NCBI GenBank assembly: GCA_046313915.1 | Contig: JBKBXX010000002.1 | Coordinates: 14,449 to 78,448, forward strand | Length of the DNA: 64,000 nt | Direction of reading: 5' to 3' | Source of the DNA: Burkholderiales bacterium | GTDB taxonomy: Bacteria > Pseudomonadota > Gammaproteobacteria > Burkholderiales > SG8-41 | In this document: positions 1 through 64,000 of the stretch, piece by piece | How the letters are laid out: each line of letters starts with the position of its first letter | Position numbering within the stretch: position 1 is the stretch's first letter | Program-made: the position numbers and the translations under genes | The notes under the pieces: generated by a model | Seen by the model: only the letters and a program-made list of their open reading frames with translations | Told to the model about the DNA's origin: nothing | Database searches by the model: none

Positions 1-510
1 GGCGTCTATCATGCCTTCGGCGACCAGCGTGGTGCGGAACCAGTCGAGCAGGCCGCTCCAGAACGGCGCGTGCACCAGGATGATCGGCATTTTGCGCGTC
101 TTGCCGGTTTGCACCAGCGTCAATGCTTCCGAGATTTCATCGAGCGTGCCGAAACCTCCCGGCATCACGACGTAGGCCGTGGCGAACTTGACGAACATCA
201 CCTTGCGCGCGAAAAAATGCCGGAAAGTCTGGCTCACGTCCTGGTAGGGATTGGCGCGCTGCTCGTGCGGCAGCTGGATGTTGAGGCCGACGCTCGGTGA
301 TTTGCCGTGATAGGCGCCTTTGTTGGCCGCTTCCATGATGCCCGGGCCGCCGCCCGAGATCACGCTGAAACCGGCGTCCGACAGGCGTCTCGCGATCTGC
401 TCGGCCAGAGCGTAGTAGGGATGCGTGGCGGGAATGCGCGAGCTGCCGAAAATGCTGACCGCGGGGCGGATCGCGCTCAGGCGTTCGGTGGCTTCGACAA
501 ATTCTGACAT
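1..510 (-). CDS. LOG family protein (TIGR00730-type, cytokinin riboside 5'-monophosphate phosphoribohydrolase-like); C-terminus outside window
   Basis: Own minus-strand translation from ATG (complement of 508-510): MSEFVEATERLSAIRPAVSIFGSSRIP...ISGGGPGIMEAANKGA...VVMPGGFGTLDEISEALTLVQTGK. The frame is open to the window edge, so it is absent from the ORF track. Confidence 0.8.
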   Translation of the reverse strand, partial: MSEFVEATERLSAIRPAVSIFGSSRIPATHPYYALAEQIARRLSDAGFSVISGGGPGIMEAANKGAYHGKSPSVGLNIQLPHEQRANPYQDVSQTFRHFFARKVMFVKFATAYVVMPGGFGTLDEISEALTLVQTGKTRKMPIILVHAPFWSGLLDWFRTTLVAEGMIDA

Positions 511-617
511 AATGCCGAACACCCGCCACGATTCGGCCGCCGACCAGGTTTTTTCGGCGAGTTCGGCAGACGGCGGGGATATGAGTTTTTCTTTCAGGCC
601 CATGAGAGAAGAATTCC

Positions 618-721
618 GTGAGAAGTGAAACGTGAAACGTGAGAGGCGGACATTGCGCGGCGCGGCGGCAATTCGTGTCCTGTAAAACCCGGCGTTTCAC
701 GTTTCACGTTTTACCTTTCAC
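618..721. repeat. Inverted repeat made of 4+4 tandem heptamers (GTGAAAC-like) with a 48-bp spacer, in the LOG/polA divergent intergenic region
   Basis: 618-645 reads GTGAGAA GTGAAAC GTGAAAC GTGAGAG. 694-721 reads GTTTCAC GTTTCAC GTTTTAC CTTTCAC. The arms are reverse complements and the central 14 nt are perfect. Confidence 0.75.
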
Positions 722-730
722 CGCTTTGCA

Positions 731-3460
731 ATGAAAACACTGCTGCTGGTCGACGGTTCGTCCTACCTTTATCGCGCGTTTCACGCGCTGCCCGATTTGC
801 GCAACAAGAAAAACGAGCCGACCGGCGCGATCTATGGCGTGCTCAACATGCTGCGCCGGCTGCACCAGGATGCGCCCGCCGATTATAGCGCCTGCGTTTT
901 CGATGCCAAAGGCAAGACTTTCCGCGAAGAGGTCTATCCCGACTACAAGGCCCACCGGCCGCCCATGCCCGACGATCTCGCCGCGCAGATCGCGCCGCTG
1001 CACGAAACCATCGTCGCAATGGGCTGGCCGCTGCTGATCGTCGAGGGTGTGGAAGCCGACGATGTCATCGGCACGCTTGCCCGCCAGGCCGAGCGCGAGG
1101 GCATGCGGGTGGTGATCTCGACCGGCGACAAGGATCTGGCGCAGCTCGTCAGCCCCGCCATTACGCTGGTCAACACCATGTCCGGCGAGACCCTGAACGA
1201 AGCCGGCGTCGAGCAGAAATTCGGCGTCAAGGCCGAGCGCATCATCGATTATCTGACGCTGATCGGCGACAGCGTCGACAACGTGCCGGGAGTGGCCAAG
1301 GTCGGCCCCAAGACCGCGGTGAAGTGGCTGTCGCAGTACGGCACGCTCGACAACGTGATGCGGCATGCTGCCGAGATCGGCGGCGTGGTCGGCGAGAACC
1401 TGCGCCGCGCGCTCGACTGGTTGCCCAAGGCGCGCGAGCTGCTCACCATCAGATGCGACGTCGCGCTGCCGGTGAAAATCGAGGATCTCGCGCCGCGGCC
1501 GCCGGACACGGCGAAGCTCGCCGAGCTGTTCGAGCGCTTCGAATTCAGGTCGTGGCAGCGCGAGCTGGAAGGGGCGGCGGCCAACCGGGCGCCGCCGCCA
1601 GCGGCTGACGGCGCCAGCGCAGACGGCGCGGTGCATGCGCTGCAACCCGCGCTTGAACGGCATTACGAAACCGTGCTGACCGAGCAGCAGCTCGATGCCT
1701 GGGTGAGCCGGATCGCCGCGGCCGATCTGGTCGCGGTCGACACCGAGACCACCAGCCTCGATCCGCTGCGCGCGCAACTGGTCGGCATTTCGCTCGCCGT
1801 CGCCGCCGGCGACGCCGCCTACATTCCGGTAGGGCATCGCTACGCCGGCGCGCCGCCGCAGCTCGCGCTCGAACGGGTGCTCGCCCGGCTCGGTCCGTGG
1901 CTGGAAGATGCCGCGCGGCCCAAGCTCGGCCAGCACCTCAAGTACGACATGCACGTCTTGGCCAACCACGGCGTGCGTCTGGCCGGCGCGCAGCACGACA
2001 CGCTGCTGCAGTCGTACGTGCTGGAAAGCCACAAGCCACACGACATGGACAGCCTGGCCTATAGACATTTATCAATAAAAACAATAACTTATGATGAAGT
2101 CACGGGCCGGGGCGCGAACCGCATCGGCTTCGAGCAGGTGGCGCTCGAGCGCGCCGCCGAGTACGCGGCCGAGGACGCCGATATCACGCTGCGGCTGCAC
2201 CAGGCGCTGTACCCGCAGATCGAGGCGAACGCCGGACTCACCTATATTTACCGCGAACTCGAAATGCCGGTGATGCGCGTGCTGCAGATCATGGAACGCC
2301 ACGGCGTGCTGCTCGACACGGCGCTGCTCGCGGAACTGTCGCGCGAATTCGGCGAGAAAATGTTGGCGCTCGAAGCGCGGGCGCACGCGCAGGCCGGCCA
2401 GCCTTTCAACCTCAATTCGCCCAGGCAGATCCAGGACATCCTGTTCGGGAAACACGGGCTGAAGCCGGTCAGGAAAACGCCTTCGGGCGCGCCTTCCACC
2501 GACGAGGATACGCTTGAGCAGCTCGCGCTCGATCATCCGCTGCCGCGATTGATCCTCGATTACCGCAGTCTCGCCAAGCTCAAATCGACTTACACCGACA
2601 AGCTGCCCGAGATGATCCATCCCGCGACCGGGCGCGTGCACACCAATTATGCGCAGGCGGTAGCGGTGACCGGGCGGCTCGCGAGCAACGATCCCAATCT
2701 GCAGAACATCCCGATCCGCACCGCTGAAGGCCGGCGCATCCGCGAGGCGTTCATCGCGCCGCCGGGGTGCCATCTCGTGTCGGCGGACTATTCGCAGATC
2801 GAACTCAGGATCATGGCGCACGTGTCGCAGGACGCGGGCCTGCTCAGGGCATTCGCCGCCGGCGAGGATATCCACCGCGCCACCGCAGCGGAAATTTTCG
2901 GCGTGGCGCCGCAAGTCGTGGACGCCGAGCAGCGGCGTTACGCCAAAGTGATCAACTTCGGTCTGATCTACGGCATGTCGTCGTTCGGGCTCGCGCGCGA
3001 GCTCGGGCTTGAGCGCGCTGCCGCCCAGCAGTACATGGACCGCTATTTTGCGCGCTATCCGGGAGTTGCCGAGTACATGCGCGCGACACGCGAAAAAGCG
3101 CGCGAGCAGGGCTACGTCGAAACCGTGTTCGGGCGCCGGCTGTGGCTGCCCGAAATCCGCGGCGGCAACGGCATGCGACGCCAGGCCGCCGAGCGCGCGG
3201 CGATCAACGCGCCGATGCAAGGCACTGCGGCCGACCTCATCAAGATGGCGATGATCGCGGTGCAGAAATGGATAGAGCGCGACGGACTCAAGACCCGGCT
3301 CATCATGCAGGTGCACGACGAGCTGGTGCTCGAAGTGCCCGACGCCGAGCTCGCCGCCGTGAAAGAGACTTTGCCGCGTCTCATGACCGGCGTGGCGAAG
3401 CTCGCGGTGCCGCTGGTGGTCGATGTCGGAGTGGGGCCGAACTGGGATAAAGCGCATTGA
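731..3460 (+). CDS. polA: DNA polymerase I
   Basis: 909-aa ORF with a 5'-nuclease N-terminus (LLLVDGSSYLYRAFHALP), a 3'-5' exo domain (VAVDTETTSLD) and polymerase motifs (DYSQIELR, QVHDELV). Confidence 0.98.
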   Translation: MKTLLLVDGSSYLYRAFHALPDLRNKKNEPTGAIYGVLNMLRRLHQDAPADYSACVFDAKGKTFREEVYPDYKAHRPPMPDDLAAQIAPLHETIVAMGWPLLIVEGVEADDVIGTLARQAEREGMRVVISTGDKDLAQLVSPAITLVNTMSGETLNEAGVEQKFGVKAERIIDYLTLIGDSVDNVPGVAKVGPKTAVKWLSQYGTLDNVMRHAAEIGGVVGENLRRALDWLPKARELLTIRCDVALPVKIEDLAPRPPDTAKLAELFERFEFRSWQRELEGAAANRAPPPAADGASADGAVHALQPALERHYETVLTEQQLDAWVSRIAAADLVAVDTETTSLDPLRAQLVGISLAVAAGDAAYIPVGHRYAGAPPQLALERVLARLGPWLEDAARPKLGQHLKYDMHVLANHGVRLAGAQHDTLLQSYVLESHKPHDMDSLAYRHLSIKTITYDEVTGRGANRIGFEQVALERAAEYAAEDADITLRLHQALYPQIEANAGLTYIYRELEMPVMRVLQIMERHGVLLDTALLAELSREFGEKMLALEARAHAQAGQPFNLNSPRQIQDILFGKHGLKPVRKTPSGAPSTDEDTLEQLALDHPLPRLILDYRSLAKLKSTYTDKLPEMIHPATGRVHTNYAQAVAVTGRLASNDPNLQNIPIRTAEGRRIREAFIAPPGCHLVSADYSQIELRIMAHVSQDAGLLRAFAAGEDIHRATAAEIFGVAPQVVDAEQRRYAKVINFGLIYGMSSFGLARELGLERAAAQQYMDRYFARYPGVAEYMRATREKAREQGYVETVFGRRLWLPEIRGGNGMRRQAAERAAINAPMQGTAADLIKMAMIAVQKWIERDGLKTRLIMQVHDELVLEVPDAELAAVKETLPRLMTGVAKLAVPLVVDVGVGPNWDKAH
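2060..2098 (+). other. AT-rich synonymous codon island inside polA carrying CAAT-N5-CAAT (2073-2085)
   Basis: tat aga cat tta tca ata aaa aca ata act tat gat gaa gives 13 consecutive A/T-ending codons. The flanking codons are GC-ending. Confidence 0.7.
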
Positions 3461-3563
3461 GCGCTTGGCGGGATGAAGCGCATCGCGAAGCACGGGGCGC
3501 GGATTTTCGCGCGCATCCCATATGACATGGCATGGTTTTTTTTCGATGAGGATGGAACAAACA

Positions 3564-4727
3564 ATGCGTATCCACACCGCAAGTCTCGCGCGTCTCGCGG
3601 CGCTGCTGTCCTCGCTCTGGGCTGCGCCGGTCGTCGCCCAAAGTTATCCTTCGAAGCCGATCCGCCTCATCATCGCGCAGGCGCCGGGCGGAGGGCCCGG
3701 CTCACGGCGAAGGGGTGGGGGTGGGGGCGGAGACGGGACCCGGCTGCCCGGATCATGGCAGCGCATCTTGCGACGGCTGGCGCTGGCGCTGCTGTCCTCG
3801 CTCTGGGCTGCGCCGGTCGTCGCCCAAAGTTATCCTTCGAAGCCGATCCGCCTCATCATCGCGCAGGCGCCGGGCAGCGCCACCGACGGCGTGAGCCGCG
3901 TGCTCAGCACCAAGCTCGCCGAGCGTCTCGGCCAGCCGCTCGTCATCGAAGCGCGTCCGGGTGCCGGCGGCACGGTGGGCACGGAAGTGGCGGCGCGCGC
4001 CGCCGCCGACGGCTACACGCTGTTCATGGCCAACAACTCCACGCACGGCTCGAATCCCGCGGTGTACCGCAAGTTGCCGTACGACGCGGTCAGGGATTTC
4101 GCGCCGATCATTTTCGTGGCGGCCACGCCGTACGTCTTGAGTGTGCACCCGTCGCTGCCGGCAACGAGCGTGAAACAGCTCGTCGCGCTGGCGAAATCGA
4201 AACCGGGGCAGATCAATTACGCTTCCGCGGGCAACGGCAGCACTCATCACCTGAGCGGCGAGCTGCTCAAGAGCATGGCCGGCATCGACCTGCTCCACGT
4301 CCCGTACAAAGGCACGACGCCCGCCATCACCGCCTTGCTGAGCGGCGAGGTGTCGGTCATGTTCGCCACCGTGGTCGGCATCCAGCCGCACGTCAAGTCG
4401 GGCAAGGTGAGGGCGCTGGGCGTGACGGCCTCGCGGCGCTCGCAGATGATGCCCGAGCTGCCGACGATGGCCGAGGCGGGGCTGCCGGGTTTTGAAGTCA
4501 CGTCCTGGTTCGGGCTGCTCGCGCCCGCGGGAACGCCGGCGGCGGTCGTGAACCGCCTGAACGCCGAAACGGCGAAGGTGCTGGGACTGCCGGAAGTGAA
4601 GTCCGCGTTGAACACGCTGGGCTTCGAGGTCACGTCCGGCTCGCCCGAGCAGTTCGGCGACCACATCAAGCGCGAGATCGAGAAGTTCACCAGGCTCGCC
4701 AATGCGACCGGCATCAAGGCGGAGTAG
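3564..4727 (+). CDS. Tripartite tricarboxylate transporter substrate-binding protein (Bug/TctC family), with an in-frame 62-codon 5' duplication/insertion
   Basis: Frame of the 3522..4727 ORF. ATG 3564 gives signal peptide MRIHTASLARLAALLSSLWAAPVVAQ. Bug-family body: SYPSKPIRLIIAQAPGSATDG...LPYDAVRDFAPI...INYASAGNGSTHHL. An alternative in-frame TTG start at 3768 lies before the second repeat copy. Confidence 0.85.
   Translation: MRIHTASLARLAALLSSLWAAPVVAQSYPSKPIRLIIAQAPGGGPGSRRRGGGGGGDGTRLPGSWQRILRRLALALLSSLWAAPVVAQSYPSKPIRLIIAQAPGSATDGVSRVLSTKLAERLGQPLVIEARPGAGGTVGTEVAARAAADGYTLFMANNSTHGSNPAVYRKLPYDAVRDFAPIIFVAATPYVLSVHPSLPATSVKQLVALAKSKPGQINYASAGNGSTHHLSGELLKSMAGIDLLHVPYKGTTPAITALLSGEVSVMFATVVGIQPHVKSGKVRALGVTASRRSQMMPELPTMAEAGLPGFEVTSWFGLLAPAGTPAAVVNRLNAETAKVLGLPEVKSALNTLGFEVTSGSPEQFGDHIKREIEKFTRLANATGIKAE
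3599..3875. repeat. Exact 91-bp direct repeat (3599-3689 = 3785-3875) separated by a 95-bp G-run-rich spacer
   Basis: Base-by-base comparison of the two copies shows identity. The period is 186 bp. The spacer contains GGGGTGGGGGTGGGGGCGGAGACGGG. Confidence 0.9.
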
Positions 4728-4728
4728 C

Positions 4729-4771
4729 GGGGAAAAGGGTGAAACCCCCATCCCTGCCCTTCCCCTTTTTT
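4729..4771 (+). terminator. Rho-independent terminator candidate after the Bug-family gene
   Basis: GGGGAAAAGGG (4729-4739) pairs with CCCTTCCCC (4757-4765), leaving a 2-nt bulge, and is followed by a T6 run (4766-4771). Confidence 0.55.
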
Positions 4772-4808
4772 GAAGGGAAAGGAAACTCTGCCGGCGGGAG
4801 GAGGATGG

Positions 4809-5264
4809 GTGGGGCGGCATGTGCAGGACAAACGCGAAAGGGGAGCGGCATTGTCACACGATTCGATCGCCGGCAGCTGTCTGTGCGGCGCGGTGCGTTT
4901 TGAAATCAGGCCGCCGTTGACGGCTTTCCGCTACTGCTATTGCAGCCGCTGCCGCAAGGCGAGCGGTGCGGCGCATGCGGCCAATGTTTTTCTTCCGGCG
5001 AGCCTGTGGGGCGGGCCCGCCGGCGAGGCACTGATCCGCCGTTTCGATCTGCCGGGCGCGAAGCGCTTCGCGGTGTGCTTCTGCACGCGGTGCGGCACGC
5101 GCGTGCCGCACCGGATTGCGGGCACGGAAAACATGATGGTGCCGGCAGGCATTCTGGATGCGAGTCCTGGCGAGGCCCCCGACAGCTGCATTTTCTGGGC
5201 GTCGCGAGCGCCGTGGTACGTCGAACCGCAGGCGCTGCCGAAGTTCGACGAATACGGCGGGTGA
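4809..5264 (+). CDS. GFA family protein (glutathione-dependent formaldehyde-activating / CENP-V-like Zn-binding domain)
   Basis: GSCLCGAVRFEI...YCYCSRCRKASG...FCTRCGTRVPH cysteine pattern. The track start TTG 4770 lies in the upstream terminator T-run. GTG 4809 (after GGAGGA) or TTG 4851 (after AAGGGGAG) are more plausible starts. Confidence 0.75.
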   Translation: MGRHVQDKRERGAALSHDSIAGSCLCGAVRFEIRPPLTAFRYCYCSRCRKASGAAHAANVFLPASLWGGPAGEALIRRFDLPGAKRFAVCFCTRCGTRVPHRIAGTENMMVPAGILDASPGEAPDSCIFWASRAPWYVEPQALPKFDEYGG

Positions 5265-5336
5265 ACGGCGTGCGCGGGAGAAGCAGGGAGCGAGATGGTG
5301 TTAAACTGGAGTTCGGTTTTTCCCGAGCAAACGCAC

Positions 5337-5915
5337 ATGAGCTTTCTCGTCCTCGGTCTCGTCATTTTTCTCGGCACGCACTCGGTCCGGATCTTGGCCG
5401 GGGACTGGCGCGCGCGCACCATCGCGCGGGTCGGACATGAGACGTGGAAAGGCGGGTATTCGCTGATCGCGCTCGCCGGCTTCGCGCTGCTCGTCTGGGG
5501 TTACGGCGAAGCACGGCAGTCGGGCGCGGTGCTCTACGATCCGCCGCTTTACATGCGTCACGTCACGGCGCTGCTGATGCTCGTTTCCTTCGTGCTGCTG
5601 GCGGCGGTTTACGTGCCCGGCAATCACATCAAGGCGGCGGTCGGCCACCCGATGGCGGCGGGCGCGAAGCTGTGGGCGCTCGCGCATCTGCTGTCCAACG
5701 GCGGCCTCGCCGATGTCGTGCTGTTCGGCGCATTTCTCGCCTGGGCCGTCGCCGATTTCGGCGTCTCGCGCAGGCGCGACCGCATCGCCGGCACGCGCTA
5801 TCCGGCGGGCAGCGGCGCGCGCACTGCGCTTGCCGTGGCCGTCGGCGCGCTGGCGTGGGCGGTGTTCGCGTTCTGGGCGCACCTGTGGCTCACCGGCGTG
5901 AGGCCGATGGGGTGA
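5337..5915 (+). CDS. NnrU family membrane protein
   Basis: MSFLVLGLVIFLGTHSVRILAGDWRARTIARVGHETWKGGYSLIALAGF... is multi-TM and matches my recollection of NnrU-type N-termini. Start taken at the internal ATG of the 5295 ORF. Confidence 0.75.
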   Translation: MSFLVLGLVIFLGTHSVRILAGDWRARTIARVGHETWKGGYSLIALAGFALLVWGYGEARQSGAVLYDPPLYMRHVTALLMLVSFVLLAAVYVPGNHIKAAVGHPMAAGAKLWALAHLLSNGGLADVVLFGAFLAWAVADFGVSRRRDRIAGTRYPAGSGARTALAVAVGALAWAVFAFWAHLWLTGVRPMG

Positions 5916-5986
5916 AGCGGAGGCGGGAGATTCGCCGCCCGCTCCGCTGAAGCGCCGCTGACCCGCGTCGGACCAGCCCAGCCCAT

Positions 5987-6799
5987 ATGTTTTTTCCCGT
6001 CTCCGGCGTCACTGCTCCCCTGTGGCTGCCACCCCTGGTGGGTTTCGCGATTTCCCTCTTCACTTCCATGGTGGGTGTATCCGGCGCCTTCCTGCTGCTG
6101 CCTTTCCAGATGAGTGTGCTGGGCTACGTATCGCCTTCGGTGTCGGCGACCAACCTCGTTTTCAATCTCGTCGCGATTCCCAGCGGTGTTTCGCGCTACG
6201 CGCGCGAAGGCCGCATGGATTGGCCGCTCGCCCGCGTCATTGCCGCGGGCACGCTGCCGGGGCTGCTGGCCGGCTGGTGGCTGCGCGTGCATTGGCTGCC
6301 GCAGCCGCATGCTTTCAAGTTTTTCGTCGGTGTGGTGCTGGCCGCGCTCGCCGTTCACCTGCTGGCCGGTTTCCCGGGCCGATCCGTGGTACCGACGGTC
6401 GGACCGGCTGAGTTTCCCCCAATGCGCCCGGTCTTTTTCGCAGCCCTGGGCATCGGCGTGATCGGCGGCGCTTATGGCATCGGCGGCGGTTCATTGATGG
6501 CGCCGGTGCTGGTCGCGGTGTTCGGCTTGTCGGTGCACGCGGTGGCGGGCGCGGCGCTGTTCGGCACCTTCATCACTTCCGCGGGCGGGGTCGCACTCTA
6601 TCAGTTTCTGCCGGCGCCGCCGGACATGGAAACGCGTCCCGACTGGGCGCTGGGAATCCTGTTCGGGCTGGGTGGCGCCGTCGGCGCCTATCTGGGCGCC
6701 CGCTTGCAGATCCATGTGGCGCAGCACGTCCTGAAACTCGGCCTCGCGCTCTTGCTCGGTGCGTTGTCCGCTACGTATGTGATTCAGTTTTTCCGCTGA
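5987..6799 (+). CDS. Sulfite exporter TauE/SafE family membrane protein
   Basis: 270-aa polytopic membrane protein with duplicated halves (SMVGVSGAFLLLP... / GGAYGIGGGSLMAPVLV). Confidence 0.8.
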   Translation: MFFPVSGVTAPLWLPPLVGFAISLFTSMVGVSGAFLLLPFQMSVLGYVSPSVSATNLVFNLVAIPSGVSRYAREGRMDWPLARVIAAGTLPGLLAGWWLRVHWLPQPHAFKFFVGVVLAALAVHLLAGFPGRSVVPTVGPAEFPPMRPVFFAALGIGVIGGAYGIGGGSLMAPVLVAVFGLSVHAVAGAALFGTFITSAGGVALYQFLPAPPDMETRPDWALGILFGLGGAVGAYLGARLQIHVAQHVLKLGLALLLGALSATYVIQFFR

Positions 6800-6896
6800 T
6801 GCCGCGGCTTTCCGCCATCGCAGGGCATGCGGAAAATGCGGCCGGGCACGCAAACGCAGCCCGAAAATCGATCAAAAAATCTCGCGGAGGCGCACC

Positions 6897-7328
6897 ATGA
6901 AAAAAACATCCCGCAGCAAAGCCTTCCGCGCCGGGCTGGCGTTGCGCAAAAAAGTCCTGGGCGCGGACTACGTGGAAAAATCGTTCCGGGATGCCGACGA
7001 TTTCCTGATGCCTTTCCAGGAACTCGCCACCGAATTCGCGTGGGGCAGCGTGTGGACGCGCCCCGGCCTGACGCTGCGCGACCGCAGCCTGGTGACGCTC
7101 GCGCAGTGCATTGCGCTGAATCGTCCCGACGAAATCGGCATCCACTTGCGCGGGGCGCTGCGTAACGGCGTCACCGTCACGGAGATCCGCGAGCTGTGCC
7201 TGCATTCCTTCCTGTATTGCGGCGGGCCGGCTGCGCTCGATGCGTTTCGTGTCGTGAAGAACGCGTTGCCGGAAATCGAAGCGGCGGGCAAGACGGCGAA
7301 AAAGGCAGCCGGGAAAAAACGCCGTTGA
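6897..7328 (+). CDS. Carboxymuconolactone decarboxylase family protein (AhpD-like fold)
   Basis: FAWGSVWTRPGLTLRDRSLVTLAQCIALNRPDEIGIHLRGALRNGVTVTEIRELCLHSFLYCGGPAA is typical of the CMD family. Confidence 0.85.
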   Translation: MKKTSRSKAFRAGLALRKKVLGADYVEKSFRDADDFLMPFQELATEFAWGSVWTRPGLTLRDRSLVTLAQCIALNRPDEIGIHLRGALRNGVTVTEIRELCLHSFLYCGGPAALDAFRVVKNALPEIEAAGKTAKKAAGKKRR

Positions 7329-7341
7329 GGCATGGCCGGCC

Positions 7342-8238
7342 TCAGCGCTTGCCGCGCCGGCGCTCGATGCCCGCCATCGCGCCCAGCACTTCGCACACCG
7401 AGGCGGTGTCGCTCTGGCCGAGACCCCGCCCCATCGCCGCGCTGTATAGGGGTTCGCAGGCGCTGAACAGCGGCGTCGGGCAGTCGACCGAGCGTGCCAT
7501 TTCGCCGATCACCTGCATGTCTTTCTGCCACACTTCCACTTTCATGGTCGCGGGCCGGTAGCGGCCTTCGATCATGAGCTTGCCGCGCAGGCGGTAGACG
7601 CCATTGCCGATCACCGGGCTCGTGGCGAAGAGCTCCCATACCTGGCGCGGGTCGAGCCCCATTTTGCGCGCGAAAGTGAGCGCTTCGGCGGTGGCGACGT
7701 TGAGGATCGCCACCATGTGGTTGGCGGAGAATTTCATCCGGGTGCCGTTGCCGTAGGCGCCGACGTACGGCACCTTTTGGGTGAACACGCCGAGCACCGG
7801 CTGCGCGCGCTTGAACGCCGCGCGCGAGCCGCTGGCGAATATCGTCCACGCGCCTTCCTTCATGCGCACCGCGGTGCCACTGATCGGGCAGTCGAGTGTC
7901 GCGATGCCGGTGCGCCGGAGCGTGCGCCGTGCGCGATCCTTGGCGGCGAGCGGCAGCGTGCTGGTTTCGATGACGAGAAGCCCGGCGCGCCCGGCTTCGG
8001 CGATTTTTGCCACCGTGGCGGCGAGCGCCGCAGCGGTCGCGAGCGAGGTGATGACGATCTCAGCGCTCGCCGCCACCGCGGTGGCCGAGGCGAGCGGCTC
8101 GCCGCCCGCTTTCTTGAGCCGGCGGCAGGCCTCGGCGCGGATGTCGTAACCGGTGACGCGGTAACCGTGGGCGAGCAACGCCTCGGCCATCGCGCTGCCC
8201 ATGATGCCGAGGCCGACGATGCCGACGGCCGGTTTCAT
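7342..8238 (-). CDS. NAD(P)-dependent oxidoreductase, 3-hydroxyisobutyrate dehydrogenase / 6-phosphogluconate dehydrogenase-like family
   Basis: [32 protein letters not shown] Rossmann N-terminus. The ATG at 8238 overlaps the lipA stop (ATGA). Confidence 0.85.
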
Positions 8239-9182
8239 TTGAGCGCCATCACGCCGGCTTCGTGCGCCTGCTGGTCGGCGTGATAGCTCGAACGCACCAG
8301 CGGCCCGCATGCGGCGTGGCTGAAACCCATTTTTTGCGCTTCGTGCGCGAACCGGTCGAAGAGCGCCGGCTCGACGTAACGCAGCACCGGCAGGTGGTGC
8401 GCCGAAGGCTGCAGATACTGGCCAATCGTCAGCATGTCGACGTCGTGCGCGCGCAGGTCGCGCATCACTTCGAGGATTTCCCCGTCGGTTTCGCCCAGCC
8501 CCACCATCAGTCCCGACTTGGCGGGGAGGTGCGGGCAGCGCGCTTTAAAATTCTTCAATAATTTCAATGAGTTACTGTAGTCTGCACCCGGGCGCGCCTG
8601 TTTGTAGAGCCGCGGCACGGTTTCCAGATTGTGGTTCATGACGTCGGGCGGACACTCGGCGAGGATGTCGAGCGCGAGATCGAGCCGGCCGCGGAAATCG
8701 GGCACCAGCGCTTCGATACGCGTTGCCGGCGAAGCCTCGCGCACGGCGCGGATGCAGTCCCTGAAATGGCGCGCGCCGCCATCGCGCAGGTCGTCGCGGT
8801 CGACGCTGGTGATCACCACATACTTGAGCTTGAGCGCGGCAATGGTGTCGGCGAGCCGGACGGGTTCGGCGGCGTCGGGCGGCAGCGGCTTGCCGTGCGC
8901 GACGTCGCAGAACGGGCAGCGCCGCGTGCACAGGTCTCCGAGGATCATGAAAGTCGCGGTGCCTTTGCCGAAACACTCGCCGATGTTGGGGCAGGTTGCT
9001 TCCTCGCACACCGTATGCAGGCGGTGCTCGCGCAGGATGTCCTTGATTTCCTGGAAGCGCCGGCCGTCGCCGAGCCGCACGCGGATCCACTCCGGCTTCC
9101 TCAGCGGTTCGGCCGGCACCACCTTGATCGGGATGCGCGCCGTCTTGGCCGCGCCTTTCTGCTTTTCACCTGTCGCGCTCAT
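8235..9182 (-). CDS. lipA: Lipoyl synthase
   Basis: Radical-SAM and auxiliary cluster cysteines ([22 protein letters not shown]), C-terminal SSYHADQQA. Confidence 0.97.
8544..8576 (+). other. AT-rich synonymous codon island inside lipA; the motif reads on the plus strand (antisense to lipA), CAAT-N5-CAAT at 8556-8568
   Basis: Minus-strand codons agt aac tca ttg aaa tta ttg aag aat ttt aaa encode [11 protein letters not shown]. The plus strand reads TTTAAAATTCTTCAATAATTTCAATGAGTTACT. Confidence 0.7.
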
Positions 9183-9826
9183 GACAATGCTTTCAACAAA
9201 TATCGGGCGAGCTTGCCGGCGGCGAGCTCCGGTGGGTCGGCGATGCCGAGATCGCGCAACTGGGTCACTGCGAGCCCCGCGTAGCCGCAGGGGTCGATGG
9301 CGTAGAACGGCGCGAGGTCCATGTCGACGTTGAAGGCGAGTCCGTGATAGCAGCAGCCGTGCCTGATACGCAACCCGAGCGCTGCGATCTTGGCCTTGCC
9401 GACGTATACCCCCGGCGCTTCGACCCGGCCGTGTGCGGCGATGCCGTATTCGGCGAGCAAGTCTATCACGGCCTGTTCCATCAGCCTAACCAGCGGCCGC
9501 ACGCCGAGGCCGCGGCGCCGCATGTCGAGCAGCAGATAGATCACGACCTGTCCGGGGCCGTGGTAGGTGATCTGGCCGCCGCGATCGATTTTGACCACCG
9601 GGATGCCGTTGGCGATACGCGGCAGATGCTCGGGCCGGCCGGCGATGCCCTGGGTATAGACCGGCGGATGCTGCAGCACCCACAGCTCGTCGGCGGTGTC
9701 TGCGCCGCGCCGTGCCGTGAATTCCTGCATCGCGCGCCACGTCGATTCGTATTCGACCAGCCCGAGCCGGCGTAGCGCTGTCGCGGGACGGCCGGGCTCG
9801 GGAACGGACGGGGAGTCGGAATTCAT
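9179..9826 (-). CDS. lipB: Lipoyl(octanoyl) transferase
   Basis: [17 protein letters not shown]...[13 protein letters not shown]...[14 protein letters not shown]...CYHGLAFNV. Start taken at the internal ATG (MNSDSP). The stop overlaps the lipA start. Confidence 0.92.
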
Positions 9827-9960
9827 TTGCAACGTCAGTCGGGTGCCGCGCGCAGGATGCGGTCTGCGCCGGAGGTTGTTGGATGATAAGAACGGTAGCA
9901 CAATGCCGCAAGCCGGTGGGGTGAACCGGGCAACTTCGAATTTTCATGCGGGAAAAAACG

Positions 9961-10446
9961 ATGAACAGGCGATGGCTCGCTGCGGTGATCGGTAGCTGGG
10001 CGCTGTGGAGCGCGAGTCCGCCGCTGCTCGCGCAGGCGACGGGCGATTATGCGGAAGATCTGGCGCGCGTTTACGGCGCCTACCAGCGGCTGATCGCCAC
10101 CCGCGATGCGTGCGACGAGAAATTTCCCGCGCTGCGCTCCGTCAACGCCCGCGCCTTCGGCGAATGGAAACAGCGCCACCAGACCCTGGTGCGGGATCTC
10201 GAGCGACGCGTGCTCGTGATGATACGCCAGGCTTCGGCCGACCAGCAGGAATACGGCCGCAACGTCGGCAAGTACGAGGGCGAAATCCTGCAACAGCGCC
10301 TCGATTACAAGGAGACGCTGTTCGAGCTCGACCGCGCCGACCTCGAGCAGCAGTGCAAAAAGTTTCCCGCTTTCCTGAAAAGCGCGGAAGCCGATTTCAG
10401 GAAACGCTACGCCGGCGAGCTCGAGACGCTTGCCAGGCGCAAATGA
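9961..10446 (+). CDS. Hypothetical secreted (periplasmic) helical protein
   Basis: MNRRWLAAVIGSWALWSASPPLLAQA signal peptide followed by a charged helical body. It lies 40 bp upstream of, and co-directional with, the PglL-like gene. No family recognised. Confidence 0.5.
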   Translation: MNRRWLAAVIGSWALWSASPPLLAQATGDYAEDLARVYGAYQRLIATRDACDEKFPALRSVNARAFGEWKQRHQTLVRDLERRVLVMIRQASADQQEYGRNVGKYEGEILQQRLDYKETLFELDRADLEQQCKKFPAFLKSAEADFRKRYAGELETLARRK

Positions 10447-10485
10447 GGGTCTGGTGACGACAGGCGGCAGGGCGGCGGGCCGCTC

Positions 10486-12225
10486 ATGACGGTGGCCGGC
10501 ACCGGCTGGGGCGTCCGCCTCAGCCTTTTGCTCGTGGGAACGATGGCCGCCGCGCCTTTCCTCGAGCCGCGCCACTATCCGCTTTTCCGCCATTTCTACA
10601 GCGAGTGGTCGGCTGCGGCGCTCGGGCTCGCGGCAGGCGCGGCGCTGTTCGCCGGCGGTGCGCTGGCGCGCGGCTTCGCGGTGCCGCGGATTGCCGTGAT
10701 TCCCGCCGGTCTGATGGCCATCGCGCTGCTGCAGCTCGCGCTGCAGCAGCCGGTCTATCCTGCCCAGACGCTGGTGTTCATGCTCTATCTCATCTGGGCC
10801 GCGCTGCTCGCCGTGGTCGGCCACGCGCTTGCCGCAACCGTCGGCCTGGCGCGCGTGATGCGGGCGCTGGCGTGGGGGTTGCTCGCGGGCGGTCTGGCGA
10901 GCGCCTTGAGCGGTGTTTTGCAGCTCATCGACGCCGGGCCGGCCTACGGCCTCGTTGCGCAATCGCAGGCGGTCGGCGGCAACCTCGCCCAGCCGAACCA
11001 CTTCGCCGATCAGCTGTGGCTCGCCTGCGCGGCAGCGCTCTATCTTTTTGCCGACGGACGGCTGAACCGGGCGTATTTCGTTGTTGCGGCGAGCGTGCTG
11101 CTCGCGCTTTCCATTCTGTCCACTTCGCGCAGCGTCTTCCTCTACCTGATCGCGCTCGTCGCGCTGTCGTTGGCGTGGCAGCGCCGCGCCGCGGGCGCGG
11201 ACGAGCGGAAAAAACGCCTGTTCGCCGGCGCCGTGGCCGTGCTCGGCCTGTTCGTGCTGCTGCAGCTCATCCTCGCCGGCAGCGGCTTTCCCACCGGCGT
11301 AGCGCGTCTGTCCGACGTGTCCGGGACGTCGATCCGGCTGCGTCTGTGGCAGACGGCGCTCGACATTTTTTTCGCGCATCCGCTGCTCGGCGCGGGAATC
11401 GGGCAGTTTTCGTGGCAGACGTTTCTCGCCGGATTGTCGTGGGACGGCGTGGTGGCCGAGCACGCGCACAACGTCGTGATGCAGCTGCTGGCCGAGATGG
11501 GAATTTTTGCCGCGCTCCTCGTCGCCGCGGCATTGCTGGCATGGCTTGGCCGCGTGCTGCGGCAAACACCCGATACCGCTTGCTGGTTCGCGCTCGCCGT
11601 GCTGGCGGTGGTGGGGATCCACAGCCAGCTGGAATACCCGCTGTGGTACACCTATTTCCTCGGGCCGTTTGCGCTGGTGCTGGGGGCTGCCGATCCCCGT
11701 GGCCATGGTGTGCGCGCCGCGCGCGCGGTGCGTATCGCGCTGGTGGCGGTCTTGTTGCTGGGCGCGGTTTTGCTTGCCGAGGCGATCGACGATTACGCGC
11801 AACTGCGTTCGGGCGCGTTGCCTGCGCCCGAACGCCTGGAGAAGCTGCGGCGGAACATGTTCTTCACCGCCCACCTCGATCTGCGCCTGGCGGCTGCCAT
11901 GCCGCTGAGCGGCGAGGCGCGGGCGGAGAAACTCGCGGTATGCCGCGACGCCCTGCGCTTCTATCCGATCTGGCAGGTCGCCTACAAGTGCGCGCTGTTG
12001 CACGCGCTGGAAGGCGAGGCCGGGCGGGCGGCATCGCTGTGGCGCCTTGCCGGCGCCGCATTTCCGGGCGCGCTGCCGGCGGTGATCGACGAGCTGCGCC
12101 GCATGCCCGAAGCGCGTGACGGCGTGCCCGCAGCACTGCTCGCCGCCGGCGAGCAACGTCTTGCCGAATTGCAGGCAAAAGGGGTGTCAGGTGACGGCAA
12201 GACACCGCCGCCGCGGTCGCGCTGA
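10486..12225 (+). CDS. O-antigen ligase (Wzy_C) family protein, PglL/pilin-glycosylation-ligase-like O-oligosaccharyltransferase
   Basis: 579-aa polytopic protein with the Wzy_C-type loop (RLRLWQTALDIFFAHPLLGAGIGQF...EHAHNVVMQLLAEMG) and a long C-terminal soluble extension, as in PglL-type enzymes. Confidence 0.75.
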   Translation: MTVAGTGWGVRLSLLLVGTMAAAPFLEPRHYPLFRHFYSEWSAAALGLAAGAALFAGGALARGFAVPRIAVIPAGLMAIALLQLALQQPVYPAQTLVFMLYLIWAALLAVVGHALAATVGLARVMRALAWGLLAGGLASALSGVLQLIDAGPAYGLVAQSQAVGGNLAQPNHFADQLWLACAAALYLFADGRLNRAYFVVAASVLLALSILSTSRSVFLYLIALVALSLAWQRRAAGADERKKRLFAGAVAVLGLFVLLQLILAGSGFPTGVARLSDVSGTSIRLRLWQTALDIFFAHPLLGAGIGQFSWQTFLAGLSWDGVVAEHAHNVVMQLLAEMGIFAALLVAAALLAWLGRVLRQTPDTACWFALAVLAVVGIHSQLEYPLWYTYFLGPFALVLGAADPRGHGVRAARAVRIALVAVLLLGAVLLAEAIDDYAQLRSGALPAPERLEKLRRNMFFTAHLDLRLAAAMPLSGEARAEKLAVCRDALRFYPIWQVAYKCALLHALEGEAGRAASLWRLAGAAFPGALPAVIDELRRMPEARDGVPAALLAAGEQRLAELQAKGVSGDGKTPPPRSR

Positions 12226-12254
12226 TCGGTTCGTGCCGCGGTGTGCACGCCGTG

Positions 12255-12533
12255 CTACAGCACCATCACCACCAGCGGGTGGTCGCACAATTCGCGGTAG
12301 AGATCGTCCAGTTGTGCGCGCGAGGTGGCGCGTATGGTGCAGGTGATGCTCAGATATTTGCCGTGCCTGCTGGCTTTCATTTCCATCGCCGCGCCGTCGA
12401 AGTCCGGCGCGTGGCGTTGCACTACTTCGAGAATCGCCTGTGCGAACCCCGCACGGGTGTGACCGAGGATCTTGATCGGGAAGTCACACGGATATTCGAT
12501 CAGCGTCTCGTCTGTCGTCCGGGAGGCTGTCAT
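12255..12533 (-). CDS. ybeD: YbeD family protein (DUF493)
   Basis: LIEYPCDFPIKILG...GKYLSITCTIRATSRAQLDDLYREL. The start overlaps the dat stop (ATGA). Confidence 0.9.
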   Translation of the reverse strand: MTASRTTDETLIEYPCDFPIKILGHTRAGFAQAILEVVQRHAPDFDGAAMEMKASRHGKYLSITCTIRATSRAQLDDLYRELCDHPLVVMVL

Positions 12534-13390
12534 GCGCTCTGTCGCATCACGGTGCGTTTGAAGTCCTGATAGAGCCCGTGGATTTTGCGGAACAGCGGGC
12601 CGGGCCTGCCGCTGCCAACAGTGCGTTCGTCGAGCGTGGTGACCGCCAGCACTTCCTTGGTCGAGGAGGTGATCCAGATCTCGTCGGCGGTTTTCACTTC
12701 GTGTTCCGCGATTTCGCGTATTTCCAGCGGCACGCCGTGGGCGTGCGCGAGCTCGATCACGACGTCGTAAGTGATGCCGGGCAGCATCAGATGATTCTTG
12801 GGCGGCGCGAGCAGTGTGCCGCCGCGCACGATGAAGACGTTGCTCGCCGAGGCCTCGGTGAGGTAGCCGTCACGAAACAGCAGCGCTTCGGTCGCTCCGG
12901 CGTCGACGGCGGCCTGGCGCAACAGGCAGTTGCCGAGCAGGGCGATCGACTTGATGTCGCACCTCAGCCAGCGGAAATCGGTGGCGGTGATGGCGTGTAC
13001 GCCGTTGTCCACCAGCTCGGCTGGCGGCGTGACGAGCGGGTTGCTCATCATGAACACCGTCGGTTTGACGTTTTTCGGAAAGGCGTGATCGCGCCGCGCG
13101 ACGCCGCGCGTCACCTGGAAATACACCGACTGGTCCTCGCCGCTGTTGCGCGCGATGATTTCGCCGATCAGTTCTCCCCACTCGCTTGCGCTCATCGGGT
13201 TATCGAGGCGTATGCCGTCGAGGCTGTGCTGCAGGCGCTGCAAGTGTTCGTGCAGGCGGAAAGGCCGCCGCGAATAGACGGGGATCACTTCGTAGACGCC
13301 GTCGCCGAAAATGAAACCGCGGTCCAGCACCGGAACGCAGGCTTTTTCCAGCGGCATGAATTCGCCATTGAGATAAACGATTTCGCTCAT
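12530..13390 (-). CDS. dat: D-amino-acid (D-alanine) aminotransferase, class IV PLP enzyme
   Basis: VPVLDRGFIFGDGVYEVIPVY...EASASNVFIV...GITYDVVIELA are class IV aminotransferase motifs. Confidence 0.88.
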   Translation of the reverse strand: MSEIVYLNGEFMPLEKACVPVLDRGFIFGDGVYEVIPVYSRRPFRLHEHLQRLQHSLDGIRLDNPMSASEWGELIGEIIARNSGEDQSVYFQVTRGVARRDHAFPKNVKPTVFMMSNPLVTPPAELVDNGVHAITATDFRWLRCDIKSIALLGNCLLRQAAVDAGATEALLFRDGYLTEASASNVFIVRGGTLLAPPKNHLMLPGITYDVVIELAHAHGVPLEIREIAEHEVKTADEIWITSSTKEVLAVTTLDERTVGSGRPGPLFRKIHGLYQDFKRTVMRQSA

Positions 13391-13409
13391 TTTGCGCTCG
13401 CTTTCGTGC

Positions 13410-14546
13410 TTATCTGAACAGCAGCCGCAGCGAATCCCAGCCCCGGCCGATTATTCCGGCGAGCGGGACGTTTTCCAGCGCCACGACAGGCAGCTCGCGC
13501 ATGGGCTTGCCGTCGAGCGTCAGCTTCAGCACGCCGACTTGCTGGCCGGCGCTGACCGGCGCAAGCAGCGGCTGCAGGCTTTCCACGCTGGCCTTGAGGC
13601 CGCCGGCCGCGCCTTTGGGCAGAGCGAGATAGAGAGCGTTCGCGAAACCGGCCTTGACACTGTCGTTGCCGCCTTTCCAGACCCGCAGTGTGGCGACCGG
13701 CTGGTTTTTTTCATAGAGCCGCACGCTGTCGTAGAACTGGAAGCCGTAGTTGAGCAGCTTCTGGCTTTCGGTGGCGCGCGCCGCTTCGGAGGCGGCGCCG
13801 AGCACCACCGAGATCAGACGTTGCTCGCCGCGCCTGGCCGAGGTGATCAGGCAGTAGCCGGCATTTTCGGTATAGCCGGTTTTCATGCCGTCCACGGCGG
13901 AGTCGAGCCACAGCAGCCGGTTGCGATTGCTCTGGGTGATGTTGTTGTAGCGGTACTCCCTGAGGGAATAGAGCGGGTAATACTCGGGGAAATCGCGGAT
14001 GATCGCGGCCGCGAGCAGCGCGAGGTCGTGGGCCGTGGAGTAGTGCTGCGGGTGGGGCAGGCCGGTGGCGTTCACGAAATGGGTGTTTTTCATTCCCAGG
14101 CGCTGCGCTTCGCGGTTCATCAACTGCGCGAACACTTCCTCGCTGCCGGCGACGGCCTCCGCCAGCGCGATGCTCGCATCGTTGCCTGATTGCACGATCA
14201 CGCCGCGCAGCAGCTCGTCGACCGTGACCGGCTTGCGGGGTTCGATGAACATGCGCGAGCCCTCGCTGCGCCACGCGCGCTCGGAAACCGGCACCGTCTG
14301 ATCGCCGCGGAGGGTTTTGTGCCTGAGCGCGGAGAAAGTCAGGTAGGCGGTCATCAGCTTGGTGAGCGAAGCCGGCTCGAAGCGCTCACCGGCGTTGGCG
14401 CTCGCCAGCGGCTGGCCGCTGTTGAAATCGAGCAGCAGGTAGGCGCGGGAAGCGATCGCTGGCACAGCGGGAACCGGCGCGCCAGCCGGTTGCGCGGACA
14501 GCAGCTGGGGAAACAGCAGCACTGCGAAGGCAATAATCAGTCGCAT
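13410..14546 (-). CDS. D-alanyl-D-alanine carboxypeptidase (PBP5/6-type, S11 peptidase)
   Basis: Signal peptide MRLIIAFAVLLFPQLLSAQP, then the catalytic motifs PASLTKLMT, SGND and KTGYT. Start taken at the internal ATG 14546. Confidence 0.92.
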   Translation of the reverse strand: MRLIIAFAVLLFPQLLSAQPAGAPVPAVPAIASRAYLLLDFNSGQPLASANAGERFEPASLTKLMTAYLTFSALRHKTLRGDQTVPVSERAWRSEGSRMFIEPRKPVTVDELLRGVIVQSGNDASIALAEAVAGSEEVFAQLMNREAQRLGMKNTHFVNATGLPHPQHYSTAHDLALLAAAIIRDFPEYYPLYSLREYRYNNITQSNRNRLLWLDSAVDGMKTGYTENAGYCLITSARRGEQRLISVVLGAASEAARATESQKLLNYGFQFYDSVRLYEKNQPVATLRVWKGGNDSVKAGFANALYLALPKGAAGGLKASVESLQPLLAPVSAGQQVGVLKLTLDGKPMRELPVVALENVPLAGIIGRGWDSLRLLFR

Positions 14547-14840
14547 GACGATCAGGAAAAAAACCTGATTATAACAACCTCGTCCTGCCCTGCCGGCGAA
14601 CGCGCCCGGCTTTTCCGTCGCGGCGAGCAAGGTTTTCCGCGTCTTCCGCCGCAGCCCGATCGCGCAGCTGCGGCAGCGCATGGTGCATCAGAGAGCTGCG
14701 GAATCGCTCCGGCTCGACGCTGTGTCGCCGGGAATCGCTGCCGGTTCTCGGGGCGGATCGGTAAATTGAGAAAAATCAAAGAGCTATGACGTTGCCGCGG
14801 TTTGGGCAAGGAATACGGCCGGCTGCCGCAGCGGTGCGTC

Positions 14841-14873
14841 CGCCCCTTGAAAAACCGCGACCGGCGCACATAT
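14841..14873 (+). promoter_or_regulatory. Sigma-32 (heat shock) type promoter candidate for hsp20
   Basis: CGCCCCTTGAAAA (14841-14853), then a 13-nt gap, then GCACATAT (14866-14873). The consensus is CCCTTGAA-N13-15-CCCCATnT. It lies about 75 nt upstream of the ATG. Confidence 0.45.
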
Positions 14874-14947
14874 TGAAGTCATTGGTGTGAGACGGGAGGG
14901 CGCGGCGCAGCCGCCGCCTTCCCGCATGCCCACTCATTTACAAGGAG

Positions 14948-15379
14948 ATGACGATGGCAAACATTATCCGTTTTGATCCGATCGACGAAGCGTTTGACGA
15001 TCTGTTCCGCGGCTTTTTCGTGCGCCCCATCAGCTTCGAGGGGCCGGGGACGGCGGCGCAGTTCCGGGTCGACGTGAGCGAGAACGACAAGGCCTATACG
15101 CTGCGCGCGGAGCTGCCGGGCGTGAAGAAAGATGACATCAACATCACGATCGACGGCGATCAGGTCGCGATCAGCGCCGAAGTGAAGAAAGAAAAGGACG
15201 TCAAGGAAGGCGAACGCGTGCTGCGTTCCGAGCGCTACTACGGCAAGGTCTACCGCGGCTTCACGCTCGACCAGCCGGTCGATGAAGCCGGCGCGGGCGC
15301 CAGGTATGTCGACGGTGTGCTGGAACTCACTTTGCCGAAGAAAGCCGCCGCGGCGGCAAAACGCATCACCATCCAGTAA
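14948..15379 (+). CDS. Hsp20/alpha-crystallin family small heat shock protein
   Basis: FRVDVSENDKAYTLRAELPGVKKDDINITIDGDQVAISAE...RYYGKVYRGFTL...GVLELTLPK. Confidence 0.93.
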   Translation: MTMANIIRFDPIDEAFDDLFRGFFVRPISFEGPGTAAQFRVDVSENDKAYTLRAELPGVKKDDINITIDGDQVAISAEVKKEKDVKEGERVLRSERYYGKVYRGFTLDQPVDEAGAGARYVDGVLELTLPKKAAAAAKRITIQ

Positions 15380-15405
15380 CAAAGAGCCGCCGGCAACGGC
15401 GAAAC

Positions 15406-15438
15406 GGGCGGACTGCCGCGAGGCGGCCCGCCTTTTTT
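15406..15438 (+). terminator. Rho-independent terminator candidate after hsp20
   Basis: GGCGG ACT GCCGC GAG GCGGC CCGCC forms a nested stem and is followed by T6 (15433-15438). Confidence 0.6.
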
Positions 15439-15495
15439 GTTGCCGGCGTCTCGCCGGAGGCGGTCTTCCGCCCAAAAGCCGTAGCGCTCATGTAG

Positions 15496-16416
<921 letters not shown>

Positions 16417-16457
16417 GCCGCTGCAGCTTGCGGCCGCCATGCGCAAGGTGACCCGGC

Positions 16458-16636
16458 CGATGACGTGGAGCAGGTGCTGGATTTTCGATCTGGACAACAA
16501 GCGGTTTCATCGCTTGTTGCGGCGCAGACTAATGCGGCGCGAGCCGCGTTATGTCGGAGCCACAACACTTCTGACATTCGCAGGGTGGCAGCCGCGATGA
16601 CGTGGAGCAGGTGCTGGATTTTCGATCTGGACAACA
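16458..16636. repeat. Exact 42-bp direct repeat (16458-16499 = 16595-16636) of the nucleotidase gene start, separated by a 95-bp spacer
   Basis: CGATGACGTGGAGCAGGTGCTGGATTTTCGATCTGGACAACA occurs twice, with a period of 137 bp. Confidence 0.9.
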
Positions 16637-17241
16637 CCCTCCACGACGCGACCCCCTACATCTTTCCGCACATCAACCGCGCGATGACCGCCTATCTGCA
16701 GACCCATCTTGGGCTCGACGAAGCCGCGGCCGGGGAATTGCGGCGCCGCTACTGGCTGCGCTACGGCGCGACACTGCTGGGGCTCATGCGCCACCACGGC
16801 ACCGACCCGCGGCATTTCCTGTGGAATACGCACCAGTTTCCCGATCTCGCGCGCATGCTGGTGCGCGAAAACCGGCTGCGCGCGACGTTGCGGCGGCTGC
16901 CCGGCAGGAAGTTCGTGTTTTCGAACGCGCCGGTGCATTATTCGCGCGCGGTGCTGCGCCTGCTGGGAATCGCCGACCTGTTCGACGACGTGTTCACCAT
17001 AGAGCGCACGCGCTACCGGCCGAAGCCCGATAGCCACGGCTTCCTGAGGTTGTGCCGCGCCAACCATTTGCGGCCGCAGCGCTGTATCATGGTCGAGGAC
17101 ACGGCCGACAACCTGAAGACTGCGAAGCGGCTGGGAATGAAGACTGTGTGGGTGACAGGGGCCGCGGCGGCGCCGGGCTATGTCGATGTCAACGTCAGCA
17201 GTCTCGCGCAGTTGCCGCGTGTGCTGGCGCGGTTGAGGTGA
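16597..17241 (+). CDS. Pyrimidine 5'-nucleotidase (HAD superfamily, subfamily IA)
   Basis: MTWSRCWIFDLDNTLHDA (DxDxT nucleophile motif)...KFVFSNAP...CIMVEDTADNLKTAKRLGMKTVWV. The true ATG is at the second repeat copy. The track ORF from 16465 is an upstream extension. Confidence 0.85.
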   Translation: MTWSRCWIFDLDNTLHDATPYIFPHINRAMTAYLQTHLGLDEAAAGELRRRYWLRYGATLLGLMRHHGTDPRHFLWNTHQFPDLARMLVRENRLRATLRRLPGRKFVFSNAPVHYSRAVLRLLGIADLFDDVFTIERTRYRPKPDSHGFLRLCRANHLRPQRCIMVEDTADNLKTAKRLGMKTVWVTGAAAAPGYVDVNVSSLAQLPRVLARLR

Positions 17242-17249
17242 GGAGGATC

Positions 17250-17837
17250 ATGCCTGCGAGGACCGGGGAGAGGAAGACGCAGATATTGCAGACGCTGGCG
17301 CAGATGCTGGAACACCCGGCGGCAGAGAAAATCACCACCGCGGCGCTGGCGGCGAGGCTCGGCGTGTCGGAAGCGGCGCTCTATCGGCATTTCAGCGGCA
17401 AGGCGCAGATGTTCGAGGGCCTGATCGATTTCATCGAGCAGGCGCTGTTCGGGCTGATCAACAAAATCGGCAGCGAGGAAAAAAGCGGCGTGCGGCAGGC
17501 CGAGGCGGTGATGACGGTGCTGCTCGGTTTCGCGCACAAGAATCGCGGCATGACGCGCGTGCTGATCGGCGATGCGCTGGTGAACGAGGATGCGCGGCTG
17601 CAGGCACGCATCAACCAGCTGCACGACCGGCTGGAGGCGGCGCTCAAGCAGGCGCTGCGTTTCGGGGTGACGCAACAGGAGCTCGCTGCCGATGTCGATG
17701 TCGCGGCGCAGGCCAACGTGCTGATGAGTTTCGTCACCGGGCGCTGGCATCAGTTCGCCAAAAGCGGTTTCAAGCGCGAGCCGACGGAGATGTGGACGAG
17801 CCAGTGGCGCCAGCTGATGCAAGGCGTGATCGCCTAG
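17250..17837 (+). CDS. slmA: Nucleoid occlusion factor SlmA (TetR family)
   Basis: AGGAGG at 17241-17246 precedes ATG 17250. GERKTQILQTLAQMLEHPAAEKITTAALAARLGVSEAALYRHFSGKAQMFEGLIDFIE. It follows argB and the nucleotidase, as in many beta/gammaproteobacteria. Confidence 0.85.
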   Translation: MPARTGERKTQILQTLAQMLEHPAAEKITTAALAARLGVSEAALYRHFSGKAQMFEGLIDFIEQALFGLINKIGSEEKSGVRQAEAVMTVLLGFAHKNRGMTRVLIGDALVNEDARLQARINQLHDRLEAALKQALRFGVTQQELAADVDVAAQANVLMSFVTGRWHQFAKSGFKREPTEMWTSQWRQLMQGVIA

Positions 17838-17970
17838 CGGCCTGTCGCGTGGATTCCTGGCAGGAACTTCGGCGCGCTGCGAGGCGGGGCGGCGCGGGCG
17901 GGCGCCCGCATGCGTGAGGCGCTTTGCGCTTCGTTCTCCCGGCTCATTTTCGCTCAGGAGGAAACGACGG

Positions 17971-18279
17971 ATGGAAAATCTCACGACCCAACAGCTTGCC
18001 GAGCTTCTGGTCGGCATCGCCCGCGCCCAGCAGGCGGTCATCGATGCCGTGGAAAGCGCGAAGCCGGGTTTCAAAATGACGCATCTCGCGCCGGTGCTGC
18101 AAAGCGCGGCGAAGCTGCGCAACGTCAATCACGTCGCAACGTTGACCGACCTGCCGGCGCGCGTGCTGTTGCAGTGCCAGGGGCGGGTCGGCCCCGATGT
18201 CGCACAGGTGGCGCGTGATCTCGGGGAAATGCTCGCGGCCTGCCCGCCGCCGCACCCCGCTGCGCGCGGCACGGGCTGA
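17971..18279 (+). CDS. Hypothetical protein (102 aa)
   Basis: CAGGAGG precedes ATG 17971 (MENLTTQQLAELLVGIARAQQ...). No family recognised. Coding status rests on the RBS and on lying between neighbouring genes. Confidence 0.4.
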   Translation: MENLTTQQLAELLVGIARAQQAVIDAVESAKPGFKMTHLAPVLQSAAKLRNVNHVATLTDLPARVLLQCQGRVGPDVAQVARDLGEMLAACPPPHPAARGTG

Positions 18280-18318
18280 AAGCGGGCCGCGGCTTGCCGC
18301 TGCGGTTGCGCTGCGCTC

Positions 18319-19086
18319 TCAAGCCCCGCTTGCGGCAGCGGCCGGTCCGCACACCGCGCACGCCGGGTCCTTCTGCAGCCGGAGGGTGCGGATCTGCATG
18401 GTGAGCGCGTCGATCAGCAGCAGCCTTCCGGTGAGCGTTTCGCCGATGCCGGCGAGCAGTTTCAGCGCTTCTGCCGCCTGCATCGAGCCGATGATGCCGA
18501 CCAGCGGCGCGAACACTCCCATCACGGCGCAGCGCACGTCTTCGTGGTCGCCGTGTTCCGGAAACAGGCAGTGGTAGCACGGCGCCTGCGGGCTGCGCAT
18601 GTCGAACACCGCGAGCTGGCCGTCGAAGCGCACGCCCGCGCCCGACACCAGCGGTTTGCGCAGCCTGACGCAGGCGCGGTTGACGGCGTGGCGGGTGGCG
18701 AAGTTGTCGCTGCCGTCGAGCACCACGTCGGCCTGCGCCACGAGCGCCTCGAGCCGCGGGCCCGCGACCCGCTCGGCGAGCGCCGTCACCTCGACTTCGG
18801 GATTGATGCCGGCGAGCGTGGCCCTGGCCGATTCGACTTTCTTTTTGCCGATCGCTTCGGTGCGGTGCACGATCTGACGCTGCAGATTGGTGAGATCGAC
18901 CGCGTCGCCGTCGCAGATCGTCAGGTGGCCGACGCCGGCCGCGGCGAGATAGAGCGCGACGGGCGAACCCAGTCCGCCGGCGCCGATGATGAGCGCATGC
19001 GCGCCGAGAAATCTCCGCTGGCCTTCGATGCCGATTTCGGGCAGCAGGATATGACGGCTGTAGCGCAGCAGCTGGTCGTCGTTCAT
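18319..19086 (-). CDS. moeB: Molybdopterin-synthase adenylyltransferase MoeB (ThiF/MoeB family)
   Basis: YSRHILLPEIGIEGQRRF...IIGAGGLGSPVALYLAAAGVG...DLTNLQRQ, plus CxxC pairs (PCYHC, CAVCG). Confidence 0.88.
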   Translation of the reverse strand: MNDDQLLRYSRHILLPEIGIEGQRRFLGAHALIIGAGGLGSPVALYLAAAGVGHLTICDGDAVDLTNLQRQIVHRTEAIGKKKVESARATLAGINPEVEVTALAERVAGPRLEALVAQADVVLDGSDNFATRHAVNRACVRLRKPLVSGAGVRFDGQLAVFDMRSPQAPCYHCLFPEHGDHEDVRCAVMGVFAPLVGIIGSMQAAEALKLLAGIGETLTGRLLLIDALTMQIRTLRLQKDPACAVCGPAAAASGA

Positions 19087-19120
19087 GGCGCGCCTAACTT
19101 AAACCGATTCGCAGTGGTTG

Positions 19121-19154
19121 TAAAACGCGAACGCCCGGGCTTGCGCCGGGCGTT
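19121..19154 (-). terminator. Rho-independent terminator candidate after ctp (minus strand)
   Basis: AACGCCCGG (19130-19138) pairs with CCGGGCGTT (19146-19154), a 9-bp stem. On the minus strand it is followed by CGCGTTTTAC. Confidence 0.5.
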
Positions 19155-19177
19155 CACCGGGCCGCGCGCGCCGCGCG

Positions 19178-20593
19178 TCAGTTGGTTCTGGTGGCGCTGC
19201 GGCTTTTGAGAAACGCGATTGCCTGGTTGAGCTCGTAGTCGTTCTTGGAAACGACTTCGCCGGGCTCGGGCCTGAGCAGTTTCTCGTCGAGGTCTTTGGG
19301 CCGCGGCGCGGGCGTGAAGTCGAATTGCTTCGGCGCGGCGGCCGCGGTTTTGTCCGCTTCCTGCTTGTTGTCGGTCAGGTGCTTGGTGAGATCGGCTTCC
19401 TTGAGCTTGAGACCCGCGGTTTTGTCCGCGGTGCCGTCGTCGAGCACGATGTCGGGCGTGATGCCCTTCGCCTGGATCGAGCGGCCGTTGGGCGTGAAGT
19501 AGCGCGCCGTGGTGAGCTTGATCGCGGTGTTGTTGCCGAGCGGCAATATGGTCTGCACCGAGCCCTTGCCGAAAGTCTGCTGGCCCATCACCACCGCGCG
19601 TTTGTGGTCCTGCAGCGCGCCGGCGACGATTTCCGAGGCGGAAGCCGAGCCGCCGTTGACCAGCACCACCATCGGCACCGTGCGGCTTTCCGGCGGCAGT
19701 TTGCGGATGTAGTCTTCCTGGGCGCGGCCGCGCAGATAGTTTTCAGGCGTGGCGTGCAGCCGCATTTTCGAATCCTCGGTGCGGCCGTCGGTATAGACCA
19801 CCAGCGCATTGTGTGGCAGGAACGCGGCCGACACCGCGACCGCGCCGTTCAACAGGCCGCCGGGGTCGTTGCGCAGATCGAGCACGATGCCTTTCATCCG
19901 GCCCTGGTTCTGCCTGAACAGCGCGTCTATCGCTTTCGCCAGGGTCTCGCCGGTGTGTTCCTGGAACTGGCTCACGCGGAAATAGGCGTAACCCGGCTCG
20001 AGCAGCTTGGATTTGACGCTCTGGATCTTGATCACGGCGCGCGTCAGCGTGACGACGATCGGCTTGGGTTCGCCCTTGCGCACGATGGTGAGCGTGATTT
20101 GCGTGTTGGGTCTGCCGCGCATGCGTTTCACCGCGTCGTTCAGCGTCATGCCCTTGACCGAGGTCTCGTCGAGTTTGACGACGAGATCGCCCGGCTTGAG
20201 GCCGGCGCGCGCCGCCGGCGAATCGTCGATCGGCGACACGACCTTGACGAAACCGTCCTCCATGCCGACCTCAATGCCGAGTCCGCCGAATTCGCCCTGG
20301 GTGCCGACCTGCAGTTCCTTGAACGCTTCCTGGTCGAGATAGGCGGAATGCGGATCGAGGCCGGTCAGCATGCCGTTGATGGCTTCGGTGATGAGTTTCT
20401 TGTCCTCCACCGGCTCGACGTAGTCGTTTTTGACCCTGCCGAACACCTCGGTGAAGGTGCGCAGTTCCTCGATCGGCAAGGGCAGCGCGGTTTCTTTCTG
20501 CGCCACCGCGGAAAAGTTGAGGCTGATCGCAACCCCCATCAGCACGCCGATGGCGATCAATCCGAATTGTTGCAGTTTATTGCGTTTGCTCAT
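19178..20593 (-). CDS. Carboxy-terminal processing protease (S41 family, Ctp/Prc-like)
   Basis: N-terminal anchor, PDZ region (GGLGIEVGMEDGFVKVVSPIDDSPAARAGLKPGDLV) and catalytic region (VLVNGGSASASEIVAGALQD...GKGSVQ). Confidence 0.95.
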   Translation of the reverse strand: MSKRNKLQQFGLIAIGVLMGVAISLNFSAVAQKETALPLPIEELRTFTEVFGRVKNDYVEPVEDKKLITEAINGMLTGLDPHSAYLDQEAFKELQVGTQGEFGGLGIEVGMEDGFVKVVSPIDDSPAARAGLKPGDLVVKLDETSVKGMTLNDAVKRMRGRPNTQITLTIVRKGEPKPIVVTLTRAVIKIQSVKSKLLEPGYAYFRVSQFQEHTGETLAKAIDALFRQNQGRMKGIVLDLRNDPGGLLNGAVAVSAAFLPHNALVVYTDGRTEDSKMRLHATPENYLRGRAQEDYIRKLPPESRTVPMVVLVNGGSASASEIVAGALQDHKRAVVMGQQTFGKGSVQTILPLGNNTAIKLTTARYFTPNGRSIQAKGITPDIVLDDGTADKTAGLKLKEADLTKHLTDNKQEADKTAAAAPKQFDFTPAPRPKDLDEKLLRPEPGEVVSKNDYELNQAIAFLKSRSATRTN

Positions 20594-20633
20594 ACATACC
20601 CCAAAAACCCAAGTTAAATAAATGGGTTATTAA

Positions 20634-21857
20634 TTAGCTCCCGGTCCCGTCCGGGGTTTTCTGCCGTTCCATCCAGCCCAGCGGATCGAAAGGCCTGCCT
20701 TGATGGCGGATCTCGAAGTATAAACCCGAATCGCTGTTGCCGCCGCTGCTGCCTACCGCGGCTACGGTTTCGCCGCCGCGCACCGGATCGCCGACCCGCT
20801 TGTAGAGCGTCTCGTTGTTGCCGTAGAGGCTCAGGTAGCTGTCGCCGTGGTCGATGATCAGGAGATTGCCGAACCCCCTCAGCCAGTCGGCGAAAACCAC
20901 ACGGCCGGCGGCGATGGCGCGCACTTCCTCGCCGGCACGCGAGGCGATGAACAATCCTTTCCACGTCAAACCGCCGTCGGAACGTGGACTGCCGAAACGG
21001 TTGCCGAGTTCCCCCCGCACCGGCAGCCTCAGCTTGCCCTTGAGCTGCTGGAAAGGACTGTCGTCATTCGACCGGTCGGGCACGCTTTCGTTCCTGAGGC
21101 GGGGCGCGGAGGACGGACGGGAAGACGAGCGCGCGACGATTTTGCCGAGCTGCTCGACCAGGCGCGTGAGCCGGTTCTCGTCGCGTCTCAGGGTGTTGAT
21201 TTCGCGTTTCTGCTTCTGGATGTCGCGCGAAATCCTGGCCAGCACTTCGCTGCGCGCGCGTTTTTCCCGTTCCAGGCGCTGTTTCTGCGCGCTCTGCTCG
21301 GCGGCGATCGCCGCCAGTTCGGCGGTTTTTTGCTCGGTTTCCTCGGCCAGCTCCCGCAGTTGGGCGAGACGGGCGCGCAGGCCGCCGATCAGCTCGGCGC
21401 GGGCGCGTGCGATATGACCGAAATAATGCAGGCGGCGCGCAGTCTGGTTGGGATCGTCACCGTTCAGCAGCAGTCGCAACGGTTCCACCGCGCCGCCCAG
21501 GTATTGCCGGTAGAGCAGTCTCGCAAGCAATTCCTGCTGCGCCTTGGCGGCGGCTTCGTGCACGCGCGACGCCTCGCGCAGCTCGGCGAGCCGCTGGCGG
21601 GCGTCGCGCGCCTGCTGCGCGAGCTCGCGCAGCTTGCGGCTCGCGTCCGAGATCGCGCGTTCCGATTCCTTGAGCGCGTCGGCGGTCTCGCTCCTGATTT
21701 CCTCGGCGCCGGCGAGCCGTTGCTGCAGGGCTTCGATCCTGTCGCGCAGCTCGCGCAGGTCTTCGCGGGCGCGCGTCGCGGAAGGCGCAGCCGCCGCCAC
21801 GGCGACGCCGGTGGCGAGCAGCACGAAGAGCGCGATGGCGGGCAGGCCGCGGCTCAC
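20634..21857 (-). CDS. Murein hydrolase activator EnvC-like, coiled-coil plus M23 peptidase domain
   Basis: Long coiled coil ([18 protein letters not shown]...) and a C-terminal M23/LytM domain ([46 protein letters not shown]). Start taken at GTG 21857, which overlaps the gpmI stop (GTGA). The longer track ORF overlaps gpmI. Confidence 0.82.
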
Positions 21858-23398
21858 GTGAAGCTGAGCAGGGACCTGCCGGTCATCTCCGGCGGCTGCG
21901 GCAAGCCCATCATGGCGAGCAGGGTCGGCGCGATGTCCTGCAGCGCGCCGCGCCCGGCGATGCGCGCCGGCCGGCCGACGTACAGCAGCGGCACCAGGTT
22001 CAGCGTATGCGCGGTGTGCGGCTGGCGGGTCTCGGGATCGAGCATGGTCTCGGCGTTGCCGTGATCGGCGGTGATCAGCACTTCGCCGCCGCGCTCGCGC
22101 ATCGCGGCGACCGCCTTGCCCACGCACTCGTCGAGCACTTCGATGGCGCGGATCGCGGCGGCGAGATTGCCGGTATGGCCGACCATGTCGCCGTTGGCGT
22201 AGTTGCAGACGATGGCGTCGTATTTGCCGCTCTGGATGGCGGCGACCAGTTTGGCGGTGACTTCATGGGCGCTCATCTCGGGCTTGAGATCGTAGGTCGC
22301 GACCTTGGGCGAAGGCACCAGCACGCGATCCTCGCCGGGGTAGGGTGTTTCCACGCCGCCGTTGAAAAAATAGGTGACATGCGCATACTTCTCGGTTTCG
22401 GCGATGCGCAGCTGCTTCAGGCCGTGGCTTGCGAGGTATTCGCCGAAGCCGTTGCGGATGCTCTGGGGCGGAAACGCCGCCGGCAGATGCGCGAAATCCT
22501 CGCCGTAGCTGGTGAGCGTGCAGAAATAACCGAGTTCGGGCAGGCGGGCGCGCTCGAAACCGTCGAACGCGGCATCGGTCAACGCCCGCGTCAGTTGCCG
22601 TGCGCGGTCGGCGCGGAAATTCATGAACACCACGGCGTCGCCGTCGTTCATGCGCGCCGGCTGCCCGCCCGCCGGCACGATGGCGGTCGCCTTGACGAAC
22701 TCGTCGGATTCGCCGCGCGCGTAAGCGGCGTGCAGGCCTTCGAGCGCGGATTTTGCCGTGAACGCGGCGCGGCCTTCGACGAGCAGCCCGTAGGCCGGCG
22801 CCACGCGTTCCCAGCGCCGGTCGCGATCCATCGCGTAATAGCGGCCGCAGATCGAAACGATGCGGCCGGCGCCCAGCGCATCGCATTTCGTCTGCAGCGC
22901 GGCGAGCGAGGCTGCGGCGCTGCGGGGCGGGGTATCGCGCCCGTCGAGAAAGGCGTGCAGGCGGATGTCGGCGACGCCGTTGCGGGCGGCCATTTCGAGC
23001 ATCGCGTGGATCTGCGATTCATGGCTGTGCACGCCGCCGGGCGAGAGCAGTCCCAGAATGTGCAGCGCGCCGCCGCGCGCGACCTCCACCGCTTTGCCCA
23101 GCACCGGGTTTTGCAGGAACTCGCCGCTTTCGATCGCGTTCTCGATCTTGGTGTAGTCCTGGTAGATAACGCGGCCGGCGCCGATGTTCATGTGGCCGAC
23201 CTCGGAGTTGCCCATCTGGGCCGCGGGCAGCCCCACCCATTTTTCGGAAGCGTCGATGGTGGTATGGGGGCAGCTCTGCCACAGCGCATCCCAGTGCGGC
23301 TTGCGCGCGAGGCAGATCGCGTTGTGATCGCATTCCTCGCGATAGCCGAAACCGTCGAGTATGATCAGCAGCACCTTGTTCAACTTCATGTTTTTCAT
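21854..23398 (-). CDS. gpmI: 2,3-bisphosphoglycerate-independent phosphoglycerate mutase
   Basis: [13 protein letters not shown]...[13 protein letters not shown]...[14 protein letters not shown]...ITADHGNAE. Start taken at the internal ATG (MKNMKLNK). Confidence 0.96.
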
Positions 23399-23425
23399 GC
23401 ATTTCTCTTGGTGGTCGAGGTCATG

Positions 23426-23449
23426 TATAATTTCAGCATATTTTGAAAT
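23426..23449 (+). promoter_or_regulatory. Perfect TATAAT -10 hexamer overlapping an AT-rich inverted repeat (candidate ArsR-type operator) upstream of the ArsR-rhodanese-grxC genes
   Basis: TATAAT at 23426-23431. ATTTCA (23430-23435), N8, TGAAAT (23444-23449). It lies 36 nt upstream of ATG 23485. Confidence 0.4.
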
Positions 23450-23484
23450 GCGCCGGGCCCGCCCGGCAGGCACAGGAATACATT

Positions 23485-23841
23485 ATGACCGCACTCGTAC
23501 CCCGCGTGAACGACGGCAAGGACAACAAGGCGGTGCGCGCCGCGCTGATCGAAAAAGAGGAGCACATCGAACAGGCTTCGCGCGCGCTCAAGGCGATGTC
23601 GCATCCGCTGCGGCTGAAAATCCTGTGCATGCTCGGCGACCAGGAGGCGAGCGTGCAGGACATCGTCGAGTGCGTCGGCACTTCCCAAAGCAATATTTCC
23701 CAGCATCTCGCCATTTTGCGCGAGAAAGGCGTGCTGCGCACCCGCAAGGACGCCAATCGCGTTTTTTACCGCGTCGGCGACGAACGCACGCTGACCCTGA
23801 TCGGCATGATGCGCGAAGTGTTCTGCGGCATTCCGGAATAG
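23485..23841 (+). CDS. ArsR/SmtB family transcriptional regulator (two-Cys, BigR/SqrR/YgaV-like arrangement)
   Basis: LKAMSHPLRLKILCMLGDQEASVQDIVECVGTSQSNISQHLAILREKGVL is a wHTH region. A Cys sits in the helix-2 LCML and a Cys near the C-terminus (EVFCG). Confidence 0.88.
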   Translation: MTALVPRVNDGKDNKAVRAALIEKEEHIEQASRALKAMSHPLRLKILCMLGDQEASVQDIVECVGTSQSNISQHLAILREKGVLRTRKDANRVFYRVGDERTLTLIGMMREVFCGIPE

Positions 23842-23877
23842 TCAGTCACACGGGCGCAAGGCGCAGGAGTCTCAATT

Positions 23878-24312
23878 TTGGAGCAGTTTCTGGTCTTTCT
23901 GCAGAAAAATCCGTTGCATCTGGTCTTGTTCGGCACCGCGGTGATCACCGGCGGCATGCTGCTGTGGCCGCTGATCAACCGCGTGTCGCGCCCCGGCAAC
24001 GAAGTCGGCGTGACGGACGCGGTGCAGCTGATCAACCGCCGCGACGCGGTGGTGCTCGACGTTCGGGAAAACGACGAGTACGCGGGCGGCCACATCGCCA
24101 ATTCCCGCCATATTCCGCTCGCGCAGCTCGGCGGGCGCATCAAGGAGCTGGAGAAATTCAGGACGCGGCCCGTCATCATCTGCTGCCGCAGCGGCAGCCG
24201 GGCGGCAGCCGCGATCGATGTCCTGCGCAAAAACGGTTTCAACGAAGCGGTCATGTTGCGCGGTGGCATCTCTGCATGGCAGCAGGCCGGCATGCCGCTG
24301 GAGAAAAAATGA
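23878..24312 (+). CDS. Rhodanese-like domain protein with N-terminal membrane anchor (YibN-like)
   Basis: An N-terminal TM segment (LVLFGTAVITGGMLLW) is followed by VVLDVRENDEYAGGHIANSRHIP...PVIICCRSGSRAAAAIDVL (active-site CRSGSR loop). TTG start. Confidence 0.87.
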   Translation: MEQFLVFLQKNPLHLVLFGTAVITGGMLLWPLINRVSRPGNEVGVTDAVQLINRRDAVVLDVRENDEYAGGHIANSRHIPLAQLGGRIKELEKFRTRPVIICCRSGSRAAAAIDVLRKNGFNEAVMLRGGISAWQQAGMPLEKK

Positions 24313-24575
24313 TGGCGAAAGTGCGCATGTACAGCACCGCGGTGTGCCCTTATTGTCAGAGGGCGGAGCAGCTGCTGCGCGCCAAGGGCGTGGCCGGCAT
24401 CGACAAGATCCGCGTCGACCTCGATTCCGCGAAGCGCGCTGAAATGATGGAAAAAACCGGTCGCCGCACGGTGCCGCAGATCTACATCGGCGACACCCAT
24501 GTCGGCGGCTACGACGAGCTCGCGGCGCTCGACCGCGCCGGCGATCTCGACAGGCTGCTCGCCGCCGCGGCGTGA
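24309..24575 (+). CDS. grxC: Glutaredoxin 3
   Basis: MMAKVRMYSTAVCPYCQRAEQLL...RRTVPQIYIGDTHVGGYDEL. The ATG overlaps the rhodanese stop. Confidence 0.93.
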   Translation: MMAKVRMYSTAVCPYCQRAEQLLRAKGVAGIDKIRVDLDSAKRAEMMEKTGRRTVPQIYIGDTHVGGYDELAALDRAGDLDRLLAAAA

Positions 24576-24604
24576 GCCGGCAACGAAAATCCACAGGAAT
24601 GCCC

Positions 24605-25066
24605 ATGAGCGAAGAACAGCAAGTGACGTTTGCCATCGAGAAGATTTACCTCAAGGATGCCTCCCTCGAAATCCCCAACGCGCCGCGGATTTTTCTCGAA
24701 ACCGAAAGCCCGCAGGTCGAGGTGAGCATCCACAACCAGGCGGCGGGAATAGAAGCCGGCCTCTACGACGTGGTGCTGACGGTCACCCTGACCGCAAAAG
24801 TCGGGGACAAGACGGTGTTTCTGGTCGAAGTCGCGCAGGCCGGGATTTTCCAGATCCACAACGTGCCCGCGGCCGATCTCGAGCCGGTGCTCGGCATCGC
24901 GTGTCCGGGCATCCTGCTGCCGTACGCGCGTGAAGCGGTATCGAGCATGGTGCAGCGCGCCGGTTTCCCGCCGGTGGTGCTGCAGCACATGAATTTCGAG
25001 GCGCTCTATCACCAGCGCCTGCAGCAACAGCAGCAGAACGAGGCGCCTCCCGCGGTTGCCCATTAG
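24605..25066 (+). CDS. secB: Protein-export chaperone SecB
   Basis: FAIEKIYLKDASLEIPNAP...VFLVEVAQAGIFQI...CPGILLPYAREAVSSMVQRAGFPPVVLQHMNFEALY. Confidence 0.95.
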   Translation: MSEEQQVTFAIEKIYLKDASLEIPNAPRIFLETESPQVEVSIHNQAAGIEAGLYDVVLTVTLTAKVGDKTVFLVEVAQAGIFQIHNVPAADLEPVLGIACPGILLPYAREAVSSMVQRAGFPPVVLQHMNFEALYHQRLQQQQQNEAPPAVAH

Positions 25067-25514
25067 GGGAAAACCCGTGAGCCGCAGCCTGATCGGCGTG
25101 CTGATCGCGGCGTTTGCTGCGCCGGCGTGGGCGCTCGAATTCCGTTCGGTGGCGGAAAACGCCGCGGTGCTCTACGACGCGCCTTCGGTGAAGGCGAAAA
25201 AACTCTACATCGTCAACAGCGGTTATCCGGTCGAGGTCGTGGTGATGGTCGAAGGCTGGGCCAAGGTGCGCGACGCCGCCGGCGACCTCAGCTGGATCGA
25301 AAGCAGGCACTTGAGCGCGAGGCGCACGGTGATGGTCAGGGTGCCGCTCGCGCCGGTGCGGCAAAACGCCGATGACCAGGCACCCGTCGTGTTCCAGGCC
25401 CAGCAGAACGTGATCCTCGAACTGATCGAAGTCGCGAGCGGCGGCTGGCTGCAGGTCAGGCACGATGACGGCCAGAGCGGTTTCATCAAGGCGAGCCAGA
25501 TCTGGGGCGCGTGA
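25056..25514 (+). CDS. SH3 domain-containing secreted protein
   Basis: Signal peptide (SLIGVLIAAFAAPAWA) and two SH3-like segments (VLYDAPSVKAKKLYIVNSGYPVEVV..., VVFQAQQNVILELIE...GWLQVRHDDGQSGFI). The start could instead be GTG 25077 (after AGGGGA). Confidence 0.7.
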   Translation: MPIRGKPVSRSLIGVLIAAFAAPAWALEFRSVAENAAVLYDAPSVKAKKLYIVNSGYPVEVVVMVEGWAKVRDAAGDLSWIESRHLSARRTVMVRVPLAPVRQNADDQAPVVFQAQQNVILELIEVASGGWLQVRHDDGQSGFIKASQIWGA

Positions 25515-25547
25515 GGCGATGAAGGGTGGGCGCGTGAAGGACGCAGG

Positions 25548-26534
25548 GTGAGGATCGCCGTTCTGGGGGCGGGCGCCTGGGGCACCGCGATCGGCGTCCA
25601 TTTCGCTGCGCGCCACGAGGTCAGGCTGTGGGTGCGCGATGCCGCGCAATGCGCGGCGATCGAAGCCGCGCGCTGCAACGAACGCTATCTGCCGGGTTTC
25701 GCGCTGCCGCCTGCTTTGCGCGTGCTGAACGATTTCGCCGCCGCGATTGACGGCTGTGCGTTCGCGCTGGCGGCTGCGCCCGTCAGCGCGCTGCGCGAGA
25801 TTCTGCGGCGGCTGAAAAGCGCCGGCTGTGCCGCCCCCGTGATCTGGTTGTGCAAAGGCTTCGAAAAACAGCGCGCCTTGCTGCCGCACCAGGTTTGTGC
25901 GGAAGAGCTCGGCGCCGGCGCGCGCTGCGGCGTGCTCTCGGGACCCAGTTTCGCCGAGGAAGTCGCGCGCGGCCTGCCCACTGCGGTCACCCTCGCCGCG
26001 GACGATGCGGCTTTCGCGCGCGCCGCCGCGCAGCAGCTGCACAGCGCGACGCTGCGCATCTACTCCAGTGACGACGTGATCGGCGTCGAAGTCGCGGGGG
26101 CGGTCAAAAACGTGATGGCGATCGCCGCCGGCATCAGCGACGGGCTGAAGCTGGGTCTGAACGCGCGCGCCGCACTGATCACCCGCGGTCTTGCCGAAAT
26201 CACGCGCCTCGGCGTGAAGCTGGGGGGGCGCCCCGCGACATTCATGGGGCTTGCCGGCGTCGGCGATCTGATACTCACCTGCACCGGCGACTTGTCGCGC
26301 AACCGCCGCGTCGGGCTCGCGCTCGCGCAAGGCGTGCCGCTCGTGGAAATTCTCGCCGCGCTCGGCCATGCTGCCGAAGGCGTCGCTTCCGCGCACGAAG
26401 TCCTGCGGCTTGCCGCCGCGCTCGGCGTGGACATGCCGATTACGCAAGCCGTGTGCCGCGTGCTTGGCGATCCCGCTGCTGCCGCTTCCGCGGTGAGCGG
26501 GCTGCTGCAGCGCGAGCCGAAGACGGAATACTGA
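25548..26534 (+). CDS. gpsA: NAD(P)H-dependent glycerol-3-phosphate dehydrogenase
   Basis: RIAVLGAGAWGTAIG...SGPSFAEEVARGLPTAVTLA...GAVKNVMAIAAGISDGL...GDLILTCTGDLSRNRRVG. GTG start. Confidence 0.96.
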   Translation: MRIAVLGAGAWGTAIGVHFAARHEVRLWVRDAAQCAAIEAARCNERYLPGFALPPALRVLNDFAAAIDGCAFALAAAPVSALREILRRLKSAGCAAPVIWLCKGFEKQRALLPHQVCAEELGAGARCGVLSGPSFAEEVARGLPTAVTLAADDAAFARAAAQQLHSATLRIYSSDDVIGVEVAGAVKNVMAIAAGISDGLKLGLNARAALITRGLAEITRLGVKLGGRPATFMGLAGVGDLILTCTGDLSRNRRVGLALAQGVPLVEILAALGHAAEGVASAHEVLRLAAALGVDMPITQAVCRVLGDPAAAASAVSGLLQREPKTEY

Positions 26535-26557
26535 GGAAAACTCAATCACAGTAGCGG

Positions 26558-26720
26558 TCTTGTGGGAAAGGGCGTGTGGGAGCAGGTTTGTGGGAGCGGG
26601 CTTGCCCGCGACTGCGAGCGAAGGAAGTTCCTGTATCAGGGACAAGCCCCTATCCCACGATCTTGTGGGAGCGGGCCGCGCCCCGAAGAAAGTCCCTTGG
26701 GGGCGTGACTGCGAGTGGCA
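26558..26720. repeat. REP/REPIN-like repeat cluster (GTGGGAGCGGGC...GACTGCGAG units) between the convergent gpsA and trmL genes
   Basis: GTGGGA occurs at 26562, 26576, 26590 and 26665. The inverted TCCCAC is at 26653. 26590-26658 is an inverted pair (GTGGGAGCGGGCTTG ... CAAGCCCCTATCCCAC). GACTGCGAG is repeated at 26610 and 26707. Confidence 0.7.
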
Positions 26721-26722
26721 CT

Positions 26723-27187
26723 CTAGACGCCACCTGGAAAGCCGAGTTGCCGCCACGCTTCGTAGACGACGATGGCGACCGTGTTTGCAAGATTGAGGCT
26801 GCGGTTTCGTTCGCGCATCGGCACCCGGATGCGCTGCGCCGTCGCAAAGGTATCGAGCACTTCGGACGGCAGACCGCGGGTTTCGGAGCCGAACACGAAC
26901 ACATCGCCGGCGCGATAGCGTGGCACGTCGTGGCGCTGTGCACCCTGGGTGGTCACGGCGTACATGCGCCGCCCGCCGAAAAAGTCGCGACACGCCTCCC
27001 AGTCGGCGTGCACGCGCACCGCGGCGAGCTCGTGATAATCGAGGCCGGCGCGCCGCAATTGCCGGTCGCGCAGCGAAAAACCCAGCGGCCTCACCAGATG
27101 CAGCCGGCTGCCGCTGTTGGCGCACAGGCGGATCGCATTGCCGCTATTGGGCGGGATTTCGGGTTCGTAGAGCACGACTTCGAACAT
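26723..27187 (-). CDS. trmL: tRNA (cytidine/uridine(34)-2'-O)-methyltransferase TrmL (SpoU family)
   Basis: MFEVVLYEPEIPPNSGNAIRLCANSGSRLHLV...LDYHE...VFVFGSETRGLP...RIPM...RSLNLANTVAIVVYEAWRQ. Confidence 0.93.
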   Translation of the reverse strand: MFEVVLYEPEIPPNSGNAIRLCANSGSRLHLVRPLGFSLRDRQLRRAGLDYHELAAVRVHADWEACRDFFGGRRMYAVTTQGAQRHDVPRYRAGDVFVFGSETRGLPSEVLDTFATAQRIRVPMRERNRSLNLANTVAIVVYEAWRQLGFPGGV

Positions 27188-27287
27188 GGTTTGGCTTGTG
27201 GTTTGGCCGGAAAAAAGTTATTGTCCCAAATCAAGAGGATACATGATACTCGTCACCTGCCACGTAAAAATGAAGCGAGGTTGAGAC

Positions 27288-28991
27288 ATGGCGCGGCCCG
27301 AAAAAGTCCGCCTCGGCGAAATCCTGGTGGAGCAGAAGCTGCTCACCGAGGAACAGCTGAAGCTCGCCCTCGAGGAGCAGAAGCGCAGCGGCCGCCGGCT
27401 CGGCCGCGTACTCGTCGAAAGCGGCATCCTCACCGAGGAACAGATTTCCGAAGCGCTTTCGCGCCAGCTGCAGATCCCGTACGTCAATCTCAGGCACTTC
27501 AACATCAAGCCCGAGGTGATGCGCATGCTTCCTGAAGCGCGCGCGCGGCGTTTCCGCGCCATCGTGCTCGACGACGACGGCAAGTCGGTGAAGATCGGCA
27601 TGGCCGATCCGACCGATCTCAACGCCTACGATCAGATCGCGCGCCTGCTCAAGCGCGACATCGATGTGTGGGTGGTGACCGAAAGCCAGCTGCTGGAGAC
27701 CATCGACCGCTTCTACCGCCGCACCGAGCAGATCACCGATCTCACCCAGGAGCTCGAAGCCGAATTCTCCGATACCGCGGTCGATTTCGGCGCGCTGGCG
27801 GCAACACCCGGAATCGAGGAAGCGCCGGTCGTCAAACTGCTGCAGACCATATTCGAAGATGCGACCCAGGTGCGCGCTTCCGACATCCATATCGAGCCGC
27901 AGGAGCGCCGCCTGCATATCCGCTTCCGCATCGATGGCGTGCTGCATCTGCAGACCGAAGCCGACCTGCGGATCGCCTCGGCGCTGGTGCTGCGCCTGAA
28001 GCTCATGTCGGGGCTCGACATTTCGGAAAAGCGCCTGCCGCAGGACGGCCGCTTCAACGTCAAGGTGCGCCAAGCTCAGATCGACGTGCGGGTATCGACC
28101 ATGCCCACCCAGTATGGCGAATCGGTGGTGATGCGTTTGCTCAACCAGTCGACTGGCATCCTCGGGCTCGACCGTCTGGGCATTCCCGCGCCCATGCTCG
28201 CGCGCATACGCGAAGTGATCGCCCGTCCCAGCGGCATGGTGCTGGTGACCGGGCCGACCGGCAGCGGGAAAACCACCACGCTCTACGCGGTGCTGTCGGA
28301 GCTCAACTCGGTGCAATCCAAGATCATTACCGTGGAAGATCCCGTCGAATACCGCCTGCCGGGAATCAACCAGGTACAGGTGCACGAAAAAATCGGGCTG
28401 ACTTTCGACCGCGTGCTGCGTTCGGCATTGCGCCAGGATCCCGACATCATCCTGGTGGGCGAAATGCGCGATCGCGACACGGTGGAAACCGGTCTGAGGG
28501 CGGCATTGACCGGCCACCTGGTGCTTTCCACCCTGCACACCAATGACGCGGTGAGCACGCCGGTGCGGCTGCTCGACATGGGCGCGCCGCGCTACATGGT
28601 GGCGCTGTCGCTGCAAATGGTGATCGCGCAGCGGCTGGTGCGGGTGATCTGCGAAAGCTGCGCCCGGCCCTACACGCTGCGGCCCAATGAGCACGAGTGG
28701 CTGAAGCTCGAACTGGGCGAGCGCGTCGACAGCTTTTCCTATCTGCGCGGCCAGGGCTGCTCGCACTGCAACGGCACCGGCTATCTCGGCCGCACCGGCG
28801 TCTACGAAATGCTGGAAATGACCAAACCGGTGGTGGAGGCGGCAAACCAGCCTGACCCCAATGTTTTCATCGCTGCGGGCCGCAGGCAGATGGACGGCAA
28901 GACGCTGCGTCACCACGCGGCCCAGCTCGTGGCGCAGGGCAGGACCACGGTCTACGAGGCGATGCGGGTTTCGAGCCAGTTCGAGGACTGA
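27288..28991 (+). CDS. mshE: MSHA-type pilus assembly ATPase MshE (GspE/PilB family with an MshEN c-di-GMP-binding N-terminus)
   Basis: N-terminus RLGEILVEQKLLTEEQLKLALEEQ...RLGRVLVESGILTEEQISEALSRQ (two MshEN-type repeats). Walker A GPTGSGKTTT, a tetracysteine motif (CESC...CSHC) and GspE boxes. Confidence 0.9.
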   Translation: MARPEKVRLGEILVEQKLLTEEQLKLALEEQKRSGRRLGRVLVESGILTEEQISEALSRQLQIPYVNLRHFNIKPEVMRMLPEARARRFRAIVLDDDGKSVKIGMADPTDLNAYDQIARLLKRDIDVWVVTESQLLETIDRFYRRTEQITDLTQELEAEFSDTAVDFGALAATPGIEEAPVVKLLQTIFEDATQVRASDIHIEPQERRLHIRFRIDGVLHLQTEADLRIASALVLRLKLMSGLDISEKRLPQDGRFNVKVRQAQIDVRVSTMPTQYGESVVMRLLNQSTGILGLDRLGIPAPMLARIREVIARPSGMVLVTGPTGSGKTTTLYAVLSELNSVQSKIITVEDPVEYRLPGINQVQVHEKIGLTFDRVLRSALRQDPDIILVGEMRDRDTVETGLRAALTGHLVLSTLHTNDAVSTPVRLLDMGAPRYMVALSLQMVIAQRLVRVICESCARPYTLRPNEHEWLKLELGERVDSFSYLRGQGCSHCNGTGYLGRTGVYEMLEMTKPVVEAANQPDPNVFIAAGRRQMDGKTLRHHAAQLVAQGRTTVYEAMRVSSQFED

Positions 28992-29004
28992 GGGCGAGAC
29001 GACG

Positions 29005-30231
29005 ATGGCGCTTTTCGCCTACAAGGGACGCGATGCCCAGGGCGCGCTGGTGCACGGCACGATGGAAGGCCCCGACAGCGCCGCGGTGGCGGGCAGGCTC
29101 TCGGGCATGGGCGTGATCCCGCTCGAAATCCGCGCTTCCCCGGCAACGACGGCGGACGCCTGGGGCGGGCTGCTTGCGCGCCTGAAACGCGACAAGGTGA
29201 CGAATCTGGACATCCTGCTGTTCTGTCGCCAGATGTACACCTTGCTGAAAGCGGGCGTGCCCATGACGCGGGCCCTTGCCGGTCTGCAGGATTCCACCAC
29301 CAACACGCAGTTCAAGGCGGTTCTGGGCCGGGTGCGCGAAGGGCTCGACAGCGGCCGCGAGCTTTCCGCTTCGCTGCAGCGCGAAGCGCCGCTTTTCTCG
29401 CCTTTTTTCATCAGCATGGTGCGCACCGGCGAGATGACCGGCAGGCTCGAGGAAATTTTTCTCGAGCTTTTCAACCATCTCGAATTCGAAAACTATATGC
29501 GCGACCAGATCCGCTCGGCGCTGCGCTATCCTGCTTTCGTGGTGGTGGCGATGGCGATCGCGCTGGTGGTGGTCAGCATTTTCGTGATCCCGGTGTTCGC
29601 CAAGGTTTTCATGGGCTTCGGCAAGGAGTTGCCGCTCATGACGCGAATCATCGTCGGTTATTCCAATTTCATGGTGGCGGCGTGGCCGCTGCTGCTGGGG
29701 GCGCTGATCATCGCGGTGACCGTTTTCCGCGCTTTCGTGAAGACGCCCCGCGGCAAGTACTGGTGGGACGGGTTCAAGCTGCGCGTCCCGATCGCCGGCA
29801 AGATCGTATTGAAAGCCATCATGGCGCGCTTCGCCCGCAGTTTCGCGCTGGCGTATCGCAGCGGCGTTCCCATGATGCAGGTGCTGAGCCTCGTGGCGGA
29901 AGTGGTCGACAACGATTTCATCGCCGAGCGGGTGGAAAAAATGCGGCAAGGTGTGGAACGCGGCGAGAGTGTGCTGCGGACCGCGAACGAGGCGGGCATT
30001 TTCACGCCGCTGGTGCTGCAGATGATCGCGGTGGGCGAGGAATCGGGCGCGCTCGACGATCTGCTGCAGGAAGCCGCCGCGATGTACCAGCGCGAAGTCG
30101 AGTACGAGTTGAAGACCCTGAGCGCCCAGGTCGAGCCGCTCCTGATCATGGGGCTGGGCGTGCTGGTGCTGATCCTCGCGCTGGGCGTCTTTCTGCCGAT
30201 GTGGGATCTCGGCCGGGCGGCCTTGCACTAG
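29005..30231 (+). CDS. mshG: Type II secretion system F-family platform protein (MshG)
   Basis: MALFAYKGRDAQGALVHGTMEG... with duplicated GspF domains and three TM segments. It directly follows mshE. Confidence 0.88.
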   Translation: MALFAYKGRDAQGALVHGTMEGPDSAAVAGRLSGMGVIPLEIRASPATTADAWGGLLARLKRDKVTNLDILLFCRQMYTLLKAGVPMTRALAGLQDSTTNTQFKAVLGRVREGLDSGRELSASLQREAPLFSPFFISMVRTGEMTGRLEEIFLELFNHLEFENYMRDQIRSALRYPAFVVVAMAIALVVVSIFVIPVFAKVFMGFGKELPLMTRIIVGYSNFMVAAWPLLLGALIIAVTVFRAFVKTPRGKYWWDGFKLRVPIAGKIVLKAIMARFARSFALAYRSGVPMMQVLSLVAEVVDNDFIAERVEKMRQGVERGESVLRTANEAGIFTPLVLQMIAVGEESGALDDLLQEAAAMYQREVEYELKTLSAQVEPLLIMGLGVLVLILALGVFLPMWDLGRAALH

Positions 30232-30292
30232 CCGCGGGCGCGGCTGCCCGGCGGGTCGGCGGCGGGGGGCGACTTGCGGCGCGAGCGGGCGT

Positions 30293-30298
30293 TATAAT
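30293..30298 (+). promoter_or_regulatory. Isolated perfect TATAAT hexamer 80 nt upstream of pilin A1 (weak -35)
   Basis: GCGTTATAATGG sits in an otherwise GC-rich spacer. No good TTGACA lies at 16-18 nt. Confidence 0.25.
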
Positions 30299-30377
30299 GG
30301 GTGATGAAAAGCGCGTGGGCAGCCTATCTTTGCGGCGCTGGCCGGGGCGGTTGCCCGCGCAAGCATACGGAGGGCGG

Positions 30378-30758
30378 ATGAAAAACCCCGAGGCAGGTTT
30401 CACCCTGCTGGAACTGGTGACGGTGATCGTGCTGGTCGGCATTCTCGCTGCGGCGGCGACGGCGCGGTTCGTGGATTTCAGAAACGACGCCAACCAGGCG
30501 GTGCTCAAAGGGCTTGCCGCGCAGCTGGGCGCGGCGATGGAGTTGAACAAGAACGCGCGCCTGATGAACATGACTTATGCCGTGACCATCAACGACTGCT
30601 CGCAGGCGGGCGTGCTGCTGAGCGGCGGCCTGCCGACCGGCTATACGCTCGCGGCGAAACCGCTGACCCTGCCTTTCGAGACGGGAATATGCACGGTGTC
30701 GGCAGTCGCGCCCGGCACCCAGAGCGCGACTTTCATCGGCTACGGCATCAGCTCATAA
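30378..30758 (+). CDS. Type IV (MSHA-type) pilin, class A paralog 1, prepilin N-terminal methylation domain
   Basis: MKNPEAGFTLLELVTVIVLVGILAAAATARF..., a C-terminal Cys pair, and the ending TFIGYGISS. GGAGGG RBS. Confidence 0.88.
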   Translation: MKNPEAGFTLLELVTVIVLVGILAAAATARFVDFRNDANQAVLKGLAAQLGAAMELNKNARLMNMTYAVTINDCSQAGVLLSGGLPTGYTLAAKPLTLPFETGICTVSAVAPGTQSATFIGYGISS

Positions 30759-30788
30759 AAAAACCGGGCGCGGCTGCGCCCGCTTTTG
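30757..30788. terminator. Bidirectional rho-independent terminator between convergent pilin genes
   Basis: A7 run, CGGGCGC GGCT GCGCCCG stem-loop (30765-30782), then CTTTTG. The T7 run is on the minus-strand side. Confidence 0.65.
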
Positions 30789-30794
30789 CGCGGC

Positions 30795-31274
30795 TTACGA
30801 GCAGTCGCTGACCACCACGGTATAGGTGGGCGGGCTCGTCGAATCCAGCGCTTTTTTGTATCCCACTTCGCAAAGTTTTGGATCCTGCGCCTTGGAATGC
30901 TGGAAGGCGCCGTCGGGATAAGCGGTGTCGGCTCCGACGACGACGTCCGCCGTCAGATTCAGCGCTTTTGCGAGCTCGGTGGCGTTCTTGGCGTAGCCAT
31001 AGACCAGCTCTATGCTGGAGTTACCGGTGCCGTCGCCTTTGGGGTACGAGATGGTGGCGCCGGCGGACAGCGCCACGACGTTGGCGATCGACGCTTTGGC
31101 GAAAATCGAATCGTTGGCCTGTTTCATCGCGCCCGCCGTGCTCCGGATCACGCCGGCGCGTGCATCCGCGCCCAGGCTTACGAGCCGCGGCACTGCCACG
31201 GCGGCGAGGATGCCGACGATGGTGATGGTGACCACCAGCTCGGTCAGGGTAAAACCGGATTGTGTGGATTTCAT
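30795..31274 (-). CDS. Type IV pilin, class B paralog 1 (PilA-like, C-terminal disulfide loop ending ...VSDCS)
   Basis: MKSTQSGFTLTELVVTITIVGILAAVAVPRL... ; C-terminus KLCEVGYKKALDSTSPPTYTVVVSDCS. Start at the internal ATG 31274. Confidence 0.88.
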   Translation of the reverse strand: MKSTQSGFTLTELVVTITIVGILAAVAVPRLVSLGADARAGVIRSTAGAMKQANDSIFAKASIANVVALSAGATISYPKGDGTGNSSIELVYGYAKNATELAKALNLTADVVVGADTAYPDGAFQHSKAQDPKLCEVGYKKALDSTSPPTYTVVVSDCS

Positions 31275-31415
31275 GTGATCCCTCCGAACGAAAGCCGCCT
31301 GCTGCACCGAGGCGGCGCAGCAGGGGCGGAAAAACGGATTTTCGGCTTGACTGGTCATGTCCGGCAGCGCGCCGCCGCGCGACGGGCTGTGGCAGCGCGC
31401 CGCTTCATCGGCGGC

Positions 31416-31961
31416 TTACGAGCAGTCGCTGACGAGGATGAGGACCATGGGCACCGTGCTGGTGCTGGCCGCTTTCGTGTAGCCGGCCTCGCACTTGGAA
31501 GGATCCTGGGCTTTGGTATGCCGGATGGTGCCGTCGGGACCGATCAGGGTGGCTGCCGTGATACCGGTGTAACTCGAGTTATAGAGCAGCGCGGTGGCAC
31601 CGAGTGCGGAGTTGTCGACCGTGCCGACGGCGACGTCGGGGTGCGCGACCAGGGCCTTGTACAATTCCGCGGCGTTTGCGGCAAAGCCGTAGTGAATGTT
31701 GATGGTTTGTCCGCCGAGAGAGACAAAGGCATTCGCGTTGCCCGACGACAGATTCACGATGTTCAGGCTCGACGCCTTGGAAAAAATGGTGTCGTTGGCG
31801 TGTTTCATTGCGTCGGCCGTATTTTTGATCACCGATTCCCTCGCGTCCGTGCTCAGGTTGGCAAACCGCGGGATGGCGACCGCGGCGAGAACGCCGACGA
31901 TCGTGACGGTCGTGACCAGTTCCACCAGCGTAAAGCCGGTTTGCTGCTTGATCGTTTTCAT
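31416..31961 (-). CDS. Type IV pilin, class B paralog 2 (PilA-like, ending ...VSDCS)
   Basis: MKTIKQQTGFTLVELVTTVTIVGVLAAVAIPRF... ; C-terminus SKCEAGYTKAASTSTVPMVLILVSDCS. SD AAGGGGGG. Confidence 0.88.
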   Translation of the reverse strand: MKTIKQQTGFTLVELVTTVTIVGVLAAVAIPRFANLSTDARESVIKNTADAMKHANDTIFSKASSLNIVNLSSGNANAFVSLGGQTINIHYGFAANAAELYKALVAHPDVAVGTVDNSALGATALLYNSSYTGITAATLIGPDGTIRHTKAQDPSKCEAGYTKAASTSTVPMVLILVSDCS

Positions 31962-32073
31962 GTTGCACCCCCCTTAGGAAAGGGCCGCAGCCCTCGAAAG
32001 ACAGGGCCGCAACCCTGCCTACACTCCGCCTAATATACCTACGCTAGAGGGTCGATGCCGGTTTGTCAAATTT

Positions 32074-32089
32074 TGTGAAATTTTTCACG
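32074..32089. promoter_or_regulatory. CRP/Vfr-like palindrome upstream of pilin B2
   Basis: TGTGA AATTTT TCACG matches 9 of 10 positions of TGTGA-N6-TCACA. It lies 113-128 nt upstream of ATG 31961. A minus-strand TTGACA sits at 32069-32064. Confidence 0.35.
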
Positions 32090-32145
32090 GCAGGTGCTTC
32101 TTGCGAGATGGCGTCCGGGGGTCGCGCTCGCGGCGCTGCTCCGGC

Positions 32146-32715
32146 TCAGGGCGTCTTGAGCACCTCCAGATCTTTGACGTAGCAGTGCGCCGAAGCCGCT
32201 TGGACCCTGACCAACCCCATATCCAAGTCATTGATTTTCAACGTTTCTGAGGTTTTGACCACGCCCCAGTAGATCGCGCGGTTGACATCGAGGCGGGCGC
32301 CGCTCGCGGAACGGTGTTCACACGCGATGTCTATGCCCCGGACGTCGTGGGCGCCGTTGTTGGTCAGCACGACGTCTATCCGCATCGGCGTGCCGATGCC
32401 GCTGGGGCGCCAGCTGTAGTGAAAATCGATGTCGCGGATCGCTGCGGCGCGGGCTTGCACTGCCGGATCGGGCTCGCGCGGTGGCGGGGCAAACCACTCC
32501 ACGCTCCGGTAGCGGTGGTAAGTGATCGAGCCGGCCACGATCAACAAGACGCCGACCACCAGCGCGAGCTTCGACACGGGGCGCCTTATCCTTGCTCCGC
32601 ATTTCGGACAAACCGTGGTCTCGGCACTGACCTGCTGCCAGCAGCGTTTGCATCGGATATGCGCCAAATCGTTTTCTCTCGTTCCAGGGTGAGGGCGAGC
32701 CGTCCGCCGCCTCAT
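32146..32715 (-). CDS. Hypothetical zinc-ribbon / single-TM protein
   Basis: CKRCWQQVSAETTVCPKCG zinc ribbon, a TM segment (LALVVGVLLIVAGSI), then a roughly 120-aa extracytoplasmic domain. No family recognised. Confidence 0.5.
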   Translation of the reverse strand: MRRRTARPHPGTRENDLAHIRCKRCWQQVSAETTVCPKCGARIRRPVSKLALVVGVLLIVAGSITYHRYRSVEWFAPPPREPDPAVQARAAAIRDIDFHYSWRPSGIGTPMRIDVVLTNNGAHDVRGIDIACEHRSASGARLDVNRAIYWGVVKTSETLKINDLDMGLVRVQAASAHCYVKDLEVLKTP

Positions 32716-32899
32716 GCACTCGTTGCCCTAGCATAGAGCAAGTCCGGGGCGCGGGCCACACCGCTTTCGTTCTTTCTCGGGCGCCGCTTCCCGGCACGGC
32801 AAGCGCTTTCCGCGGCGGCGCGATATACTATGACTATGCTTTCGGCTTGCAATGAAACGGCTGACGGCGGAGCGGAAAGCCTGATTCGGGGGGAGTGAA

Positions 32900-33523
32900 A
32901 TGAGTGCTGGCCTGGATTTGCTGGCGGAGGTCCTCAGGAGCGGTTTCGTGGCCGTGCTGCTGCTGGGATGCGTGGCGAGCCTCGCCTACGGCGTGTGGCT
33001 GCTGCTGCAGCCCGAGCAGGCGTTGCGTTTCAACCGGCGCGTCAGCGCGTGGGTGTCTACCGAGAAAGTCGTGCAGACGCTGGACCAGCCGCATTCGATC
33101 GAGCGCATCGTCTACCGCTACCACCGCATCTATGGCGCCTTGCTGCTGGCGGGTGGGTTGTTCACGCTCTACGTGATGGCGGCCGGCCGCTGGAGCCGCG
33201 ACGTGAGAAGCGCGCTCGGTCTGGGCGAATGGTCGTGGCTGGTGGGCGACGTCACGAGCGCGTTGATGGTCATCATCGGCATACTCGCGACGGCGCTCGG
33301 CATCGTCATCGTGATCAGGCCCAGCCTGTTGCGCGGCATCGAGGCGCGGCTCAACCGCTGGATCGCCACCGACCAAGACCTGCAGCCGCTCGACAGCGTC
33401 CACGATGCTCCCGACCGCTTTGCCGCGCGCCACGCGCGGGCGGTGGCAGTGCTGATCGTCGCCGGCAGCCTCTACGTGCTGGTGGCGCTGGCGCCGCTGT
33501 GGCGCACGTTGTTGTCATTCTGA
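32900..33523 (+). CDS. Hypothetical integral membrane protein (about 4 TM)
   Basis: 207-aa ORF with hydrophobic segments (FVAVLLLGCVASLAYGVWLLL, IYGALLLAGGLFTLYVMAA, ALMVIIGILATALGIVIVI, AVAVLIVAGSLYVLVALAPLW). It is divergent from the zinc-ribbon gene. Confidence 0.55.
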   Translation: MSAGLDLLAEVLRSGFVAVLLLGCVASLAYGVWLLLQPEQALRFNRRVSAWVSTEKVVQTLDQPHSIERIVYRYHRIYGALLLAGGLFTLYVMAAGRWSRDVRSALGLGEWSWLVGDVTSALMVIIGILATALGIVIVIRPSLLRGIEARLNRWIATDQDLQPLDSVHDAPDRFAARHARAVAVLIVAGSLYVLVALAPLWRTLLSF

Positions 33524-33714
33524 GCCGGCTCGCCGCAGAGGTTTGCGTCGGCGTCCGATATGTGGTAGAAAGTCGGTTGCTGGGAGTAGTCGGAAGGAGC
33601 GCTGCGGGGAACGACAACGCAGGGATTCCGCAGCGCTCTTCGAGAGCCAACAGCCGGCCTGGGAACTGCGGTTCCGGGCCGGGGGGCTGCGGCCCCTTTC
33701 AAAAGGAGCAAAAA

Positions 33715-34095
33715 ATGAAAAACAGGCAGCAAGCGGGTTTCACCCTCATCGAGCTGGTTCTGGTCATCGTGATTCTGGGCATACTGGCGGCGGTAGCGGT
33801 GCCGCGGTTCATCGATGTCAAGTCCGACGCCGCCAAGGCAGCGACGAAGGGCGTGGCGGCGAGCCTGCAGGCGGCAGCGGCGATGAACAAGGCGGAGCGT
33901 CTGATCAAAGGCTCGAGCACGTCGTACAACGCGACCGAGTGCGCGGCGTACACCGCAAAGCTCGACGCCTTCCCGAGTGGCTACACGGTCACTGGCACTT
34001 TGACGACGGGAACCAATTTCCCTTCTGGAAGCTGCACCGTGGCCGGGCCTGAAAGCGAAACCGCGACCTTCGTCGGTTACGGGATCAGCGGCTAG
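33715..34095 (+). CDS. Type IV (MSHA-type) pilin, class A paralog 2
   Basis: AAGGAG RBS. MKNRQQAGFTLIELVLVIVILGILAAVAVPRF... ending TFVGYGISG. Same length (126 aa) as the 30378 gene. Confidence 0.88.
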   Translation: MKNRQQAGFTLIELVLVIVILGILAAVAVPRFIDVKSDAAKAATKGVAASLQAAAAMNKAERLIKGSSTSYNATECAAYTAKLDAFPSGYTVTGTLTTGTNFPSGSCTVAGPESETATFVGYGISG

Positions 34096-34203
34096 AACAC
34101 ATTCCGGCTTGAAGCACAGACGCATCACCCGGGCGGTGGCCTGCCCGGGTGCGGGTTTGGGCGCGCGCCGGCTTGCAGCCGGTTTCCCGGGTCGCGGCCG
34201 AGC

Positions 34204-34518
34204 ATGAGCATTTTCGGATTCACTCCCCGCAAGCGCGTCGATGAAACCGCGAAGAAGCTCGCGCGCGAGTTCTTCCGCCTGTGTCCGCCCGCGGCACCGG
34301 CCAAGGGCGGGCAGCCGTCCGAAAAGAAAATCGAAAGCGCGCTCGCCGAAATCTACAAACAGGCCAAAGCGTTCCGCCGCGAAAACCGGCTCGGCGTGCT
34401 CAACCGTGCGCGTTTCGCCAAGGTCTTCCAGGACGAACTGGCGGCGCTCGGCTATCCATCCGAATCGTTCACCAAAGTGACGACCGCGCTGGTGATCAAC
34501 GCGCTGTCGGGCGACTAG
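34204..34518 (+). CDS. Hypothetical protein (104 aa)
   Basis: MSIFGFTPRKRVDETAKKLAREFF... is a helical, basic ORF between pilin A2 and the GT41 gene. No family recognised. Confidence 0.45.
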   Translation: MSIFGFTPRKRVDETAKKLAREFFRLCPPAAPAKGGQPSEKKIESALAEIYKQAKAFRRENRLGVLNRARFAKVFQDELAALGYPSESFTKVTTALVINALSGD

Positions 34519-34540
34519 CGCCACGCGCGGTCTGCGAGCG

Positions 34541-36799
34541 ATGGCGCAGCCGTCCGCCCCGTCCATGCTGCTTTCCCTGCTCTACCGCTGGCTCGCCGCG
34601 ATCCTGGAAAGGCGCGGCCACTCGTCGCTTGCGCAGACCTGCTATCGCGAGGCAGCGCGGCTTGCGCCCGGCGACGCCAGGGCGCCTTTCGTCCTGGGCA
34701 GCCTGCTGCTGCGCCAGGGGCGGGCCGAAGAGGCCGCTCAGGCTTTCCGGCAAGCGCTCGCAGCCGACCCCGATCATGCCGAAGCCCACAACAATCTCGG
34801 CGTCGCGCTCGCTCAGCAGGAGCAGCTCGATGCGGCGGCCGCGTGTTATTGCGCTGCGCTGCGGCTCAAGCCGGACCACGCCGCGGCCCACAACAATCTG
34901 GGCAACGTCCATCTGGTGCGCGGCCAGCTGGACGAGGCCGAAGCCAGCTATCGCGCTGCATTGCGCTGCGACCGGCACTATGTCGAGGCGCACAACAACC
35001 TGGGGCTGGTGCTGCTCGAGCAAGGCCGCCACCAAGACGCCGAAAAAGCGATACGCGAGGCGCTGCGGCTGCGGCCAGACTTTGCCGGGGCATTAAACAA
35101 TCTGGGGAGCGTGCTGCTGCGCCAGGGCGAGGTCGAGGAAGCGGTGGCCTGCTTGCAGCAGGCGCTGCGGCTGCAGCCCGATCTCGGCGAAGCGCACATC
35201 AACCTCGCGCTGATCCTCGGCGACATGAACCAGCTCGCCGGCGCGGTCGATTATTACCGCAACAAGCTCAGGTTCAATCCCGATTCGGCCGAAGCCCACT
35301 TCAGGCTGGGAATGGGACTGCAGGCCCAGGGCAAGCTGGTCGAGGCGCGGCAGCATTTCGAGGCGATGTTGAAAATCAGGCCCGAGGCGCCGGAAGCGCT
35401 CGCCAATCTGGGTGGGGTTGCGCTGCGCGAAGGCAATCTCGACGAGGCGCTCGCTTTTTTCAAGGCGGCGCTCGAGCACGCGCCGGTTTTTGCCGGTGCC
35501 CATTACAACTACTTTTTCTGCCTCAATTACAGCGCCGACTACGAACCCGCCGAGGTCTTCGCCCAGCACGCCCGCTGGGCCGAAGCGCATGCCGATCCGC
35601 TGAGCAGCGCCGCCGCACCATTTGCCAATTCGCGCCGCCGTGACAGGAAGCTGCGCGTGGGCTACGTGTCGCCCGATTTCCGGGCGCACTCGGTGGCCTA
35701 TTTCATCGAACCCGTGATCCGGCATCACGACCGCGACCGCTTCGAGGTTTATTGCTATTCGAACGCGCTCCAGTCCGACGAGGTCACGGCGCGCATCCGC
35801 GCGCTCGCCGACGTGTGGCGCGACATCCGTCTCCAGACCACGTCCCAGGTGTGCGAGCAGGTTCGCGCAGACGGAATCGACATTCTGGTGGATCTCGCCG
35901 GCCACACCGGCAGGAACCGGCTGGCGGTTTTTGCCCACAAGCCCGCGCCCATCCAGGTGACCTACATCGGCTATCCCAACACCACCGGCCTCGCCGCGAT
36001 GGACTACCGCATCACCGATGCCTACGCCGATCCGCCAGGCCTGACCGAACGGTTCCACACCGAGCAACTGGTGCGGTTGCCGCAAACCTTTCTGGTTTAT
36101 GCGCCGCCGGCCGACAGTCCGGAGGTCGCGCCGCCGCCGCTCGCGCGCAAAGGGCATGTCACTTTCGGCAGCTTCAACAACGCCGCGAAAGTGATCCCCC
36201 GCGTCATCGCCCTGTGGTCGAAAATTCTCCATGCCGTGCCGGACAGCAGACTGATGCTCAAGCACTTTGCCTTCCACAGCGCCGAGGCCAAGGAGCGTTT
36301 CCAGGGATTGTTCGCGCAAAACGGCATCGCGGCTGACCGCATTGATCTGCTCGATTTCGTGCCCACGGTATCCAGCCACCTGGAACTGTACCATGAAGTG
36401 GATATCGCGCTCGATCCGTTCCCGTACAACGGCACCACCACCACCTGCGAAGCGCTGTGGATGGGTGTTCCGGTGATCACGCTCGCCGGCAAGGTCCACG
36501 CCGGGCGGGTCGGCGTGAGCCTGCTGTCCAACGCCGGTCTGGCCGAGTTGATCGCCGACAGCGAAGAAGCCTATGTCCGGATCGCCGTCGAGCTCGCCAA
36601 TGACGTGCAACGGCTCGCCGGGCTGCGGGCCGCCATGCGCGCAAGGCTCGAGAATTGTCCACTCACCGATGCCCGCGCGCTCGCGCGCGCGCTGGAAGCG
36701 GAGTATGCGAAAATGTGGCAAAGATGGTGTGAAACGCCCGCAGCGGCCGGAGACGGCGCCGTTCCGCTTGCCGCGGGCGCTGCGGCGCAGCTGCCGTAA
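34541..36799 (+). CDS. TPR-repeat protein fused to a GT41 (SPINDLY/O-GlcNAc-transferase-like) glycosyltransferase domain
   Basis: The N-terminal third to half consists of 34-aa TPRs (AHNNLG... recurs). The C-terminus reads LRVGYVSPDFRAHSVAYF...DILVDLAGHTGRNRLAVFAHKPAPIQVTYIGYPNTTG...VTFGSFNNAAKV...GTTTTCEALWMGVPV. Confidence 0.85.
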   Translation: MAQPSAPSMLLSLLYRWLAAILERRGHSSLAQTCYREAARLAPGDARAPFVLGSLLLRQGRAEEAAQAFRQALAADPDHAEAHNNLGVALAQQEQLDAAAACYCAALRLKPDHAAAHNNLGNVHLVRGQLDEAEASYRAALRCDRHYVEAHNNLGLVLLEQGRHQDAEKAIREALRLRPDFAGALNNLGSVLLRQGEVEEAVACLQQALRLQPDLGEAHINLALILGDMNQLAGAVDYYRNKLRFNPDSAEAHFRLGMGLQAQGKLVEARQHFEAMLKIRPEAPEALANLGGVALREGNLDEALAFFKAALEHAPVFAGAHYNYFFCLNYSADYEPAEVFAQHARWAEAHADPLSSAAAPFANSRRRDRKLRVGYVSPDFRAHSVAYFIEPVIRHHDRDRFEVYCYSNALQSDEVTARIRALADVWRDIRLQTTSQVCEQVRADGIDILVDLAGHTGRNRLAVFAHKPAPIQVTYIGYPNTTGLAAMDYRITDAYADPPGLTERFHTEQLVRLPQTFLVYAPPADSPEVAPPPLARKGHVTFGSFNNAAKVIPRVIALWSKILHAVPDSRLMLKHFAFHSAEAKERFQGLFAQNGIAADRIDLLDFVPTVSSHLELYHEVDIALDPFPYNGTTTTCEALWMGVPVITLAGKVHAGRVGVSLLSNAGLAELIADSEEAYVRIAVELANDVQRLAGLRAAMRARLENCPLTDARALARALEAEYAKMWQRWCETPAAAGDGAVPLAAGAAAQLP

Positions 36800-36840
36800 A
36801 AGGGAAACATCGAGCGCAGCATGAAGCCGGCGGATCGAAA

Positions 36841-37341
36841 ATGAAAATGCGGGGCTTCACCCTTCCCGAGCTGATCGCGGTGATCGTACTCGCGGGTGTG
36901 CTCGCGGCGGTGGCTGTGCCGCGCCTGCTGGGCGAGAGGGGTTTCGACAGCCGCGCTTTCTACGACCAGAGCCAGGCGGTGGTGCGTTACGCGCAGAAAG
37001 TGGCGATTGCCCAGAGAAGGCTGGTTTACGTCGACATCACTGCGAACCGCATCGGCGTGTGCTATGACGCGGCGTGCACGAGCAAAGTGCCGCCGCCGCT
37101 GCGCTATATGCAGAAGGACAAGCCCTCGGGCGCCGCCAATCCCGGCGCCGTGAATTGCGCGAACGACGACAACTGGCTGTGCGCGGGTGCGCCCGAAGGC
37201 GTGACGCTCGCGCCGGCGGCCAATTTCAGCTTCAACGGTCTCGGGCAGCCGAGCCTCGCCGGCGCGCTCACCGTCACCATCGCCGGCGATGCCGTGCATA
37301 CTTTCACCATCGAGCGCGAGACGGGATATGTCCATCCCTAG
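36841..37341 (+). CDS. Minor pilin, GspH/FimT-like (MshC-like position)
   Basis: MKMRGFTLPELIAVIVLAGVLAAVAVPRL prepilin-type N-terminus. First of four co-directional pilin-like genes. Confidence 0.78.
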   Translation: MKMRGFTLPELIAVIVLAGVLAAVAVPRLLGERGFDSRAFYDQSQAVVRYAQKVAIAQRRLVYVDITANRIGVCYDAACTSKVPPPLRYMQKDKPSGAANPGAVNCANDDNWLCAGAPEGVTLAPAANFSFNGLGQPSLAGALTVTIAGDAVHTFTIERETGYVHP

Positions 37342-37927
37342 CCGCATTGCGGTCCGCGGGCTGACGCTGGTCGAGCTGATCGTCTCCATCGTGATTATCG
37401 GCGTCGGCGTCGCGGGCATAGTGCTCGTGTTCAACACCACGGTGCGCGCGAGCGTCGATCCGCTGCTGCAGAAACAGGCGCTGGCGGTCGCCGAGGCGTT
37501 GCTCGAAGAAGTGCAGCTCATGCCTTATACCTATTGCGATCCGGACGATACTAACGCCGAAACCGCGCTCGGCGCCGATGATTGCAGCGGCGGCAGCGGC
37601 GGTCCCAATAACGAAAGCCGCGATCCGCTCGGTGCCGAAAGCGGCGAGACGCGCACCGGCGCGGTGACGCCATTCGACAACGTCAGCGATTACCATGGTT
37701 TTGGCCTGAGCGGCATCACCGACATCGTTGGCAACGCGATCCAGGGGTTGGAAGGCTACAGCGCGCAGATCACCGTCACGAAACAGGGGGTGGCCGCGGT
37801 CGGCGCGGTCGCAGAAATTCCCGACAGCGAAGCGCTGCTGATCACCGTGACCGTGACCGGGCCGGGCGACACCAGCGTGCGGCTTGATGGCTACCGCACG
37901 CGCTACGCCCCCAATCTGCTGCCATGA
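37328..37927 (+). CDS. Minor pilin-like protein (MshD-like position)
   Basis: MSIPSRIAVRGLTLVELIVSIVIIGVGVAGIVLVF... Start at the internal ATG 37328 of the 37289 ORF. Confidence 0.7.
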   Translation: MSIPSRIAVRGLTLVELIVSIVIIGVGVAGIVLVFNTTVRASVDPLLQKQALAVAEALLEEVQLMPYTYCDPDDTNAETALGADDCSGGSGGPNNESRDPLGAESGETRTGAVTPFDNVSDYHGFGLSGITDIVGNAIQGLEGYSAQITVTKQGVAAVGAVAEIPDSEALLITVTVTGPGDTSVRLDGYRTRYAPNLLP

Positions 37928-38748
37928 CTGACGCGATGAAAAAAAGACGCATGAGCCCGGGTTTCACGCTGATCGAAGCGGTGGTGGTGATCGTCATCAC
38001 CGGTGTCATCGCGGCGACGGTCGGCATTTTTGTCGTGCCGCCGATCCAGGCGTATCTCGACGTCACGCGTCGCGCCGAACTGACCGACATCGCCGATACC
38101 GCGTTGCGCCGCATCGGCCGCGATTTGCGCACTGCACTTCCCAACAGCATCCGCATCGCCTCGAACGGCGGCGCGACCTACCTCGAGTTTTTGCAGACCG
38201 CGGGCGGCGGACGCTATCGCGCCTCCCCCGACAGCGCAGGCGGCGGCAACGTCCTCGAATTCACGACCGCGGTCACCGCGTTCGACGTGATCGGGCCGGC
38301 GCCGGCGCTCGCGGCGGGCGACCAGATCGTCGTCTACAATCTCGGCGGCGGCAGCAGCGAAAGCGATGCCTACAACGGCAACAACCGTAGCGCTTTCGTC
38401 GCTTTTTCCACGCCGACGATCACCATCGCGAGCAAGCAGTTCCCGTTCTTTTCTCCCGGCAGGCGCTTTCACGTGGTGCGTCAGCCCGTGACCTACAAAT
38501 GCGATCCGGTCACCAACGAACTGCGCCGCTACTGGGGATACGCAATCACTGCGGCCCAGGCGACCCCGCCGGTGACCGCGAACAGCGCGCTGCTCGCGCA
38601 ACGCGTCACCGGCTGCGACTTCAGATACGATGTGAGCCCGACGCCCGCCTTGCAGCGCACCGGCACGGTGTCGTTGCGCATCGAGCTCACCGCAGCGGGA
38701 GAAAAAGTGAACCTGTTCCAGCAAGTCCATGTCGACAACACGCCCTAG
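37924..38748 (+). CDS. Pilin-like assembly protein (MshO-like position)
   Basis: MSPGFTLIEAVVVIVITGVIAATVGIFVVPPIQAYLDVTRRAELTD... The ATG overlaps the preceding stop (ATGA). Confidence 0.7.
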   Translation: MTDAMKKRRMSPGFTLIEAVVVIVITGVIAATVGIFVVPPIQAYLDVTRRAELTDIADTALRRIGRDLRTALPNSIRIASNGGATYLEFLQTAGGGRYRASPDSAGGGNVLEFTTAVTAFDVIGPAPALAAGDQIVVYNLGGGSSESDAYNGNNRSAFVAFSTPTITIASKQFPFFSPGRRFHVVRQPVTYKCDPVTNELRRYWGYAITAAQATPPVTANSALLAQRVTGCDFRYDVSPTPALQRTGTVSLRIELTAAGEKVNLFQQVHVDNTP

Positions 38749-39292
38749 CGGCCAGCGGTCCATGATTTGCGATCCGGGAAAGCCGCCGCATCGCGCTTCG
38801 CACGGCTTCAGCCTGCCCACCGCGATTTTCCTGCTGGTGGTGCTGTGGCTGCTGGGCGCGTTCGTGATTTCGATCACCGGCACGCAGCGCGGTGCGCTCG
38901 TGATGGACGTGCGGGGCGCGCGCGCCTACCAGGCGGCGCGCGCCGGCATCGAGTGGGCGGCCTACCACGTGCTCGATCCCAACAACGATTTGCAGGACAA
39001 CAGCCCGCCCGTCAATTTGCTGGCGCCGTGTCCCGGCGCTGCGGGAAGCTCGCCCAGCACCACGACGTTGCCCGCGCTGGCGGGTTCGCTTGCAGATTTC
39101 ACGGTGACGGTGGCCTGCACCGCGACCGACGCGACCGAGGCCAACCGCGTGATCCGGGTGTTCAGGATCACGGCGACTGCCGCCAGCGGCGCGCCGGGCA
39201 CTGCGGATTACATCGAGCGCAAGCTCGAAGCGGTGCTGAGCAAATGCAAGAATCCGGCGGCGCCGGCGCCGCGCTTCGCGTGCGGTGGTTGA
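38729..39292 (+). CDS. Pilin-like assembly protein (MshP-like position)
   Basis: HGFSLPTAIFLLVVLWLLGAFVISITGTQRGALVMDVRGARAYQAARAGIEWAAYHV. The start could be ATG 38762. Confidence 0.6.
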   Translation: MSTTRPSGQRSMICDPGKPPHRASHGFSLPTAIFLLVVLWLLGAFVISITGTQRGALVMDVRGARAYQAARAGIEWAAYHVLDPNNDLQDNSPPVNLLAPCPGAAGSSPSTTTLPALAGSLADFTVTVACTATDATEANRVIRVFRITATAASGAPGTADYIERKLEAVLSKCKNPAAPAPRFACGG

Positions 39293-39296
39293 AGCC

Positions 39297-42200
39297 ATGG
39301 GAAAGCAGATCATGCGATTGAAGTTTTTGGCCACGGTGATCTTGCTGGGCACCTGGTTCGCCACGAGCAGCGCGGCGCTGGCGCTCACCTGTGCGTCGCA
39401 AACCAGCGGCAACTGGAACGTCGCCGCGACCTGGAGCTGCGGGGCGGTGCCGGGCGCCGCCGACGACGTGCAGATCCGCAACGGCAACAGCGTGACGATA
39501 CCGGCCGGTTACGCCGCCGCCGCCAACAGCGTGACTTTCCTCGCCACCAACGGTTCGGCGCGGCTCATCCATGACACCGGCACCAGCACGCTTGCGGTAG
39601 GCGCGGGCGGCGTCACCATCAACGCGCCGACCAACAACCAAATTAATTCGTGGGATGTTTTCGACGGCAGCGCCACGGTCAACGGCGCGGTGACGCTGGT
39701 CGGCGGCAGCACCAACAATCGCGTCGCGCGCATCCGGGTCTCGGCCGGCACCCTCGACATCAACGGCAATCTTACCCTGGATGCCGCTGCCGCGCCGCGC
39801 GCGCTGCTCGCGGTTACCGGTGCGGGCAACGTGCTGCTTGCCGGAAATTTTACCCTTACCAGCGGCCAGGGCACGCTGACGATGGCGGCCGGCAGCACTT
39901 TCACGTACAGATCAGCCGGCACGGCGACGGTGGCGACCGGAGCCAACATCGCGTACCGCAATCTCGTGATCAACAAACCGGGCGGTACCGCGACCGCCGC
40001 CGCCGCGCCTGCGCCGCCGCGCAGTCTCACCGTAGCCGGCAGTCTGACGGTGCAGGCGGGGGTGTTCGATGTCGCCAGCACCAACACCGCAGTCAGCGGC
40101 AACACCAGTCTCAGCGGCGAGCTGCTGCTCAGCTCGGCGACGGGTTCCAAGACTTTCACGGGAAGCGTGACCATCAACGCCGTGACTGGCAGATGGAACA
40201 ACATCGGCAACGCCGCCGTGACCATGGGCGGCGATCTCGTCAACAACAATTCGACACTGACGCCGGCGTTCGTGTCGGGTAGCGGCAACTATACCTTCGT
40301 CAATGCCACCTACGTGTGGGCTAGCGTCAACGGTCTCACTTTTTCCGGCAACGTTTTCGTCAATGGCAGGCGCACCAACACCACTACTACCACGATCGCC
40401 GGCAATCTCGCCGGCAGCGCGCGGCTCGACAACGGTGCCAATCAGACCCTCAACATCGGTGGCAATGCCAACGGCATTGCCACGCTCGACGCCTCGGCGA
40501 ACGGCAATATCGTCAACTACAACGGCAGTGCGGCGCAAATCGCGGAAAACACCACTTATTATCACCTGCGGATCAACAACACGGTCGGCCCGGTGACGCT
40601 GGCGGGTGCCATCACCGTGCTCGGCGATCTGACCAACAACGGCAATTTCGATCCGGCCGCGGGCAGCTGGCGGGTGACTTTCGGCGGCAGCGTGACGCAG
40701 AACCTGCTCGGCACGGCGGCGACCGGTTTCTACGACGTGACGCTCGACAACCCGGCCGGACTGGTGCTGGCGCAGGACATGAACGTCGCCCACAACCTCA
40801 CATTGCAAAATGGCGTGCTCACCACCGGCAGCCATATCCTTTTCATCAGCAATCCCTCGCCCACGGGCTCGAACATCAACGCCAATGCGAGCAAGTTCAT
40901 CGTCGGCAACCTGAAGAAGGCGATTCCCGCTGGCAGCAACATCAGCCGCAATTTCGAGGTCGGCACGGTGAGCGGCGGGCTGCGCTACGTGCCGGTCAGC
41001 GCCACCTTCGCCTCGGTGAGCATTGCCGGCGCGCTCACCGTTGCGACCGGCGTACCCGACCATCCTGCGATCGCTTCGTCCGACATCGACGAGAATCTGA
41101 GTGTCAACCGCTACTGGACTTTCACCAATGGCGGCACGGTGTTTACCAGCTACAGCGCGACGCTGACTTTCATCAACCCCGCCGATCTCGACTCCGGCAC
41201 CGATCCGCTGGTGTTCATCGCCCAGCGCTACAGTCCGCCGCATCCTGCCGCGGGCACGTGGAGCGATGTCGCGGTGAGCACTGCCACGGCCAGCATCACC
41301 ATGAGCGGCGTGACCGGTTTCGGCGATTTCGCGGTCGGTACGCGGCGCGGCGGCACGCCCGGCATCGGCCGTTTCAACGCGTACGAAACCAGCACCCCTC
41401 CCGGTGCGACCACCGGAGTGATCAGGACCAAGGTCGCCGGCCAGACTTTCCAGCTCGATATCGTCGCCATCAATCTTGCGGGCAACGCGATCCAGACCAA
41501 CTACACCGATACCACCCGCATCGAGGTGCTGAACGCGAGTGATAACAGCGGCGCGCTGGATGCCAACGCGTGCCGTCCGAGCTGGAGCGTGATCCAGACG
41601 CTGCCCAACGTCGATTTCATCAGCAAGGACAACGGCCGCAAAACCGTCAGCATCACCGAAAACAACGCGTGGCCGGTGGTTCGCCTGCGCATGTCCAACC
41701 TTTCCGGCTCGCGCGTCGGCTGCTCGACCGACGCATTTGCGATCCGGCCCGCCACTTTGGCGAATCTTGCCGCGAGCGACAACAACAATTGGGAGACCGC
41801 GGGAACCGCCCGCGTGCTGGGTGAGGTGACCTTCGGCACGGTGATGCACAAGGCGGGACGGCCTTTCAGCGTGCGTGCGACGGCGCAAAACGCCGCTGGC
41901 GGCACGACCACCAACTATGCCGGCGCCCCGGTCGTCGTCCTGAGCGTCTGCGGTGGCGCCGCCTGCACGCCGAGCTTCGGCAGCCTCGCGCTGAACACCG
42001 CGTTCGTCGCAGGAGAGCTGGTTGCCGACACCGCGAGCTATAGCGAAGTCGGCGCCTTCGGCCTGCAGCTCGTCGACGATGCGTTCGCCGCCATCGACAA
42101 CGCCGACGGCTCGACGCTCGGCGAAAGACGCGTTGCGTCTGCCACGGTCAATGTCGGGCGTTTTGTGCCCGACCATTTTGCGGTGGCGCTCAACACGCCC

Positions 42201-43187
42201 CAGTTTGCGACCGCCTGCGCGGCGGGCAATTTCACTTACGTCGGCCAGCGCTTCGCTTACACGGTCCAGCCGGTGATCACGGTGGAGGCGCGCAGTCTCG
42301 GCGGCAGCGCGACCGCGCTCTACCGCGGCAACTGGTGGCGCCTCACCAATGCGACTCTCAGCGGCAAGGCGTATACGGCGGCGAGCGGCACGGTGAATAC
42401 GGCCGATGTTCCCGCCACCGATCCGGTGATCCGCTATAACGGCGACGGCCTGCCCAATCCGCCGCCGCTCAACCCCGGCCAAGGCACGCTCACCTTCAGC
42501 TCGGGCACCGCTCTCGGTTCGGGCCTGTTTTTCACGCGTACTGTGCCCGTGGCGCCTTTCGACGCCGAGATCCGCCTCGCGATCAACGTTGCCGACGCCG
42601 ACGGCGTGGTCTATGAGTTTCCGCCCGGAACGCCCGCCAACCCGGTGGGCTTCGGCCAGGCGAGCGCCGGCAACGGCATCGCTTTTGCCAATGGCAAAAA
42701 CATGCGCTTCGGGCGCCTGCGGCTGGTCAATGCGAGCGGCTCCAACCTGCTGCCGCTCACGCTGCGCATGGAGGCGCAGCACTGGGTCGCGCCCGGCTAT
42801 TTCGTGACCAACGTCGACGACGGCTGCACGGCGGTTGCGGCGGCCAGCGTCGCGCTGGGCAATTTCCAGGGCCTGACGAACGGTGACACTACGCCGACGA
42901 TTACGTCCGAGCCTTTTGCGAACGGCGTCAAGCTCATCAGGCTTTCGGCGCCCGGCGGCACCAAGACCGGCAGCGTCGATGTCGTGGTCAACCTCAACGC
43001 GACTGCAGGTGCGCTTGCTGCCTGCCCGCCATTTGCCACCTCGTCCACTCCCACCGCAGCCAACCTCGCTTTCCTGCGCGGCAACTGGTGCGGCGGCTAC
43101 GACAACGATCCCAAGGCGAGGGCGCGTTTCGGCGTCTATCGCGGCAGCGAAGAGGTTATCGACATCAGGGAAAATTTCTTAAATTAA
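39297..43187 (+). CDS. Giant MshQ-like pilus-associated protein (about 1300 aa) with a repetitive Gly/Asn/Thr-rich N-terminal half
   Basis: Signal peptide MRLKFLATVILLGTWFATSSAALA. It is the last gene of the minor-pilin operon, as mshQ is in MSHA loci. Start is ATG 39297 or 39312. Confidence 0.72.
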   Translation: MGKQIMRLKFLATVILLGTWFATSSAALALTCASQTSGNWNVAATWSCGAVPGAADDVQIRNGNSVTIPAGYAAAANSVTFLATNGSARLIHDTGTSTLAVGAGGVTINAPTNNQINSWDVFDGSATVNGAVTLVGGSTNNRVARIRVSAGTLDINGNLTLDAAAAPRALLAVTGAGNVLLAGNFTLTSGQGTLTMAAGSTFTYRSAGTATVATGANIAYRNLVINKPGGTATAAAAPAPPRSLTVAGSLTVQAGVFDVASTNTAVSGNTSLSGELLLSSATGSKTFTGSVTINAVTGRWNNIGNAAVTMGGDLVNNNSTLTPAFVSGSGNYTFVNATYVWASVNGLTFSGNVFVNGRRTNTTTTTIAGNLAGSARLDNGANQTLNIGGNANGIATLDASANGNIVNYNGSAAQIAENTTYYHLRINNTVGPVTLAGAITVLGDLTNNGNFDPAAGSWRVTFGGSVTQNLLGTAATGFYDVTLDNPAGLVLAQDMNVAHNLTLQNGVLTTGSHILFISNPSPTGSNINANASKFIVGNLKKAIPAGSNISRNFEVGTVSGGLRYVPVSATFASVSIAGALTVATGVPDHPAIASSDIDENLSVNRYWTFTNGGTVFTSYSATLTFINPADLDSGTDPLVFIAQRYSPPHPAAGTWSDVAVSTATASITMSGVTGFGDFAVGTRRGGTPGIGRFNAYETSTPPGATTGVIRTKVAGQTFQLDIVAINLAGNAIQTNYTDTTRIEVLNASDNSGALDANACRPSWSVIQTLPNVDFISKDNGRKTVSITENNAWPVVRLRMSNLSGSRVGCSTDAFAIRPATLANLAASDNNNWETAGTARVLGEVTFGTVMHKAGRPFSVRATAQNAAGGTTTNYAGAPVVVLSVCGGAACTPSFGSLALNTAFVAGELVADTASYSEVGAFGLQLVDDAFAAIDNADGSTLGERRVASATVNVGRFVPDHFAVALNTPQFATACAAGNFTYVGQRFAYTVQPVITVEARSLGGSATALYRGNWWRLTNATLSGKAYTAASGTVNTADVPATDPVIRYNGDGLPNPPPLNPGQGTLTFSSGTALGSGLFFTRTVPVAPFDAEIRLAINVADADGVVYEFPPGTPANPVGFGQASAGNGIAFANGKNMRFGRLRLVNASGSNLLPLTLRMEAQHWVAPGYFVTNVDDGCTAVAAASVALGNFQGLTNGDTTPTITSEPFANGVKLIRLSAPGGTKTGSVDVVVNLNATAGALAACPPFATSSTPTAANLAFLRGNWCGGYDNDPKARARFGVYRGSEEVIDIRENFLN

Positions 43188-43302
43188 ACAATATGTTATG
43201 TTATATTTCCCAGGCTAAGACCAAAAAGAGCACTTAACCTATTGACAATATTGGGTTTTATGTTAATTTCCCTTACCATGGCCTCGTCAAGGCTGGGAAA
43301 AA
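43188..43302 (+). promoter_or_regulatory. AT-rich intergenic promoter region for mshI-N, with TTGACA and a direct repeat ATGTTA(T)ATTTCCC
   Basis: TTGACA at 43242-43247, then N16, then TAATTT. ATGTTATATTTCCC at 43198-43211 and ATGTTAATTTCCC at 43260-43272. Confidence 0.35.
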
Positions 43303-44244
43303 ATGAGATTTTTCGGTTCCCCCAAGCGCAAACCGGGTTGGTTGTGCATCAACCTGTTGCCGGATCGGGTGGACGTATCGCACGTCGTGGTTCAAGGCAA
43401 GGCACGGCCGGAAGTCCTGCTGTGCGATTCCTATCGCAAGGAAGGGGATGATCTCGCGACGCTCAGGCGTCTGCGCCGCGAGCTCGATTTGCCCGCGCAT
43501 CGCATCACGACCCTGCTCAAGGCCGGCGACTACCAAGTGGTGCAGGTCGAGGCGCCCCCCAATGTGCCCGCCGCCGAACTGAAGCACGCGCTGCGCTGGC
43601 GCCTGAAAGACCTGATCGATTTCCCGGTCGAGGCGGCGGTCGTCGATGCCGTCACCATTCCGCCGGGGGCGGGCGCGGCCGCGCGCACTCCCCAGGCGCT
43701 CGCCGTCGTGGCGCGCAACGACATCATCAGGGCGACGGTCCAGCCTTTCAGCGATGCCGACATTCCGCTCGCAGCCATAGACATTCCCGAAATGGCACAG
43801 CGCAATGTCGCGCACCGTCTCGAGGAAGCGGGGCGCGGCATGGCGCTGCTCTCGTTCGACGGTAGCGGCGGTCTTCTGACGTTCACCTGCGACGGCGAGC
43901 TCTATCAGTATCGCAACATCGAGCAGACGCTGGACAGTTTCGTCAACATCGACGCGGAACAGCGGCAGCAGCTCTACGAACGCATCGTGCTCGAATTGCA
44001 GCGCTCGCTCGACGGCTTCGACCGGCGGTTCCATCACGTCGCGGTTTCCAAGGTGGTGATGACGCCGGTGCCCGGCGCCGAAGACCTGCAGGAATATCTT
44101 GCGGCCAACCTCGGCGTGCCGCTCACGCTGCTCGATCTTGCGCAGATCATGGATTTTCCCTTGGTGCCGGAGTTGCGCCAGCCGCTGCGCCAGGCGCAAT
44201 GCCTGAAACTGATAGGCGGTGCGATGCGCGGGGAGACCGCATGA
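43303..44244 (+). CDS. mshI: MSHA biogenesis protein MshI (PilM-like)
   Basis: 313-aa ORF. First gene after the AT-rich promoter region, followed by PilN/PilO-like genes and the secretin. The N-terminus (GWLCINLLPDRVDV...) fits my recollection of MshI. Confidence 0.75.
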   Translation: MRFFGSPKRKPGWLCINLLPDRVDVSHVVVQGKARPEVLLCDSYRKEGDDLATLRRLRRELDLPAHRITTLLKAGDYQVVQVEAPPNVPAAELKHALRWRLKDLIDFPVEAAVVDAVTIPPGAGAAARTPQALAVVARNDIIRATVQPFSDADIPLAAIDIPEMAQRNVAHRLEEAGRGMALLSFDGSGGLLTFTCDGELYQYRNIEQTLDSFVNIDAEQRQQLYERIVLELQRSLDGFDRRFHHVAVSKVVMTPVPGAEDLQEYLAANLGVPLTLLDLAQIMDFPLVPELRQPLRQAQCLKLIGGAMRGETA

Positions 44245-44888
44245 GCCAGCAGATCAATCTGCTGGATCCGGCTTTCGTCAAGCGGCGCTCGCCGCTTTCG
44301 GCTGCGACCGCCGTGGCGTGCACGGCGGCGGTGCTCGCCGCGCTCGTCGCATTCCAGTTTTATGCGCTGCTGCAGGTTGGGCGGCTCGAGGCGGAACTGC
44401 AGTCGGCACAGACGGAACTGAAGGCGAAACAGTCTCGCGTGCAAAAACTCGTCGAGGCGAGTGTCGCGCCGCGCAGGGACGCCGCGCTCGATGCGGAAAT
44501 AGCCCGCCTGGAAGCCGAGCTGAGGAGGGGGCGCGAGAACATGGAAGCGCTGAAAAGCGGCGCGCTCGGCGACCAGCAGGGTTTTTCCGAGTACATGCGC
44601 GCGTTTTCGCGCCAGGCCCTCAGTGGCCTGTGGCTGACCGGTTTCACGATCGCCGGCGGCAACATTTCGATCCAGGGGCGGGTCACGCACGCCGATCTGG
44701 TGGCGAGCTATATCCAGCGCCTGAACCAGGAAAAGGTTTTCCAGGGCCGTACCTTTGCCGCGCTGGAAATGCATACGCCCAAAGGCGAGGACAAGGATGA
44801 CAAGAAAAAAACACCGCGCTTTCTCGAGTTCACCCTGACCACGGCCGAACCGGCCGCTTCGGCCGCCGGCGGGGGGGGAGCGCGATGA
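44241..44888 (+). CDS. PilN-like fimbrial assembly protein (second MshI-type component)
   Basis: MSQQINLLDPAFVKRR, then a TM segment, a coiled coil and a C-terminal domain. ATGA overlap with mshI. Confidence 0.72.
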   Translation: MSQQINLLDPAFVKRRSPLSAATAVACTAAVLAALVAFQFYALLQVGRLEAELQSAQTELKAKQSRVQKLVEASVAPRRDAALDAEIARLEAELRRGRENMEALKSGALGDQQGFSEYMRAFSRQALSGLWLTGFTIAGGNISIQGRVTHADLVASYIQRLNQEKVFQGRTFAALEMHTPKGEDKDDKKKTPRFLEFTLTTAEPAASAAGGGGAR

Positions 44889-45541
44889 AAGAGCGCTGGC
44901 AGCAGCTCGCGGCGAAATACGAGGCCCTGGCGCTGCGGGAGCGGATCGTCGTGCTGGTCGCCGCGCTGGCCGCGGTTGCGGCGTTTTTCCATCTGCTGGC
45001 GATCGACCCGCTGCTGGCGAAGCAGCGCCGCCTCGCCCGCGAGATCGCCGAAGCGCGCGCCGCCATCGCGAAAGCCGACGAGGTGCTCAGGTTGCAGACG
45101 GGCCAGGCCGATCCCGATGCCGCCCGGCGCGCGCAGCGCGATGCGCTGCGCGCCGAGCTTGCGGAACTCGCCAGGAACATGCAGGGGATGCAGAAAGAGC
45201 TGGTGCCGCCGGAGCAGATGGCGAAGCTGCTCGAAGGCATGTTCGCGCGCGATCGCGGCCTGCAGCTCGTTTCCCTGCGCAAGCTGCCGGTGCAGCGCTT
45301 CGAAAGACCGGGGGCCGCGCAGCAGGCTGCCGCGGCCGGCGACGGCCTCTATCAGCACAGTTTCGAGCTGGTCCTCCAGGGTTCGTACGCCGATCTGCAC
45401 GATTATCTGGCGCGGCTCGAGAAGCTGCCATGGCGCATGTTTTGGGGCAAAATTGTCATGGATGCCGAAAATTACCCTAAACTCAGGGTCACGCTCACGG
45501 TGCATACCCTGAGCGTGACCAAAGCGTGGTTGACCGTATGA
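44885..45541 (+). CDS. mshJ: MSHA biogenesis protein MshJ (PilO-like)
   Basis: N-terminal TM (IVVLVAALAAVAAFFHLLAI), a coiled coil and a PilO-like C-terminus. ATGA overlap with the upstream gene. Confidence 0.72.
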   Translation: MKERWQQLAAKYEALALRERIVVLVAALAAVAAFFHLLAIDPLLAKQRRLAREIAEARAAIAKADEVLRLQTGQADPDAARRAQRDALRAELAELARNMQGMQKELVPPEQMAKLLEGMFARDRGLQLVSLRKLPVQRFERPGAAQQAAAAGDGLYQHSFELVLQGSYADLHDYLARLEKLPWRMFWGKIVMDAENYPKLRVTLTVHTLSVTKAWLTV

Positions 45542-45969
45542 AACGCGCCGCCCTGCCGGAACTCGCCGCGCTGACGGCAGCCTCCTTTGCGCTGTGGTTT
45601 TGCTGGGGCGCGGCGCAGGCGCAGCCGCTGGTCGACCCGATGCGCCCGCCGCTGGAACACGTCGAGACCGCCAGCAGTGCGCCGGCGCCGGACGAGCCGG
45701 TATTGCAATCGGTGATGATCACGCCGACACTCAGGGCCGCGATCATCAACGGCGAGACGGTGCAGCTCGGCGGCAGGTTCCGCGAGGCGCAGGTGATCAA
45801 AATCTCGGAAAACGAGGTGGTGCTGAAAAGCGGCACGGAAACCCAGATATTGAAAATGTATCCCGGCGTCGAAAAGCGCGAGCACGTGCCGCAGACGCCG
45901 AAAGCCACGCCGGGAGGGGCTGCGACGCGGAAAAAAGCCGCCGCTGCCGGCAAGGAGGATGCAAAATGA
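45538..45969 (+). CDS. mshK: MSHA biogenesis protein MshK-like
   Basis: Signal peptide, then LQSVMITPTLRAAIINGETVQLGGRFREAQVIKISENEVVLKSG. It sits just before the secretin. Confidence 0.68.
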   Translation: MKRAALPELAALTAASFALWFCWGAAQAQPLVDPMRPPLEHVETASSAPAPDEPVLQSVMITPTLRAAIINGETVQLGGRFREAQVIKISENEVVLKSGTETQILKMYPGVEKREHVPQTPKATPGGAATRKKAAAAGKEDAK

Positions 45970-47678
45970 AGGAACGAACCATGCGCGGGATGAGACACGT
46001 GATGGCAGCGGTCGTGGTGCTCGTCATCGGCGGTTGCGCGAGTCCCGACAGGGCCCGCGACGTGACCTATGACAGCATCACCCGGGAGCTCGACAAGGCG
46101 GTGAAGAACCGCGTCAAGCCGGCGACGCCCGATGTCGTGACCGAGGCGCTGCTGCCGCCACTGGTGATCGAGATGCCCAAGGCCGAGGGCCGCTCGGCCG
46201 ATACCCGTTTCGACCTCAACGTCAACAATGCGCCGGCCAACCAGGTGTTCATGGCAGTGGTTTCGGGCACGCGCTACAGCATGATCGTGCATCCCGACGT
46301 CAAGGAGCCGATTTCGGTCAATCTCAAGGACGTGACCGTGTTCGAGGCGCTCGACACCATACGCGATCTTTACGGTTACGAGTACCGCGTGCAGGGCACG
46401 CGCATCACGGTGCAGCCCGTGAAACTGCAAACGCGCGTCTTCCAGGTCAACTATCTGCAGGCCACGCGGCGTGGCAGCACCGACGTGCGAGTCACTTCGG
46501 GCTCGATCACGGCGGCAGCTCCCGGCGTCTCCGGCATTCCCGGAACCACCGCCACCGCGGCGGCGCCCGGTGCGCCAACGGGCGGCACGGTTTCGCGCAC
46601 CAGCGAGAGCTCGCGCGTGACCACCGCTTCCGACAGCGACTTCTGGGGCGATGTCACCAAGTCGCTCAATGCCATCGTCGGCAGCAGCGACGGCCGCAGC
46701 GTGATCGTCAATCCGCAATCGGGCGTGATCGTGGTGCGCGCCATGCCCACCGAGCTGCGCAACGTCGAGTCTTTTCTCAAGGCGATGCAGCTCGTGGTCG
46801 AACGCCAGGTGGTGCTGGAAGCCAAGCTGATCCAGGTCACGTTGAGCGACAGCTCGCAGACTGGCATCAACTGGGCCGCGTTTCCCGACGGTGGCAGACG
46901 CGGCGCGCTGGGCGTGGTCACGAAAGAAGCGCAGATCGGCACCGGCGGGGAACTCGCGTCATCGGCGCTCGCGGCGACGCTCGGCGCCGGCGGCGCGCTG
47001 GCAGGCAAGGCGGCGGGCGGAGTTTTCGGACTGGCGCTGCAAACCGGCAATTTCGCCGCGCTGATGTCCTTCCTCGAAACCCAGGGCACGATCAACGTGC
47101 TGTCGAGCCCGCGGATCGCGACCATCAACAACCAGAAGGCCGTGCTCAAGGTCGGCACCGACGAGTTTTTCGTGACCAACATCAGCACCACTGCGGTGAC
47201 CAGCGGTGCCGGCACCACGACCACGCCGTCCATCACCGTGCAGCCGTTTTTCTCGGGCATCGCGCTCGACGTGACGCCGCAGATCGACGACAGCGACAAC
47301 ATCATCCTGCATATTCACCCTTCGGTGAGCAGCGTGTCGGAAAAACAGAAGGTCGTCAATCTCGGTGCTGCCGGCAGCTTCACGCTGCCGCTCGCTTCGA
47401 GCGAGATCAACGAAACCGACACCATCGTGCGCGTGCAGGACGGCAACATCGTCGCGATCGGCGGGCTCATGAAACAGCAGACCAGCAGCGACCGCAGTCA
47501 GCCGCCGGGCATGGGCGATGCATCGGGGTGGGGCGGCCTGTTCCGCCAACGCGCCAACAGCTCGCTCAAAAGCGAACTCGTGATCCTGCTCAAACCCACC
47601 ATCATCCGCAGCGATCGCGATTGGGAGCAGGGCTTGGCCGAGGCCCGCGACCGTATTCGCACCATGGAGCGCCAATAA
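45966..47678 (+). CDS. mshL: MSHA-type pilus secretin MshL (lipoprotein)
   Basis: Lipobox VLVIGGC. Secretin N domains, then the C-domain (INVLSSPRIATINNQKAVLKVGTDEFFV...TIVRVQDGNIVAIGGL...ELVILLKPTII). Confidence 0.92.
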   Translation: MKERTMRGMRHVMAAVVVLVIGGCASPDRARDVTYDSITRELDKAVKNRVKPATPDVVTEALLPPLVIEMPKAEGRSADTRFDLNVNNAPANQVFMAVVSGTRYSMIVHPDVKEPISVNLKDVTVFEALDTIRDLYGYEYRVQGTRITVQPVKLQTRVFQVNYLQATRRGSTDVRVTSGSITAAAPGVSGIPGTTATAAAPGAPTGGTVSRTSESSRVTTASDSDFWGDVTKSLNAIVGSSDGRSVIVNPQSGVIVVRAMPTELRNVESFLKAMQLVVERQVVLEAKLIQVTLSDSSQTGINWAAFPDGGRRGALGVVTKEAQIGTGGELASSALAATLGAGGALAGKAAGGVFGLALQTGNFAALMSFLETQGTINVLSSPRIATINNQKAVLKVGTDEFFVTNISTTAVTSGAGTTTTPSITVQPFFSGIALDVTPQIDDSDNIILHIHPSVSSVSEKQKVVNLGAAGSFTLPLASSEINETDTIVRVQDGNIVAIGGLMKQQTSSDRSQPPGMGDASGWGGLFRQRANSSLKSELVILLKPTIIRSDRDWEQGLAEARDRIRTMERQ

Positions 47679-47712
47679 CGCCTGGAGATGACGGTTTTCT
47701 CCCTCCTCTGCC

Positions 47713-48603
47713 ATGTATAAAGCCCACTTTGGACTGCACGAGTCGCCGTTCGGCATCACGCCCGACACGAGCTTCGCCTACGCCTGCACTTCGCACCAGG
47801 AGGCGCTCAACACGCTGCTGGTGGCGGTGCGCAACGGCGAAGGTTTCATCAAGATCACGGGCGAAGTTGGCACCGGCAAAACGTTGCTGTGCCGCCGTTT
47901 CCTGGCGATGCTCGATTACAACCATGTTTCGGCCTACATTCCCAATCCCTGCATGGAATTGCGCACCCTGCTGTTTGCGCTGGGCGACGAACTCGGCGTG
48001 GATCTGCCCAAAGACGGTGACCAGCACCACCTGCTCAAGGGCTTTACCGCGGCACTGCTCGAATTCGCGAACCAGGGCAAGGCGGTCGTGCTGTGTCTCG
48101 ACGAGGCACAGGCGATGCCGATCCAGACGCTCGAGGCGTTGCGGCTGCTGACCAATCTCGAAACCGAGAAGCGCAAGCTGCTCCAGGTGGTGCTCTTCGG
48201 CCAGCCCGAGCTCGATCACGCGCTCGAGCACGAGTCGGTGCGCCAGCTGCGGCAGCGCATCACTTTCCAGTACCGACTGACGGCGCTGCGCGGCAACGAA
48301 GTCGATCATTACATCGCCCACCGCCTGCGTGTTGCCGGCTACCGCGGCAGCCGGCTGTTCACCAAAGCCGCGGTGCGGCTCGTGCATCGCTACAGCCGCG
48401 GCGTGCCGCGGCTGATCAACATCGTTTCGCACAAGGCCATGCTGCTCGCCTTCGGCGAAGGCCTGCAGCAGGTTTTGCCGCACCACGTGCGCGCTGCTGC
48501 GGCGGATACGCCCGCTGCGGCGCGGCTCAGGTCGTGGTGGTGGCTGGGTTTCGTCGTGCTGCTGCTTTCCATCGGCGGCATCGGCTGGATGCTGCTCGCA
48601 TGA
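47713..48603 (+). CDS. mshM: MshM / ExeA-like AAA ATPase
   Basis: HFGLHESPFGITPDTSFAY...ITGEVGTGKTLLCR...LCLDEAQAMP...VVLFGQPEL. Confidence 0.88.
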   Translation: MYKAHFGLHESPFGITPDTSFAYACTSHQEALNTLLVAVRNGEGFIKITGEVGTGKTLLCRRFLAMLDYNHVSAYIPNPCMELRTLLFALGDELGVDLPKDGDQHHLLKGFTAALLEFANQGKAVVLCLDEAQAMPIQTLEALRLLTNLETEKRKLLQVVLFGQPELDHALEHESVRQLRQRITFQYRLTALRGNEVDHYIAHRLRVAGYRGSRLFTKAAVRLVHRYSRGVPRLINIVSHKAMLLAFGEGLQQVLPHHVRAAAADTPAAARLRSWWWLGFVVLLLSIGGIGWMLLA

Positions 48604-49892
48604 GTCTCATCAACCAGGTACTGCTCGATCTCGAAAAACGCCGTGCTTCCGGAGTGGACCGCAGCGTGGTGCCCGATCATGTGCGCGCGCTGCCCGAAGC
48701 GCGCCGCGGTCCGCGGCCGTGGCTGTTTGCGGTGGTAGCAGGCATACTGGTGATCGCAGCGGTCGCGGGGTGGGCGCTGTGGTCGGGATTCCGGTTTCCC
48801 GCCATCAAGCAAACACCTCCCGCGGTCGTGCCCCAGGCGGCGCCGCAACACAAGCCGGTCGAAACGGCGAGCCCGCCGGTCGTGACGGCGGCGCCACCGC
48901 TTGCGGCGCCGCCGGATGACGTTTTGCGCGAGGAAGCGGCGGCCGCGGCCGGTGCACCTGCGCCCGATTTGCAGCGCTACGGTTTGAGCCTCGAACTGTC
49001 GAATCTGCCCGCCGCGCCGGCGGCGAAACTGCAGCGCGGCGCCGACAGGCCACCGCAGGCCAAAGCGCCTCTGGCGAGTGCCGAGGTGATCGCCAAGGCG
49101 CCGCCTCCCGCAACCAAGGCGAAGACGAAAGCCGCGGACGGCACTGCCTTGGCGCCCGAAACTGCCGCGGTGTTGCCGAAACCCGCCGACACCCAAGCGC
49201 CGGCTGCGCCATCCGGCGTGGCCGAGCCGGCTCCCAAAAAAGCGGTGGCGGTTGCGAGGCCGGCAGCGCCGGCGCGTCCGGCCCCGCCGCCGGAAATCGA
49301 CAAGCAGGTGCGCCAGCCGACGCCGCAGCAGCTGGCGGAAAGCCTCTACGGCAAAGCAGCGGCGCTGCTGAACCAGGGCCGGCCGGGCGAAGCGCGCGAA
49401 GCTTTCGAAGCCGCGCTGCGTTACTCGCCCGAGCATACCGGCGCGCGCCAGGCCCTGTTCGGTTTGCTGATCGAGGCCAGAAACTACGCCGAGGCCGAGC
49501 GCGTGCTGCAGGAAGGCTTGCAGTTGAACCCCGGCCACAGCGCTTTCACGATAGCGCTGGCGCGCCTGCAGGTCGACCGCGGCCAGGCCCAGGCGGCGAT
49601 CGATACCTTGCGCAAAGGCATGGCTTATGCCCAGAACAATGCCGATTATCACGCTTTCATGGCGGCGCTGCTGCAACGCCAACAGCGGCACGAGGAAGCA
49701 GTCGAGCAGTTTCAGGTTGCGATCAGCCTGAAACCCCGTTCGGGAGTGTGGCTGATGGGGCTCGGCATCTCGCTGCAGGCGCTAAACCGCAATGCCGAAG
49801 CGCTCGAGGCGTTCCGGCGCGCCAAGAGCAGCGGCAATCTCAATGCCGATCTGCAGGCGTTCGTCGACCAGCGCCTGAGACAATTGCAATGA
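48600..49892 (+). CDS. mshN: MshN-like protein (TM anchor, Ala/Pro-rich linker, C-terminal TPRs)
   Basis: MSLINQVLLDLEKRR, a TM segment, a proline-rich region, then TPRs. ATGA overlap with mshM. The 48093 track ORF is an upstream extension overlapping mshM. Confidence 0.72.
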   Translation: MSLINQVLLDLEKRRASGVDRSVVPDHVRALPEARRGPRPWLFAVVAGILVIAAVAGWALWSGFRFPAIKQTPPAVVPQAAPQHKPVETASPPVVTAAPPLAAPPDDVLREEAAAAAGAPAPDLQRYGLSLELSNLPAAPAAKLQRGADRPPQAKAPLASAEVIAKAPPPATKAKTKAADGTALAPETAAVLPKPADTQAPAAPSGVAEPAPKKAVAVARPAAPARPAPPPEIDKQVRQPTPQQLAESLYGKAAALLNQGRPGEAREAFEAALRYSPEHTGARQALFGLLIEARNYAEAERVLQEGLQLNPGHSAFTIALARLQVDRGQAQAAIDTLRKGMAYAQNNADYHAFMAALLQRQQRHEEAVEQFQVAISLKPRSGVWLMGLGISLQALNRNAEALEAFRRAKSSGNLNADLQAFVDQRLRQLQ

Positions 49893-49963
49893 CAGCCGCA
49901 AACGGTGAGCGCTGAGTGGCGGGTTTGAAGCCGCGGGGATCACGGCTCAAAATGGATTTTCGC

Positions 49964-50671
49964 TTACCGCGGCAGCGTACGCGCCACGATCCAGCCGCTG
50001 ATGCGCGCCGCTCCCGCCAGACGCAGATTTTTCGCGAGCTCGTCGAGCGTGGCGCCGGTAGTCATCACGTCGTCTATCACCGCCACTTTCTTGCCGTCGA
50101 GATCGGCATCGCACACGAAAGCGCCACGCACGTTTTTCGCCCGTTCTTTCCACGGCAGCTCGGCCTGCGGCCGGGTTTCCACCACTTTGCGACAAGCAGC
50201 CGCGAGCAGCGGGATGCCGGTGAGCCGGCTCGTGTGGCGGGCGATTTCGAGCGACTGGTTGAAACCGCGCTCGCGTACCCGTTGCGGCGCAAGTGGCATG
50301 GGAACGATGCAGTCGGCGTGCTCCGTCAATGCATGCGCCAGCGCTTCGCCGAAGAAAGCGCCGAGGGCGAGATTGCCGTCGTACTTGAAAGCCTGAACCA
50401 GGGCGTCAACCGGAAAGGCGTAGGCAAACACTGCACTCACGCTGTCGTAGCGCGGCGGGTGCTTGAGACAGGCGCCGCACACGGCGCCGTGCGGGATCGG
50501 CAGCGCGCAACTCGCGCAGCGGCTGGCGGGAAGCCGCGGCAAATCGCCGGCGCACGCTGCGCACAGCAGCGCGCCGCCGCTCGCGCTGCTACACAGCATG
50601 CACGTTTGCGGCAGCAGTCGCCGCCCAATATGTAGGCAGCCGTTTAAAAAGGAGCGTGCCAAATTTGACAA
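49964..50671 (-). CDS. comF: ComF family protein (phosphoribosyltransferase domain, competence-associated)
   Basis: N-terminal Cys pairs (CMLC...CAAC...CASC...CGAC) and the PRT motif VAVIDDVMTTGATL. The start codon is uncertain (TTG 50671 or downstream). Confidence 0.85.
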   Translation of the reverse strand: MSNLARSFLNGCLHIGRRLLPQTCMLCSSASGGALLCAACAGDLPRLPASRCASCALPIPHGAVCGACLKHPPRYDSVSAVFAYAFPVDALVQAFKYDGNLALGAFFGEALAHALTEHADCIVPMPLAPQRVRERGFNQSLEIARHTSRLTGIPLLAAACRKVVETRPQAELPWKERAKNVRGAFVCDADLDGKKVAVIDDVMTTGATLDELAKNLRLAGAARISGWIVARTLPR

Positions 50672-50693
50672 GGAACAGGCTTTTCGTGATGAT
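50665..50693 (+). promoter_or_regulatory. Sigma-70-like promoter candidate for the bio operon
   Basis: TTGACA (50665-50670), N17, GATGAT (50688-50693). It is flanked by the direct repeat AGCCGTT(T)AAAAA at 50638 and 50697. Confidence 0.3.
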
Positions 50694-50710
50694 ACAAGCC
50701 GTTAAAAAAC

Positions 50711-51742
50711 ATGATTTTCTCCGAAAAAACCGCGATGGATGGCATGACCGTTAACGAATGTCTTTCCGTTTCCGCTGACGACCCCGCTGCGTGCGCGCGC
50801 TGGACGGTGGAGCAGGTCGAGGCGCTGTTCGATTGGCCGTTCAACGATCTCGTCTACCGCGCGCAGTCGGTGCACCGCCAGCATTTCGACCCCAACGCGG
50901 TGCAGCTGTCCACGCTGCTGTCGGTCAAAACCGGAGGCTGCCCCGAGGACTGCGGCTATTGTCCGCAGGCCGCGCGCCATCACACCGGCGTCGAAAACCA
51001 GGACATGCTCGCGCTCGATGCCGTGATCGAGGCGGCACGCAAAGCGAAACAAAGCGGCGCGACCCGTTTCTGCATGGGCGCGGCGTGGCGCGGACCCCGG
51101 CAGCGCGATCTGGAGCGGGTGCTCGAGATGATCCGCGCGGTGCGCGCGCTCGGCATGGAAACCTGCGCCACGCTGGGCATGCTGAAGGACGGTCAGGCCG
51201 AACAGCTCAGGGCCGCCGGACTCGACTATTACAACCACAACATCGACACCGCGCCCGAATTCTATGGCGAAATCGTTTCTACCCGCAGCCAGAGCGACCG
51301 CCTCGCCACGCTGGGGCGCGTGCGCGCCGCCGGCCTGCGGGTGTGTTGCGGCGGCATCGTCGGCATGGGCGAACCGCGCCGCAGCCGTGCCGCGCTGATC
51401 GCGCAGCTCGCCAACATGGAGCCGTATCCGGAATCGGTGCCGATCAACAACCTGATGCAGGTCGCGGGCACGCCGCTCTACGGCACCGCGCGGCTCGATC
51501 CGCTGGAATTCGTGCGCACCATCGCCTGCGCGCGCATCACCATGCCGAAAGCGATGGTGCGCCTGTCGGCGGGCCGCGAGGAAATGTCCGATGGCATACA
51601 GGCGCTGTGCTTTCTGGCCGGCGCCAACTCGATTTTCTATGGCGAGAAACTGCTTACCACCGGTAATCCCGAGGTCGAAAAAGACCGGGCGCTGTTCGCG
51701 AGACTCGGCATGTATCCGATGGAGACGGGGAATGAGGCGTAA
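50711..51742 (+). CDS. bioB: Biotin synthase
   Basis: [16 protein letters not shown] radical-SAM motif, [15 protein letters not shown]. The start may be a downstream ATG (50735 or 50744). Confidence 0.96.
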
Positions 51743-51810
51743 GGCGGCAGCCTCGGTGTGCCGCGCGCTCGCGGTGCCTGGTTTTCCGCCCCGCGCGTGA
51801 CGCTGCCCGG

Positions 51811-52965
51811 ATGTCCTTTTCCGCCCTCGTGGCAGAACTCGCCGAACTCGAAGCACGCGGCCTCGGGCGCCGCCGGCGCGTGCTGCAAGGTCCGCAGACG
51901 GCGCAGGTGACGGTCGACGGCCGGCGATATCTCGCATTCTGCAGCAATGACTATCTGGGACTCGCGGCGCATCCGCGGCTGGTGCGCGCCGCCCAGGAAG
52001 GCGCTGCGCGCTACGGTATCGGCGCCGGCGCTTCGCACCTGATTCTCGGCCACGGCGCAGCGCATCACGCGCTCGAGGCAGCGCTCGCCGCCTTCGTCGG
52101 TCTGCCGCGTGCGCTGCTGTTTTCCACCGGCTATATGGCCAATCTCGGCATCGTGACCGCACTCACCGGGCGCGGTGACGCCGTGTTCGCCGACAAGCTC
52201 AATCACGCTTCGCTCAACGACGCGGCGCTGCTGTCGCGTGCCCACTTCAAGCGTTATCCGCATCTCGATCTGGATGCGCTGGGAAAACTGCTCTCGACCA
52301 CGCGCGCGCGGCGCAAGCTGGTGGTGACCGACGCCGTATTCAGCATGGACGGCGATATCGCCCCGTTGCCCGAACTGCTGGCGCTGTGCGAGCGCCACGA
52401 TGCCTGGCTCGTGCTCGATGATGCGCACGGTTTCGGCGTACTGGGCACGGGCGGGCGCGGCGTCCTGTCGCATTTCGACATCACCGCGCCGCCGCGCGTG
52501 ATCTATATGGCGACGCTCGGCAAGGCGGCTGGCGTATCCGGCGCTTTCGTCGCGGGCGGCGAGGCCGTGACGGAAATGCTGATCCAGCGCGCCCGCAGCT
52601 ATGTCTATACCACGGCCATGCCGCCGCTGCTCGCGCATACGTTGCTCGAAAGTCTCGCCCTGATCGAGCACGAACAGTGGCGACGCGACCGTCTGCACAA
52701 TTTAATTATTCAATTAAAACAATCAGTTACTGGTGTGCGCTGGAAATTGCTGCCTTCGGAGACCGCGATCCAGCCGCTTGTCGTCGGCGGCAACGCCGAA
52801 GCCGTGGCGGTGGCGGAGCGGCTGGCACAGCGCGGGCTGCTGGTGCCGGCGATCCGGCCGCCGACGGTGCCGCAAGGCAGCGCACGCTTGCGCATTTCGC
52901 TGTCGGCCGCGCACAGCGCAGACGATGTCGCGCGGCTGGCTGCGGCGCTGCGTGAATCGCAATGA
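51811..52965 (+). CDS. bioF: 8-amino-7-oxononanoate synthase
   Basis: [10 protein letters not shown]...DKLNHASL...[12 protein letters not shown]...[13 protein letters not shown]...[12 protein letters not shown]. Confidence 0.95.
52699..52734 (+). other. AT-rich synonymous codon island inside bioF carrying CAAT-N5-CAAT (52711-52723)
   Basis: aat tta att att caa tta aaa caa tca gtt act ggt gives 12 consecutive A/T-ending codons. Confidence 0.7.
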
Positions 52966-53729
52966 GCCTGCATTGCGAAGTCGCGGGCAGCGGCCCCGAT
53001 CTGGTGCTGTTGCACGGCTGGGGCATGAATGCCGGCATCTGGAGCGGCGTGGTGCGCGAACTAGCGCCGCATTTTCGCGTGCACGCGGTGGATCTGCCGG
53101 GATACGGCGCGAGCGCGGCGTGCGAGCCCTATACGCTTGAACACCTGGCGCAACGGCTGGCGCAGCGGCTGCCGTCCCCTTGCTTGGTGTGCGGCTGGTC
53201 GCTGGGCGGGCAGCTCGCGCTGACGTGGGCGGGCGCGCGGCCGCAGCAGGTGAGGCGGCTGGCCTTGATCGCAACCACGCCGTGTTTTGTCCGGCGCGAC
53301 GGCTGGACGCACGCGGTGGAGGCAGGCGTGCTGCGGGCTTTTGCGCAGGCCCTGACAACGGACTACGCCGGCACCCTCCGGCGCTTTGTGGCCTTGCAGG
53401 CGCAAGGCGACGACCGCGCGAGGCAAGTGATCGCGCAATTGCGGCAGACCCTGTTTGCGCGCGGCGAACCCGCTTCCCGCGTACTGACACAGGGGCTGGA
53501 CATATTGCTCGGCACCGATCTGCGCGCGCAGCTTGCGGCGATCGCGCAACCGGCGCTGGTGCTGCACGGCGAGTGCGACGCCCTGGTGCCGTCCGCCGCC
53601 GGCGCCCATCTGGGCCGCATGCTGCCGCGGGCGCGATTCGTCGGGATGCCGGGCGCCGCCCATGCGCCGTTCGCCTCCGATCCGATGGCCACGAGCGCGC
53701 TGCTGAAAAGGTTTTTCGATGAACGATGA
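52962..53729 (+). CDS. bioH: Pimeloyl-[acyl-carrier protein] methyl ester esterase
   Basis: LVLLHGWGMNAGIW...VCGWSLGG (nucleophile elbow)...GAAHAPF. It lies between bioF and bioC. Confidence 0.87.
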   Translation: MSLHCEVAGSGPDLVLLHGWGMNAGIWSGVVRELAPHFRVHAVDLPGYGASAACEPYTLEHLAQRLAQRLPSPCLVCGWSLGGQLALTWAGARPQQVRRLALIATTPCFVRRDGWTHAVEAGVLRAFAQALTTDYAGTLRRFVALQAQGDDRARQVIAQLRQTLFARGEPASRVLTQGLDILLGTDLRAQLAAIAQPALVLHGECDALVPSAAGAHLGRMLPRARFVGMPGAAHAPFASDPMATSALLKRFFDER

Positions 53730-54588
53730 GCTCCTGATCGACAAGCGGCTCGCGCGGCGCTCGTTCGAGCACGCTGCGGCATCGTACGATGCGGCGGCGG
53801 TATTGCAGAACGAAGTGTGCCGGCGCGCGCTCGAACGCCTCGATTACATCAGGCACGAGCCGCGCAGCATACTCGATGCCGGCAGCGGCACCGGCAACGC
53901 GCTCGCGGCGCTGGCGCGGCGTTACCCGGGGGCGCGGCTGATCGCGCTCGACATCGCGCTCGCCATGTTGCAACGTGCACGCGGCCGCATGCCGTGGTGG
54001 AAGAAGCTGCTGTTGCGCCGTGCGCCGGCTGCGGTATGCGCGGACATCGAGCGCCTGCCGCTCGCCGATGCCGCGGTCGACATGGTGTGGTCGAATCTCG
54101 CGCTGCAATGGGTAAACGACGTGGAACGGACGTTCGCGGAAATGCAACGCGTGCTCGCGCCCGGCGGGCTGCTGATGTTCAGCACTTTCGGTCCGGATAC
54201 GCTCAAGGAATTGCGTGCTGCCTATCGGGGCGCCGATCGCCATACCCACGTCAACCGCTTCATCGACATGCACGACATCGGCGACATGCTGGTGCGCGCC
54301 GGCTTCGCCGACCCGGTGATGGACATGGAGATTTTCACCCTCACCTATGCCGAGGTGCGCGACCTGATGCGCGACCTGAAGGCGATAGGCGCGCACAACG
54401 TGACGCGCGGCCGGCCGGCAGGGCTTTCCGGCAAGGCGCAGCTCATGGCGGTGACCCGCAGCTACGAAACGTTGCGGCGCGACGGCAGATTGCCGGCGAC
54501 GTTCGAAGTGGTGTATGGCCACGCGTGGAAGCCGCGCCCGCGCCCGACCGGCCGGCCTGTAATCGAGATCAAGGAAGTCCGGCTTTGA
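53719..54588 (+). CDS. bioC: Malonyl-[acyl-carrier protein] O-methyltransferase
   Basis: RSFEHAAASYDAAAVLQ...ILDAGSGTGNA...DMVWSNLALQW...GGLLMFSTFG. Confidence 0.9.
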   Translation: MNDELLIDKRLARRSFEHAAASYDAAAVLQNEVCRRALERLDYIRHEPRSILDAGSGTGNALAALARRYPGARLIALDIALAMLQRARGRMPWWKKLLLRRAPAAVCADIERLPLADAAVDMVWSNLALQWVNDVERTFAEMQRVLAPGGLLMFSTFGPDTLKELRAAYRGADRHTHVNRFIDMHDIGDMLVRAGFADPVMDMEIFTLTYAEVRDLMRDLKAIGAHNVTRGRPAGLSGKAQLMAVTRSYETLRRDGRLPATFEVVYGHAWKPRPRPTGRPVIEIKEVRL

Positions 54589-55298
54589 CCTTTCATCCTT
54601 CGCCCTTTGCTCCTCACGGTTTCTTCGTCACCGGCACCGATACCGGCGTGGGCAAGACGCTGATGGCGTGCGCGCTGCTGCACGCATTTGCGGCGCGCGG
54701 CGCGCGCGTCGTCGGCATGAAGCCGGTCGCCGCCGGCGCGCGGCGCACGGCGCGCGGCCTGCGCAACGACGATGTCGACCGGCTGGTCGCGGCGGGCAAT
54801 GTCACGGCGCCGCTCGCCTGGATCAATCCGTATTGTTTCGAGCCGCCGGTCGCGCCGCATATCGCGGCGTGCGCCGCCGGTGTTGCAATCGAGTTGCCCC
54901 GCATCGCGAACGCCTGCCGCGAGCTCGCCGCGATCGCCGACACCGTGATCGTCGAAGGCGCGGGAGGTTTTTGCGTTCCGCTCAATGCGCGCGAAACCAC
55001 CGCGGATCTCGCGCAAAGCCTCGGTTTGCCGCTGCTGCTGGTGGTGGGCATGCGGCTGGGTTGCCTCAACCATGCGCTGCTCACCGCGCAGGCGGCGCGC
55101 GCCCGCGGTCTCGTGCTCGCGGGGTGGGTCGCCAACCAGATCGAGCCGGGAATGCCGTATCTGGACGAAAACATCGCCGCGCTCGAAGAACGCCTCGTCG
55201 CGCCGTGCCTGGCGCACGTCGGCTTTGCGCCAGCGGCCGATGCGCGGCAGGTGGCACGCCTGCTCGATCTCGGGGCGTTGCAGGGCGGCGGGCGGTGA
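54585..55298 (+). CDS. bioD: Dethiobiotin synthase
   Basis: GFFVTGTDTGVGKTLMACALL...KPVAAG...VIVEGAGGF. The TTG start overlaps the bioC stop (TTGA). The upstream part of the 53817 track ORF overlaps bioC in another frame. Confidence 0.88.
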   Translation: MTFHPSPFAPHGFFVTGTDTGVGKTLMACALLHAFAARGARVVGMKPVAAGARRTARGLRNDDVDRLVAAGNVTAPLAWINPYCFEPPVAPHIAACAAGVAIELPRIANACRELAAIADTVIVEGAGGFCVPLNARETTADLAQSLGLPLLLVVGMRLGCLNHALLTAQAARARGLVLAGWVANQIEPGMPYLDENIAALEERLVAPCLAHVGFAPAADARQVARLLDLGALQGGGR

Positions 55299-55523
55299 GG
55301 CGCGGGCGCGCTGCCCGCTTTTCCGGTTGCGATGCTGCCAGGTTTGGTTGCCACGGCCCGGGGGGTGTGTTAAATTCCGCCCGTTTCGGCAGATACCAGC
55401 GCGCGGCCCACGACGCGTCCCCGATGCGGACGTCGCTGCCCAGGGAAGCAGCAAGGTTTGCGCTCATCGTCCGACGCCACGGCGCCGGCGATCGCTGGGT
55501 CTTGGGGGGCTTGGCGGTGGCGG

Positions 55524-55614
55524 GCGGTTTTCCGGTTTTGTCTCCTCGTCGATCGTGCTAGGTGTCGCGGTTTTCCGGCCAACGGCTGGAAAACCATAAC
55601 CGGCTGTTGGCCGG
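55524..55614 (+). other. Mutually exclusive hairpins / 12-nt direct repeat in the 405-bp leader upstream of coxB
   Basis: GCGGTTTTCCGG at 55524 and 55567. GGTTTTCC (55569-76) pairs with GGAAAACC (55588-95). Alternative stem: CCGGCCAACGGC (55575-86) with GCTGTTGGCCGG (55603-14). Confidence 0.4.
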
Positions 55615-55703
55615 GCGGTTGTGGCGGCAAAGAGCCGGCGCGCGAGCTGCGACTCGGGTTTGAAGGCGGCCGCAGATGATTTGGCGGATTCATTGGGGGA
55701 AGA

Positions 55704-56852
55704 ATGAGTAACAAGCTGGCAAAACACCTCACGGGATGGCTGGGGTTCCTGTTGTTGTTCCCGGTCACGGCGTTCGGCGATTATCAGTTCAATCTGCAGA
55801 CGCCCCAAACGGCTCTCGCCCAGAAGATCTACGATCTGCACACCATCGTTCTGGTGGTGTGCATCGTGATCTTCGTCGGGGTTTTCGGGGCGATGTTCTA
55901 CTCGATCATCAAGCACCGCAAGTCAGTGGGGCACAAAGCCGCCCAGTTCCACGAGAATACGGTGGTGGAAGTGGTGTGGACGCTGGTGCCTTTCGTGATC
56001 CTGATCGCGATCGTCGTGCCTGCGACCAAAACGCTGGTGGAAATGCGCGACACCTCCGAGCCCGACCTGACCGTCAAGGCGACCGGCTATCAGTGGAAAT
56101 GGAGCTACGACTATCTGAAAGGTGAAGGCGAAGGAATCAGCTTCTACAGTGCCCTTGCCACGCCGCGCGATCAGATCGACGGCAGCAATGTCGAGGCGCG
56201 CAGCAAAAACGCCAACTACCTGCTCGAAGTCGACAATCCGCTCGTGGTTCCCGTCGGCAAGAAAGTGCGTATTCTCACCACGGCGCAGGACGTGATTCAC
56301 GCCTGGTGGGTACCGGCGCTGGCGGTGAAGCAGGATGCGATACCCGGCTTCATTCGCGATGCCTGGTTCAAGGCCGAGAAGCCCGGCACCTATCGCGGCC
56401 AATGCGCGGAATTGTGCGGCAAGGACCACGGCTTCATGCCGATCGTGGTCGAGGCGCTGGAGCCGGAGAAGTACGCGGCGTGGGCAAAAGCGCAGAAGGA
56501 GAAGATGGCGAAAGCCGCCGCTGCCGACGACCCCGCCAAGAGCTGGTCGCTCGACGATCTCAAGGCGCGCGGCGCCCGGGTCTACGCCGCCAACTGCGTG
56601 GCCTGCCATCAGGCGAGCGGCATGGGCGTGCCGGGTGCCTTCCCCGCCCTGTCGGGATCCAAGGTGGTCAACGGGCCGAAGAACGACCAGATCGCGCTGG
56701 TGTTGAACGGCAAGCCGGGCACCGCGATGGCCGCGTTCAAACACCTGTCGGACGTCGAGCTGGCGGCGGTCGTCACCTATACCCGCAACAGCTGGAACAA
56801 CAAGACCGGCGAGGCGATTGCCCCGAGCGAAGTCAAGGCGTTACGCAAATAA
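55704..56852 (+). CDS. coxB: Cytochrome c oxidase subunit II with C-terminal cytochrome c domain
   Basis: CuA site HAWWVPALAVKQDAIPGFIRDAWFKAEKPGTYRGQCAELCGKDHGFM and heme c motif CVACHQ. Confidence 0.95.
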   Translation: MSNKLAKHLTGWLGFLLLFPVTAFGDYQFNLQTPQTALAQKIYDLHTIVLVVCIVIFVGVFGAMFYSIIKHRKSVGHKAAQFHENTVVEVVWTLVPFVILIAIVVPATKTLVEMRDTSEPDLTVKATGYQWKWSYDYLKGEGEGISFYSALATPRDQIDGSNVEARSKNANYLLEVDNPLVVPVGKKVRILTTAQDVIHAWWVPALAVKQDAIPGFIRDAWFKAEKPGTYRGQCAELCGKDHGFMPIVVEALEPEKYAAWAKAQKEKMAKAAAADDPAKSWSLDDLKARGARVYAANCVACHQASGMGVPGAFPALSGSKVVNGPKNDQIALVLNGKPGTAMAAFKHLSDVELAAVVTYTRNSWNNKTGEAIAPSEVKALRK

Positions 56853-56874
56853 CACCAGGATTCAGGAGAGCACC

Positions 56875-58461
56875 ATGGATGCAGCACACGCACACGAACA
56901 CGCTCATGGCGGCCACGCCTCTCATCCCTCCGGGATCATGCGCTGGGTCACATCGACCAACCACAAGGACATCGGCACGATGTATCTGTGGTTCAGCTTC
57001 ACCATGTTCCTCGTCGGCGGGGTGATGGCGCTCATCATCCGCACCGAGTTGTTCCAGCCCGGCCTGCAGATCGTCAATCCCGACTTTTTCAACTCGATGA
57101 CGACCTATCACGGCCTCATCATGGTGTTCGGCGCGATCATGCCGGCTTTCGTCGGCTTCGCCAACTGGCTGATTCCGATGCAGATCGGGGCGCCCGACAT
57201 GGCGTTTCCGCGGATGAACAATCTGTCGTTCTGGCTGCTGCCGCCAGCCGCGCTGCTGCTGATCGCCGCCCAGTTCATGCCCGGCGGCGGCGCCGGCGTC
57301 GGCTGGACCATGTACGCGCCGCTCACGGTGCAGGCCGGCCCGGCGATGGACCTCACCATTTTTGCCGTGCACATTCTCGGCATGTCCTCGATCATGGGGT
57401 CGATCAACATCGTGACCACCGTCCTCAACATGCGCGCGCCGGGCATGACGCTGATGAAAATGCCGCTGTTCTGCTGGACCTGGCTGATCACCGCCTATCT
57501 GCTGATCGCGGTGATGCCGGTGCTGGCGGGAGCGGTGACCATGATTCTCACCGACCGCCATTTCGGAACCCACTTTTTCAACGCCGCGGGCGGTGGCGAT
57601 CCGGTGCTGTACCAGCACATTTTCTGGTTCTTCGGCCACCCCGAGGTCTATATCATCGCGATTCCCGCTTTCGGCGTGATTTCGCAGGTCATCCCCGCGT
57701 TCTCGCGCAAGCCGTTGTTCGGCTATACCTCAATGGTGTATGCGACGGCGTCGATCGCGATCCTGTCGTTCCTGGTGTGGGCGCACCACATGTACACCGC
57801 GGGCATGCCGGTCGAGGCACAGCTCTACTTCATGTATGCGACCACGCTGATCGCGGTGCCGACCGGAGTCAAGGTGTTCAACTGGGTGGCGACGATGTGG
57901 AAAGGTTCGCTCACCTTCGAGACGCCGATGCTGTTCGCGCTCGGCTTCCTGTTCCTGTTTACTGTGGGCGGTTTTACTGGCCTCGTGCTGTCGATCACGC
58001 CGGTCGACGTGCAGCTTCACGACACTTATTACGTCGTGGCCCATTTCCATTACGTGATGGTGGCCGGCGCGTTGTTCTCGGCATTCGCCGGCATCTATTT
58101 CTGGCTGCCGAAGTGGACCGGTCGCATGTACGACGAGACGCTCGGCAAGTGGCATTTCTGGCTGTCGCTCATATTCTTCAACGTGACTTTCTTCGTACAG
58201 CACTTCCTGGGCCTGGCGGGCATGCCGCGCCGCATTCCGGACTACGCGCTGCAGTTTGCCGAGTTCAACGCCATTTCCTCGATCGGCGCGTGGGGTTTCG
58301 GACTCGCGCAGCTGCTGTTTCTCTATATCGTGGTAAAGACGATCACCAGCGGAGAAAAGGCGCAGGACAAGCAATGGGAAGGCGCCGACAGCCTCGAGTG
58401 GACGGCGCTGCCTTCGCCCGCGCCTTACCACAGCTTCGAGACACCGCCAGTGATCAAATGA
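56875..58461 (+). CDS. ctaD: Cytochrome c oxidase subunit I
   Basis: WVTSTNHKDIGTMYLWF...HHMYT...YVVAHFHYVM. AGGAGAG RBS before ATG 56875. Confidence 0.97.
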   Translation: MDAAHAHEHAHGGHASHPSGIMRWVTSTNHKDIGTMYLWFSFTMFLVGGVMALIIRTELFQPGLQIVNPDFFNSMTTYHGLIMVFGAIMPAFVGFANWLIPMQIGAPDMAFPRMNNLSFWLLPPAALLLIAAQFMPGGGAGVGWTMYAPLTVQAGPAMDLTIFAVHILGMSSIMGSINIVTTVLNMRAPGMTLMKMPLFCWTWLITAYLLIAVMPVLAGAVTMILTDRHFGTHFFNAAGGGDPVLYQHIFWFFGHPEVYIIAIPAFGVISQVIPAFSRKPLFGYTSMVYATASIAILSFLVWAHHMYTAGMPVEAQLYFMYATTLIAVPTGVKVFNWVATMWKGSLTFETPMLFALGFLFLFTVGGFTGLVLSITPVDVQLHDTYYVVAHFHYVMVAGALFSAFAGIYFWLPKWTGRMYDETLGKWHFWLSLIFFNVTFFVQHFLGLAGMPRRIPDYALQFAEFNAISSIGAWGFGLAQLLFLYIVVKTITSGEKAQDKQWEGADSLEWTALPSPAPYHSFETPPVIK

Positions 58462-58577
58462 ATGCCGCAGACGAGCGCCGCATCAGGCGCAACAATCGCT
58501 GGACGGCGCTCGTGCTGTGGCTGGTCGTGGCGGCGTTTTTTTCCGCTGTGATGCTCAAGTATTACTGGCTGCGATGA
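58458..58577 (+). CDS. Small (39 aa) single-TM protein, cytochrome oxidase small assembly protein-like
   Basis: MNAADERRIRRNNRWTALVLWLVVAAFFSAVMLKYYWLR. The ATG overlaps the ctaD stop and its own stop overlaps the ctaG ATG (ATGA at both ends). Confidence 0.6.
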   Translation: MNAADERRIRRNNRWTALVLWLVVAAFFSAVMLKYYWLR

Positions 58578-59125
58578 ACCTGCAGCAAGCGAATCGCCAG
58601 ATGCTGGTCAAACTCGCCGTGCTCGCGCTGGCGATGTTCGGCTTCGGCTTCGCGCTGGTGCCTTTTTACCAGAAAATATGCGAAGTCGCCGGCATCAACA
58701 ACCTGGTGAAGCCCGCGGCCGTGGTCAAGAACACCCAGATCGATTCCGGCCGCTGGATCACTGTCGAATTCGATGCCAATACGCACGGCATGCCGTGGGA
58801 ATTTTTCCCTCTCCAGCGCAGCGTGCGCGTGCATCCCGGCGAAATGATCGAGGTCGCGTACAGCGTGCGCAATACCGGCAGTTCATCCGTGGTGGGCCAG
58901 GCGATTCCCAGCTACGGCCCCAAAGCCGCCGCCGAGCACGTCAGGAAACTCGAGTGTTTCTGTTTCACCCAGCAGGCGCTGGCGCCTGGCGAATCCCGAC
59001 AGATGCCGGTGCAGCTGGTGATCGATCCGGCGTTGCCGCAGGACGTGAATACGGTCACGCTCTCCTACACCTTTTTCGAGGTGCAGGGTGGCGACGTGCG
59101 GGCGGGGAAAGGCAAGGCGGGTTGA
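58574..59125 (+). CDS. ctaG: Cytochrome c oxidase assembly protein CtaG/Cox11
   Basis: FGFALVPFYQKICEVAG...VEFDANTHGMPWEFFP...QAIPSYGPKAAAEHVRKLECFCFTQQ. Confidence 0.93.
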   Translation: MNLQQANRQMLVKLAVLALAMFGFGFALVPFYQKICEVAGINNLVKPAAVVKNTQIDSGRWITVEFDANTHGMPWEFFPLQRSVRVHPGEMIEVAYSVRNTGSSSVVGQAIPSYGPKAAAEHVRKLECFCFTQQALAPGESRQMPVQLVIDPALPQDVNTVTLSYTFFEVQGGDVRAGKGKAG

Positions 59126-59131
59126 GCCTGG

Positions 59132-59326
59132 ATGGATGACGAGCACAAAAAGGCGTCGCCGTGGCAGGCCCTGCGCATGGTGCTGGCAGCCTTTTTCGGT
59201 GTGCGCAGGAAAGCTGGGCACGAACAGCTCAGGGTCACGCCGTTGCAGGTGGTTGTCATCGCCGTCATCGCGGCGGCGATGTTTGTCCTGGGCGTGATAA
59301 TGGTGGTGCGGCTGGTGACCCGCTGA
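59132..59326 (+). CDS. DUF2970-like small membrane protein
   Basis: SPWQALRMVLAAFFGVRRKAGHE...VVVIAVIAAAMFVLGVIMVV. The position between ctaG and ctaE is typical of betaproteobacterial cox clusters. Confidence 0.72.
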   Translation: MDDEHKKASPWQALRMVLAAFFGVRRKAGHEQLRVTPLQVVVIAVIAAAMFVLGVIMVVRLVTR

Positions 59327-59354
59327 GGAAGTCGATTCGAAATGAGGAGAGTGC

Positions 59355-60206
59355 ATGATGCAGCATAGCGAACGTTACTATTTGCCGGCCCCTTCGCACT
59401 GGCCCATCGTGGCCTCGGTTGCGATGGGCCTTATCGGCTTCGGCGCGGCTTTCACCGTGAACCACATGAGCCTGGGCTACTTCTTGCTGGGGATCGGTTT
59501 TCTGGTGCTTTTTTACATGTTTGCGGGCTGGTTCGGCACGGTGGCCCACGAGTCCGAGGGCGGGCAATACAACAAACAGGTCGACACCTCGTTCCGCTGG
59601 GCCATGGGCTGGTTCATTTTTTCCGAGGTGATGTTCTTTGCCGCCTTCTTCGGCGTGCTTTTCTACATGCGCGTCATTTCCGTTCCCGATCTGGGCAGCC
59701 TCGAGCATCAGCAATTGCTGTGGCCCGGTTTCAAAGCGGGCTGGCCAGTAGCCGGCCCGGGCATCAAGGAAACCTTTTCGCCGATGGGCGCGTGGGGCAT
59801 ACCCGCACTCAATACCGCGATCCTCCTCACTTCCGGCGCCACGATCACGTGGGCGCACTGGGGGCTGCTGAAAAACAACCGCCAGCAGCTGATCTGGGGG
59901 CTGGTGATGACGATCGCGCTGGGCATGACCTTCCTCGGCTTCCAGATCTACGAGTATGCGCACGCCTATTCGGACCTCAATCTCAAGCTCACGATAGGGG
60001 CGTACGGCGCAACGTTTTTCATGCTGACCGGTTTCCACGGTTTTCATGTGACCGTGGGCACCATCATGCTGTGGGTGATCCTGTTTCGCAGCGTGGCCGG
60101 GCATTTCCGTCCCGACCACCATTTCGGTTTCGAAGGCGTGGCGTGGTACTGGCACTTCGTCGACGTGGTGTGGCTGTTGCTGTTCATTTTCGTCTACTGG
60201 CTATAA
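59355..60206 (+). CDS. ctaE: Cytochrome c oxidase subunit III
   Basis: 283 aa, 7 TM, FFMLTGFHGFHVTVGTIML...WYWHFVDVVWL. Confidence 0.95.
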   Translation: MMQHSERYYLPAPSHWPIVASVAMGLIGFGAAFTVNHMSLGYFLLGIGFLVLFYMFAGWFGTVAHESEGGQYNKQVDTSFRWAMGWFIFSEVMFFAAFFGVLFYMRVISVPDLGSLEHQQLLWPGFKAGWPVAGPGIKETFSPMGAWGIPALNTAILLTSGATITWAHWGLLKNNRQQLIWGLVMTIALGMTFLGFQIYEYAHAYSDLNLKLTIGAYGATFFMLTGFHGFHVTVGTIMLWVILFRSVAGHFRPDHHFGFEGVAWYWHFVDVVWLLLFIFVYWL

Positions 60207-60292
60207 GCCGATCAGAAGAACAAACAGGGAGAAAACAACAACAAGGCGCAACCAACGACAAAGGGGGGAGGGCCCCGTCAGTAGGGGACAGG

Positions 60293-60321
60293 ACGCCGCA
60301 CCTCGAGTGCGGCGTTTTTTT
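60293..60321 (+). terminator. Rho-independent terminator after ctaE
   Basis: ACGCCGCAC CTCGA GTGCGGCGT forms a 9-bp stem and is followed by T7 (60315-60321). Confidence 0.78.
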
Positions 60322-60331
60322 CCGGCGAACT

Positions 60332-60526
60332 TCAGAGTTTCTGGGTGATGAGGCCGAAATGAGAGCCGAGCATGAGCAGGGCGAATAGCGTAATGGACAA
60401 GGCAATGCGCACCGTCAGTGCCTTGGCGGTGCGGTCGGACGTTCCGCGGTCCCTGACGAGGTAATACAGGGCCGACCCGAGACTCGAGATGATCAGCACG
60501 ACGAACAGGATTACGATGTATTTCAT
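60332..60526 (-). CDS. Twin transmembrane helix small protein (DUF2909-like)
   Basis: MKYIVILFVVLIISSLGSALYYLVRDRG...RIALSITLFALLMLGSHFG. Start at the internal ATG 60526. Confidence 0.72.
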   Translation of the reverse strand: MKYIVILFVVLIISSLGSALYYLVRDRGTSDRTAKALTVRIALSITLFALLMLGSHFGLITQKL

Positions 60527-60567
60527 GGATGGCCCCCACCGGGCAGTGTAAGGGAAGAAGCTGCGGG

Positions 60568-61293
60568 ATGTCATTTGTTTTGTTTGGGAAATTCGAATGC
60601 CGGCTCCGGCCGTGGGCGACGGTGGCGGCTGCGGCGGGCATCGCGCTGACCGTCGCCCTTGGCAACTGGCAGCTCGGACGCGCGCAATACAAGCAACAGC
60701 AGCAGGAGCGCTACGCCGAGCTGTCGCGCGAGCCTGCCGTGAGCCTCGGGCCCCATGAGGTCAAGGCAGACGATTTGCTGTTGCGGCGGATCGAGGTGCG
60801 CGGACATTTCGAACCCCGCTACGCGGTCTATCTCGACAACCGCGTGCACAATGGCGTGGCTGGCTACCACGTCATCATGCCGTTGCGGATTGCGGGTTCG
60901 GACCGCTATGTGCTCGTCAACCGCGGCTGGATCGCGGGCACGCGTGATCGTCTGCGGCCGCCTGCGGTCGAAACGCCGCAGGGCGAACGGGTGGTGACGG
61001 GTATCGCGGTTGCGCCGAGCGGGCATTATCTCGAGCTTTCGCCGCGGGTTGCCGAAGGCAACGTCTGGCAGAACCTCGTCCTCGAGCGCTATCGCCAGGC
61101 CACGCACCTCGAGATCCAGCCGGTCGTGCTGCAGCAGGACAGCGCGCCGGAAGACGGCCTGGTGCGCGAATGGAATCCTCCCAACCTTGGCCGCAACACC
61201 CATCTCGCCTACGCCTTTCAGTGGTACAGCCTCGCTCTGGCGATTTTTGTCTATTATCTGGTGACCAGTGTCCGAAAAACCAAAATCAGCTAG
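60568..61293 (+). CDS. SURF1 family cytochrome oxidase biogenesis protein
   Basis: TVALGNWQLGRAQYK...YLDNRVHNGVAGYHVIMPL...VLVNRGWI...THLAYAFQWYSLALAIFV. Confidence 0.88.
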   Translation: MSFVLFGKFECRLRPWATVAAAAGIALTVALGNWQLGRAQYKQQQQERYAELSREPAVSLGPHEVKADDLLLRRIEVRGHFEPRYAVYLDNRVHNGVAGYHVIMPLRIAGSDRYVLVNRGWIAGTRDRLRPPAVETPQGERVVTGIAVAPSGHYLELSPRVAEGNVWQNLVLERYRQATHLEIQPVVLQQDSAPEDGLVREWNPPNLGRNTHLAYAFQWYSLALAIFVYYLVTSVRKTKIS

Positions 61294-61843
61294 CCGCTTC
61301 ACCCTGTGGGCCGTTGCAGTGGTATGCATCGCGCCATTCGTGGCGTCCTTCATGGCCTATTTTCTGTGGCCGCCGGCGGGCCGCGTCAATTACGGCGAAC
61401 TGTTGCAGCCGGTGCCGTTGCCGTCCGCCCGCCTCAGGCTGGCGGACGGCAGCCCTTTCGATTTTTCGCAGCTCGCCGGCAAGTGGATACTCGTGAGCGT
61501 CGATTCGGGGGCGTGCGACGACTATTGCCGGAAGAAGCTGTGGAAAATCCGCCAGGTGCGGCGGGCCCAGGGCAAGGACATGGAGCGCATCGAGCGCGTT
61601 TGGCTGGTGAACGACGGGCAGCAGCCCGACCGCCGCGTTCTCGAGGAATATGAAGGCACGTGGACGGTTTTTGCCGGCGGCAGCCCAGTGCTCGCCAGCC
61701 TGCCGGCCGAAGGCGCCCGCAGGGATCACGTTTACCTCGTCGATCCTCTGGGCAACGTCATGCTGCGTTTCCCGCCCGATGCCGATCCCAGCCGGATGAA
61801 AAAAGACATCGTGCGCCTGCTGAAGGTGTCACGGATCGGCTAG
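61268..61843 (+). CDS. Membrane-anchored hypothetical protein with a CxxxC motif (possible divergent Sco/thioredoxin-like oxidase assembly factor)
   Basis: TM segment (FTLWAVAVVCIAPFVASFMAYFLW), then GKWILVSVDSGACDDYCRKKL. GTG start overlapping the SURF1 end. Conserved position in the cox cluster. Confidence 0.58.
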   Translation: MSEKPKSASRFTLWAVAVVCIAPFVASFMAYFLWPPAGRVNYGELLQPVPLPSARLRLADGSPFDFSQLAGKWILVSVDSGACDDYCRKKLWKIRQVRRAQGKDMERIERVWLVNDGQQPDRRVLEEYEGTWTVFAGGSPVLASLPAEGARRDHVYLVDPLGNVMLRFPPDADPSRMKKDIVRLLKVSRIG

Positions 61844-61951
61844 CGCCCGCTGCTGCAGCCGCCGGCGGGCGAATGGTGCGCCGCCCGGGCCTGCGCTTTG
61901 TCCGCTCTGCCGGGAATGCTAGAATCCATTTTTTTTGCGGGTCCGAGGCCA

Positions 61952-62851
61952 ATGTCGTCCACTATCGCCAGCCAGCCGCTTTCCTCGCGCATTCACCAGT
62001 TCTATCAACTGACCAAGCCGCGGGTGGTGTCGCTGATCGTTTTTACGGCCGTCATCGGCATGTTTCTGGCGACGCCCGGCATGGTGCCGCCGCAGGCGCT
62101 GCTTGCCGGCACCTTGGGCATTGCGCTGGTGGCGGGGGCGGCGGCGGCCGTCAATTGCCTCATCGAGCAGAAAATCGATGCGCTCATGACGCGCACCCGC
62201 ATCCGGCCGCTGCCGCGCGGCCAAATCACCTCGCTGCAGACGCTGGTATTTGCCGGGGCGGTCGGCGGCATGGGTTTGTGGATCCTTTATCGGTTCGTCA
62301 ACCCGCTGACGATGTGGCTGACGCTGGCGACTTTTGTCGGCTATGCCATCGTCTATACGGTGATCCTCAAACCCATGACGCCGCAGAACATCGTGATCGG
62401 CGGCGCTTCGGGCGCGATGCCGCCGGTGCTGGGCTGGGCGGCGGTGACCGGCGAGATATCTTCCGACGCGCTGCTACTGTTCCTCATCATTTTCGCCTGG
62501 ACGCCGCCCCACTTCTGGGCGCTGGCGCTGTATCGCAAACTCGAATACGCGAAAGCCGGCGTGCCGATGCTGCCGGTCACCCACGGCGACAAATTCACCC
62601 GGCTGCACGTGCTGCTCTACACCGCCATTCTCTTCGCCTGTTCACTGCTCCCTTTCGTGACGCGCATGAGCGGCGTCATTTATCTGGTTGCGGCGCTCGT
62701 GCTCGGCGGGCGTTTCCTCCACTACGCGGTGAAAATTCATTTCGCCTACAGCGACCGGCTCGCGCGGCGCACCTTCCGCTACTCGATTTTCTATCTCGCC
62801 GTGCTGTTCGCCGCGCTGCTGGCCGACCATTATTTCCGCATCGCGTTGTGA
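61952..62851 (+). CDS. ctaB: Protoheme IX farnesyltransferase (heme O synthase)
   Basis: [23 protein letters not shown]...[21 protein letters not shown]...[21 protein letters not shown]...[13 protein letters not shown]. Confidence 0.93.
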
Positions 62852-62879
62852 TTGTTTCATCAGGGTGCCCACCCGTTTC

Positions 62880-63464
62880 ATGAGACGGTTCCTTTACCTG
62901 CTCCTGGCAGCTCTGGTGCTGGTGGCTTGCGGCCCTTCGGGGCCCACGCCCAGGTTCATGCTGACCGACGTGACCGGGGCCAGCTTCGGCAAGGAGCTGG
63001 CGCTCACCGGTCACGACGGCAGGCCGCGCACGCTGGCTGATTTCCGCGGCAAGGTGGTGGCGCTTTTCTTCGGCTTCACCCATTGTCCCGACGTGTGCCC
63101 GACGACGCTCGCCGAACTGGCGCTGGTGGCAAAGGAACTGGGCAAGGATGCCGAGAGGATGCAGGTGCTGTTCGTGACCGTGGATCCCGAGCGCGACACG
63201 CCCGAAGTGCTGCGCCAGTATGTGCCGTCTTTCAATCCGTCATTCCTCGGACTCTACGGCGATGCCGAGGCCACGGCGCGCGCTGCGAGGGAGTTCAAGA
63301 TTTTTTTCCAGAAACAGCCGCTGCCCGGCGGAGGCTACAGCGTCGATCATTTCGCGGGCACTTACATCCTCGATTCCCGCGGCAGGCTGCGCCTGTTCGC
63401 CCAATACGGCCAGGGGGCACCGGCGCTGCTGCACGATATCCGCCTGCTGCTGCAGGAACCCTGA
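62880..63464 (+). CDS. SCO family copper chaperone (Sco1/SenC), lipoprotein
   Basis: MRRFLYLLLAALVLVACG lipobox. FFGFTHCPDVCPTTL CxxxC motif, then ...YSVDHFAGTYILD. The track ORF starts at GTG 62865. Confidence 0.9.
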   Translation: MRRFLYLLLAALVLVACGPSGPTPRFMLTDVTGASFGKELALTGHDGRPRTLADFRGKVVALFFGFTHCPDVCPTTLAELALVAKELGKDAERMQVLFVTVDPERDTPEVLRQYVPSFNPSFLGLYGDAEATARAAREFKIFFQKQPLPGGGYSVDHFAGTYILDSRGRLRLFAQYGQGAPALLHDIRLLLQEP

Positions 63465-63505
63465 TGCGGCTGCCGGCACCCTTTCGAGACGCAGGGGAAA
63501 AGCGC

Positions 63506-64000
63506 ATGTTCCGGAAGCTGGTGTGGTTCACGGCCTGTTTTGCTTTCATCGTGGTGGTGGTGGGCGCCTACGTGCGTCTCGAAGACGCGGGCCTGGGCTG
63601 TCCCGACTGGCCGGGCTGCTACGGCCATCTGGTCGGCGTGCCGGACCAGGCGCACGAGCTGGCGAGGGCGCAGGAGAAGTTCGGCCAGCAGGTCGATGCC
63701 GCGCGTGCCTGGAAAGAAATGCTCCACCGCTACCTTGCCGGCACGCTGGGCGTGCTGATACTTGCGATCGCAGTCGTGGCGTGGCGCGAGCGGCACACGC
63801 TGCGCCGGTCACTGCTGCTGGCATGGTCGCTGGTGGCGCTGGTGGCGTTTCAGGCGGCGCTCGGCATGTGGACGGTGACTCTGCTGCTGAAACCCGTGAT
63901 CGTCACGCTGCACCTGCTGGGAGGCATGGCCACCTGGGGATTGCTGACCTGGCTTGCGCTGCGCGAGCTGCCGGCGGCGGGCCCCGCCAGCCCGGCGTTG
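63506..64000 (+). CDS. ctaA: Heme A synthase (COX15/CtaA family); C-terminus outside window
   Basis: Own translation from ATG 63506: MFRKLVWFTACFAFIVVVVGAYVRLEDAGLGCPDWPGCYGHLVGVP...AWKEMLHRYLAGTLGVLILAIAV. The frame is open to the window end, so it is not in the ORF track. Confidence 0.88.
   Translation, partial: MFRKLVWFTACFAFIVVVVGAYVRLEDAGLGCPDWPGCYGHLVGVPDQAHELARAQEKFGQQVDAARAWKEMLHRYLAGTLGVLILAIAVVAWRERHTLRRSLLLAWSLVALVAFQAALGMWTVTLLLKPVIVTLHLLGGMATWGLLTWLALRELPAAGPASPAL

Follow-up and report, generated by a model that had tools for sequence, protein, structure and literature searches.

Why would polA, in a genome of 65% GC, switch for 13 codons to A/T-ending triplets and then switch back? 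The question comes from a 64-kb stretch of DNA, here called the window, in which the frame of polA at 2060-2098 reads TAT AGA CAT TTA TCA ATA AAA ACA ATA ACT TAT GAT GAA. The third base is A or T in 13 of 13 codons, and the run is broken by the neighbouring codons GCC and GTC. Across the 17,348 codons of the 52 called coding sequences the fraction of A/T third bases (AT3) is 0.179, and under independence about 2.7e-6 runs of at least 13 A/T-ending codons are expected. The polA run is the longest in the window, followed by one of 12 codons in bioF (52699-52734). The window corresponds to a deposited NCBI contig of a metagenome-assembled genome ("Burkholderiales bacterium", 80,103 bp), and its Pol I protein is identical to P0001, so the islands were already in the public record and were not introduced in the window.

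Three A/T islands and their common motif

A preliminary description of this DNA had reported the polA island together with two others, in lipA and bioF. All three exist as it described, and they alone in the window reach at least 25 A/T per 30 bases inside long ORFs. Its worry that A/T-ending runs might be commonplace here is contradicted, as the runs in polA and bioF are the two longest of the 52 CDS. The islands share an oriented motif of about 31 bp, always on the plus strand. Aligned, they have 17 identical columns, a number reached by none of 2000 shuffles (mean 9.5, maximum 15), and reversing the orientation of any single island lowers the shared columns to 11-12. When the pattern ATTNWTCAATWAWWWCAATNASTTAYTG was searched with up to three mismatches allowed, the window gave three matches, all on the plus strand, with 2, 0 and 0 mismatches, against 0.00 expected.

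Further copies exist outside the window. Leaving the polA site out, a position-weight scan gives about 13 copies in 1.36 Mb of DNA from relatives, compared to three strong ones in the 64-kb window, which corresponds to a density of roughly one per 20-100 kb. Some of these copies are intergenic: in L153, L160, L164 and L166 they follow a stop codon between convergent genes, and further ones lie just upstream of bioB and, at a distance of about 60 bp, upstream of a TTGACA box (L201). The constraint acts on the DNA and not on codons or RNA, as the preliminary description had proposed, because the reading frames differ between the islands, the lipA copy is antisense to its gene, and relatives carry intergenic copies. 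The lipA island also retains the G-ending codons TTG and AAG, because the CAA elements of the opposite strand come from them. In addition, the window has one weak motif-like copy in AT-rich intergenic DNA. It has the core AAACAA, the TTA and the AA-9-AA arrangement, and its position-weight score is 30.1, compared to 42-48 for the three islands. The sites and their elements are listed in Table 1.

Table 1. Genes, candidate sites and site elements in the window.
Feature	Position	Strand	Details
polA	731-3460	+	NCBIfam DNA polymerase I, 1187 bits
IHF-type candidate site in polA, sense	2060..2093	+	element match, ortholog conservation
polA site, 5' A/T tract	2060-2071		
polA site, TCAAT	2072-2076		first AA step 2074-2075
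polA site, core AAACAA	2079-2084		1 mismatch to WATCAA; second AA 2083-2084, 9 bp from first
polA site, TTA	2089-2091		preceded by spacer TAAC; A/T-ending codon run extends to 2098
lipA	8235-9182	-	
IHF-type candidate site in lipA, antisense to gene	8544..8577	+	element match
lipA site, TTTAAAA tract	8544-8550		
lipA site, TCAAT	8555-8559		
lipA site, core TTTCAA	8562-8567		1 mismatch
lipA site, TTA	8572-8574		preceded by spacer TGAG
Weak motif-like copy, AT-rich intergenic	43171..43200	+	AAATTTCTTAAATTAAACAATATGTTA; membership uncertain
IHF-type candidate site in bioF, sense, frame differs from polA copy	52698..52732	+	element match
bioF site, A/T tract	52698-52709		
bioF site, TCAAT	52710-52714		
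bioF site, core AAACAA	52717-52722		1 mismatch
bioF site, TTA	52727-52729		preceded by spacer TCAG

Conservation and repeated gain

If the DNA itself is constrained, this should be visible in orthologs. The polA survey was done with a DNA motif scan, which also covers the peptide variant R-I-L-S-I-K, and the island was found in 26 of 81 orthologs. In these, the nine codons for R-(I/H)-L-S-I-K-T-I-S all end in A or T (AT3 = 1.0), with AGA, TCA, AAA, ACA and AGT each used in 100% of cases, amid flanks where AT3 is about 0.1-0.2 and synonymous choice is variable. The other 55 orthologs use ordinary GC-rich codons at the island columns (AT3 0.02-0.18). Even the choice between A and T is fixed in the island, with TCA never replaced by TCT and ACA never by ACT. 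This preserves two CAA elements, and selection is therefore base-specific and goes beyond AT-richness.

The polA island occurs in two separated groups. One is a deep clade in which all 23 species have it, with invariant synonymous sites amid varying flanks, and the other is the small clade of the window. A look at sister polA genes, which the preliminary description had called for, gives a divided answer: the island is well conserved in those 26 orthologs and absent from the sisters L001 and L115. The codon next to the island is CAT in one clade and ATT in the other, and there is no shared conversion tract. Taken together, the ortholog comparison indicates that the polA island is under strong purifying selection. 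Its presence in two clades could be explained by short-patch transfer as well as by convergent selection.

The other two islands are more restricted. Among about 48 lipA orthologs only the window and L001 carry one; 27 nt are identical between them, and the synonymous sites in the flanks differ. The bioF island is found in the window, in L195 (with a perfect core, AATCAA, and a perfect AATCAAATAGTTA) and in L199, and the other roughly 75 bioF orthologs are without it. The peptide encoded by the bioF island differs among these three lineages (one reads ENIIQLKQILT), and CAA-N4-TTA is retained in all three. In polA the island peptide, YRHLSIKTITYDE, is colinear and gap-free against 120 Pol I homologs. 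Compared to the nearest relatives without the island (ERHLGVKTITYDE) it has three replacements, E>Y, G>S and V>I, of which the first (GAG>TAT) lengthens the 5' A/T tract. The tyrosine is unique among the 120 homologs. In both bioF and polA, residues change while the DNA elements stay, so the protein appears to yield to the DNA. The earlier idea of a purely synonymous recoding is right in that the peptide is colinear and free of gaps, and falls short in that three polA residues are changed and the bioF peptide varies. As a separate observation, the 3' flank of polA is a hotspot for mobile DNA in relatives.

Element match to IHF sites

IHF, a heterodimeric nucleoid protein of the DNABII family, folds about 34 bp of DNA around itself in a U-turn, and one half of its site is normally not conserved. 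It is generally conserved in Proteobacteria, and on that basis its presence in the host is assumed; no IHF or HU genes were found in the DNA examined from the lineage when it was probed with IHF and HU sequences. In the canonical 34-bp site, TTR lies four bp 3' of WATCAA, the two proline kinks fall on AA steps spaced nine bp apart, and the 5' half holds a run of 4-6 A (PMC1874591). The island length of 33-39 nt fits this site and its footprint. Over 23 instances of the motif, TTR (TTA or TTG) lies exactly at +4 from the core in every one, and all 23 have a pair of steps nine bp apart: AA-9-AA in 18, including all window islands, TT-9-AA in four and AT-9-AA in one. WATCAA itself is perfect in nine instances (mostly intergenic, plus L195 bioF) and has one mismatch in the other 14, among them all three window cores; it is perfect in 8 of 11 non-coding copies. 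The 5' half is A/T-rich in all copies, for example TTTAAAA in lipA and intergenic copies, AATTTTA in the polA of the deep clade, and AATTTAATTA in bioF. Only about half of the copies have an uninterrupted run of at least four A or T, which stands at a distance from the core that differs by 1-3 bp between copies. The statement that the islands fit no standard feature class does not hold up against this list of canonical IHF site elements. The match favours one of the roles suggested at the outset, a nucleoid-protein binding site.

The motif family is tighter than the published IHF consensus: it also conserves the TCAAT on the left, the upstream ATT and the A/T-rich spacer. A protein other than IHF, or one besides it, could lie behind this extra conservation. 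As an unbiased check, perfect WATCAANNNNTTR cores were counted in 1.4 Mb of DNA from relatives, where they occur 28 times. The TCAATA(A) half accompanies the five whose upstream sequence is richest in A/T, and also L174, and four of these six have the TTTAAA(A) tract in addition.

Phages carry the motif as well. The motif pattern is present in 111 viral contigs representing 65 independent contexts, compared to 5 matches in 4 contexts for a composition-matched reversed pattern, 34 in 15 for a pattern with 8-bp spacing and 8 in 7 for one with 10-bp spacing. This is an enrichment of about 16-fold over the composition-matched control. At positions that the pattern leaves free, the 65 contexts have the T of ATCAA in 52 and the purine of TTR in 50. 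The phages range from 25 to 66% GC and come from many environments. In one phage family the motif adjoins a partial tRNA 3' end, and a tyrosine integrase lies about 0.8 kb away, an arrangement that reads as an int-attP module. Such modules are the classical IHF context. One of the motif strings reportedly appears in two papers on phage P22. Within the literature that could be searched, no account of such islands turned up, either under the exact motif strings or under conserved intragenic IHF sites in GC-rich genomes, which does not by itself prove novelty.

The likely explanation, its rivals and what would follow

From sequence comparison, the motif comes out as real, acting at the level of DNA, conserved, repeatedly gained and matched to IHF architecture element by element, if less exactly in the 5' tract. 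Our preferred reading, to which we give a probability of about 0.6, is that each island is predicted to be a canonical IHF-type site of high affinity. IHF, rather than another protein, would be the binder, and the effect would presumably be to bend the DNA locally, with an architectural or regulatory outcome. In a genome of 65% GC an IHF-type site would require an AT-rich patch. Where selection puts the site within a gene, it would be built by a switch to A/T-rich synonymous codons and, where synonymous change is insufficient, by conservative or even non-conservative residue replacements. Once made, the site would be kept by purifying selection that acts directly on the DNA.

A broader version of this idea is considerably less likely, and we offer it as speculation. 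The islands may be positionally selected, genome-wide architectural sites that GC-rich Burkholderiales have to "write" into essential genes where there is no intergenic AT-rich DNA, or they may be read by a factor other than IHF. Either way they would arise repeatedly, and since the same polA patch is found in two clades, they may pass from lineage to lineage in conversion patches some 30 nt long. If this were true, the islands would form an overlapping code that is open to selection or spreads by itself, and that visibly alters the sequence of conserved proteins.

Two further rivals are both improbable, to a similar degree. In the first, another AT-preferring nucleoid protein (H-NS, an MvaT- or Bv3F-like silencer, Fis or Lrp) binds at the islands as nucleation or boundary sites, for which patches of 30 bp with 80-90% A/T in a 65% GC genome are an obvious target. 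The published high-affinity motif of H-NS, TCGATAAATT, agrees with TCAATAATTT in lipA at 8 of 10 positions, and this counts in favour of an H-NS-type binder. A preference for A/T alone, however, does not explain base-specific selection with invariant TCA and ACA and two CAA exactly 9 bp apart, nor why phage DNA prefers the 9-bp spacing over 8 or 10 and converges at free positions on ATCAA and TTR. The elements that the islands match are specific to IHF, and silencing of polA, lipA or bioF would do harm. In the second, the motif serves a lineage-restricted or mobile-element factor, as an accessory or target site of an integrase or transposase or as a recombination or uptake signal, and has spread by short-patch gene conversion, a molecular drive comparable to that of uptake sequences, and not through benefit to the host. 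The patchy distribution of all three islands would fit, and so would a motif tighter than the IHF consensus, the phage copies at attP and the mobile-DNA hotspot beside polA. Against this, the orthologous loci, more than 100 of them, have no mobile element inserted at or beside an island, the range of phages carrying the motif suggests a universal host factor, its density is far under that of known uptake sequences, and the two polA clades have no common conversion tract.

An explanation at the level of translation or RNA, whether a rare-codon pause helping Pol I to fold or an unstructured AU-rich segment for RNase E or Hfq, is very unlikely. This genome, with an AT3 of 0.18, seldom uses TTA, ATA, AGA, TCA and ACA, the polA island is placed between domains, and ribosomes probably slow there as a side effect. 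The programmed pause that the preliminary description had considered is nevertheless contradicted by a motif that is antisense in lipA, in a separate frame in each gene and also intergenic. When lipA is turned to its sense strand, 12 columns are shared instead of 17, and its island holds the G-ending TTG and AAG. Rfam covariance models give no family at gathering score anywhere in the window. Least probable of all is that the islands are functionless, neutral leftovers of recombination with an AT-rich donor or local mutational accidents; most relatives do lack each island and the window comes from a metagenome-assembled genome, but 23 of 23 deep-clade species keep the polA island with its synonymous sites unchanged, and the same oriented motif lies in three unrelated genes.

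Several other candidates were tried and rejected. Assembly chimeras or artefacts do not fit, as in-frame colinear peptides recur in independent assemblies; adapter contamination was dropped as a poor fit; and deaminase hypermutation does not agree with the many transversions among the changes. A promoter or IHF-assisted promoter role was discarded, as no sigma-70-like site is found at any island or in the few hundred bp around it, and the only sigma-54-like match has three mismatches and equals the background rate of 0.55 per kb. Tus-Ter, DnaA boxes, Fur, ArgR, FNR and LexA boxes, dif/Xer, integron attC, HUH nick sites, IS200/IS605 target tetranucleotides and -1 frameshift heptamers are unsuitable in sequence, symmetry or spacing, as are response-regulator direct repeats, which require a spacing of 10-11 bp.

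It is worth comparing the islands with better known systems. They are like lambda attP H' (34-35 bp, an A-tract plus WATCAANNNNTTR) in the core, the TTR four bp after it, the AA steps nine bp apart and the overall length, and have an A/T-rich 5' half, and as with lambda attP there are phage copies in an int-attP module, with intergenic copies being promoter-proximal. Unlike H', the window copies lie within housekeeping genes and are built by codon and residue recoding, each has one WATCAA mismatch, and the motif has more conserved positions than the E. coli IHF consensus. The parS (ParB), Noc/SlmA, matS and Ter sites, which serve proteins that organise the chromosome, are likewise short, found in ORFs, conserved across species and a constraint on synonymous positions. 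However, parS, Noc/SlmA and matS sites are palindromic (Ter is not), whereas the island motif is asymmetric and IHF-like, and all of these serve segregation, nucleoid occlusion or termination systems, whereas the island motif matches IHF. The uptake sequences USS of Pasteurellaceae and DUS of Neisseriaceae are also oriented, at most about 30 bp with AT-rich flanks, and placed in frame where the peptide tolerates them; they resemble the islands as well in a patchy phylogeny and in that they could spread by short-patch recombination. They occur about once per kb compared to once per 20-100 kb for the island motif, there is no resemblance in sequence, and the island motif, unlike them, is widespread among phages whose hosts are unrelated. 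Of the roles in replication, segregation and DNA uptake that had been proposed at the start, no evidence was found for any, and the density is far below that of uptake sequences.

If IHF does bind, nature would here offer a very clean case in which a nucleoid-protein code overrides the genetic code, in which selection for a bending site fixes rare codons and residue changes in DNA polymerase I, lipoyl synthase and BioF, and in which such recoding is maintained across a clade of at least 23 species. For annotation, the lesson is that intragenic AT islands need not be artefacts or foreign DNA. In GC-rich genomes they may instead offer a cheap map, from sequence only, of high-affinity architectural sites in uncultured bacteria, and once mapped they would let one ask what positions them, whether domain boundaries, supercoiling or local regulation.

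Three AT-rich islands in housekeeping genes

The window, part of a deposited metagenome-assembled genome, has a GC content of 65%, and apart from an MSHA-type pilus cluster its genes are ordinary housekeeping ones. Its Pol I is 909 aa long and identical to the deposited protein P0001. The preliminary description had reported 13 consecutive A/T-ending codons in polA, and all 13 are present, against 17.9% A/T-ending codons overall. Such runs are indeed rare: among 17,348 codons about 3e-6 of the polA length are expected by chance, and the two longest are those of polA (13) and bioF (12). When the window is scanned for at least 25 A/T per 30 bases inside long ORFs, only the islands in polA, lipA and bioF are found.

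The motif pattern proposed for the islands matches three times, always on the plus strand, against 0.00 expected. The three islands have 17 identical columns, while shuffled islands have a mean of 9.5 and a maximum of 15 (0 of 2000 reach 17), and flipping any one island lowers the number to 11-12. In polA the motif begins at the first position of a codon and in bioF at the third, and in lipA it lies antisense to the gene. Alike peptides or mRNA therefore cannot account for the similarity. Strong copies occur three times per 64 kb of window; in relatives, with the polA site excluded, the density is about 1 per 100 kb.

Two other regions of the window can be mentioned here. Part of the pilus or secretion cluster (∼34-44 kb) has a GC skew reversed relative to the remaining window. 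The AT-rich divergent promoter region next to gpmI contains the inverted repeat ATTTCA-N8-TGAAAT, probably an ArsR operator, and extending the gpmI ORF to its first possible start gives a spurious 9-codon A/T run from this region.

Features of the window and of related loci (L-numbers are loci or contigs of relatives or phages)
Feature	Locus	Position	Strand	Description
polA	window	731-3460	+	NCBIfam equivalog model
polA island	window	2060-2098		TAT AGA CAT TTA TCA ATA AAA ACA ATA ACT TAT GAT GAA
lipA	window	8235-9182	-	NCBIfam equivalog model
bioF	window	51811-52965	+	NCBIfam equivalog model
Divergent promoter region	window	23418-23452		gpmI (-) vs ArsR-family regulator and rhodanese (+)
MSHA-type type IV pilus or secretion cluster	window	27288-43187		T2SSE ATPase with MshEN domain, T2SSF, N-methyl pilins, several no-family ORFs, 1300-aa DUF6701 protein
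AT-rich intergenic stretch	window	43156-43276		between DUF6701 gene and next gene
Weak IHF-like copy	window	43171
Region downstream of polA	L001	10938-13423
Region downstream of polA	L003	12866-22376
Motif-like copy	L003	18756		in restriction gene
lipA	L125	∼4292-5224
Integrase-bearing region	L016	2158-4105		marine phage family
Motif in helicase gene	L039	3156-3179		also in L080

Conservation and gain of the islands

For polA, 80 orthologous loci came from species-representative genomes and 3 more from exact-protein matches. The island is found in 26 of 81 orthologs, with the consensus AGAATTTTATCAATAAAAACAATWAGTTAYGA. In these 26 the codons for R-(I/H)-L-S-I-K-T-I-S are 100% A/T-ending, and AGA, TCA, AAA, ACA and AGT are invariant; the flanks have an AT3 (fraction of codons ending in A/T) of ∼0.1-0.2 and do vary synonymously. 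The other 55 have an AT3 of 0.02-0.18 at the island columns, and the present and absent states are discrete. When a polA tree is built after masking the island region, one deep clade proves to be fixed for the island in all its 23 species, and the island occurs a second, separate time in the small clade of the window. Here the window, L003 and L116 carry it, but the relatives L001 and L115 do not. In the window, a change of E to Y (GAG>TAT) that is unique among 120 homologs lengthens the A/T tract. The recoding had been taken as purely synonymous; the polA codons are held base-specifically, but residues such as this one have also changed.

The window and L001 alone have the lipA island, and their two copies show no difference over 27 nt. 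In about 46 other orthologs GC-rich codons specify an almost unchanged peptide, SLKLLKDFK, and those lacking the island include genomes with the polA island. The ortholog in L125 reads TCA CTG AAA TTA TTA AAG GAT TTC where other island-free orthologs read TCG CTG AAG CTG CTG AAG, and is possibly an intermediate state. For bioF, 80 loci were taken from metagenomes. The window, L195 and L199 have the island, and it is missing from the other ∼75 loci; the three peptides differ at the island, and the key DNA elements are kept in each. These patterns show base-specific purifying selection on the DNA, and sites that are gained independently in different genes, the protein giving way to the DNA.

In the relatives L001 and L003 the stretch immediately following polA is a variable hotspot of mobile DNA, with IS110 and IS66 transposases, an Eco57I-like restriction-modification gene and PIN/RHH and DUF6883/DUF4926 toxin-antitoxin pairs; in the window, tctC takes this place. 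The motif-like copy in the L003 restriction gene has the peptide ISIKTTS, resembling the polA island. It is worth adding that seven loci (L115, L125, L130, L136, L137, L150, L181) have a clearly betaproteobacterial polA, 72-82% identical to that of the window, and that species-representative MAG records among them bear the titles 'uncultured Streptomycetaceae', 'Chitinophaga pinensis' or 'Rhodospirillaceae'. Mislabelling or contamination of the bins is the probable cause.

IHF-site architecture in relatives and phages

IHF is a heterodimeric DNA-bending nucleoid protein. Its canonical site is 34 bp long and contains WATCAA, TTR four bp 3' of it, and a pair of steps, in most cases AA, that are separated by nine bp and take up the intercalating prolines of both subunits; some sites have a 4-6 A tract in the 5' half (PMC1874591). 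All 23 motif instances examined have TTR at +4, a 5' A/T-rich tract, steps nine bp apart (AA-9-AA in 18, TT-9-AA in 4, AT-9-AA in 1) and at most one core mismatch. The island length of 33-39 nt equals the IHF footprint. The earlier view that the islands fit no standard feature class is not supported, given these elements.

The same architecture also occurs outside genes: in the gap between convergent genes, right behind a stop codon (L153, L160, L164, L166), downstream of polA in L003, and in L201 just 5' of bioB and ∼60 bp ahead of a TTGACA box. The near-verbatim string ATCAATAAAATCAAATACTTA is repeated in unrelated contexts. Cores are perfect in 8 of 11 non-coding copies, whereas those in coding DNA differ from it by one base, apart from the perfect cores of L195 bioF and of a second L199 copy, as expected if coding constraints limit site quality. 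Perfect WATCAANNNNTTR cores were also collected without bias from 1.4 Mb of DNA of relatives. The five whose upstream DNA is the most AT-rich, and a sixth (L174), have the TCAATA(A) half, and four of these six also have the TTTAAA(A) tract. In the window, the weak IHF-like copy lies inside the most AT-rich intergenic stretch (27/30 A/T).

In viral contigs the pattern is found in 111 contigs with 65 independent flank contexts. A composition-matched reversed pattern gives 5 matches in 4 contexts, 8-bp spacing 34 in 15, and 10-bp spacing 8 in 7. Positions left free by the pattern converge on the bases of the IHF consensus (T preceding CAA in 52/65, A one base earlier in 46/65, purine after TT in 50/65). 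The settings of many copies are classical for IHF: between iteron/DnaA-box-like repeats (L082), after terminator hairpins, and next to a partial tRNA 3' end. In L016 the partial tRNA and motif are ∼0.8 kb from a tyrosine integrase, which looks like an int-attP module. This contig belongs to a marine phage family with that integrase (also L062, L049, L058, L046, L083, L021, L059, L089), in which the motif directly follows the CCA end of a tRNA-Met-like 3' fragment not called by ARAGORN; a terminator hairpin is read in L062. Motif-bearing phages range from 25 to 66% GC, a spread that speaks for a host factor with wide conservation. In L039, a phage contig of 66% GC, the motif forms an AT island within the gene of a 944-aa helicase, which also holds an intein (Hint and LAGLIDADG homing endonuclease).

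The candidate binding factor

On this evidence the islands in the three housekeeping genes are shown, at the level of sequence, to form one sequence-specific DNA element; it is kept by purifying selection and has the architecture of a canonical IHF site. IHF is predicted to bind them and would bend the DNA by ∼160 degrees. A lineage-specific or mobile-element factor, with the motif spread by short-patch conversion, is kept alive by the patchy distribution of the islands and by a motif tighter than the IHF consensus. No mobile elements were found at any island in >100 loci, promoter scans around the islands gave nothing sigma-70-like and no credible candidate for a sigma-54-like promoter, and no known RNA was found. 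A different AT-binding nucleoid protein is possible, but would leave the base-specific CAA/TTA conservation and the 9-bp spacing preference unexplained. Strand and frame rule against the rare-codon pause suggested earlier and against an AU-rich RNA element. Neutral patches or artefacts are contradicted by how deeply the islands are conserved and by their recurrence across independent assemblies.

As putative IHF sites, the islands are further members of a well-known class. What is unusual is that they are stamped into conserved coding sequence, costing rare codons and residue changes, and that they are held across a deep clade and repeatedly gained. No description of intragenic IHF-type sites behaving this way was found in the searchable literature, although this absence is not proof. 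The islands offer testable predictions.

Follow-up and report, generated by a model that had tools for sequence, protein, structure and literature searches.

IHF, a heterodimer of the DNABII family, introduces a DNA bend of more than 160 degrees, and its sites act beside phage attP cores and the 3′ ends of tRNA genes. The canonical IHF site is 34 bp long and contains four elements: a WATCAA that starts near the centre, a TTR that lies 4 bp 3′ of WATCAA, two base pairs, mostly AA, that are 9 bp apart and form the points of proline intercalation, and a tract of four to six A in the 5′ half (PMC1874591). In E. coli, IHF sites are also carried by the RIB/RIP repeats, BIME-1 elements whose L linker contains the site and which are found at the 3′ ends of transcription units (Boccard & Prentki 1993, as cited in PMC3333891). 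Another class of dispersed sequence is represented by the uptake signals of naturally competent bacteria. The USS occurs as 1,471 cores in 1.83 Mb, or about one per 1.2 kb, and uptake sequences are reported to favour genome-maintenance genes and to have a 30-bp extended motif (PMC2817400).

Here we describe four AT-rich islands in a 64-kb stretch of DNA (the window) from a Burkholderiales bacterium, whose GC content is about 65%. We put the probability at roughly two in three that these islands are selected IHF-type architectural sites, predicted to be of high affinity and to belong to a dispersed family of about 35 bp. This assignment of a binding protein draws on the sequence of the element and on the contexts in which it is found.

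An AT island in lipA and related copies in the window

The lipA gene occupies ORF 8235..9182 on the minus strand. Its product contains the Pfam domains Radical_SAM and LIAS_N, and its stop codon overlaps the start of the next gene (ATGA). A reading of this DNA made from the sequence only had described an AT island within lipA at 8544-8576, and our analysis confirms this island. The plus strand, antisense to lipA, reads TTTAAAATTCTTCAATAATTTCAATGAGTTACTG at these positions. The corresponding lipA codons are AGT AAC TCA TTG AAA TTA TTG AAG AAT TTT AAA, of which 4/11 end in G or C, compared to a gene-wide GC3 of 0.83 (P = 7e-4). The island had also been placed between the PGADY motif and a second motif with no intervening gap, and the alignment to orthologues is indeed ungapped here. 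Scored with a weight matrix for the element, the lipA copy extends over 8544-8582 (+) and reaches 44.9 bits.

The same reading had pointed out a resemblance to a second island in bioF, which we recovered on the plus strand at 52709-52732. The reported identity of 19 of 24 positions between the two islands is correct and has a binomial P of about 6e-6. As a control, we compared pairs of AT-rich 24-mers drawn from both strands of the rest of the window. None of the 951,468 control pairs reached 19 identities (the maximum was 18), and the similarity is thus not typical of random AT-rich pairs.

A scan for AT islands followed by the weight matrix identified exactly four copies in the 64-kb window, all on the plus strand, and the window scan contained no sites of intermediate score besides these four. 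The copies are the most AT-rich 30-mers of the window and its sole sites with 25 A/T per 30 bases. Two of them had not been noted before. The first, at 2061-2099 (+), is the best in the window at 61.4 bits and lies in the sense orientation within polA (731..3460, plus strand; DNA_pol_A at 1e-161, plus both exonuclease domains), where the codons AGA CAT TTA TCA ATA AAA ACA ATA ACT TAT encode RHLSIKTITY. The second, at 43167-43205 (+), is weaker and degenerate with a score of 19.8 bits. It retains the CAA-N4-TTA core and an AT-rich 5′ half, but its first TCAAT has A in place of C. This copy spans the stop codon (43185-43187) of a DUF6701 gene, with a PilM_2-like gene downstream of it. It adjoins a type IV/MSHA-like pilus cluster.

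The full bioF copy, also in the sense orientation, extends over 52698-52737 (+) and scores 49.0 bits. Its host gene (51811..52965, plus strand) is part of a bioB-bioF-hydrolase-methyltransferase run. None of the loci retrieved for comparison carries a bioF orthologue. A 68-nt GC-rich spacer adjoins bioF, so a lack of intergenic room cannot account for every coding copy. A weaker CAAT-N5-CAAC that had been suggested at 9185-9197 scores -38.8 bits on the weight matrix of the element and is not a copy.

A dispersed element with a lineage-restricted distribution

A genome collection was scanned once with a degenerate pattern, ATTNWTCAATWAWWWCAATNASTTAY; three of the four window copies match it, those in lipA (8550-8575) and bioF (52705-52730) among them. 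The pattern was found at no fewer than 119 loci. By our own calculation, it is expected in GC-rich DNA at about 3e-15 per position, as against three matches in 64 kb. The matches listed come mostly from uncultured Betaproteobacteria/Burkholderiales MAGs of 55-66% GC, with several per genome as a lower bound; in LNDW01, copies were located on at least 12 contigs.

Alignment of 68 non-orthologous copies from among the matches listed revealed a sharply delimited element at positions -4..+32 that is set in ordinary GC-rich flanks, and there was no conservation outside -6..+32 in these copies. The consensus reads AAAA, followed by ATT W W TCAAT A A A A W CAAT W A S TTA Y and about six A/T, or in short AAAA-ATTWWTCAATAAAAWCAATWASTTAY and about six A/T, for a total of about 35 bp. 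Many of the consensus positions are fixed by the search pattern itself; support that is free of this bias is provided by the four window copies, the flanks and the weaker copies, as well as by L122, a locus that was chosen via lipA and not via the motif. The weaker copies that lie in the same loci outside the pattern keep the 3′ part, ATCAA-N4-TTAC, and their 5′ part is generic AT-rich sequence. The element lacks symmetry, has C and G at fixed positions and is not palindromic.

Related loci contain about one extra copy per 18-30 kb, and a rough estimate for the density in certain GC-rich Betaproteobacteria is one copy per 15-30 kb. The 527 kb surrounding 80 lipA orthologues that were picked blind to the motif contained one strong copy. 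High abundance is therefore a property of some lineages only. A search of the E. coli genome with the consensus returned weak matches only (E >= 0.3), all in accessory DNA. In Polynucleobacter, the motif lies within a heat-shock promoter region, where it keeps a fixed distance of 15 nt to a CIRCE operator.

Architecture of the element and the canonical IHF site

The element, with an extent of about 34-37 bp, possesses a counterpart to each of the four parts of the canonical IHF site. A W-W-CAA is located at +13..+17 of the element, which spans -4..+32, and corresponds to 8563-8567 in the lipA copy; a perfect WATCAA, with T at +14, is present in 23/68 copies and WAACAA in 45/68. A TTA follows at +22..+24, exactly 4 bp past the CAA, in all four window copies (8572-8574 in lipA) and is kept in most of the weaker copies outside the pattern. 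AA steps occur at +7/+8 (within TCAAT) and +16/+17 (within CAAT), 9 bp apart, which in lipA are 8557-8558 and 8566-8567. The 9-bp repeat CAAT-N5-CAAT is exactly at the spacing of the predicted IHF kinks. Finally, A is found at positions -4..-1 in 42, 37, 47 and 55 of the 68 copies, respectively, followed by ATT, and these positions lay outside the search pattern; the A-tract as a whole occupies -4..0. In the lipA copy, the A/T tract is at 8547-8552 and the A-tract is TTTAAAATT. The weaker copies, with their conserved 3′ core and loose AT-rich 5′ half, display the pattern of known IHF sites as well.

The generic IHF core, WATCAANNNNTTR, is not enriched, either in the window (one observed, 0.4 expected) or in motif-poor relatives (four observed, 1.6 expected). 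The element is therefore a specific extended form, and its assignment to IHF rests on the architecture of its consensus. An isolated generic core, AATCAATGACTTG, is present on the minus strand at 32224..32236, inside ORF 32146..32715. It comprises the 3′ half only, falls below the matrix threshold and is possibly a partial site at most.

Copies in att-type contexts

The pattern was also found at 48 loci in viral contigs. In nine of these contigs it comes directly after ...GTCAGGCTCATAACCTGAAGGTCGTAGGTTCAAATCCTACCCCCGCAACCA, the anticodon-loop-to-CCA part of tRNA-Met. This stretch matches annotated tRNA-Met genes, and the whole tRNA is absent from those viral contigs. In one of them (L202), the tRNA-Met fragment is flanked on both sides by GTGGCTAAC repeats and a tyrosine integrase is encoded 0.8 kb away. 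This is the arrangement of a textbook attP, in which the element sits beside the core with its A-tract side facing it, in the position and orientation of H′ in lambda attP. The tRNA-Met fragment was the only match when a phage database was searched with the L202 attP region.

Elsewhere, the pattern adjoins an Arm-DNA-binding ORF and a terminase in a Rhodanobacter phage-like contig (L077), and in three alphaproteobacterial loci (L068, L106 and L117) a complete tRNA gene has a copy 1-9 nt away from its 3′ end. A further candidate for a tRNA-fragment context (L101) was rejected as an ordinary kup/tctC spacer. Among the GC-rich chromosomal loci that were checked, 1/60 had a copy adjacent to a tRNA, which argues that the dispersed copies are stand-alone sites and not att remnants.

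These contexts bear on whether the element could be the site of another sequence-specific protein, be it a lineage-specific nucleoid-associated or regulatory protein or one with H-NS-like nucleation, so that the resemblance to IHF would be partial or coincidental. Several observations count against IHF and would fit such a protein: the 5′ half is tighter than IHF requires, the generic core lacks enrichment, and the abundance of the element is lineage-restricted, which is not predicted by a universal architectural need. In addition, the fixed distance from the CIRCE operator in Polynucleobacter is a regulator-like placement. However, AA steps 9 bp apart, CAA-N4-TTA, a 5′ A-tract and a length of about 35 bp are all in the IHF register, and an asymmetric motif with fixed C and G is unlike both the AT preference of H-NS and the palindromic sites of regulators. 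Furthermore, the att arms of Alpha-, Beta- and Gammaproteobacteria and of phages use the same pattern, suggesting that the protein is a widely conserved one. We consider another protein to be unlikely and favor IHF.

Genomic placement, strand and polarity

Using a simple GC3-based gene caller, 18/83 copies among the matches listed were called coding and the remainder were intergenic or unclear, with an intergenic share of about 80%. In tandem spacers, the element is located near or overlapping the upstream stop codon, at a median of about 8 nt. Intergenic copies numbered 28, 4 and 12 in tandem, convergent and divergent spacers, compared to 23.7, 8.7 and 11.6 expected once spacer length is taken into account, which is not a significant difference (P = 0.19). 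An enrichment between convergent genes that had appeared with a crude ORF classification was gone with a better gene caller. Relative to genes, 17 copies are in the opposite and 11 in the same orientation. The coding hosts that we found are polA and bioF, which carry the element in sense, and lipA and dnaE, which carry it in antisense (dnaE in four MAGs). Because the element is independent of strand and reading frame, and because the majority of copies are intergenic, the constraint must lie on the DNA.

The sequence-only reading had proposed a DNA-level, chromosome-oriented element, and the first half of this proposal is borne out by the placement above. The second half would imply a polar element that is co-oriented with replication, of the KOPS, Chi or Ter type, and the window seems to suggest as much, given that its four copies are on the plus strand and that the cumulative GC skew is positive over most of its length. 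Yet the two-sided probability of four out of four is 0.125. Across 75 copies from GC-rich loci of related genomes, the motif agreed with positive local GC skew in 36 cases and with negative in 39; skew measured over 8 kb is itself an imprecise indicator of the direction of replication. A test of polarity that does not depend on skew is offered by adjacent copies within one 8-kb locus, since these must share a replichore. Such neighbors were in the same orientation 11 times and in opposite orientations 9 times at >=30 bits, and 16:16 at >=20 bits, which speaks against a fixed chromosome strand. The motif is also long, AT-rich and sparse, unlike KOPS or Chi. Taken together, a polar element is highly improbable. 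The earlier proposal had been made to depend on enrichment and on an orientation preference; the former is present and the latter is absent.

Some features of the element recall a signal at the level of the transcript or promoter, whether a promoter (internal or antisense), a terminator, an RNA element or a pause at rare codons. Its AT-richness and A-tract are reminiscent of an UP element with hexamers, start codons follow some copies (TTATG), and in Polynucleobacter the copy occupies a heat-shock promoter region. Nevertheless, scans for sigma-70 promoters and intrinsic terminators were empty at the lipA copy and at the weaker fourth copy, the best-conserved bases of the element fall in what would be the promoter spacer, and the -10-like positions are only 41-46% conserved. 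No fold was better than that of shuffled sequences for the four copies on both strands (z -1.9 to +1.1), and Rfam at the gathering threshold had no matches in the window. The coding copies do create clusters of rare codons, but the codons differ between the sense and antisense copies, and a rare-codon pause was rejected on these grounds. The element, sense in polA and bioF and antisense in lipA and dnaE, also has no consistent orientation to genes, and we regard this class of explanation as very improbable.

The placement of the copies is also relevant to a DNA uptake signal of naturally competent Betaproteobacteria, which would accumulate through uptake bias and recombination. The element is non-palindromic, lies in both orientations and is found in coding as well as intergenic sequence. 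Orthologous positions are shared between genomes, polA and dnaE are among the hosts, and the fourth window copy is next to the pilus cluster. The density is difficult to reconcile with this idea, as four copies in 64 kb, or about one per 15-30 kb, is 10-15 times sparser than USS. The element is also without the dominant 9-12 bp core of an uptake signal, its conservation running over about 30 bp instead, and it is about 80% intergenic whereas 35-65% of USS/DUS are inside ORFs. Moreover, an identical pattern in phage attP arms and in unrelated taxa would be unexpected for a species-specific tag. An uptake signal is thus quite improbable.

Gain and retention of the lipA and polA copies

The lipA orthologues that were selected blind to the motif allow the history of the lipA copy to be read. 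Their consensus at the island is GCG CAC TCG CTG AAG CTG CTG AAG GAC TTC AAG, which encodes AHSLKLLKDFK. Aligning lipA across relatives, as the sequence-only reading had advised, shows the island to be a clustered recoding: relative to the consensus of 79 orthologues, the window gene is changed at 14/33 nt, of which 13 are from G/C to A/T. Seven of the changes are at third positions, and there are three amino-acid replacements (A to S, H to N and D to N). The copy is absent from 77-79 motif-blind orthologues (72-84% amino-acid identity), all of which have GC-rich codons there, and is shared only with L070, a syntenic relative whose LipA is 89% identical. Between these two genes, 8/9 island codons at conserved residues are identical, compared to 70% in the rest of the gene. 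Because the copy is missing from the motif-blind orthologues and present only in L070, it is evidently a recent gain.

In contrast to lipA, the polA copy has a longer record. It is present in L122 and in eight MAGs that were selected by the pattern, whereas L127, L131 and L151 lack it and have CTT GGC GTG AAG ACG ATT ACC, or LGVKTIT, in its place. Motif-bearing polA reads TTA TCA ATA AAA ACA ATT ACT, or LSIKTIT, such that building of the motif led to the replacements G to S and V to I. When the window gene is compared to that of L122, the island is identical at 35/39 nt while nucleotide identity across the gene is 73% and third positions at conserved residues match in 57% of cases; within the island, the same rare codon is used at 10/11 conserved residues (P = 0.02, a conservative value). 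In a neighbor-joining tree computed with the island masked, the motif-bearing polA genes all fall in one clade. The data fit a single old gain of the polA copy, with retention since then by what would be purifying selection on the DNA.

The local composition of the islands is sharply unlike that of the host genes, as could be expected of the footprint of a mobile element or a horizontally transferred patch. However, 79 LipA and 12 PolA orthologues align across the island with no gap and with the orthology of the protein maintained, neither conserved flanks nor palindromes are present, and the same motif recurs in unrelated genes. We therefore rejected a mobile insertion or transferred patch on the ungapped alignments. 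Chance is confronted with a lipA/bioF similarity above that of all control pairs, and the probability of any of these three origins is close to nil. Instead, the comparison indicates that selection acts on the DNA, as evidenced by 13/14 changes from G/C to A/T in lipA, and by the amino-acid replacements in polA and an island preserved at 35/39 across 73% nucleotide identity.

Discussion

If the islands are IHF-type sites, their conspicuous composition has a simple explanation. A site this rich in A/T would almost never arise by chance in a genome of 65% GC, so that favored sites would have to be built by selection and would stand out as AT islands. Most copies are accommodated in short intergenic spacers, often over a stop codon, and those within genes are written in through synonymous and conservative codon changes. 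The payoff is likely to be architectural, in the form of sharp local bending and the organisation of the nucleoid and of supercoil domains, as opposed to regulation of lipA.

A further step would be to postulate a few hundred "super-consensus" IHF anchor sites per genome that form a lineage-specific system of chromosome architecture, for example as fixed sharp bends or as supercoil-domain barriers that resemble bacterial insulators. Selection on such a system would need to be strong enough to overwrite codons and amino acids in essential genes, of which polA, dnaE, lipA and bioF are examples, and to preserve such copies for as long as a clade has existed. We offer this as a tentative idea and find it doubtful at present. 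Our literature search on the motif strings and on IHF ChIP in Betaproteobacteria or GC-rich genomes found no precedent, and we found no published description of the stand-alone family or of its coding copies.

Should binding by IHF hold true, the element would offer an unusually clear example from nature of direct selection on the site of a nucleoid protein. The 65% GC background makes it possible to read both gain (lipA, recent) and retention (polA, as old as its clade) of the AT islands from sequence. It would also follow that where the chromosome is sharply bent can be important enough to place a constraint on essential proteins, and the copies would provide a ready list of sites with which to address the disputed architectural role of specific IHF sites. 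For the annotation of GC-rich MAGs, such islands should not be read as polar signals of replication, as artefacts of assembly or as evidence of horizontal transfer.

Comparison with known systems places the element at varying distances from each. It differs from REP/MITE mobile repeats in that it is not palindromic and in that its coding copies are ungapped substitutions, not insertions. With KOPS, Chi and Ter it shares the nature of a DNA-level signal that is independent of gene orientation. However, it has no detected polarity, is an AT-rich sequence of 35 bp as opposed to a G-rich 8-mer, and is not confined to one region, with matches on many contigs of one MAG. The USS of Pasteurellaceae and the DUS of Neisseriaceae are similarly lineage-specific, non-palindromic, present in both orientations and found in polA and dnaE, and they too are written into coding regions at a cost in codons and amino acids. 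In contrast, the element is 10-15 times sparser, has no short core, is mostly intergenic and is also located in phage att arms.

The canonical IHF site resembles the element in extent, in the central W-A-T/A-CAA, in the TTR (here TTA) 4 bp on, in the AA steps, in the 5′ A-tract and in asymmetry. The likeness extends to H′ of lambda attP in that the pattern in L202 lies beside an attP core together with arm-type repeats and an integrase. Three differences are apparent. The 5′ half of the element, TCAATAAAA, is far tighter than the E. coli consensus; at position 3 of the core, A replaces the canonical T in most copies, among them the three coding copies of the window; and the element forms a dispersed, near-identical multi-copy family with some members inside essential genes.

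As a dispersed family, the element appears to have its closest analogue in the RIB/RIP repeats of E. coli. Unlike these, its 68 aligned copies are without flanking inverted REP palindromes, and it has no significant hairpins. A preference for 3′ ends or convergent spacers was not significant after correction for spacer length, and in tandem spacers the copies are close to the upstream stop codon. RIBs are extragenic as far as the cited account describes them, whereas coding sequence harbors about 20% of the copies of the element. What the two would have in common, again within the scope of that account, are IHF or IHF-type sites that are repeated and dispersed over the chromosome, that may occupy short spacers after genes and that have no evident link to the regulation of a particular gene.

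The element within genes and its surroundings in the window

Two replication genes, polA and dnaE, are among those that carry a copy of the element, a candidate IHF-type site, inside their reading frame. In dnaE, which encodes DNA polymerase III alpha, an antisense copy occupies one and the same position in each of four MAGs (L028, L052, L065 and L079; L numbers denote loci from other genomes or viral contigs, most of them found by scanning for the element pattern). Intergenic room is absent in the lipB-lipA-dehydrogenase run of the window because the lipA stop codon and the start of the next gene overlap as ATGA (8235-8238). In contrast, bioB and bioF are separated by a GC-rich spacer of 68 nt (51743-51810), and the bioF copy nevertheless lies within the gene.

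The weaker fourth copy of the window is located in a region (39285-44244) with the gene for a 1300-aa DUF6701 protein on one side and a PilM_2-like gene on the other, an arrangement suggestive of an MSHA/type IV pilus-like cluster. A further AT-rich block nearby (43222-43280) includes TTGACA, although the promoter scan reported no sigma-70-type promoter there.

Other AT-rich islands and an isolated IHF core

The intergenic AT island at 32054-32095, flanked by ORFs 30786..32033 (plus strand) and 32146..32715 (minus strand), contains TGTGAAATTTTTCACG (about 32074-32089), a near-perfect CRP/FNR-type palindrome of the form TGTGA-N6-TCACG. This island bears no relation to the element family. Inside the second of these ORFs, at 32224-32236 on the minus strand, lies AATCAATGACTTG, the only exact match in the window to the generic IHF core WATCAANNNNTTR; it is similar to the 3' half of the element and lacks the 5' half. 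AT-rich islands outside the family also occur at 20565-20645 and 23373-23455, the latter with TATAAT and the inverted repeat ATTTCA...TGAAAT, which possibly mark a promoter or operator.

The element beside CIRCE operators and putative attachment sites

In L005 and L057 (both SAR86-type, 35% GC) and in L001 and L058, the 3' half of some copies continues as a palindrome such as CAATAACTTACAAAGTTATTG or TTCAATAA...TTATTGAA; no such extension was seen in the window copies. In eight Polynucleobacter genomes of about 45% GC (L009, L012, L024, L027, L046, L062, L089 and L096), a perfect CIRCE (HrcA) operator, TTAGCACTC-N9-GAGTGCTAA, lies downstream of the motif at a distance fixed at 15 nt, except in L046 (26 nt). 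The placement of the motif is conserved, within a heat-shock promoter region.

In each of three GC-rich Alphaproteobacteria, the single copy and the 3' end of a whole tRNA gene are 1-9 nt apart: Micropepsaceae (tRNA-Lys, L068 468-570), Bradyrhizobium (tRNA-Leu, L106 85-201) and Chelatococcus (tRNA-Ser, L117 1101-1224). These sites look like integrated-element junctions. A complete attP-like module is found in L202 (3200-4300, minus strand) and the related viral contigs L204, L215, L218, L222, L223, L224, L232 and L237. Its core is a tRNA-Met 3' fragment with at least six arm-type repeats, GTGGCTAAC, distributed on both sides; the element adjoins this core and is followed by a hairpin and T-run, and a tyrosine integrase is encoded 0.8 kb away.

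Follow-up and report, generated by a model that had tools for sequence, protein, structure and literature searches.

The closest described counterparts of the elements reported here are the binding sites of IHF, such as lambda attP H' and those of the E. coli chromosome. In the canonical 34-bp IHF site, a WATCAA hexamer near the centre is followed four bp 3' by a TTR triplet, two dinucleotide steps (mostly AA) that lie nine bp apart serve for proline intercalation and, in some sites only, an A tract occupies the 5' half (PMC1874591). In a ChIP-seq study in E. coli, out of about 3000 occurrences of the IHF motif less than 10% were upstream of operons, and the role of the remainder was left open (PMC3333857). 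The AT islands analysed here resemble these sites in their length of about 34-35 bp and in having all elements in the same register (PMC1874591). Unlike the E. coli sites, they lie in rare-codon runs of housekeeping genes in a 65% GC genome, they are held at the same codons over 68-94% protein identity, their third core position is mostly A, their copies are less degenerate, and they are predicted from sequence. E. coli is already known to have IHF sites inside genes; what is new here is a comparative case of selective maintenance in housekeeping genes.

The islands also bear comparison with position-conserved rare-codon clusters, in which rare synonymous codons are likewise conserved in position (Chaney et al. 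2017, PMC5438181). What the islands conserve, in contrast to these clusters, is a strand-independent DNA motif, found also antisense to genes and in non-coding DNA, and not codon rarity. In the Pasteurellaceae and Neisseriaceae, USS and DUS in coding regions constrain codon and amino-acid choice and recur about once per kb; the islands are similarly an intragenic DNA motif that constrains codons, but they number about four in 64 kb and are built like a bending site. In a GC-rich genome, AT-rich DNA usually serves as a promoter or to nucleate an H-NS/MvaT-like silencer. The targets of H-NS, MvaT and Lsr2 are, like the islands, AT-rich DNA that is conspicuous in a GC-rich genome; these targets are long, poorly defined and part of acquired DNA, however, whereas the islands measure 35 bp, are sharply bounded, carry a motif and occur in core genes.

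The stretch of DNA that we analysed, referred to throughout as the window, spans 64 kb and has a GC content of 65%. Within bioF, positions 52699-52734 read AATTTAATTATTCAATTAAAACAATCAGTTACTGGT, with ctg cac on the 5' side and gtg cgc tgg on the 3' side, and form the codons AAT TTA ATT ATT CAA TTA AAA CAA TCA GTT ACT GGT in the frame of the gene. An earlier note, made from the sequence alone, had described this segment as 12 consecutive A/T-ending codons between these flanks, and both the sequence and the reading frame bear this description out. The run is the longest of its kind in the gene, where A/T-ending codons make up 23% overall, and its chance expectation, computed from the gene's own codon figures, is about 1e-5. 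It encodes residues 297-308, which fall in a variable helix, and shows no indel with respect to homologues. The sequence is natural, and the window BioF is itself found in the protein collection, where it is placed on an 80-kb contig (P0001), its relatives there being uncultured Burkholderiales or Betaproteobacteria. A palindrome to which the note had drawn attention, CAGTTACTG, does exist as a 4+1+4 inverted repeat (CAGT-T-ACTG), but no relative keeps it and it is incidental. The coordinates of the island's elements and of the other copies in the window are collected in the table.

Table. Coordinates in the window of bioF, of the predicted IHF-type sites and of the elements of the bioF site.
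Feature	Position	Strand	Remarks
Predicted IHF-type site in polA (gene 731-3460, +)	2060..2094	+	core AAACAATAACTTA at 2079-2091
Predicted IHF-type site in lipA (gene 8235-9182, minus strand)	8543..8577	+	core TTTCAATGAGTTA at 8562-8574
Predicted IHF-type site, intergenic, upstream of pilM-like gene	43167..43201	+	core AAACAATATGTTA at 43186-43198
bioF (8-amino-7-oxononanoate synthase), host gene of the island	51811..52965	+	island encodes residues 297-308
Predicted 35-bp IHF-type site in bioF	52698..52732	+	sequence and frame; lambda H' frame register; conserved in L081, L082/L083, L084, L085, L089
bioF site, 5' A/T tract	52699-52710	+	
bioF site, AA steps nine bp apart	52712-52713 and 52721-52722	+	
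bioF site, core AAACAA	52717-52722	+	
bioF site, TTA	52727-52729	+	

Scanning the window in 30-nt segments at a threshold of at least 24 A/T revealed islands within genes in polA, lipA and bioF only, all others at that level being intergenic. The polA island consists of 13 A/T-ending codons in series, and both it and the lipA island encode widely conserved peptides (YRHLSIKTITYDE in the case of polA) with no change in length. The CAAT-N5-CAAT pattern that the earlier note had seen on the plus strand of all three gene islands is indeed present in each of them, and lipA and bioF have in common the longer plus-strand string TTCAAT-N5-CAAT-N-AGTTACTG (two matches against zero expected). The motif shared by the polA, lipA and bioF islands goes well beyond compositional expectation: the best ungapped similarity is 19/24 both for bioF/lipA and for bioF/polA, each on the same strand and each equalled by one of 2000 composition-preserving shuffles, and 17/24 for polA/lipA, a value reached in 41 of 2000 shuffles.

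To place the islands against the anatomy of an IHF site, we used as a frame the 35-bp lambda H' sequence, which is that of the crystallised duplex and carries AAAAAA at positions 5-10. A total of 22 instances from the window and its relatives, representing only about nine independent site families, were set on this frame with the core as the sole anchor, yielding the consensus nnnnnAAAnTnnTCAATnAAAACAAnnAnTTAnnn. The CAA of the WATCAA element is present in all 22 instances, and TTA or TTG stands four bp 3' of the hexamer in 22/22, while the four bases in between vary freely. The four window sites (AAACAA, TTTCAA) each deviate from the full hexamer by one base, and the copies from relatives L085, L091, L089 and L166 match it exactly (AATCAA); T occupies the third core position in only 5/22, most cores reading AAACAA or TTTCAA and not WATCAA. 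AA is found at frame positions 24-25 in every instance and at positions 15-16 in 19/22 (7/9 independent families). The CAAT-N5-CAAT pattern of the earlier note equals this pair of AA steps at a distance of nine bp, and in this form it holds; the T of each CAAT, which was part of the pattern as first described, is not conserved. Frame positions 5-12 are at least 90% A/T, with a consensus AAA at 6-8 in the same place as the H' A-tract, and the corresponding 5' tract of the bioF copy, AATTTAATTATT, is not a pure A-tract. Outside frame positions 5-33 both information content and AT-richness are at background, and the predicted bioF footprint (52698-52732) matches the island (52699-52734) in position and the IHF site in its extent of about 34 bp.

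The textbook IHF consensus WATCAANNNNTTR, which was set before testing, was compared with 64 AT islands from high-GC loci. Allowing at most one mismatch, it matched 30 of them, where shuffles gave 10.7 ± 3.0, and five matched exactly, where shuffles gave 0.6; taken singly, no island matches the canonical consensus significantly better than its composition predicts (p about 0.12-0.20). The presence of IHF in this organism is assumed because the protein is near-universal in the Proteobacteria, genes for ihfA/ihfB (DNABII) not being found within the 64-kb window, where the sole GRNP.T match falls in a non-coding frame. The island is very likely a selected protein-binding or bending site, and the one in bioF is predicted to be, and probably is, a binding site of IHF or of a very similar sequence-specific DNA-bending protein. 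IHF itself as the binder is suggested by analogy with its known sites, at somewhat better than even chances.

The conservation of the islands was assessed on 120 BioF homologues and 164 fetched loci. The earlier note had counted a lack of conservation in relatives against a shared element; the motif is in fact conserved at all three genes. At bioF, the AT island occupies identical codons in six high-GC lineages at 68-94% protein identity (L081, 94%; L082/L083, 79%; L084, 78%; L085, 75%; L089, 68%), the relatives that bear it being metagenomic and having a GC content of 60-68%. The conserved columns read ATTATT..A TTA AA[A/T] CAA N4 TT[A/G], with CAA and TT fixed and the N4 spacer free to vary, and the core of the L085 island is perfect (AATCAAATAGTTA). 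L166/L167 retain the polA island at 74-75% protein identity, and L165 (89%) and L168 (87%) retain that of lipA. The bioF island is absent in other relatives of 67-75% identity (L088, L001, L007, L091, L008, L006 and more), and GTDB reference genomes, with BioF identity of at most 74%, have no island and ordinary GC at the same spot in bioF. Likewise, L166/L167 lack the lipA island and specify the same SLKLLK-FK peptide by means of CTG, AAG and TTC codons. On a BioF tree inferred with the island columns masked, the sequences that have the island group in a single clade apart from two outliers, which implies that the site is old and was lost repeatedly or that it was gained more than once.

Within the islands, 55-100% of codons have A/T at the third position, against 4-12% elsewhere in the same genes (both genomes). 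Nucleotide identity over whole islands is not above the gene average, the maintained parts being AT-richness and the core only. AT-richness and a short core are thus held against strong GC pressure, while the remainder drifts.

Judged by these comparisons of sequence, the signal is at the DNA level and not at the codon level, because the motif lies on the sense strand of polA and bioF but on the antisense strand of lipA, and because relatives without the site use CTG, not TTG. In lipA, both CAA triplets of the motif come from TTG Leu codons and the intervening Leu is TTA, and G/C is the last base of four of the 11 island codons, at just those places where C or G is required by the motif on the opposite strand. 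All four window copies (2079, 8562, 43186, 52717) are on the plus strand, which is the G-rich strand, and every copy in the syntenic polA-lipA region of L165, L166 and L168 has the equivalent orientation; among the independent site families, 7/9 have it on the G-rich strand, a bias that is not significant (p ~0.18).

Copies of the motif also occur beyond the three gene islands. The intergenic copy upstream of the pilM-like gene has orthologous copies in L006, L008 and L091 and a weaker one in L082, and in relatives the motif is found in non-coding DNA upstream of bioB (L006, L008, L091), upstream of uvrD and between hsp20 and ECF-sigma genes (L166). A further intragenic copy, with core AATCAAATACTTA, is located at L089 3128-3162 within the bioD gene of that relative (L089 2857-3549, plus strand). 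Here GVAIELPRIANACRE of the window BioD is replaced by IQKNIIKIKYLRSY, the L089 protein reading AIQKNIIKIKYLRSY at the motif against the window's GVAIELPRIANACRE, and the length is unchanged. The earlier proposal of a common DNA-level element in polA, lipA and bioF therefore stands insofar as the motif is conserved and independent of gene strand, but the intergenic promoter-proximal copies and the one in bioD show that it is not specific to housekeeping genes.

The surroundings of these copies present several additional features. The pilM-like intergenic copy is bracketed (43164-43212) by an inverted repeat, GGGAAAAT...ATATTTCCC, which is kept as G[GT]GAAAAT...T[CT]TCCC in L008 (1574-1621) and L082 (986-1037) and which may be a pair of regulator sites joined by the bend; a sigma-70-like TTGACA-N16-TAATTT (43243-43270) follows this copy. 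In the divergent comF-like/bioB intergenic region, the window has a weak IHF-like core, ATACAAGCCGTTA (50692-50704), orthologous to ATTCAAGCCATTA in L082/L084, and at this position L006, L008 and L091 have a strong motif copy on the opposite strand. An alternation between a site upstream of bioB, as in L006, L008 and L091, and a site in bioF was considered and discarded, the window, L082 and L084 also having an IHF-like core upstream of bioB. The gene order of the region (~39240-56900), which comprises an MSHA/type-IV-pilus-like cluster, the comF-like gene, bioB-bioF-bioH-bioC-bioD and a cytochrome c oxidase cluster, is kept in L082 and L084, as judged from the Pfam calls of these relatives.

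Rfam had no match within the window, and a scan for intrinsic terminators on both strands found none at the bioF, polA and lipA islands. RNA folding compared with shuffles indicated no structure at bioF (z +0.8 and +0.2) or lipA (z -0.05). The RNA of 2045-2125, which comprises the polA island and its flanks, folds better than 200/200 shuffles (z -3.4), owing to pairing between its GC-rich flanks (CCUGGCC/GGCCGGG) over the top of the island.

Several other readings of the islands have to be weighed against a bending site of the IHF type. A different clade-specific DNA-binding protein, acting as a global regulator or chromosome organiser and recognising a longer motif of approximately TCAATWAAAACAANNANTTAYGAT, would make the likeness to IHF sites a partial one, and we consider it unlikely. 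Such a protein would account for the strong resemblance of non-orthologous copies over about 25 nt (22-23/25 between the polA island and the intergenic copies of L006/L008), which exceeds that of the degenerate E. coli IHF sites, for the A in the core where IHF prefers T, and for the PWM finding the extended motif in the closest relatives only; the plus-strand location of all four window copies and the G-rich-strand location in seven of nine families point the same way. Against it, each conserved block is an IHF element in register and the conserved length is that of the IHF footprint, the orientation bias falls short of significance, and the motif has neither the dyad symmetry nor the regular direct repeat typical of dedicated regulators. 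We know of no regulator consensus that provides a better match; those of Tus/Ter, dif, Fur, Zur, ArgR, FNR, CtrA and LexA, the BirA/BioR operators, Lrp, the H-NS motif and the IS200/IS605 target sites were all considered and discarded as matching poorly. It is distinctly doubtful that the islands, rather than being ordinary IHF sites, are clade-specific, high-information, orientation-biased architectural sites kept on the leading strand in core genes, that they serve as fixed anchors for chromosome folding, replication or segregation, recognised either by IHF or by a protein of their own, and that selection for them has sufficed to rewrite the bioF and bioD proteins.

A conserved rare-codon cluster that pauses the ribosome for co-translational folding, with the DNA motif as a by-product (cf. 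PMC5438181), would fit the 12 and 13 A/T-ending codons of bioF and polA, which include TTA, ATA and AGA in a genome with a GC3 of ~0.8, as well as the conservation of their position among homologues. The antisense lipA copy, with the same plus-strand motif and mixed third positions, and the near-identical copies in non-coding DNA rule out a pause as the sole explanation; particular bases (CAA, TT) are moreover fixed beyond codon rarity, and the amino acids of bioF and bioD have been changed to N/I/K for the motif, which a pause does not need, so that this reading is highly improbable. The AT-richness of the islands, the distance of about 230 bp from the bioF island to the start of bioH and of about 250 bp from the lipA island to the next gene of its operon, and the resemblance of TCAATAA to the H-NS high-affinity motif TCGATAAATT might instead suggest a promoter, internal or antisense, or a place where an H-NS/MvaT-like silencer nucleates. 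We assign a very slight probability to either role: neither strand of the polA, lipA or bioF island has a sigma-70 -35/-10 pair separated by 16-18 bp, the polA site lies in the middle of its gene, 1.4 kb short of the end, and the conserved C and G positions and sharply bounded 35 bp are unlike the spreading of a silencer. Downstream of the three islands there is no convincing sigma-54 promoter either, the only sigma-54-like match having three mismatches overall. This match (TGGCAC-N5-GGGCT, 52823-52838) has a perfect -24 element, lies 90 bp past the bioF site and 139 bp ahead of the bioH start, and is probably a chance occurrence in GC-rich coding DNA. The abrupt composition boundaries of the islands and their patchy distribution among relatives could finally be taken for the decaying remnant of a small mobile element or of a horizontally acquired low-GC patch, a reading that we regard as almost certainly wrong. 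A mobile-element footprint, including that of a miniature element of the RPE type inserted in frame, is excluded because the islands align residue for residue with no length change: across the 164 loci, lengths differ only by unrelated indels, island-free orthologues are equal in length and the homologous residue pattern is retained. The A/T third positions are also still present at 68-79% protein identity, a distance over which neutral sites would have gone back to GC. The BioF, PolA and LipA of E. coli presumably show no length difference at the islands either.

In a bending site of the IHF type, an IHF heterodimer, or a protein that functions in much the same way, would bind the 34-35 bp, by analogy with the IHF/H' complex. 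Two beta-ribbon arms would put prolines into the AA steps nine bp apart, which correspond to both CAA(T) repeats, and the DNA would be kinked there; one flank of the protein would read the WATCAA-like core and the TTR, the other would clamp the 5' A/T tract at its narrow minor groove, and the DNA would be bent sharply into a U-turn. At a genomic GC content of 65%, an intragenic site of this kind would need either synonymous A/T-rich codons for a conserved peptide, as proposed for polA and lipA, or a placement where the protein tolerates N/I/K-type residues with A/T-rich codons, as proposed for bioF and bioD. Since a site could be written into a 65% GC gene only with A/T-rich codons, the run of 12 rare codons would follow, and slower translation would be a likely side effect of that run. 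The role of the bend could conceivably be in nucleoid architecture or in helping a nearby promoter.

In a 65% GC genome, sites of this kind show as sharp AT islands, and their persistence can be read from third codon positions. The islands analysed here provide comparative evidence that some intragenic bending-protein sites, as predicted, are under purifying selection strong enough to burden housekeeping enzymes with a dozen rare codons and even with altered residues. The islands constitute compact, well-defined targets for asking what intragenic bending sites do, and codon-optimising such genes, or reading their rare-codon runs as a translational signal, would miss an element that operates at the level of the DNA.
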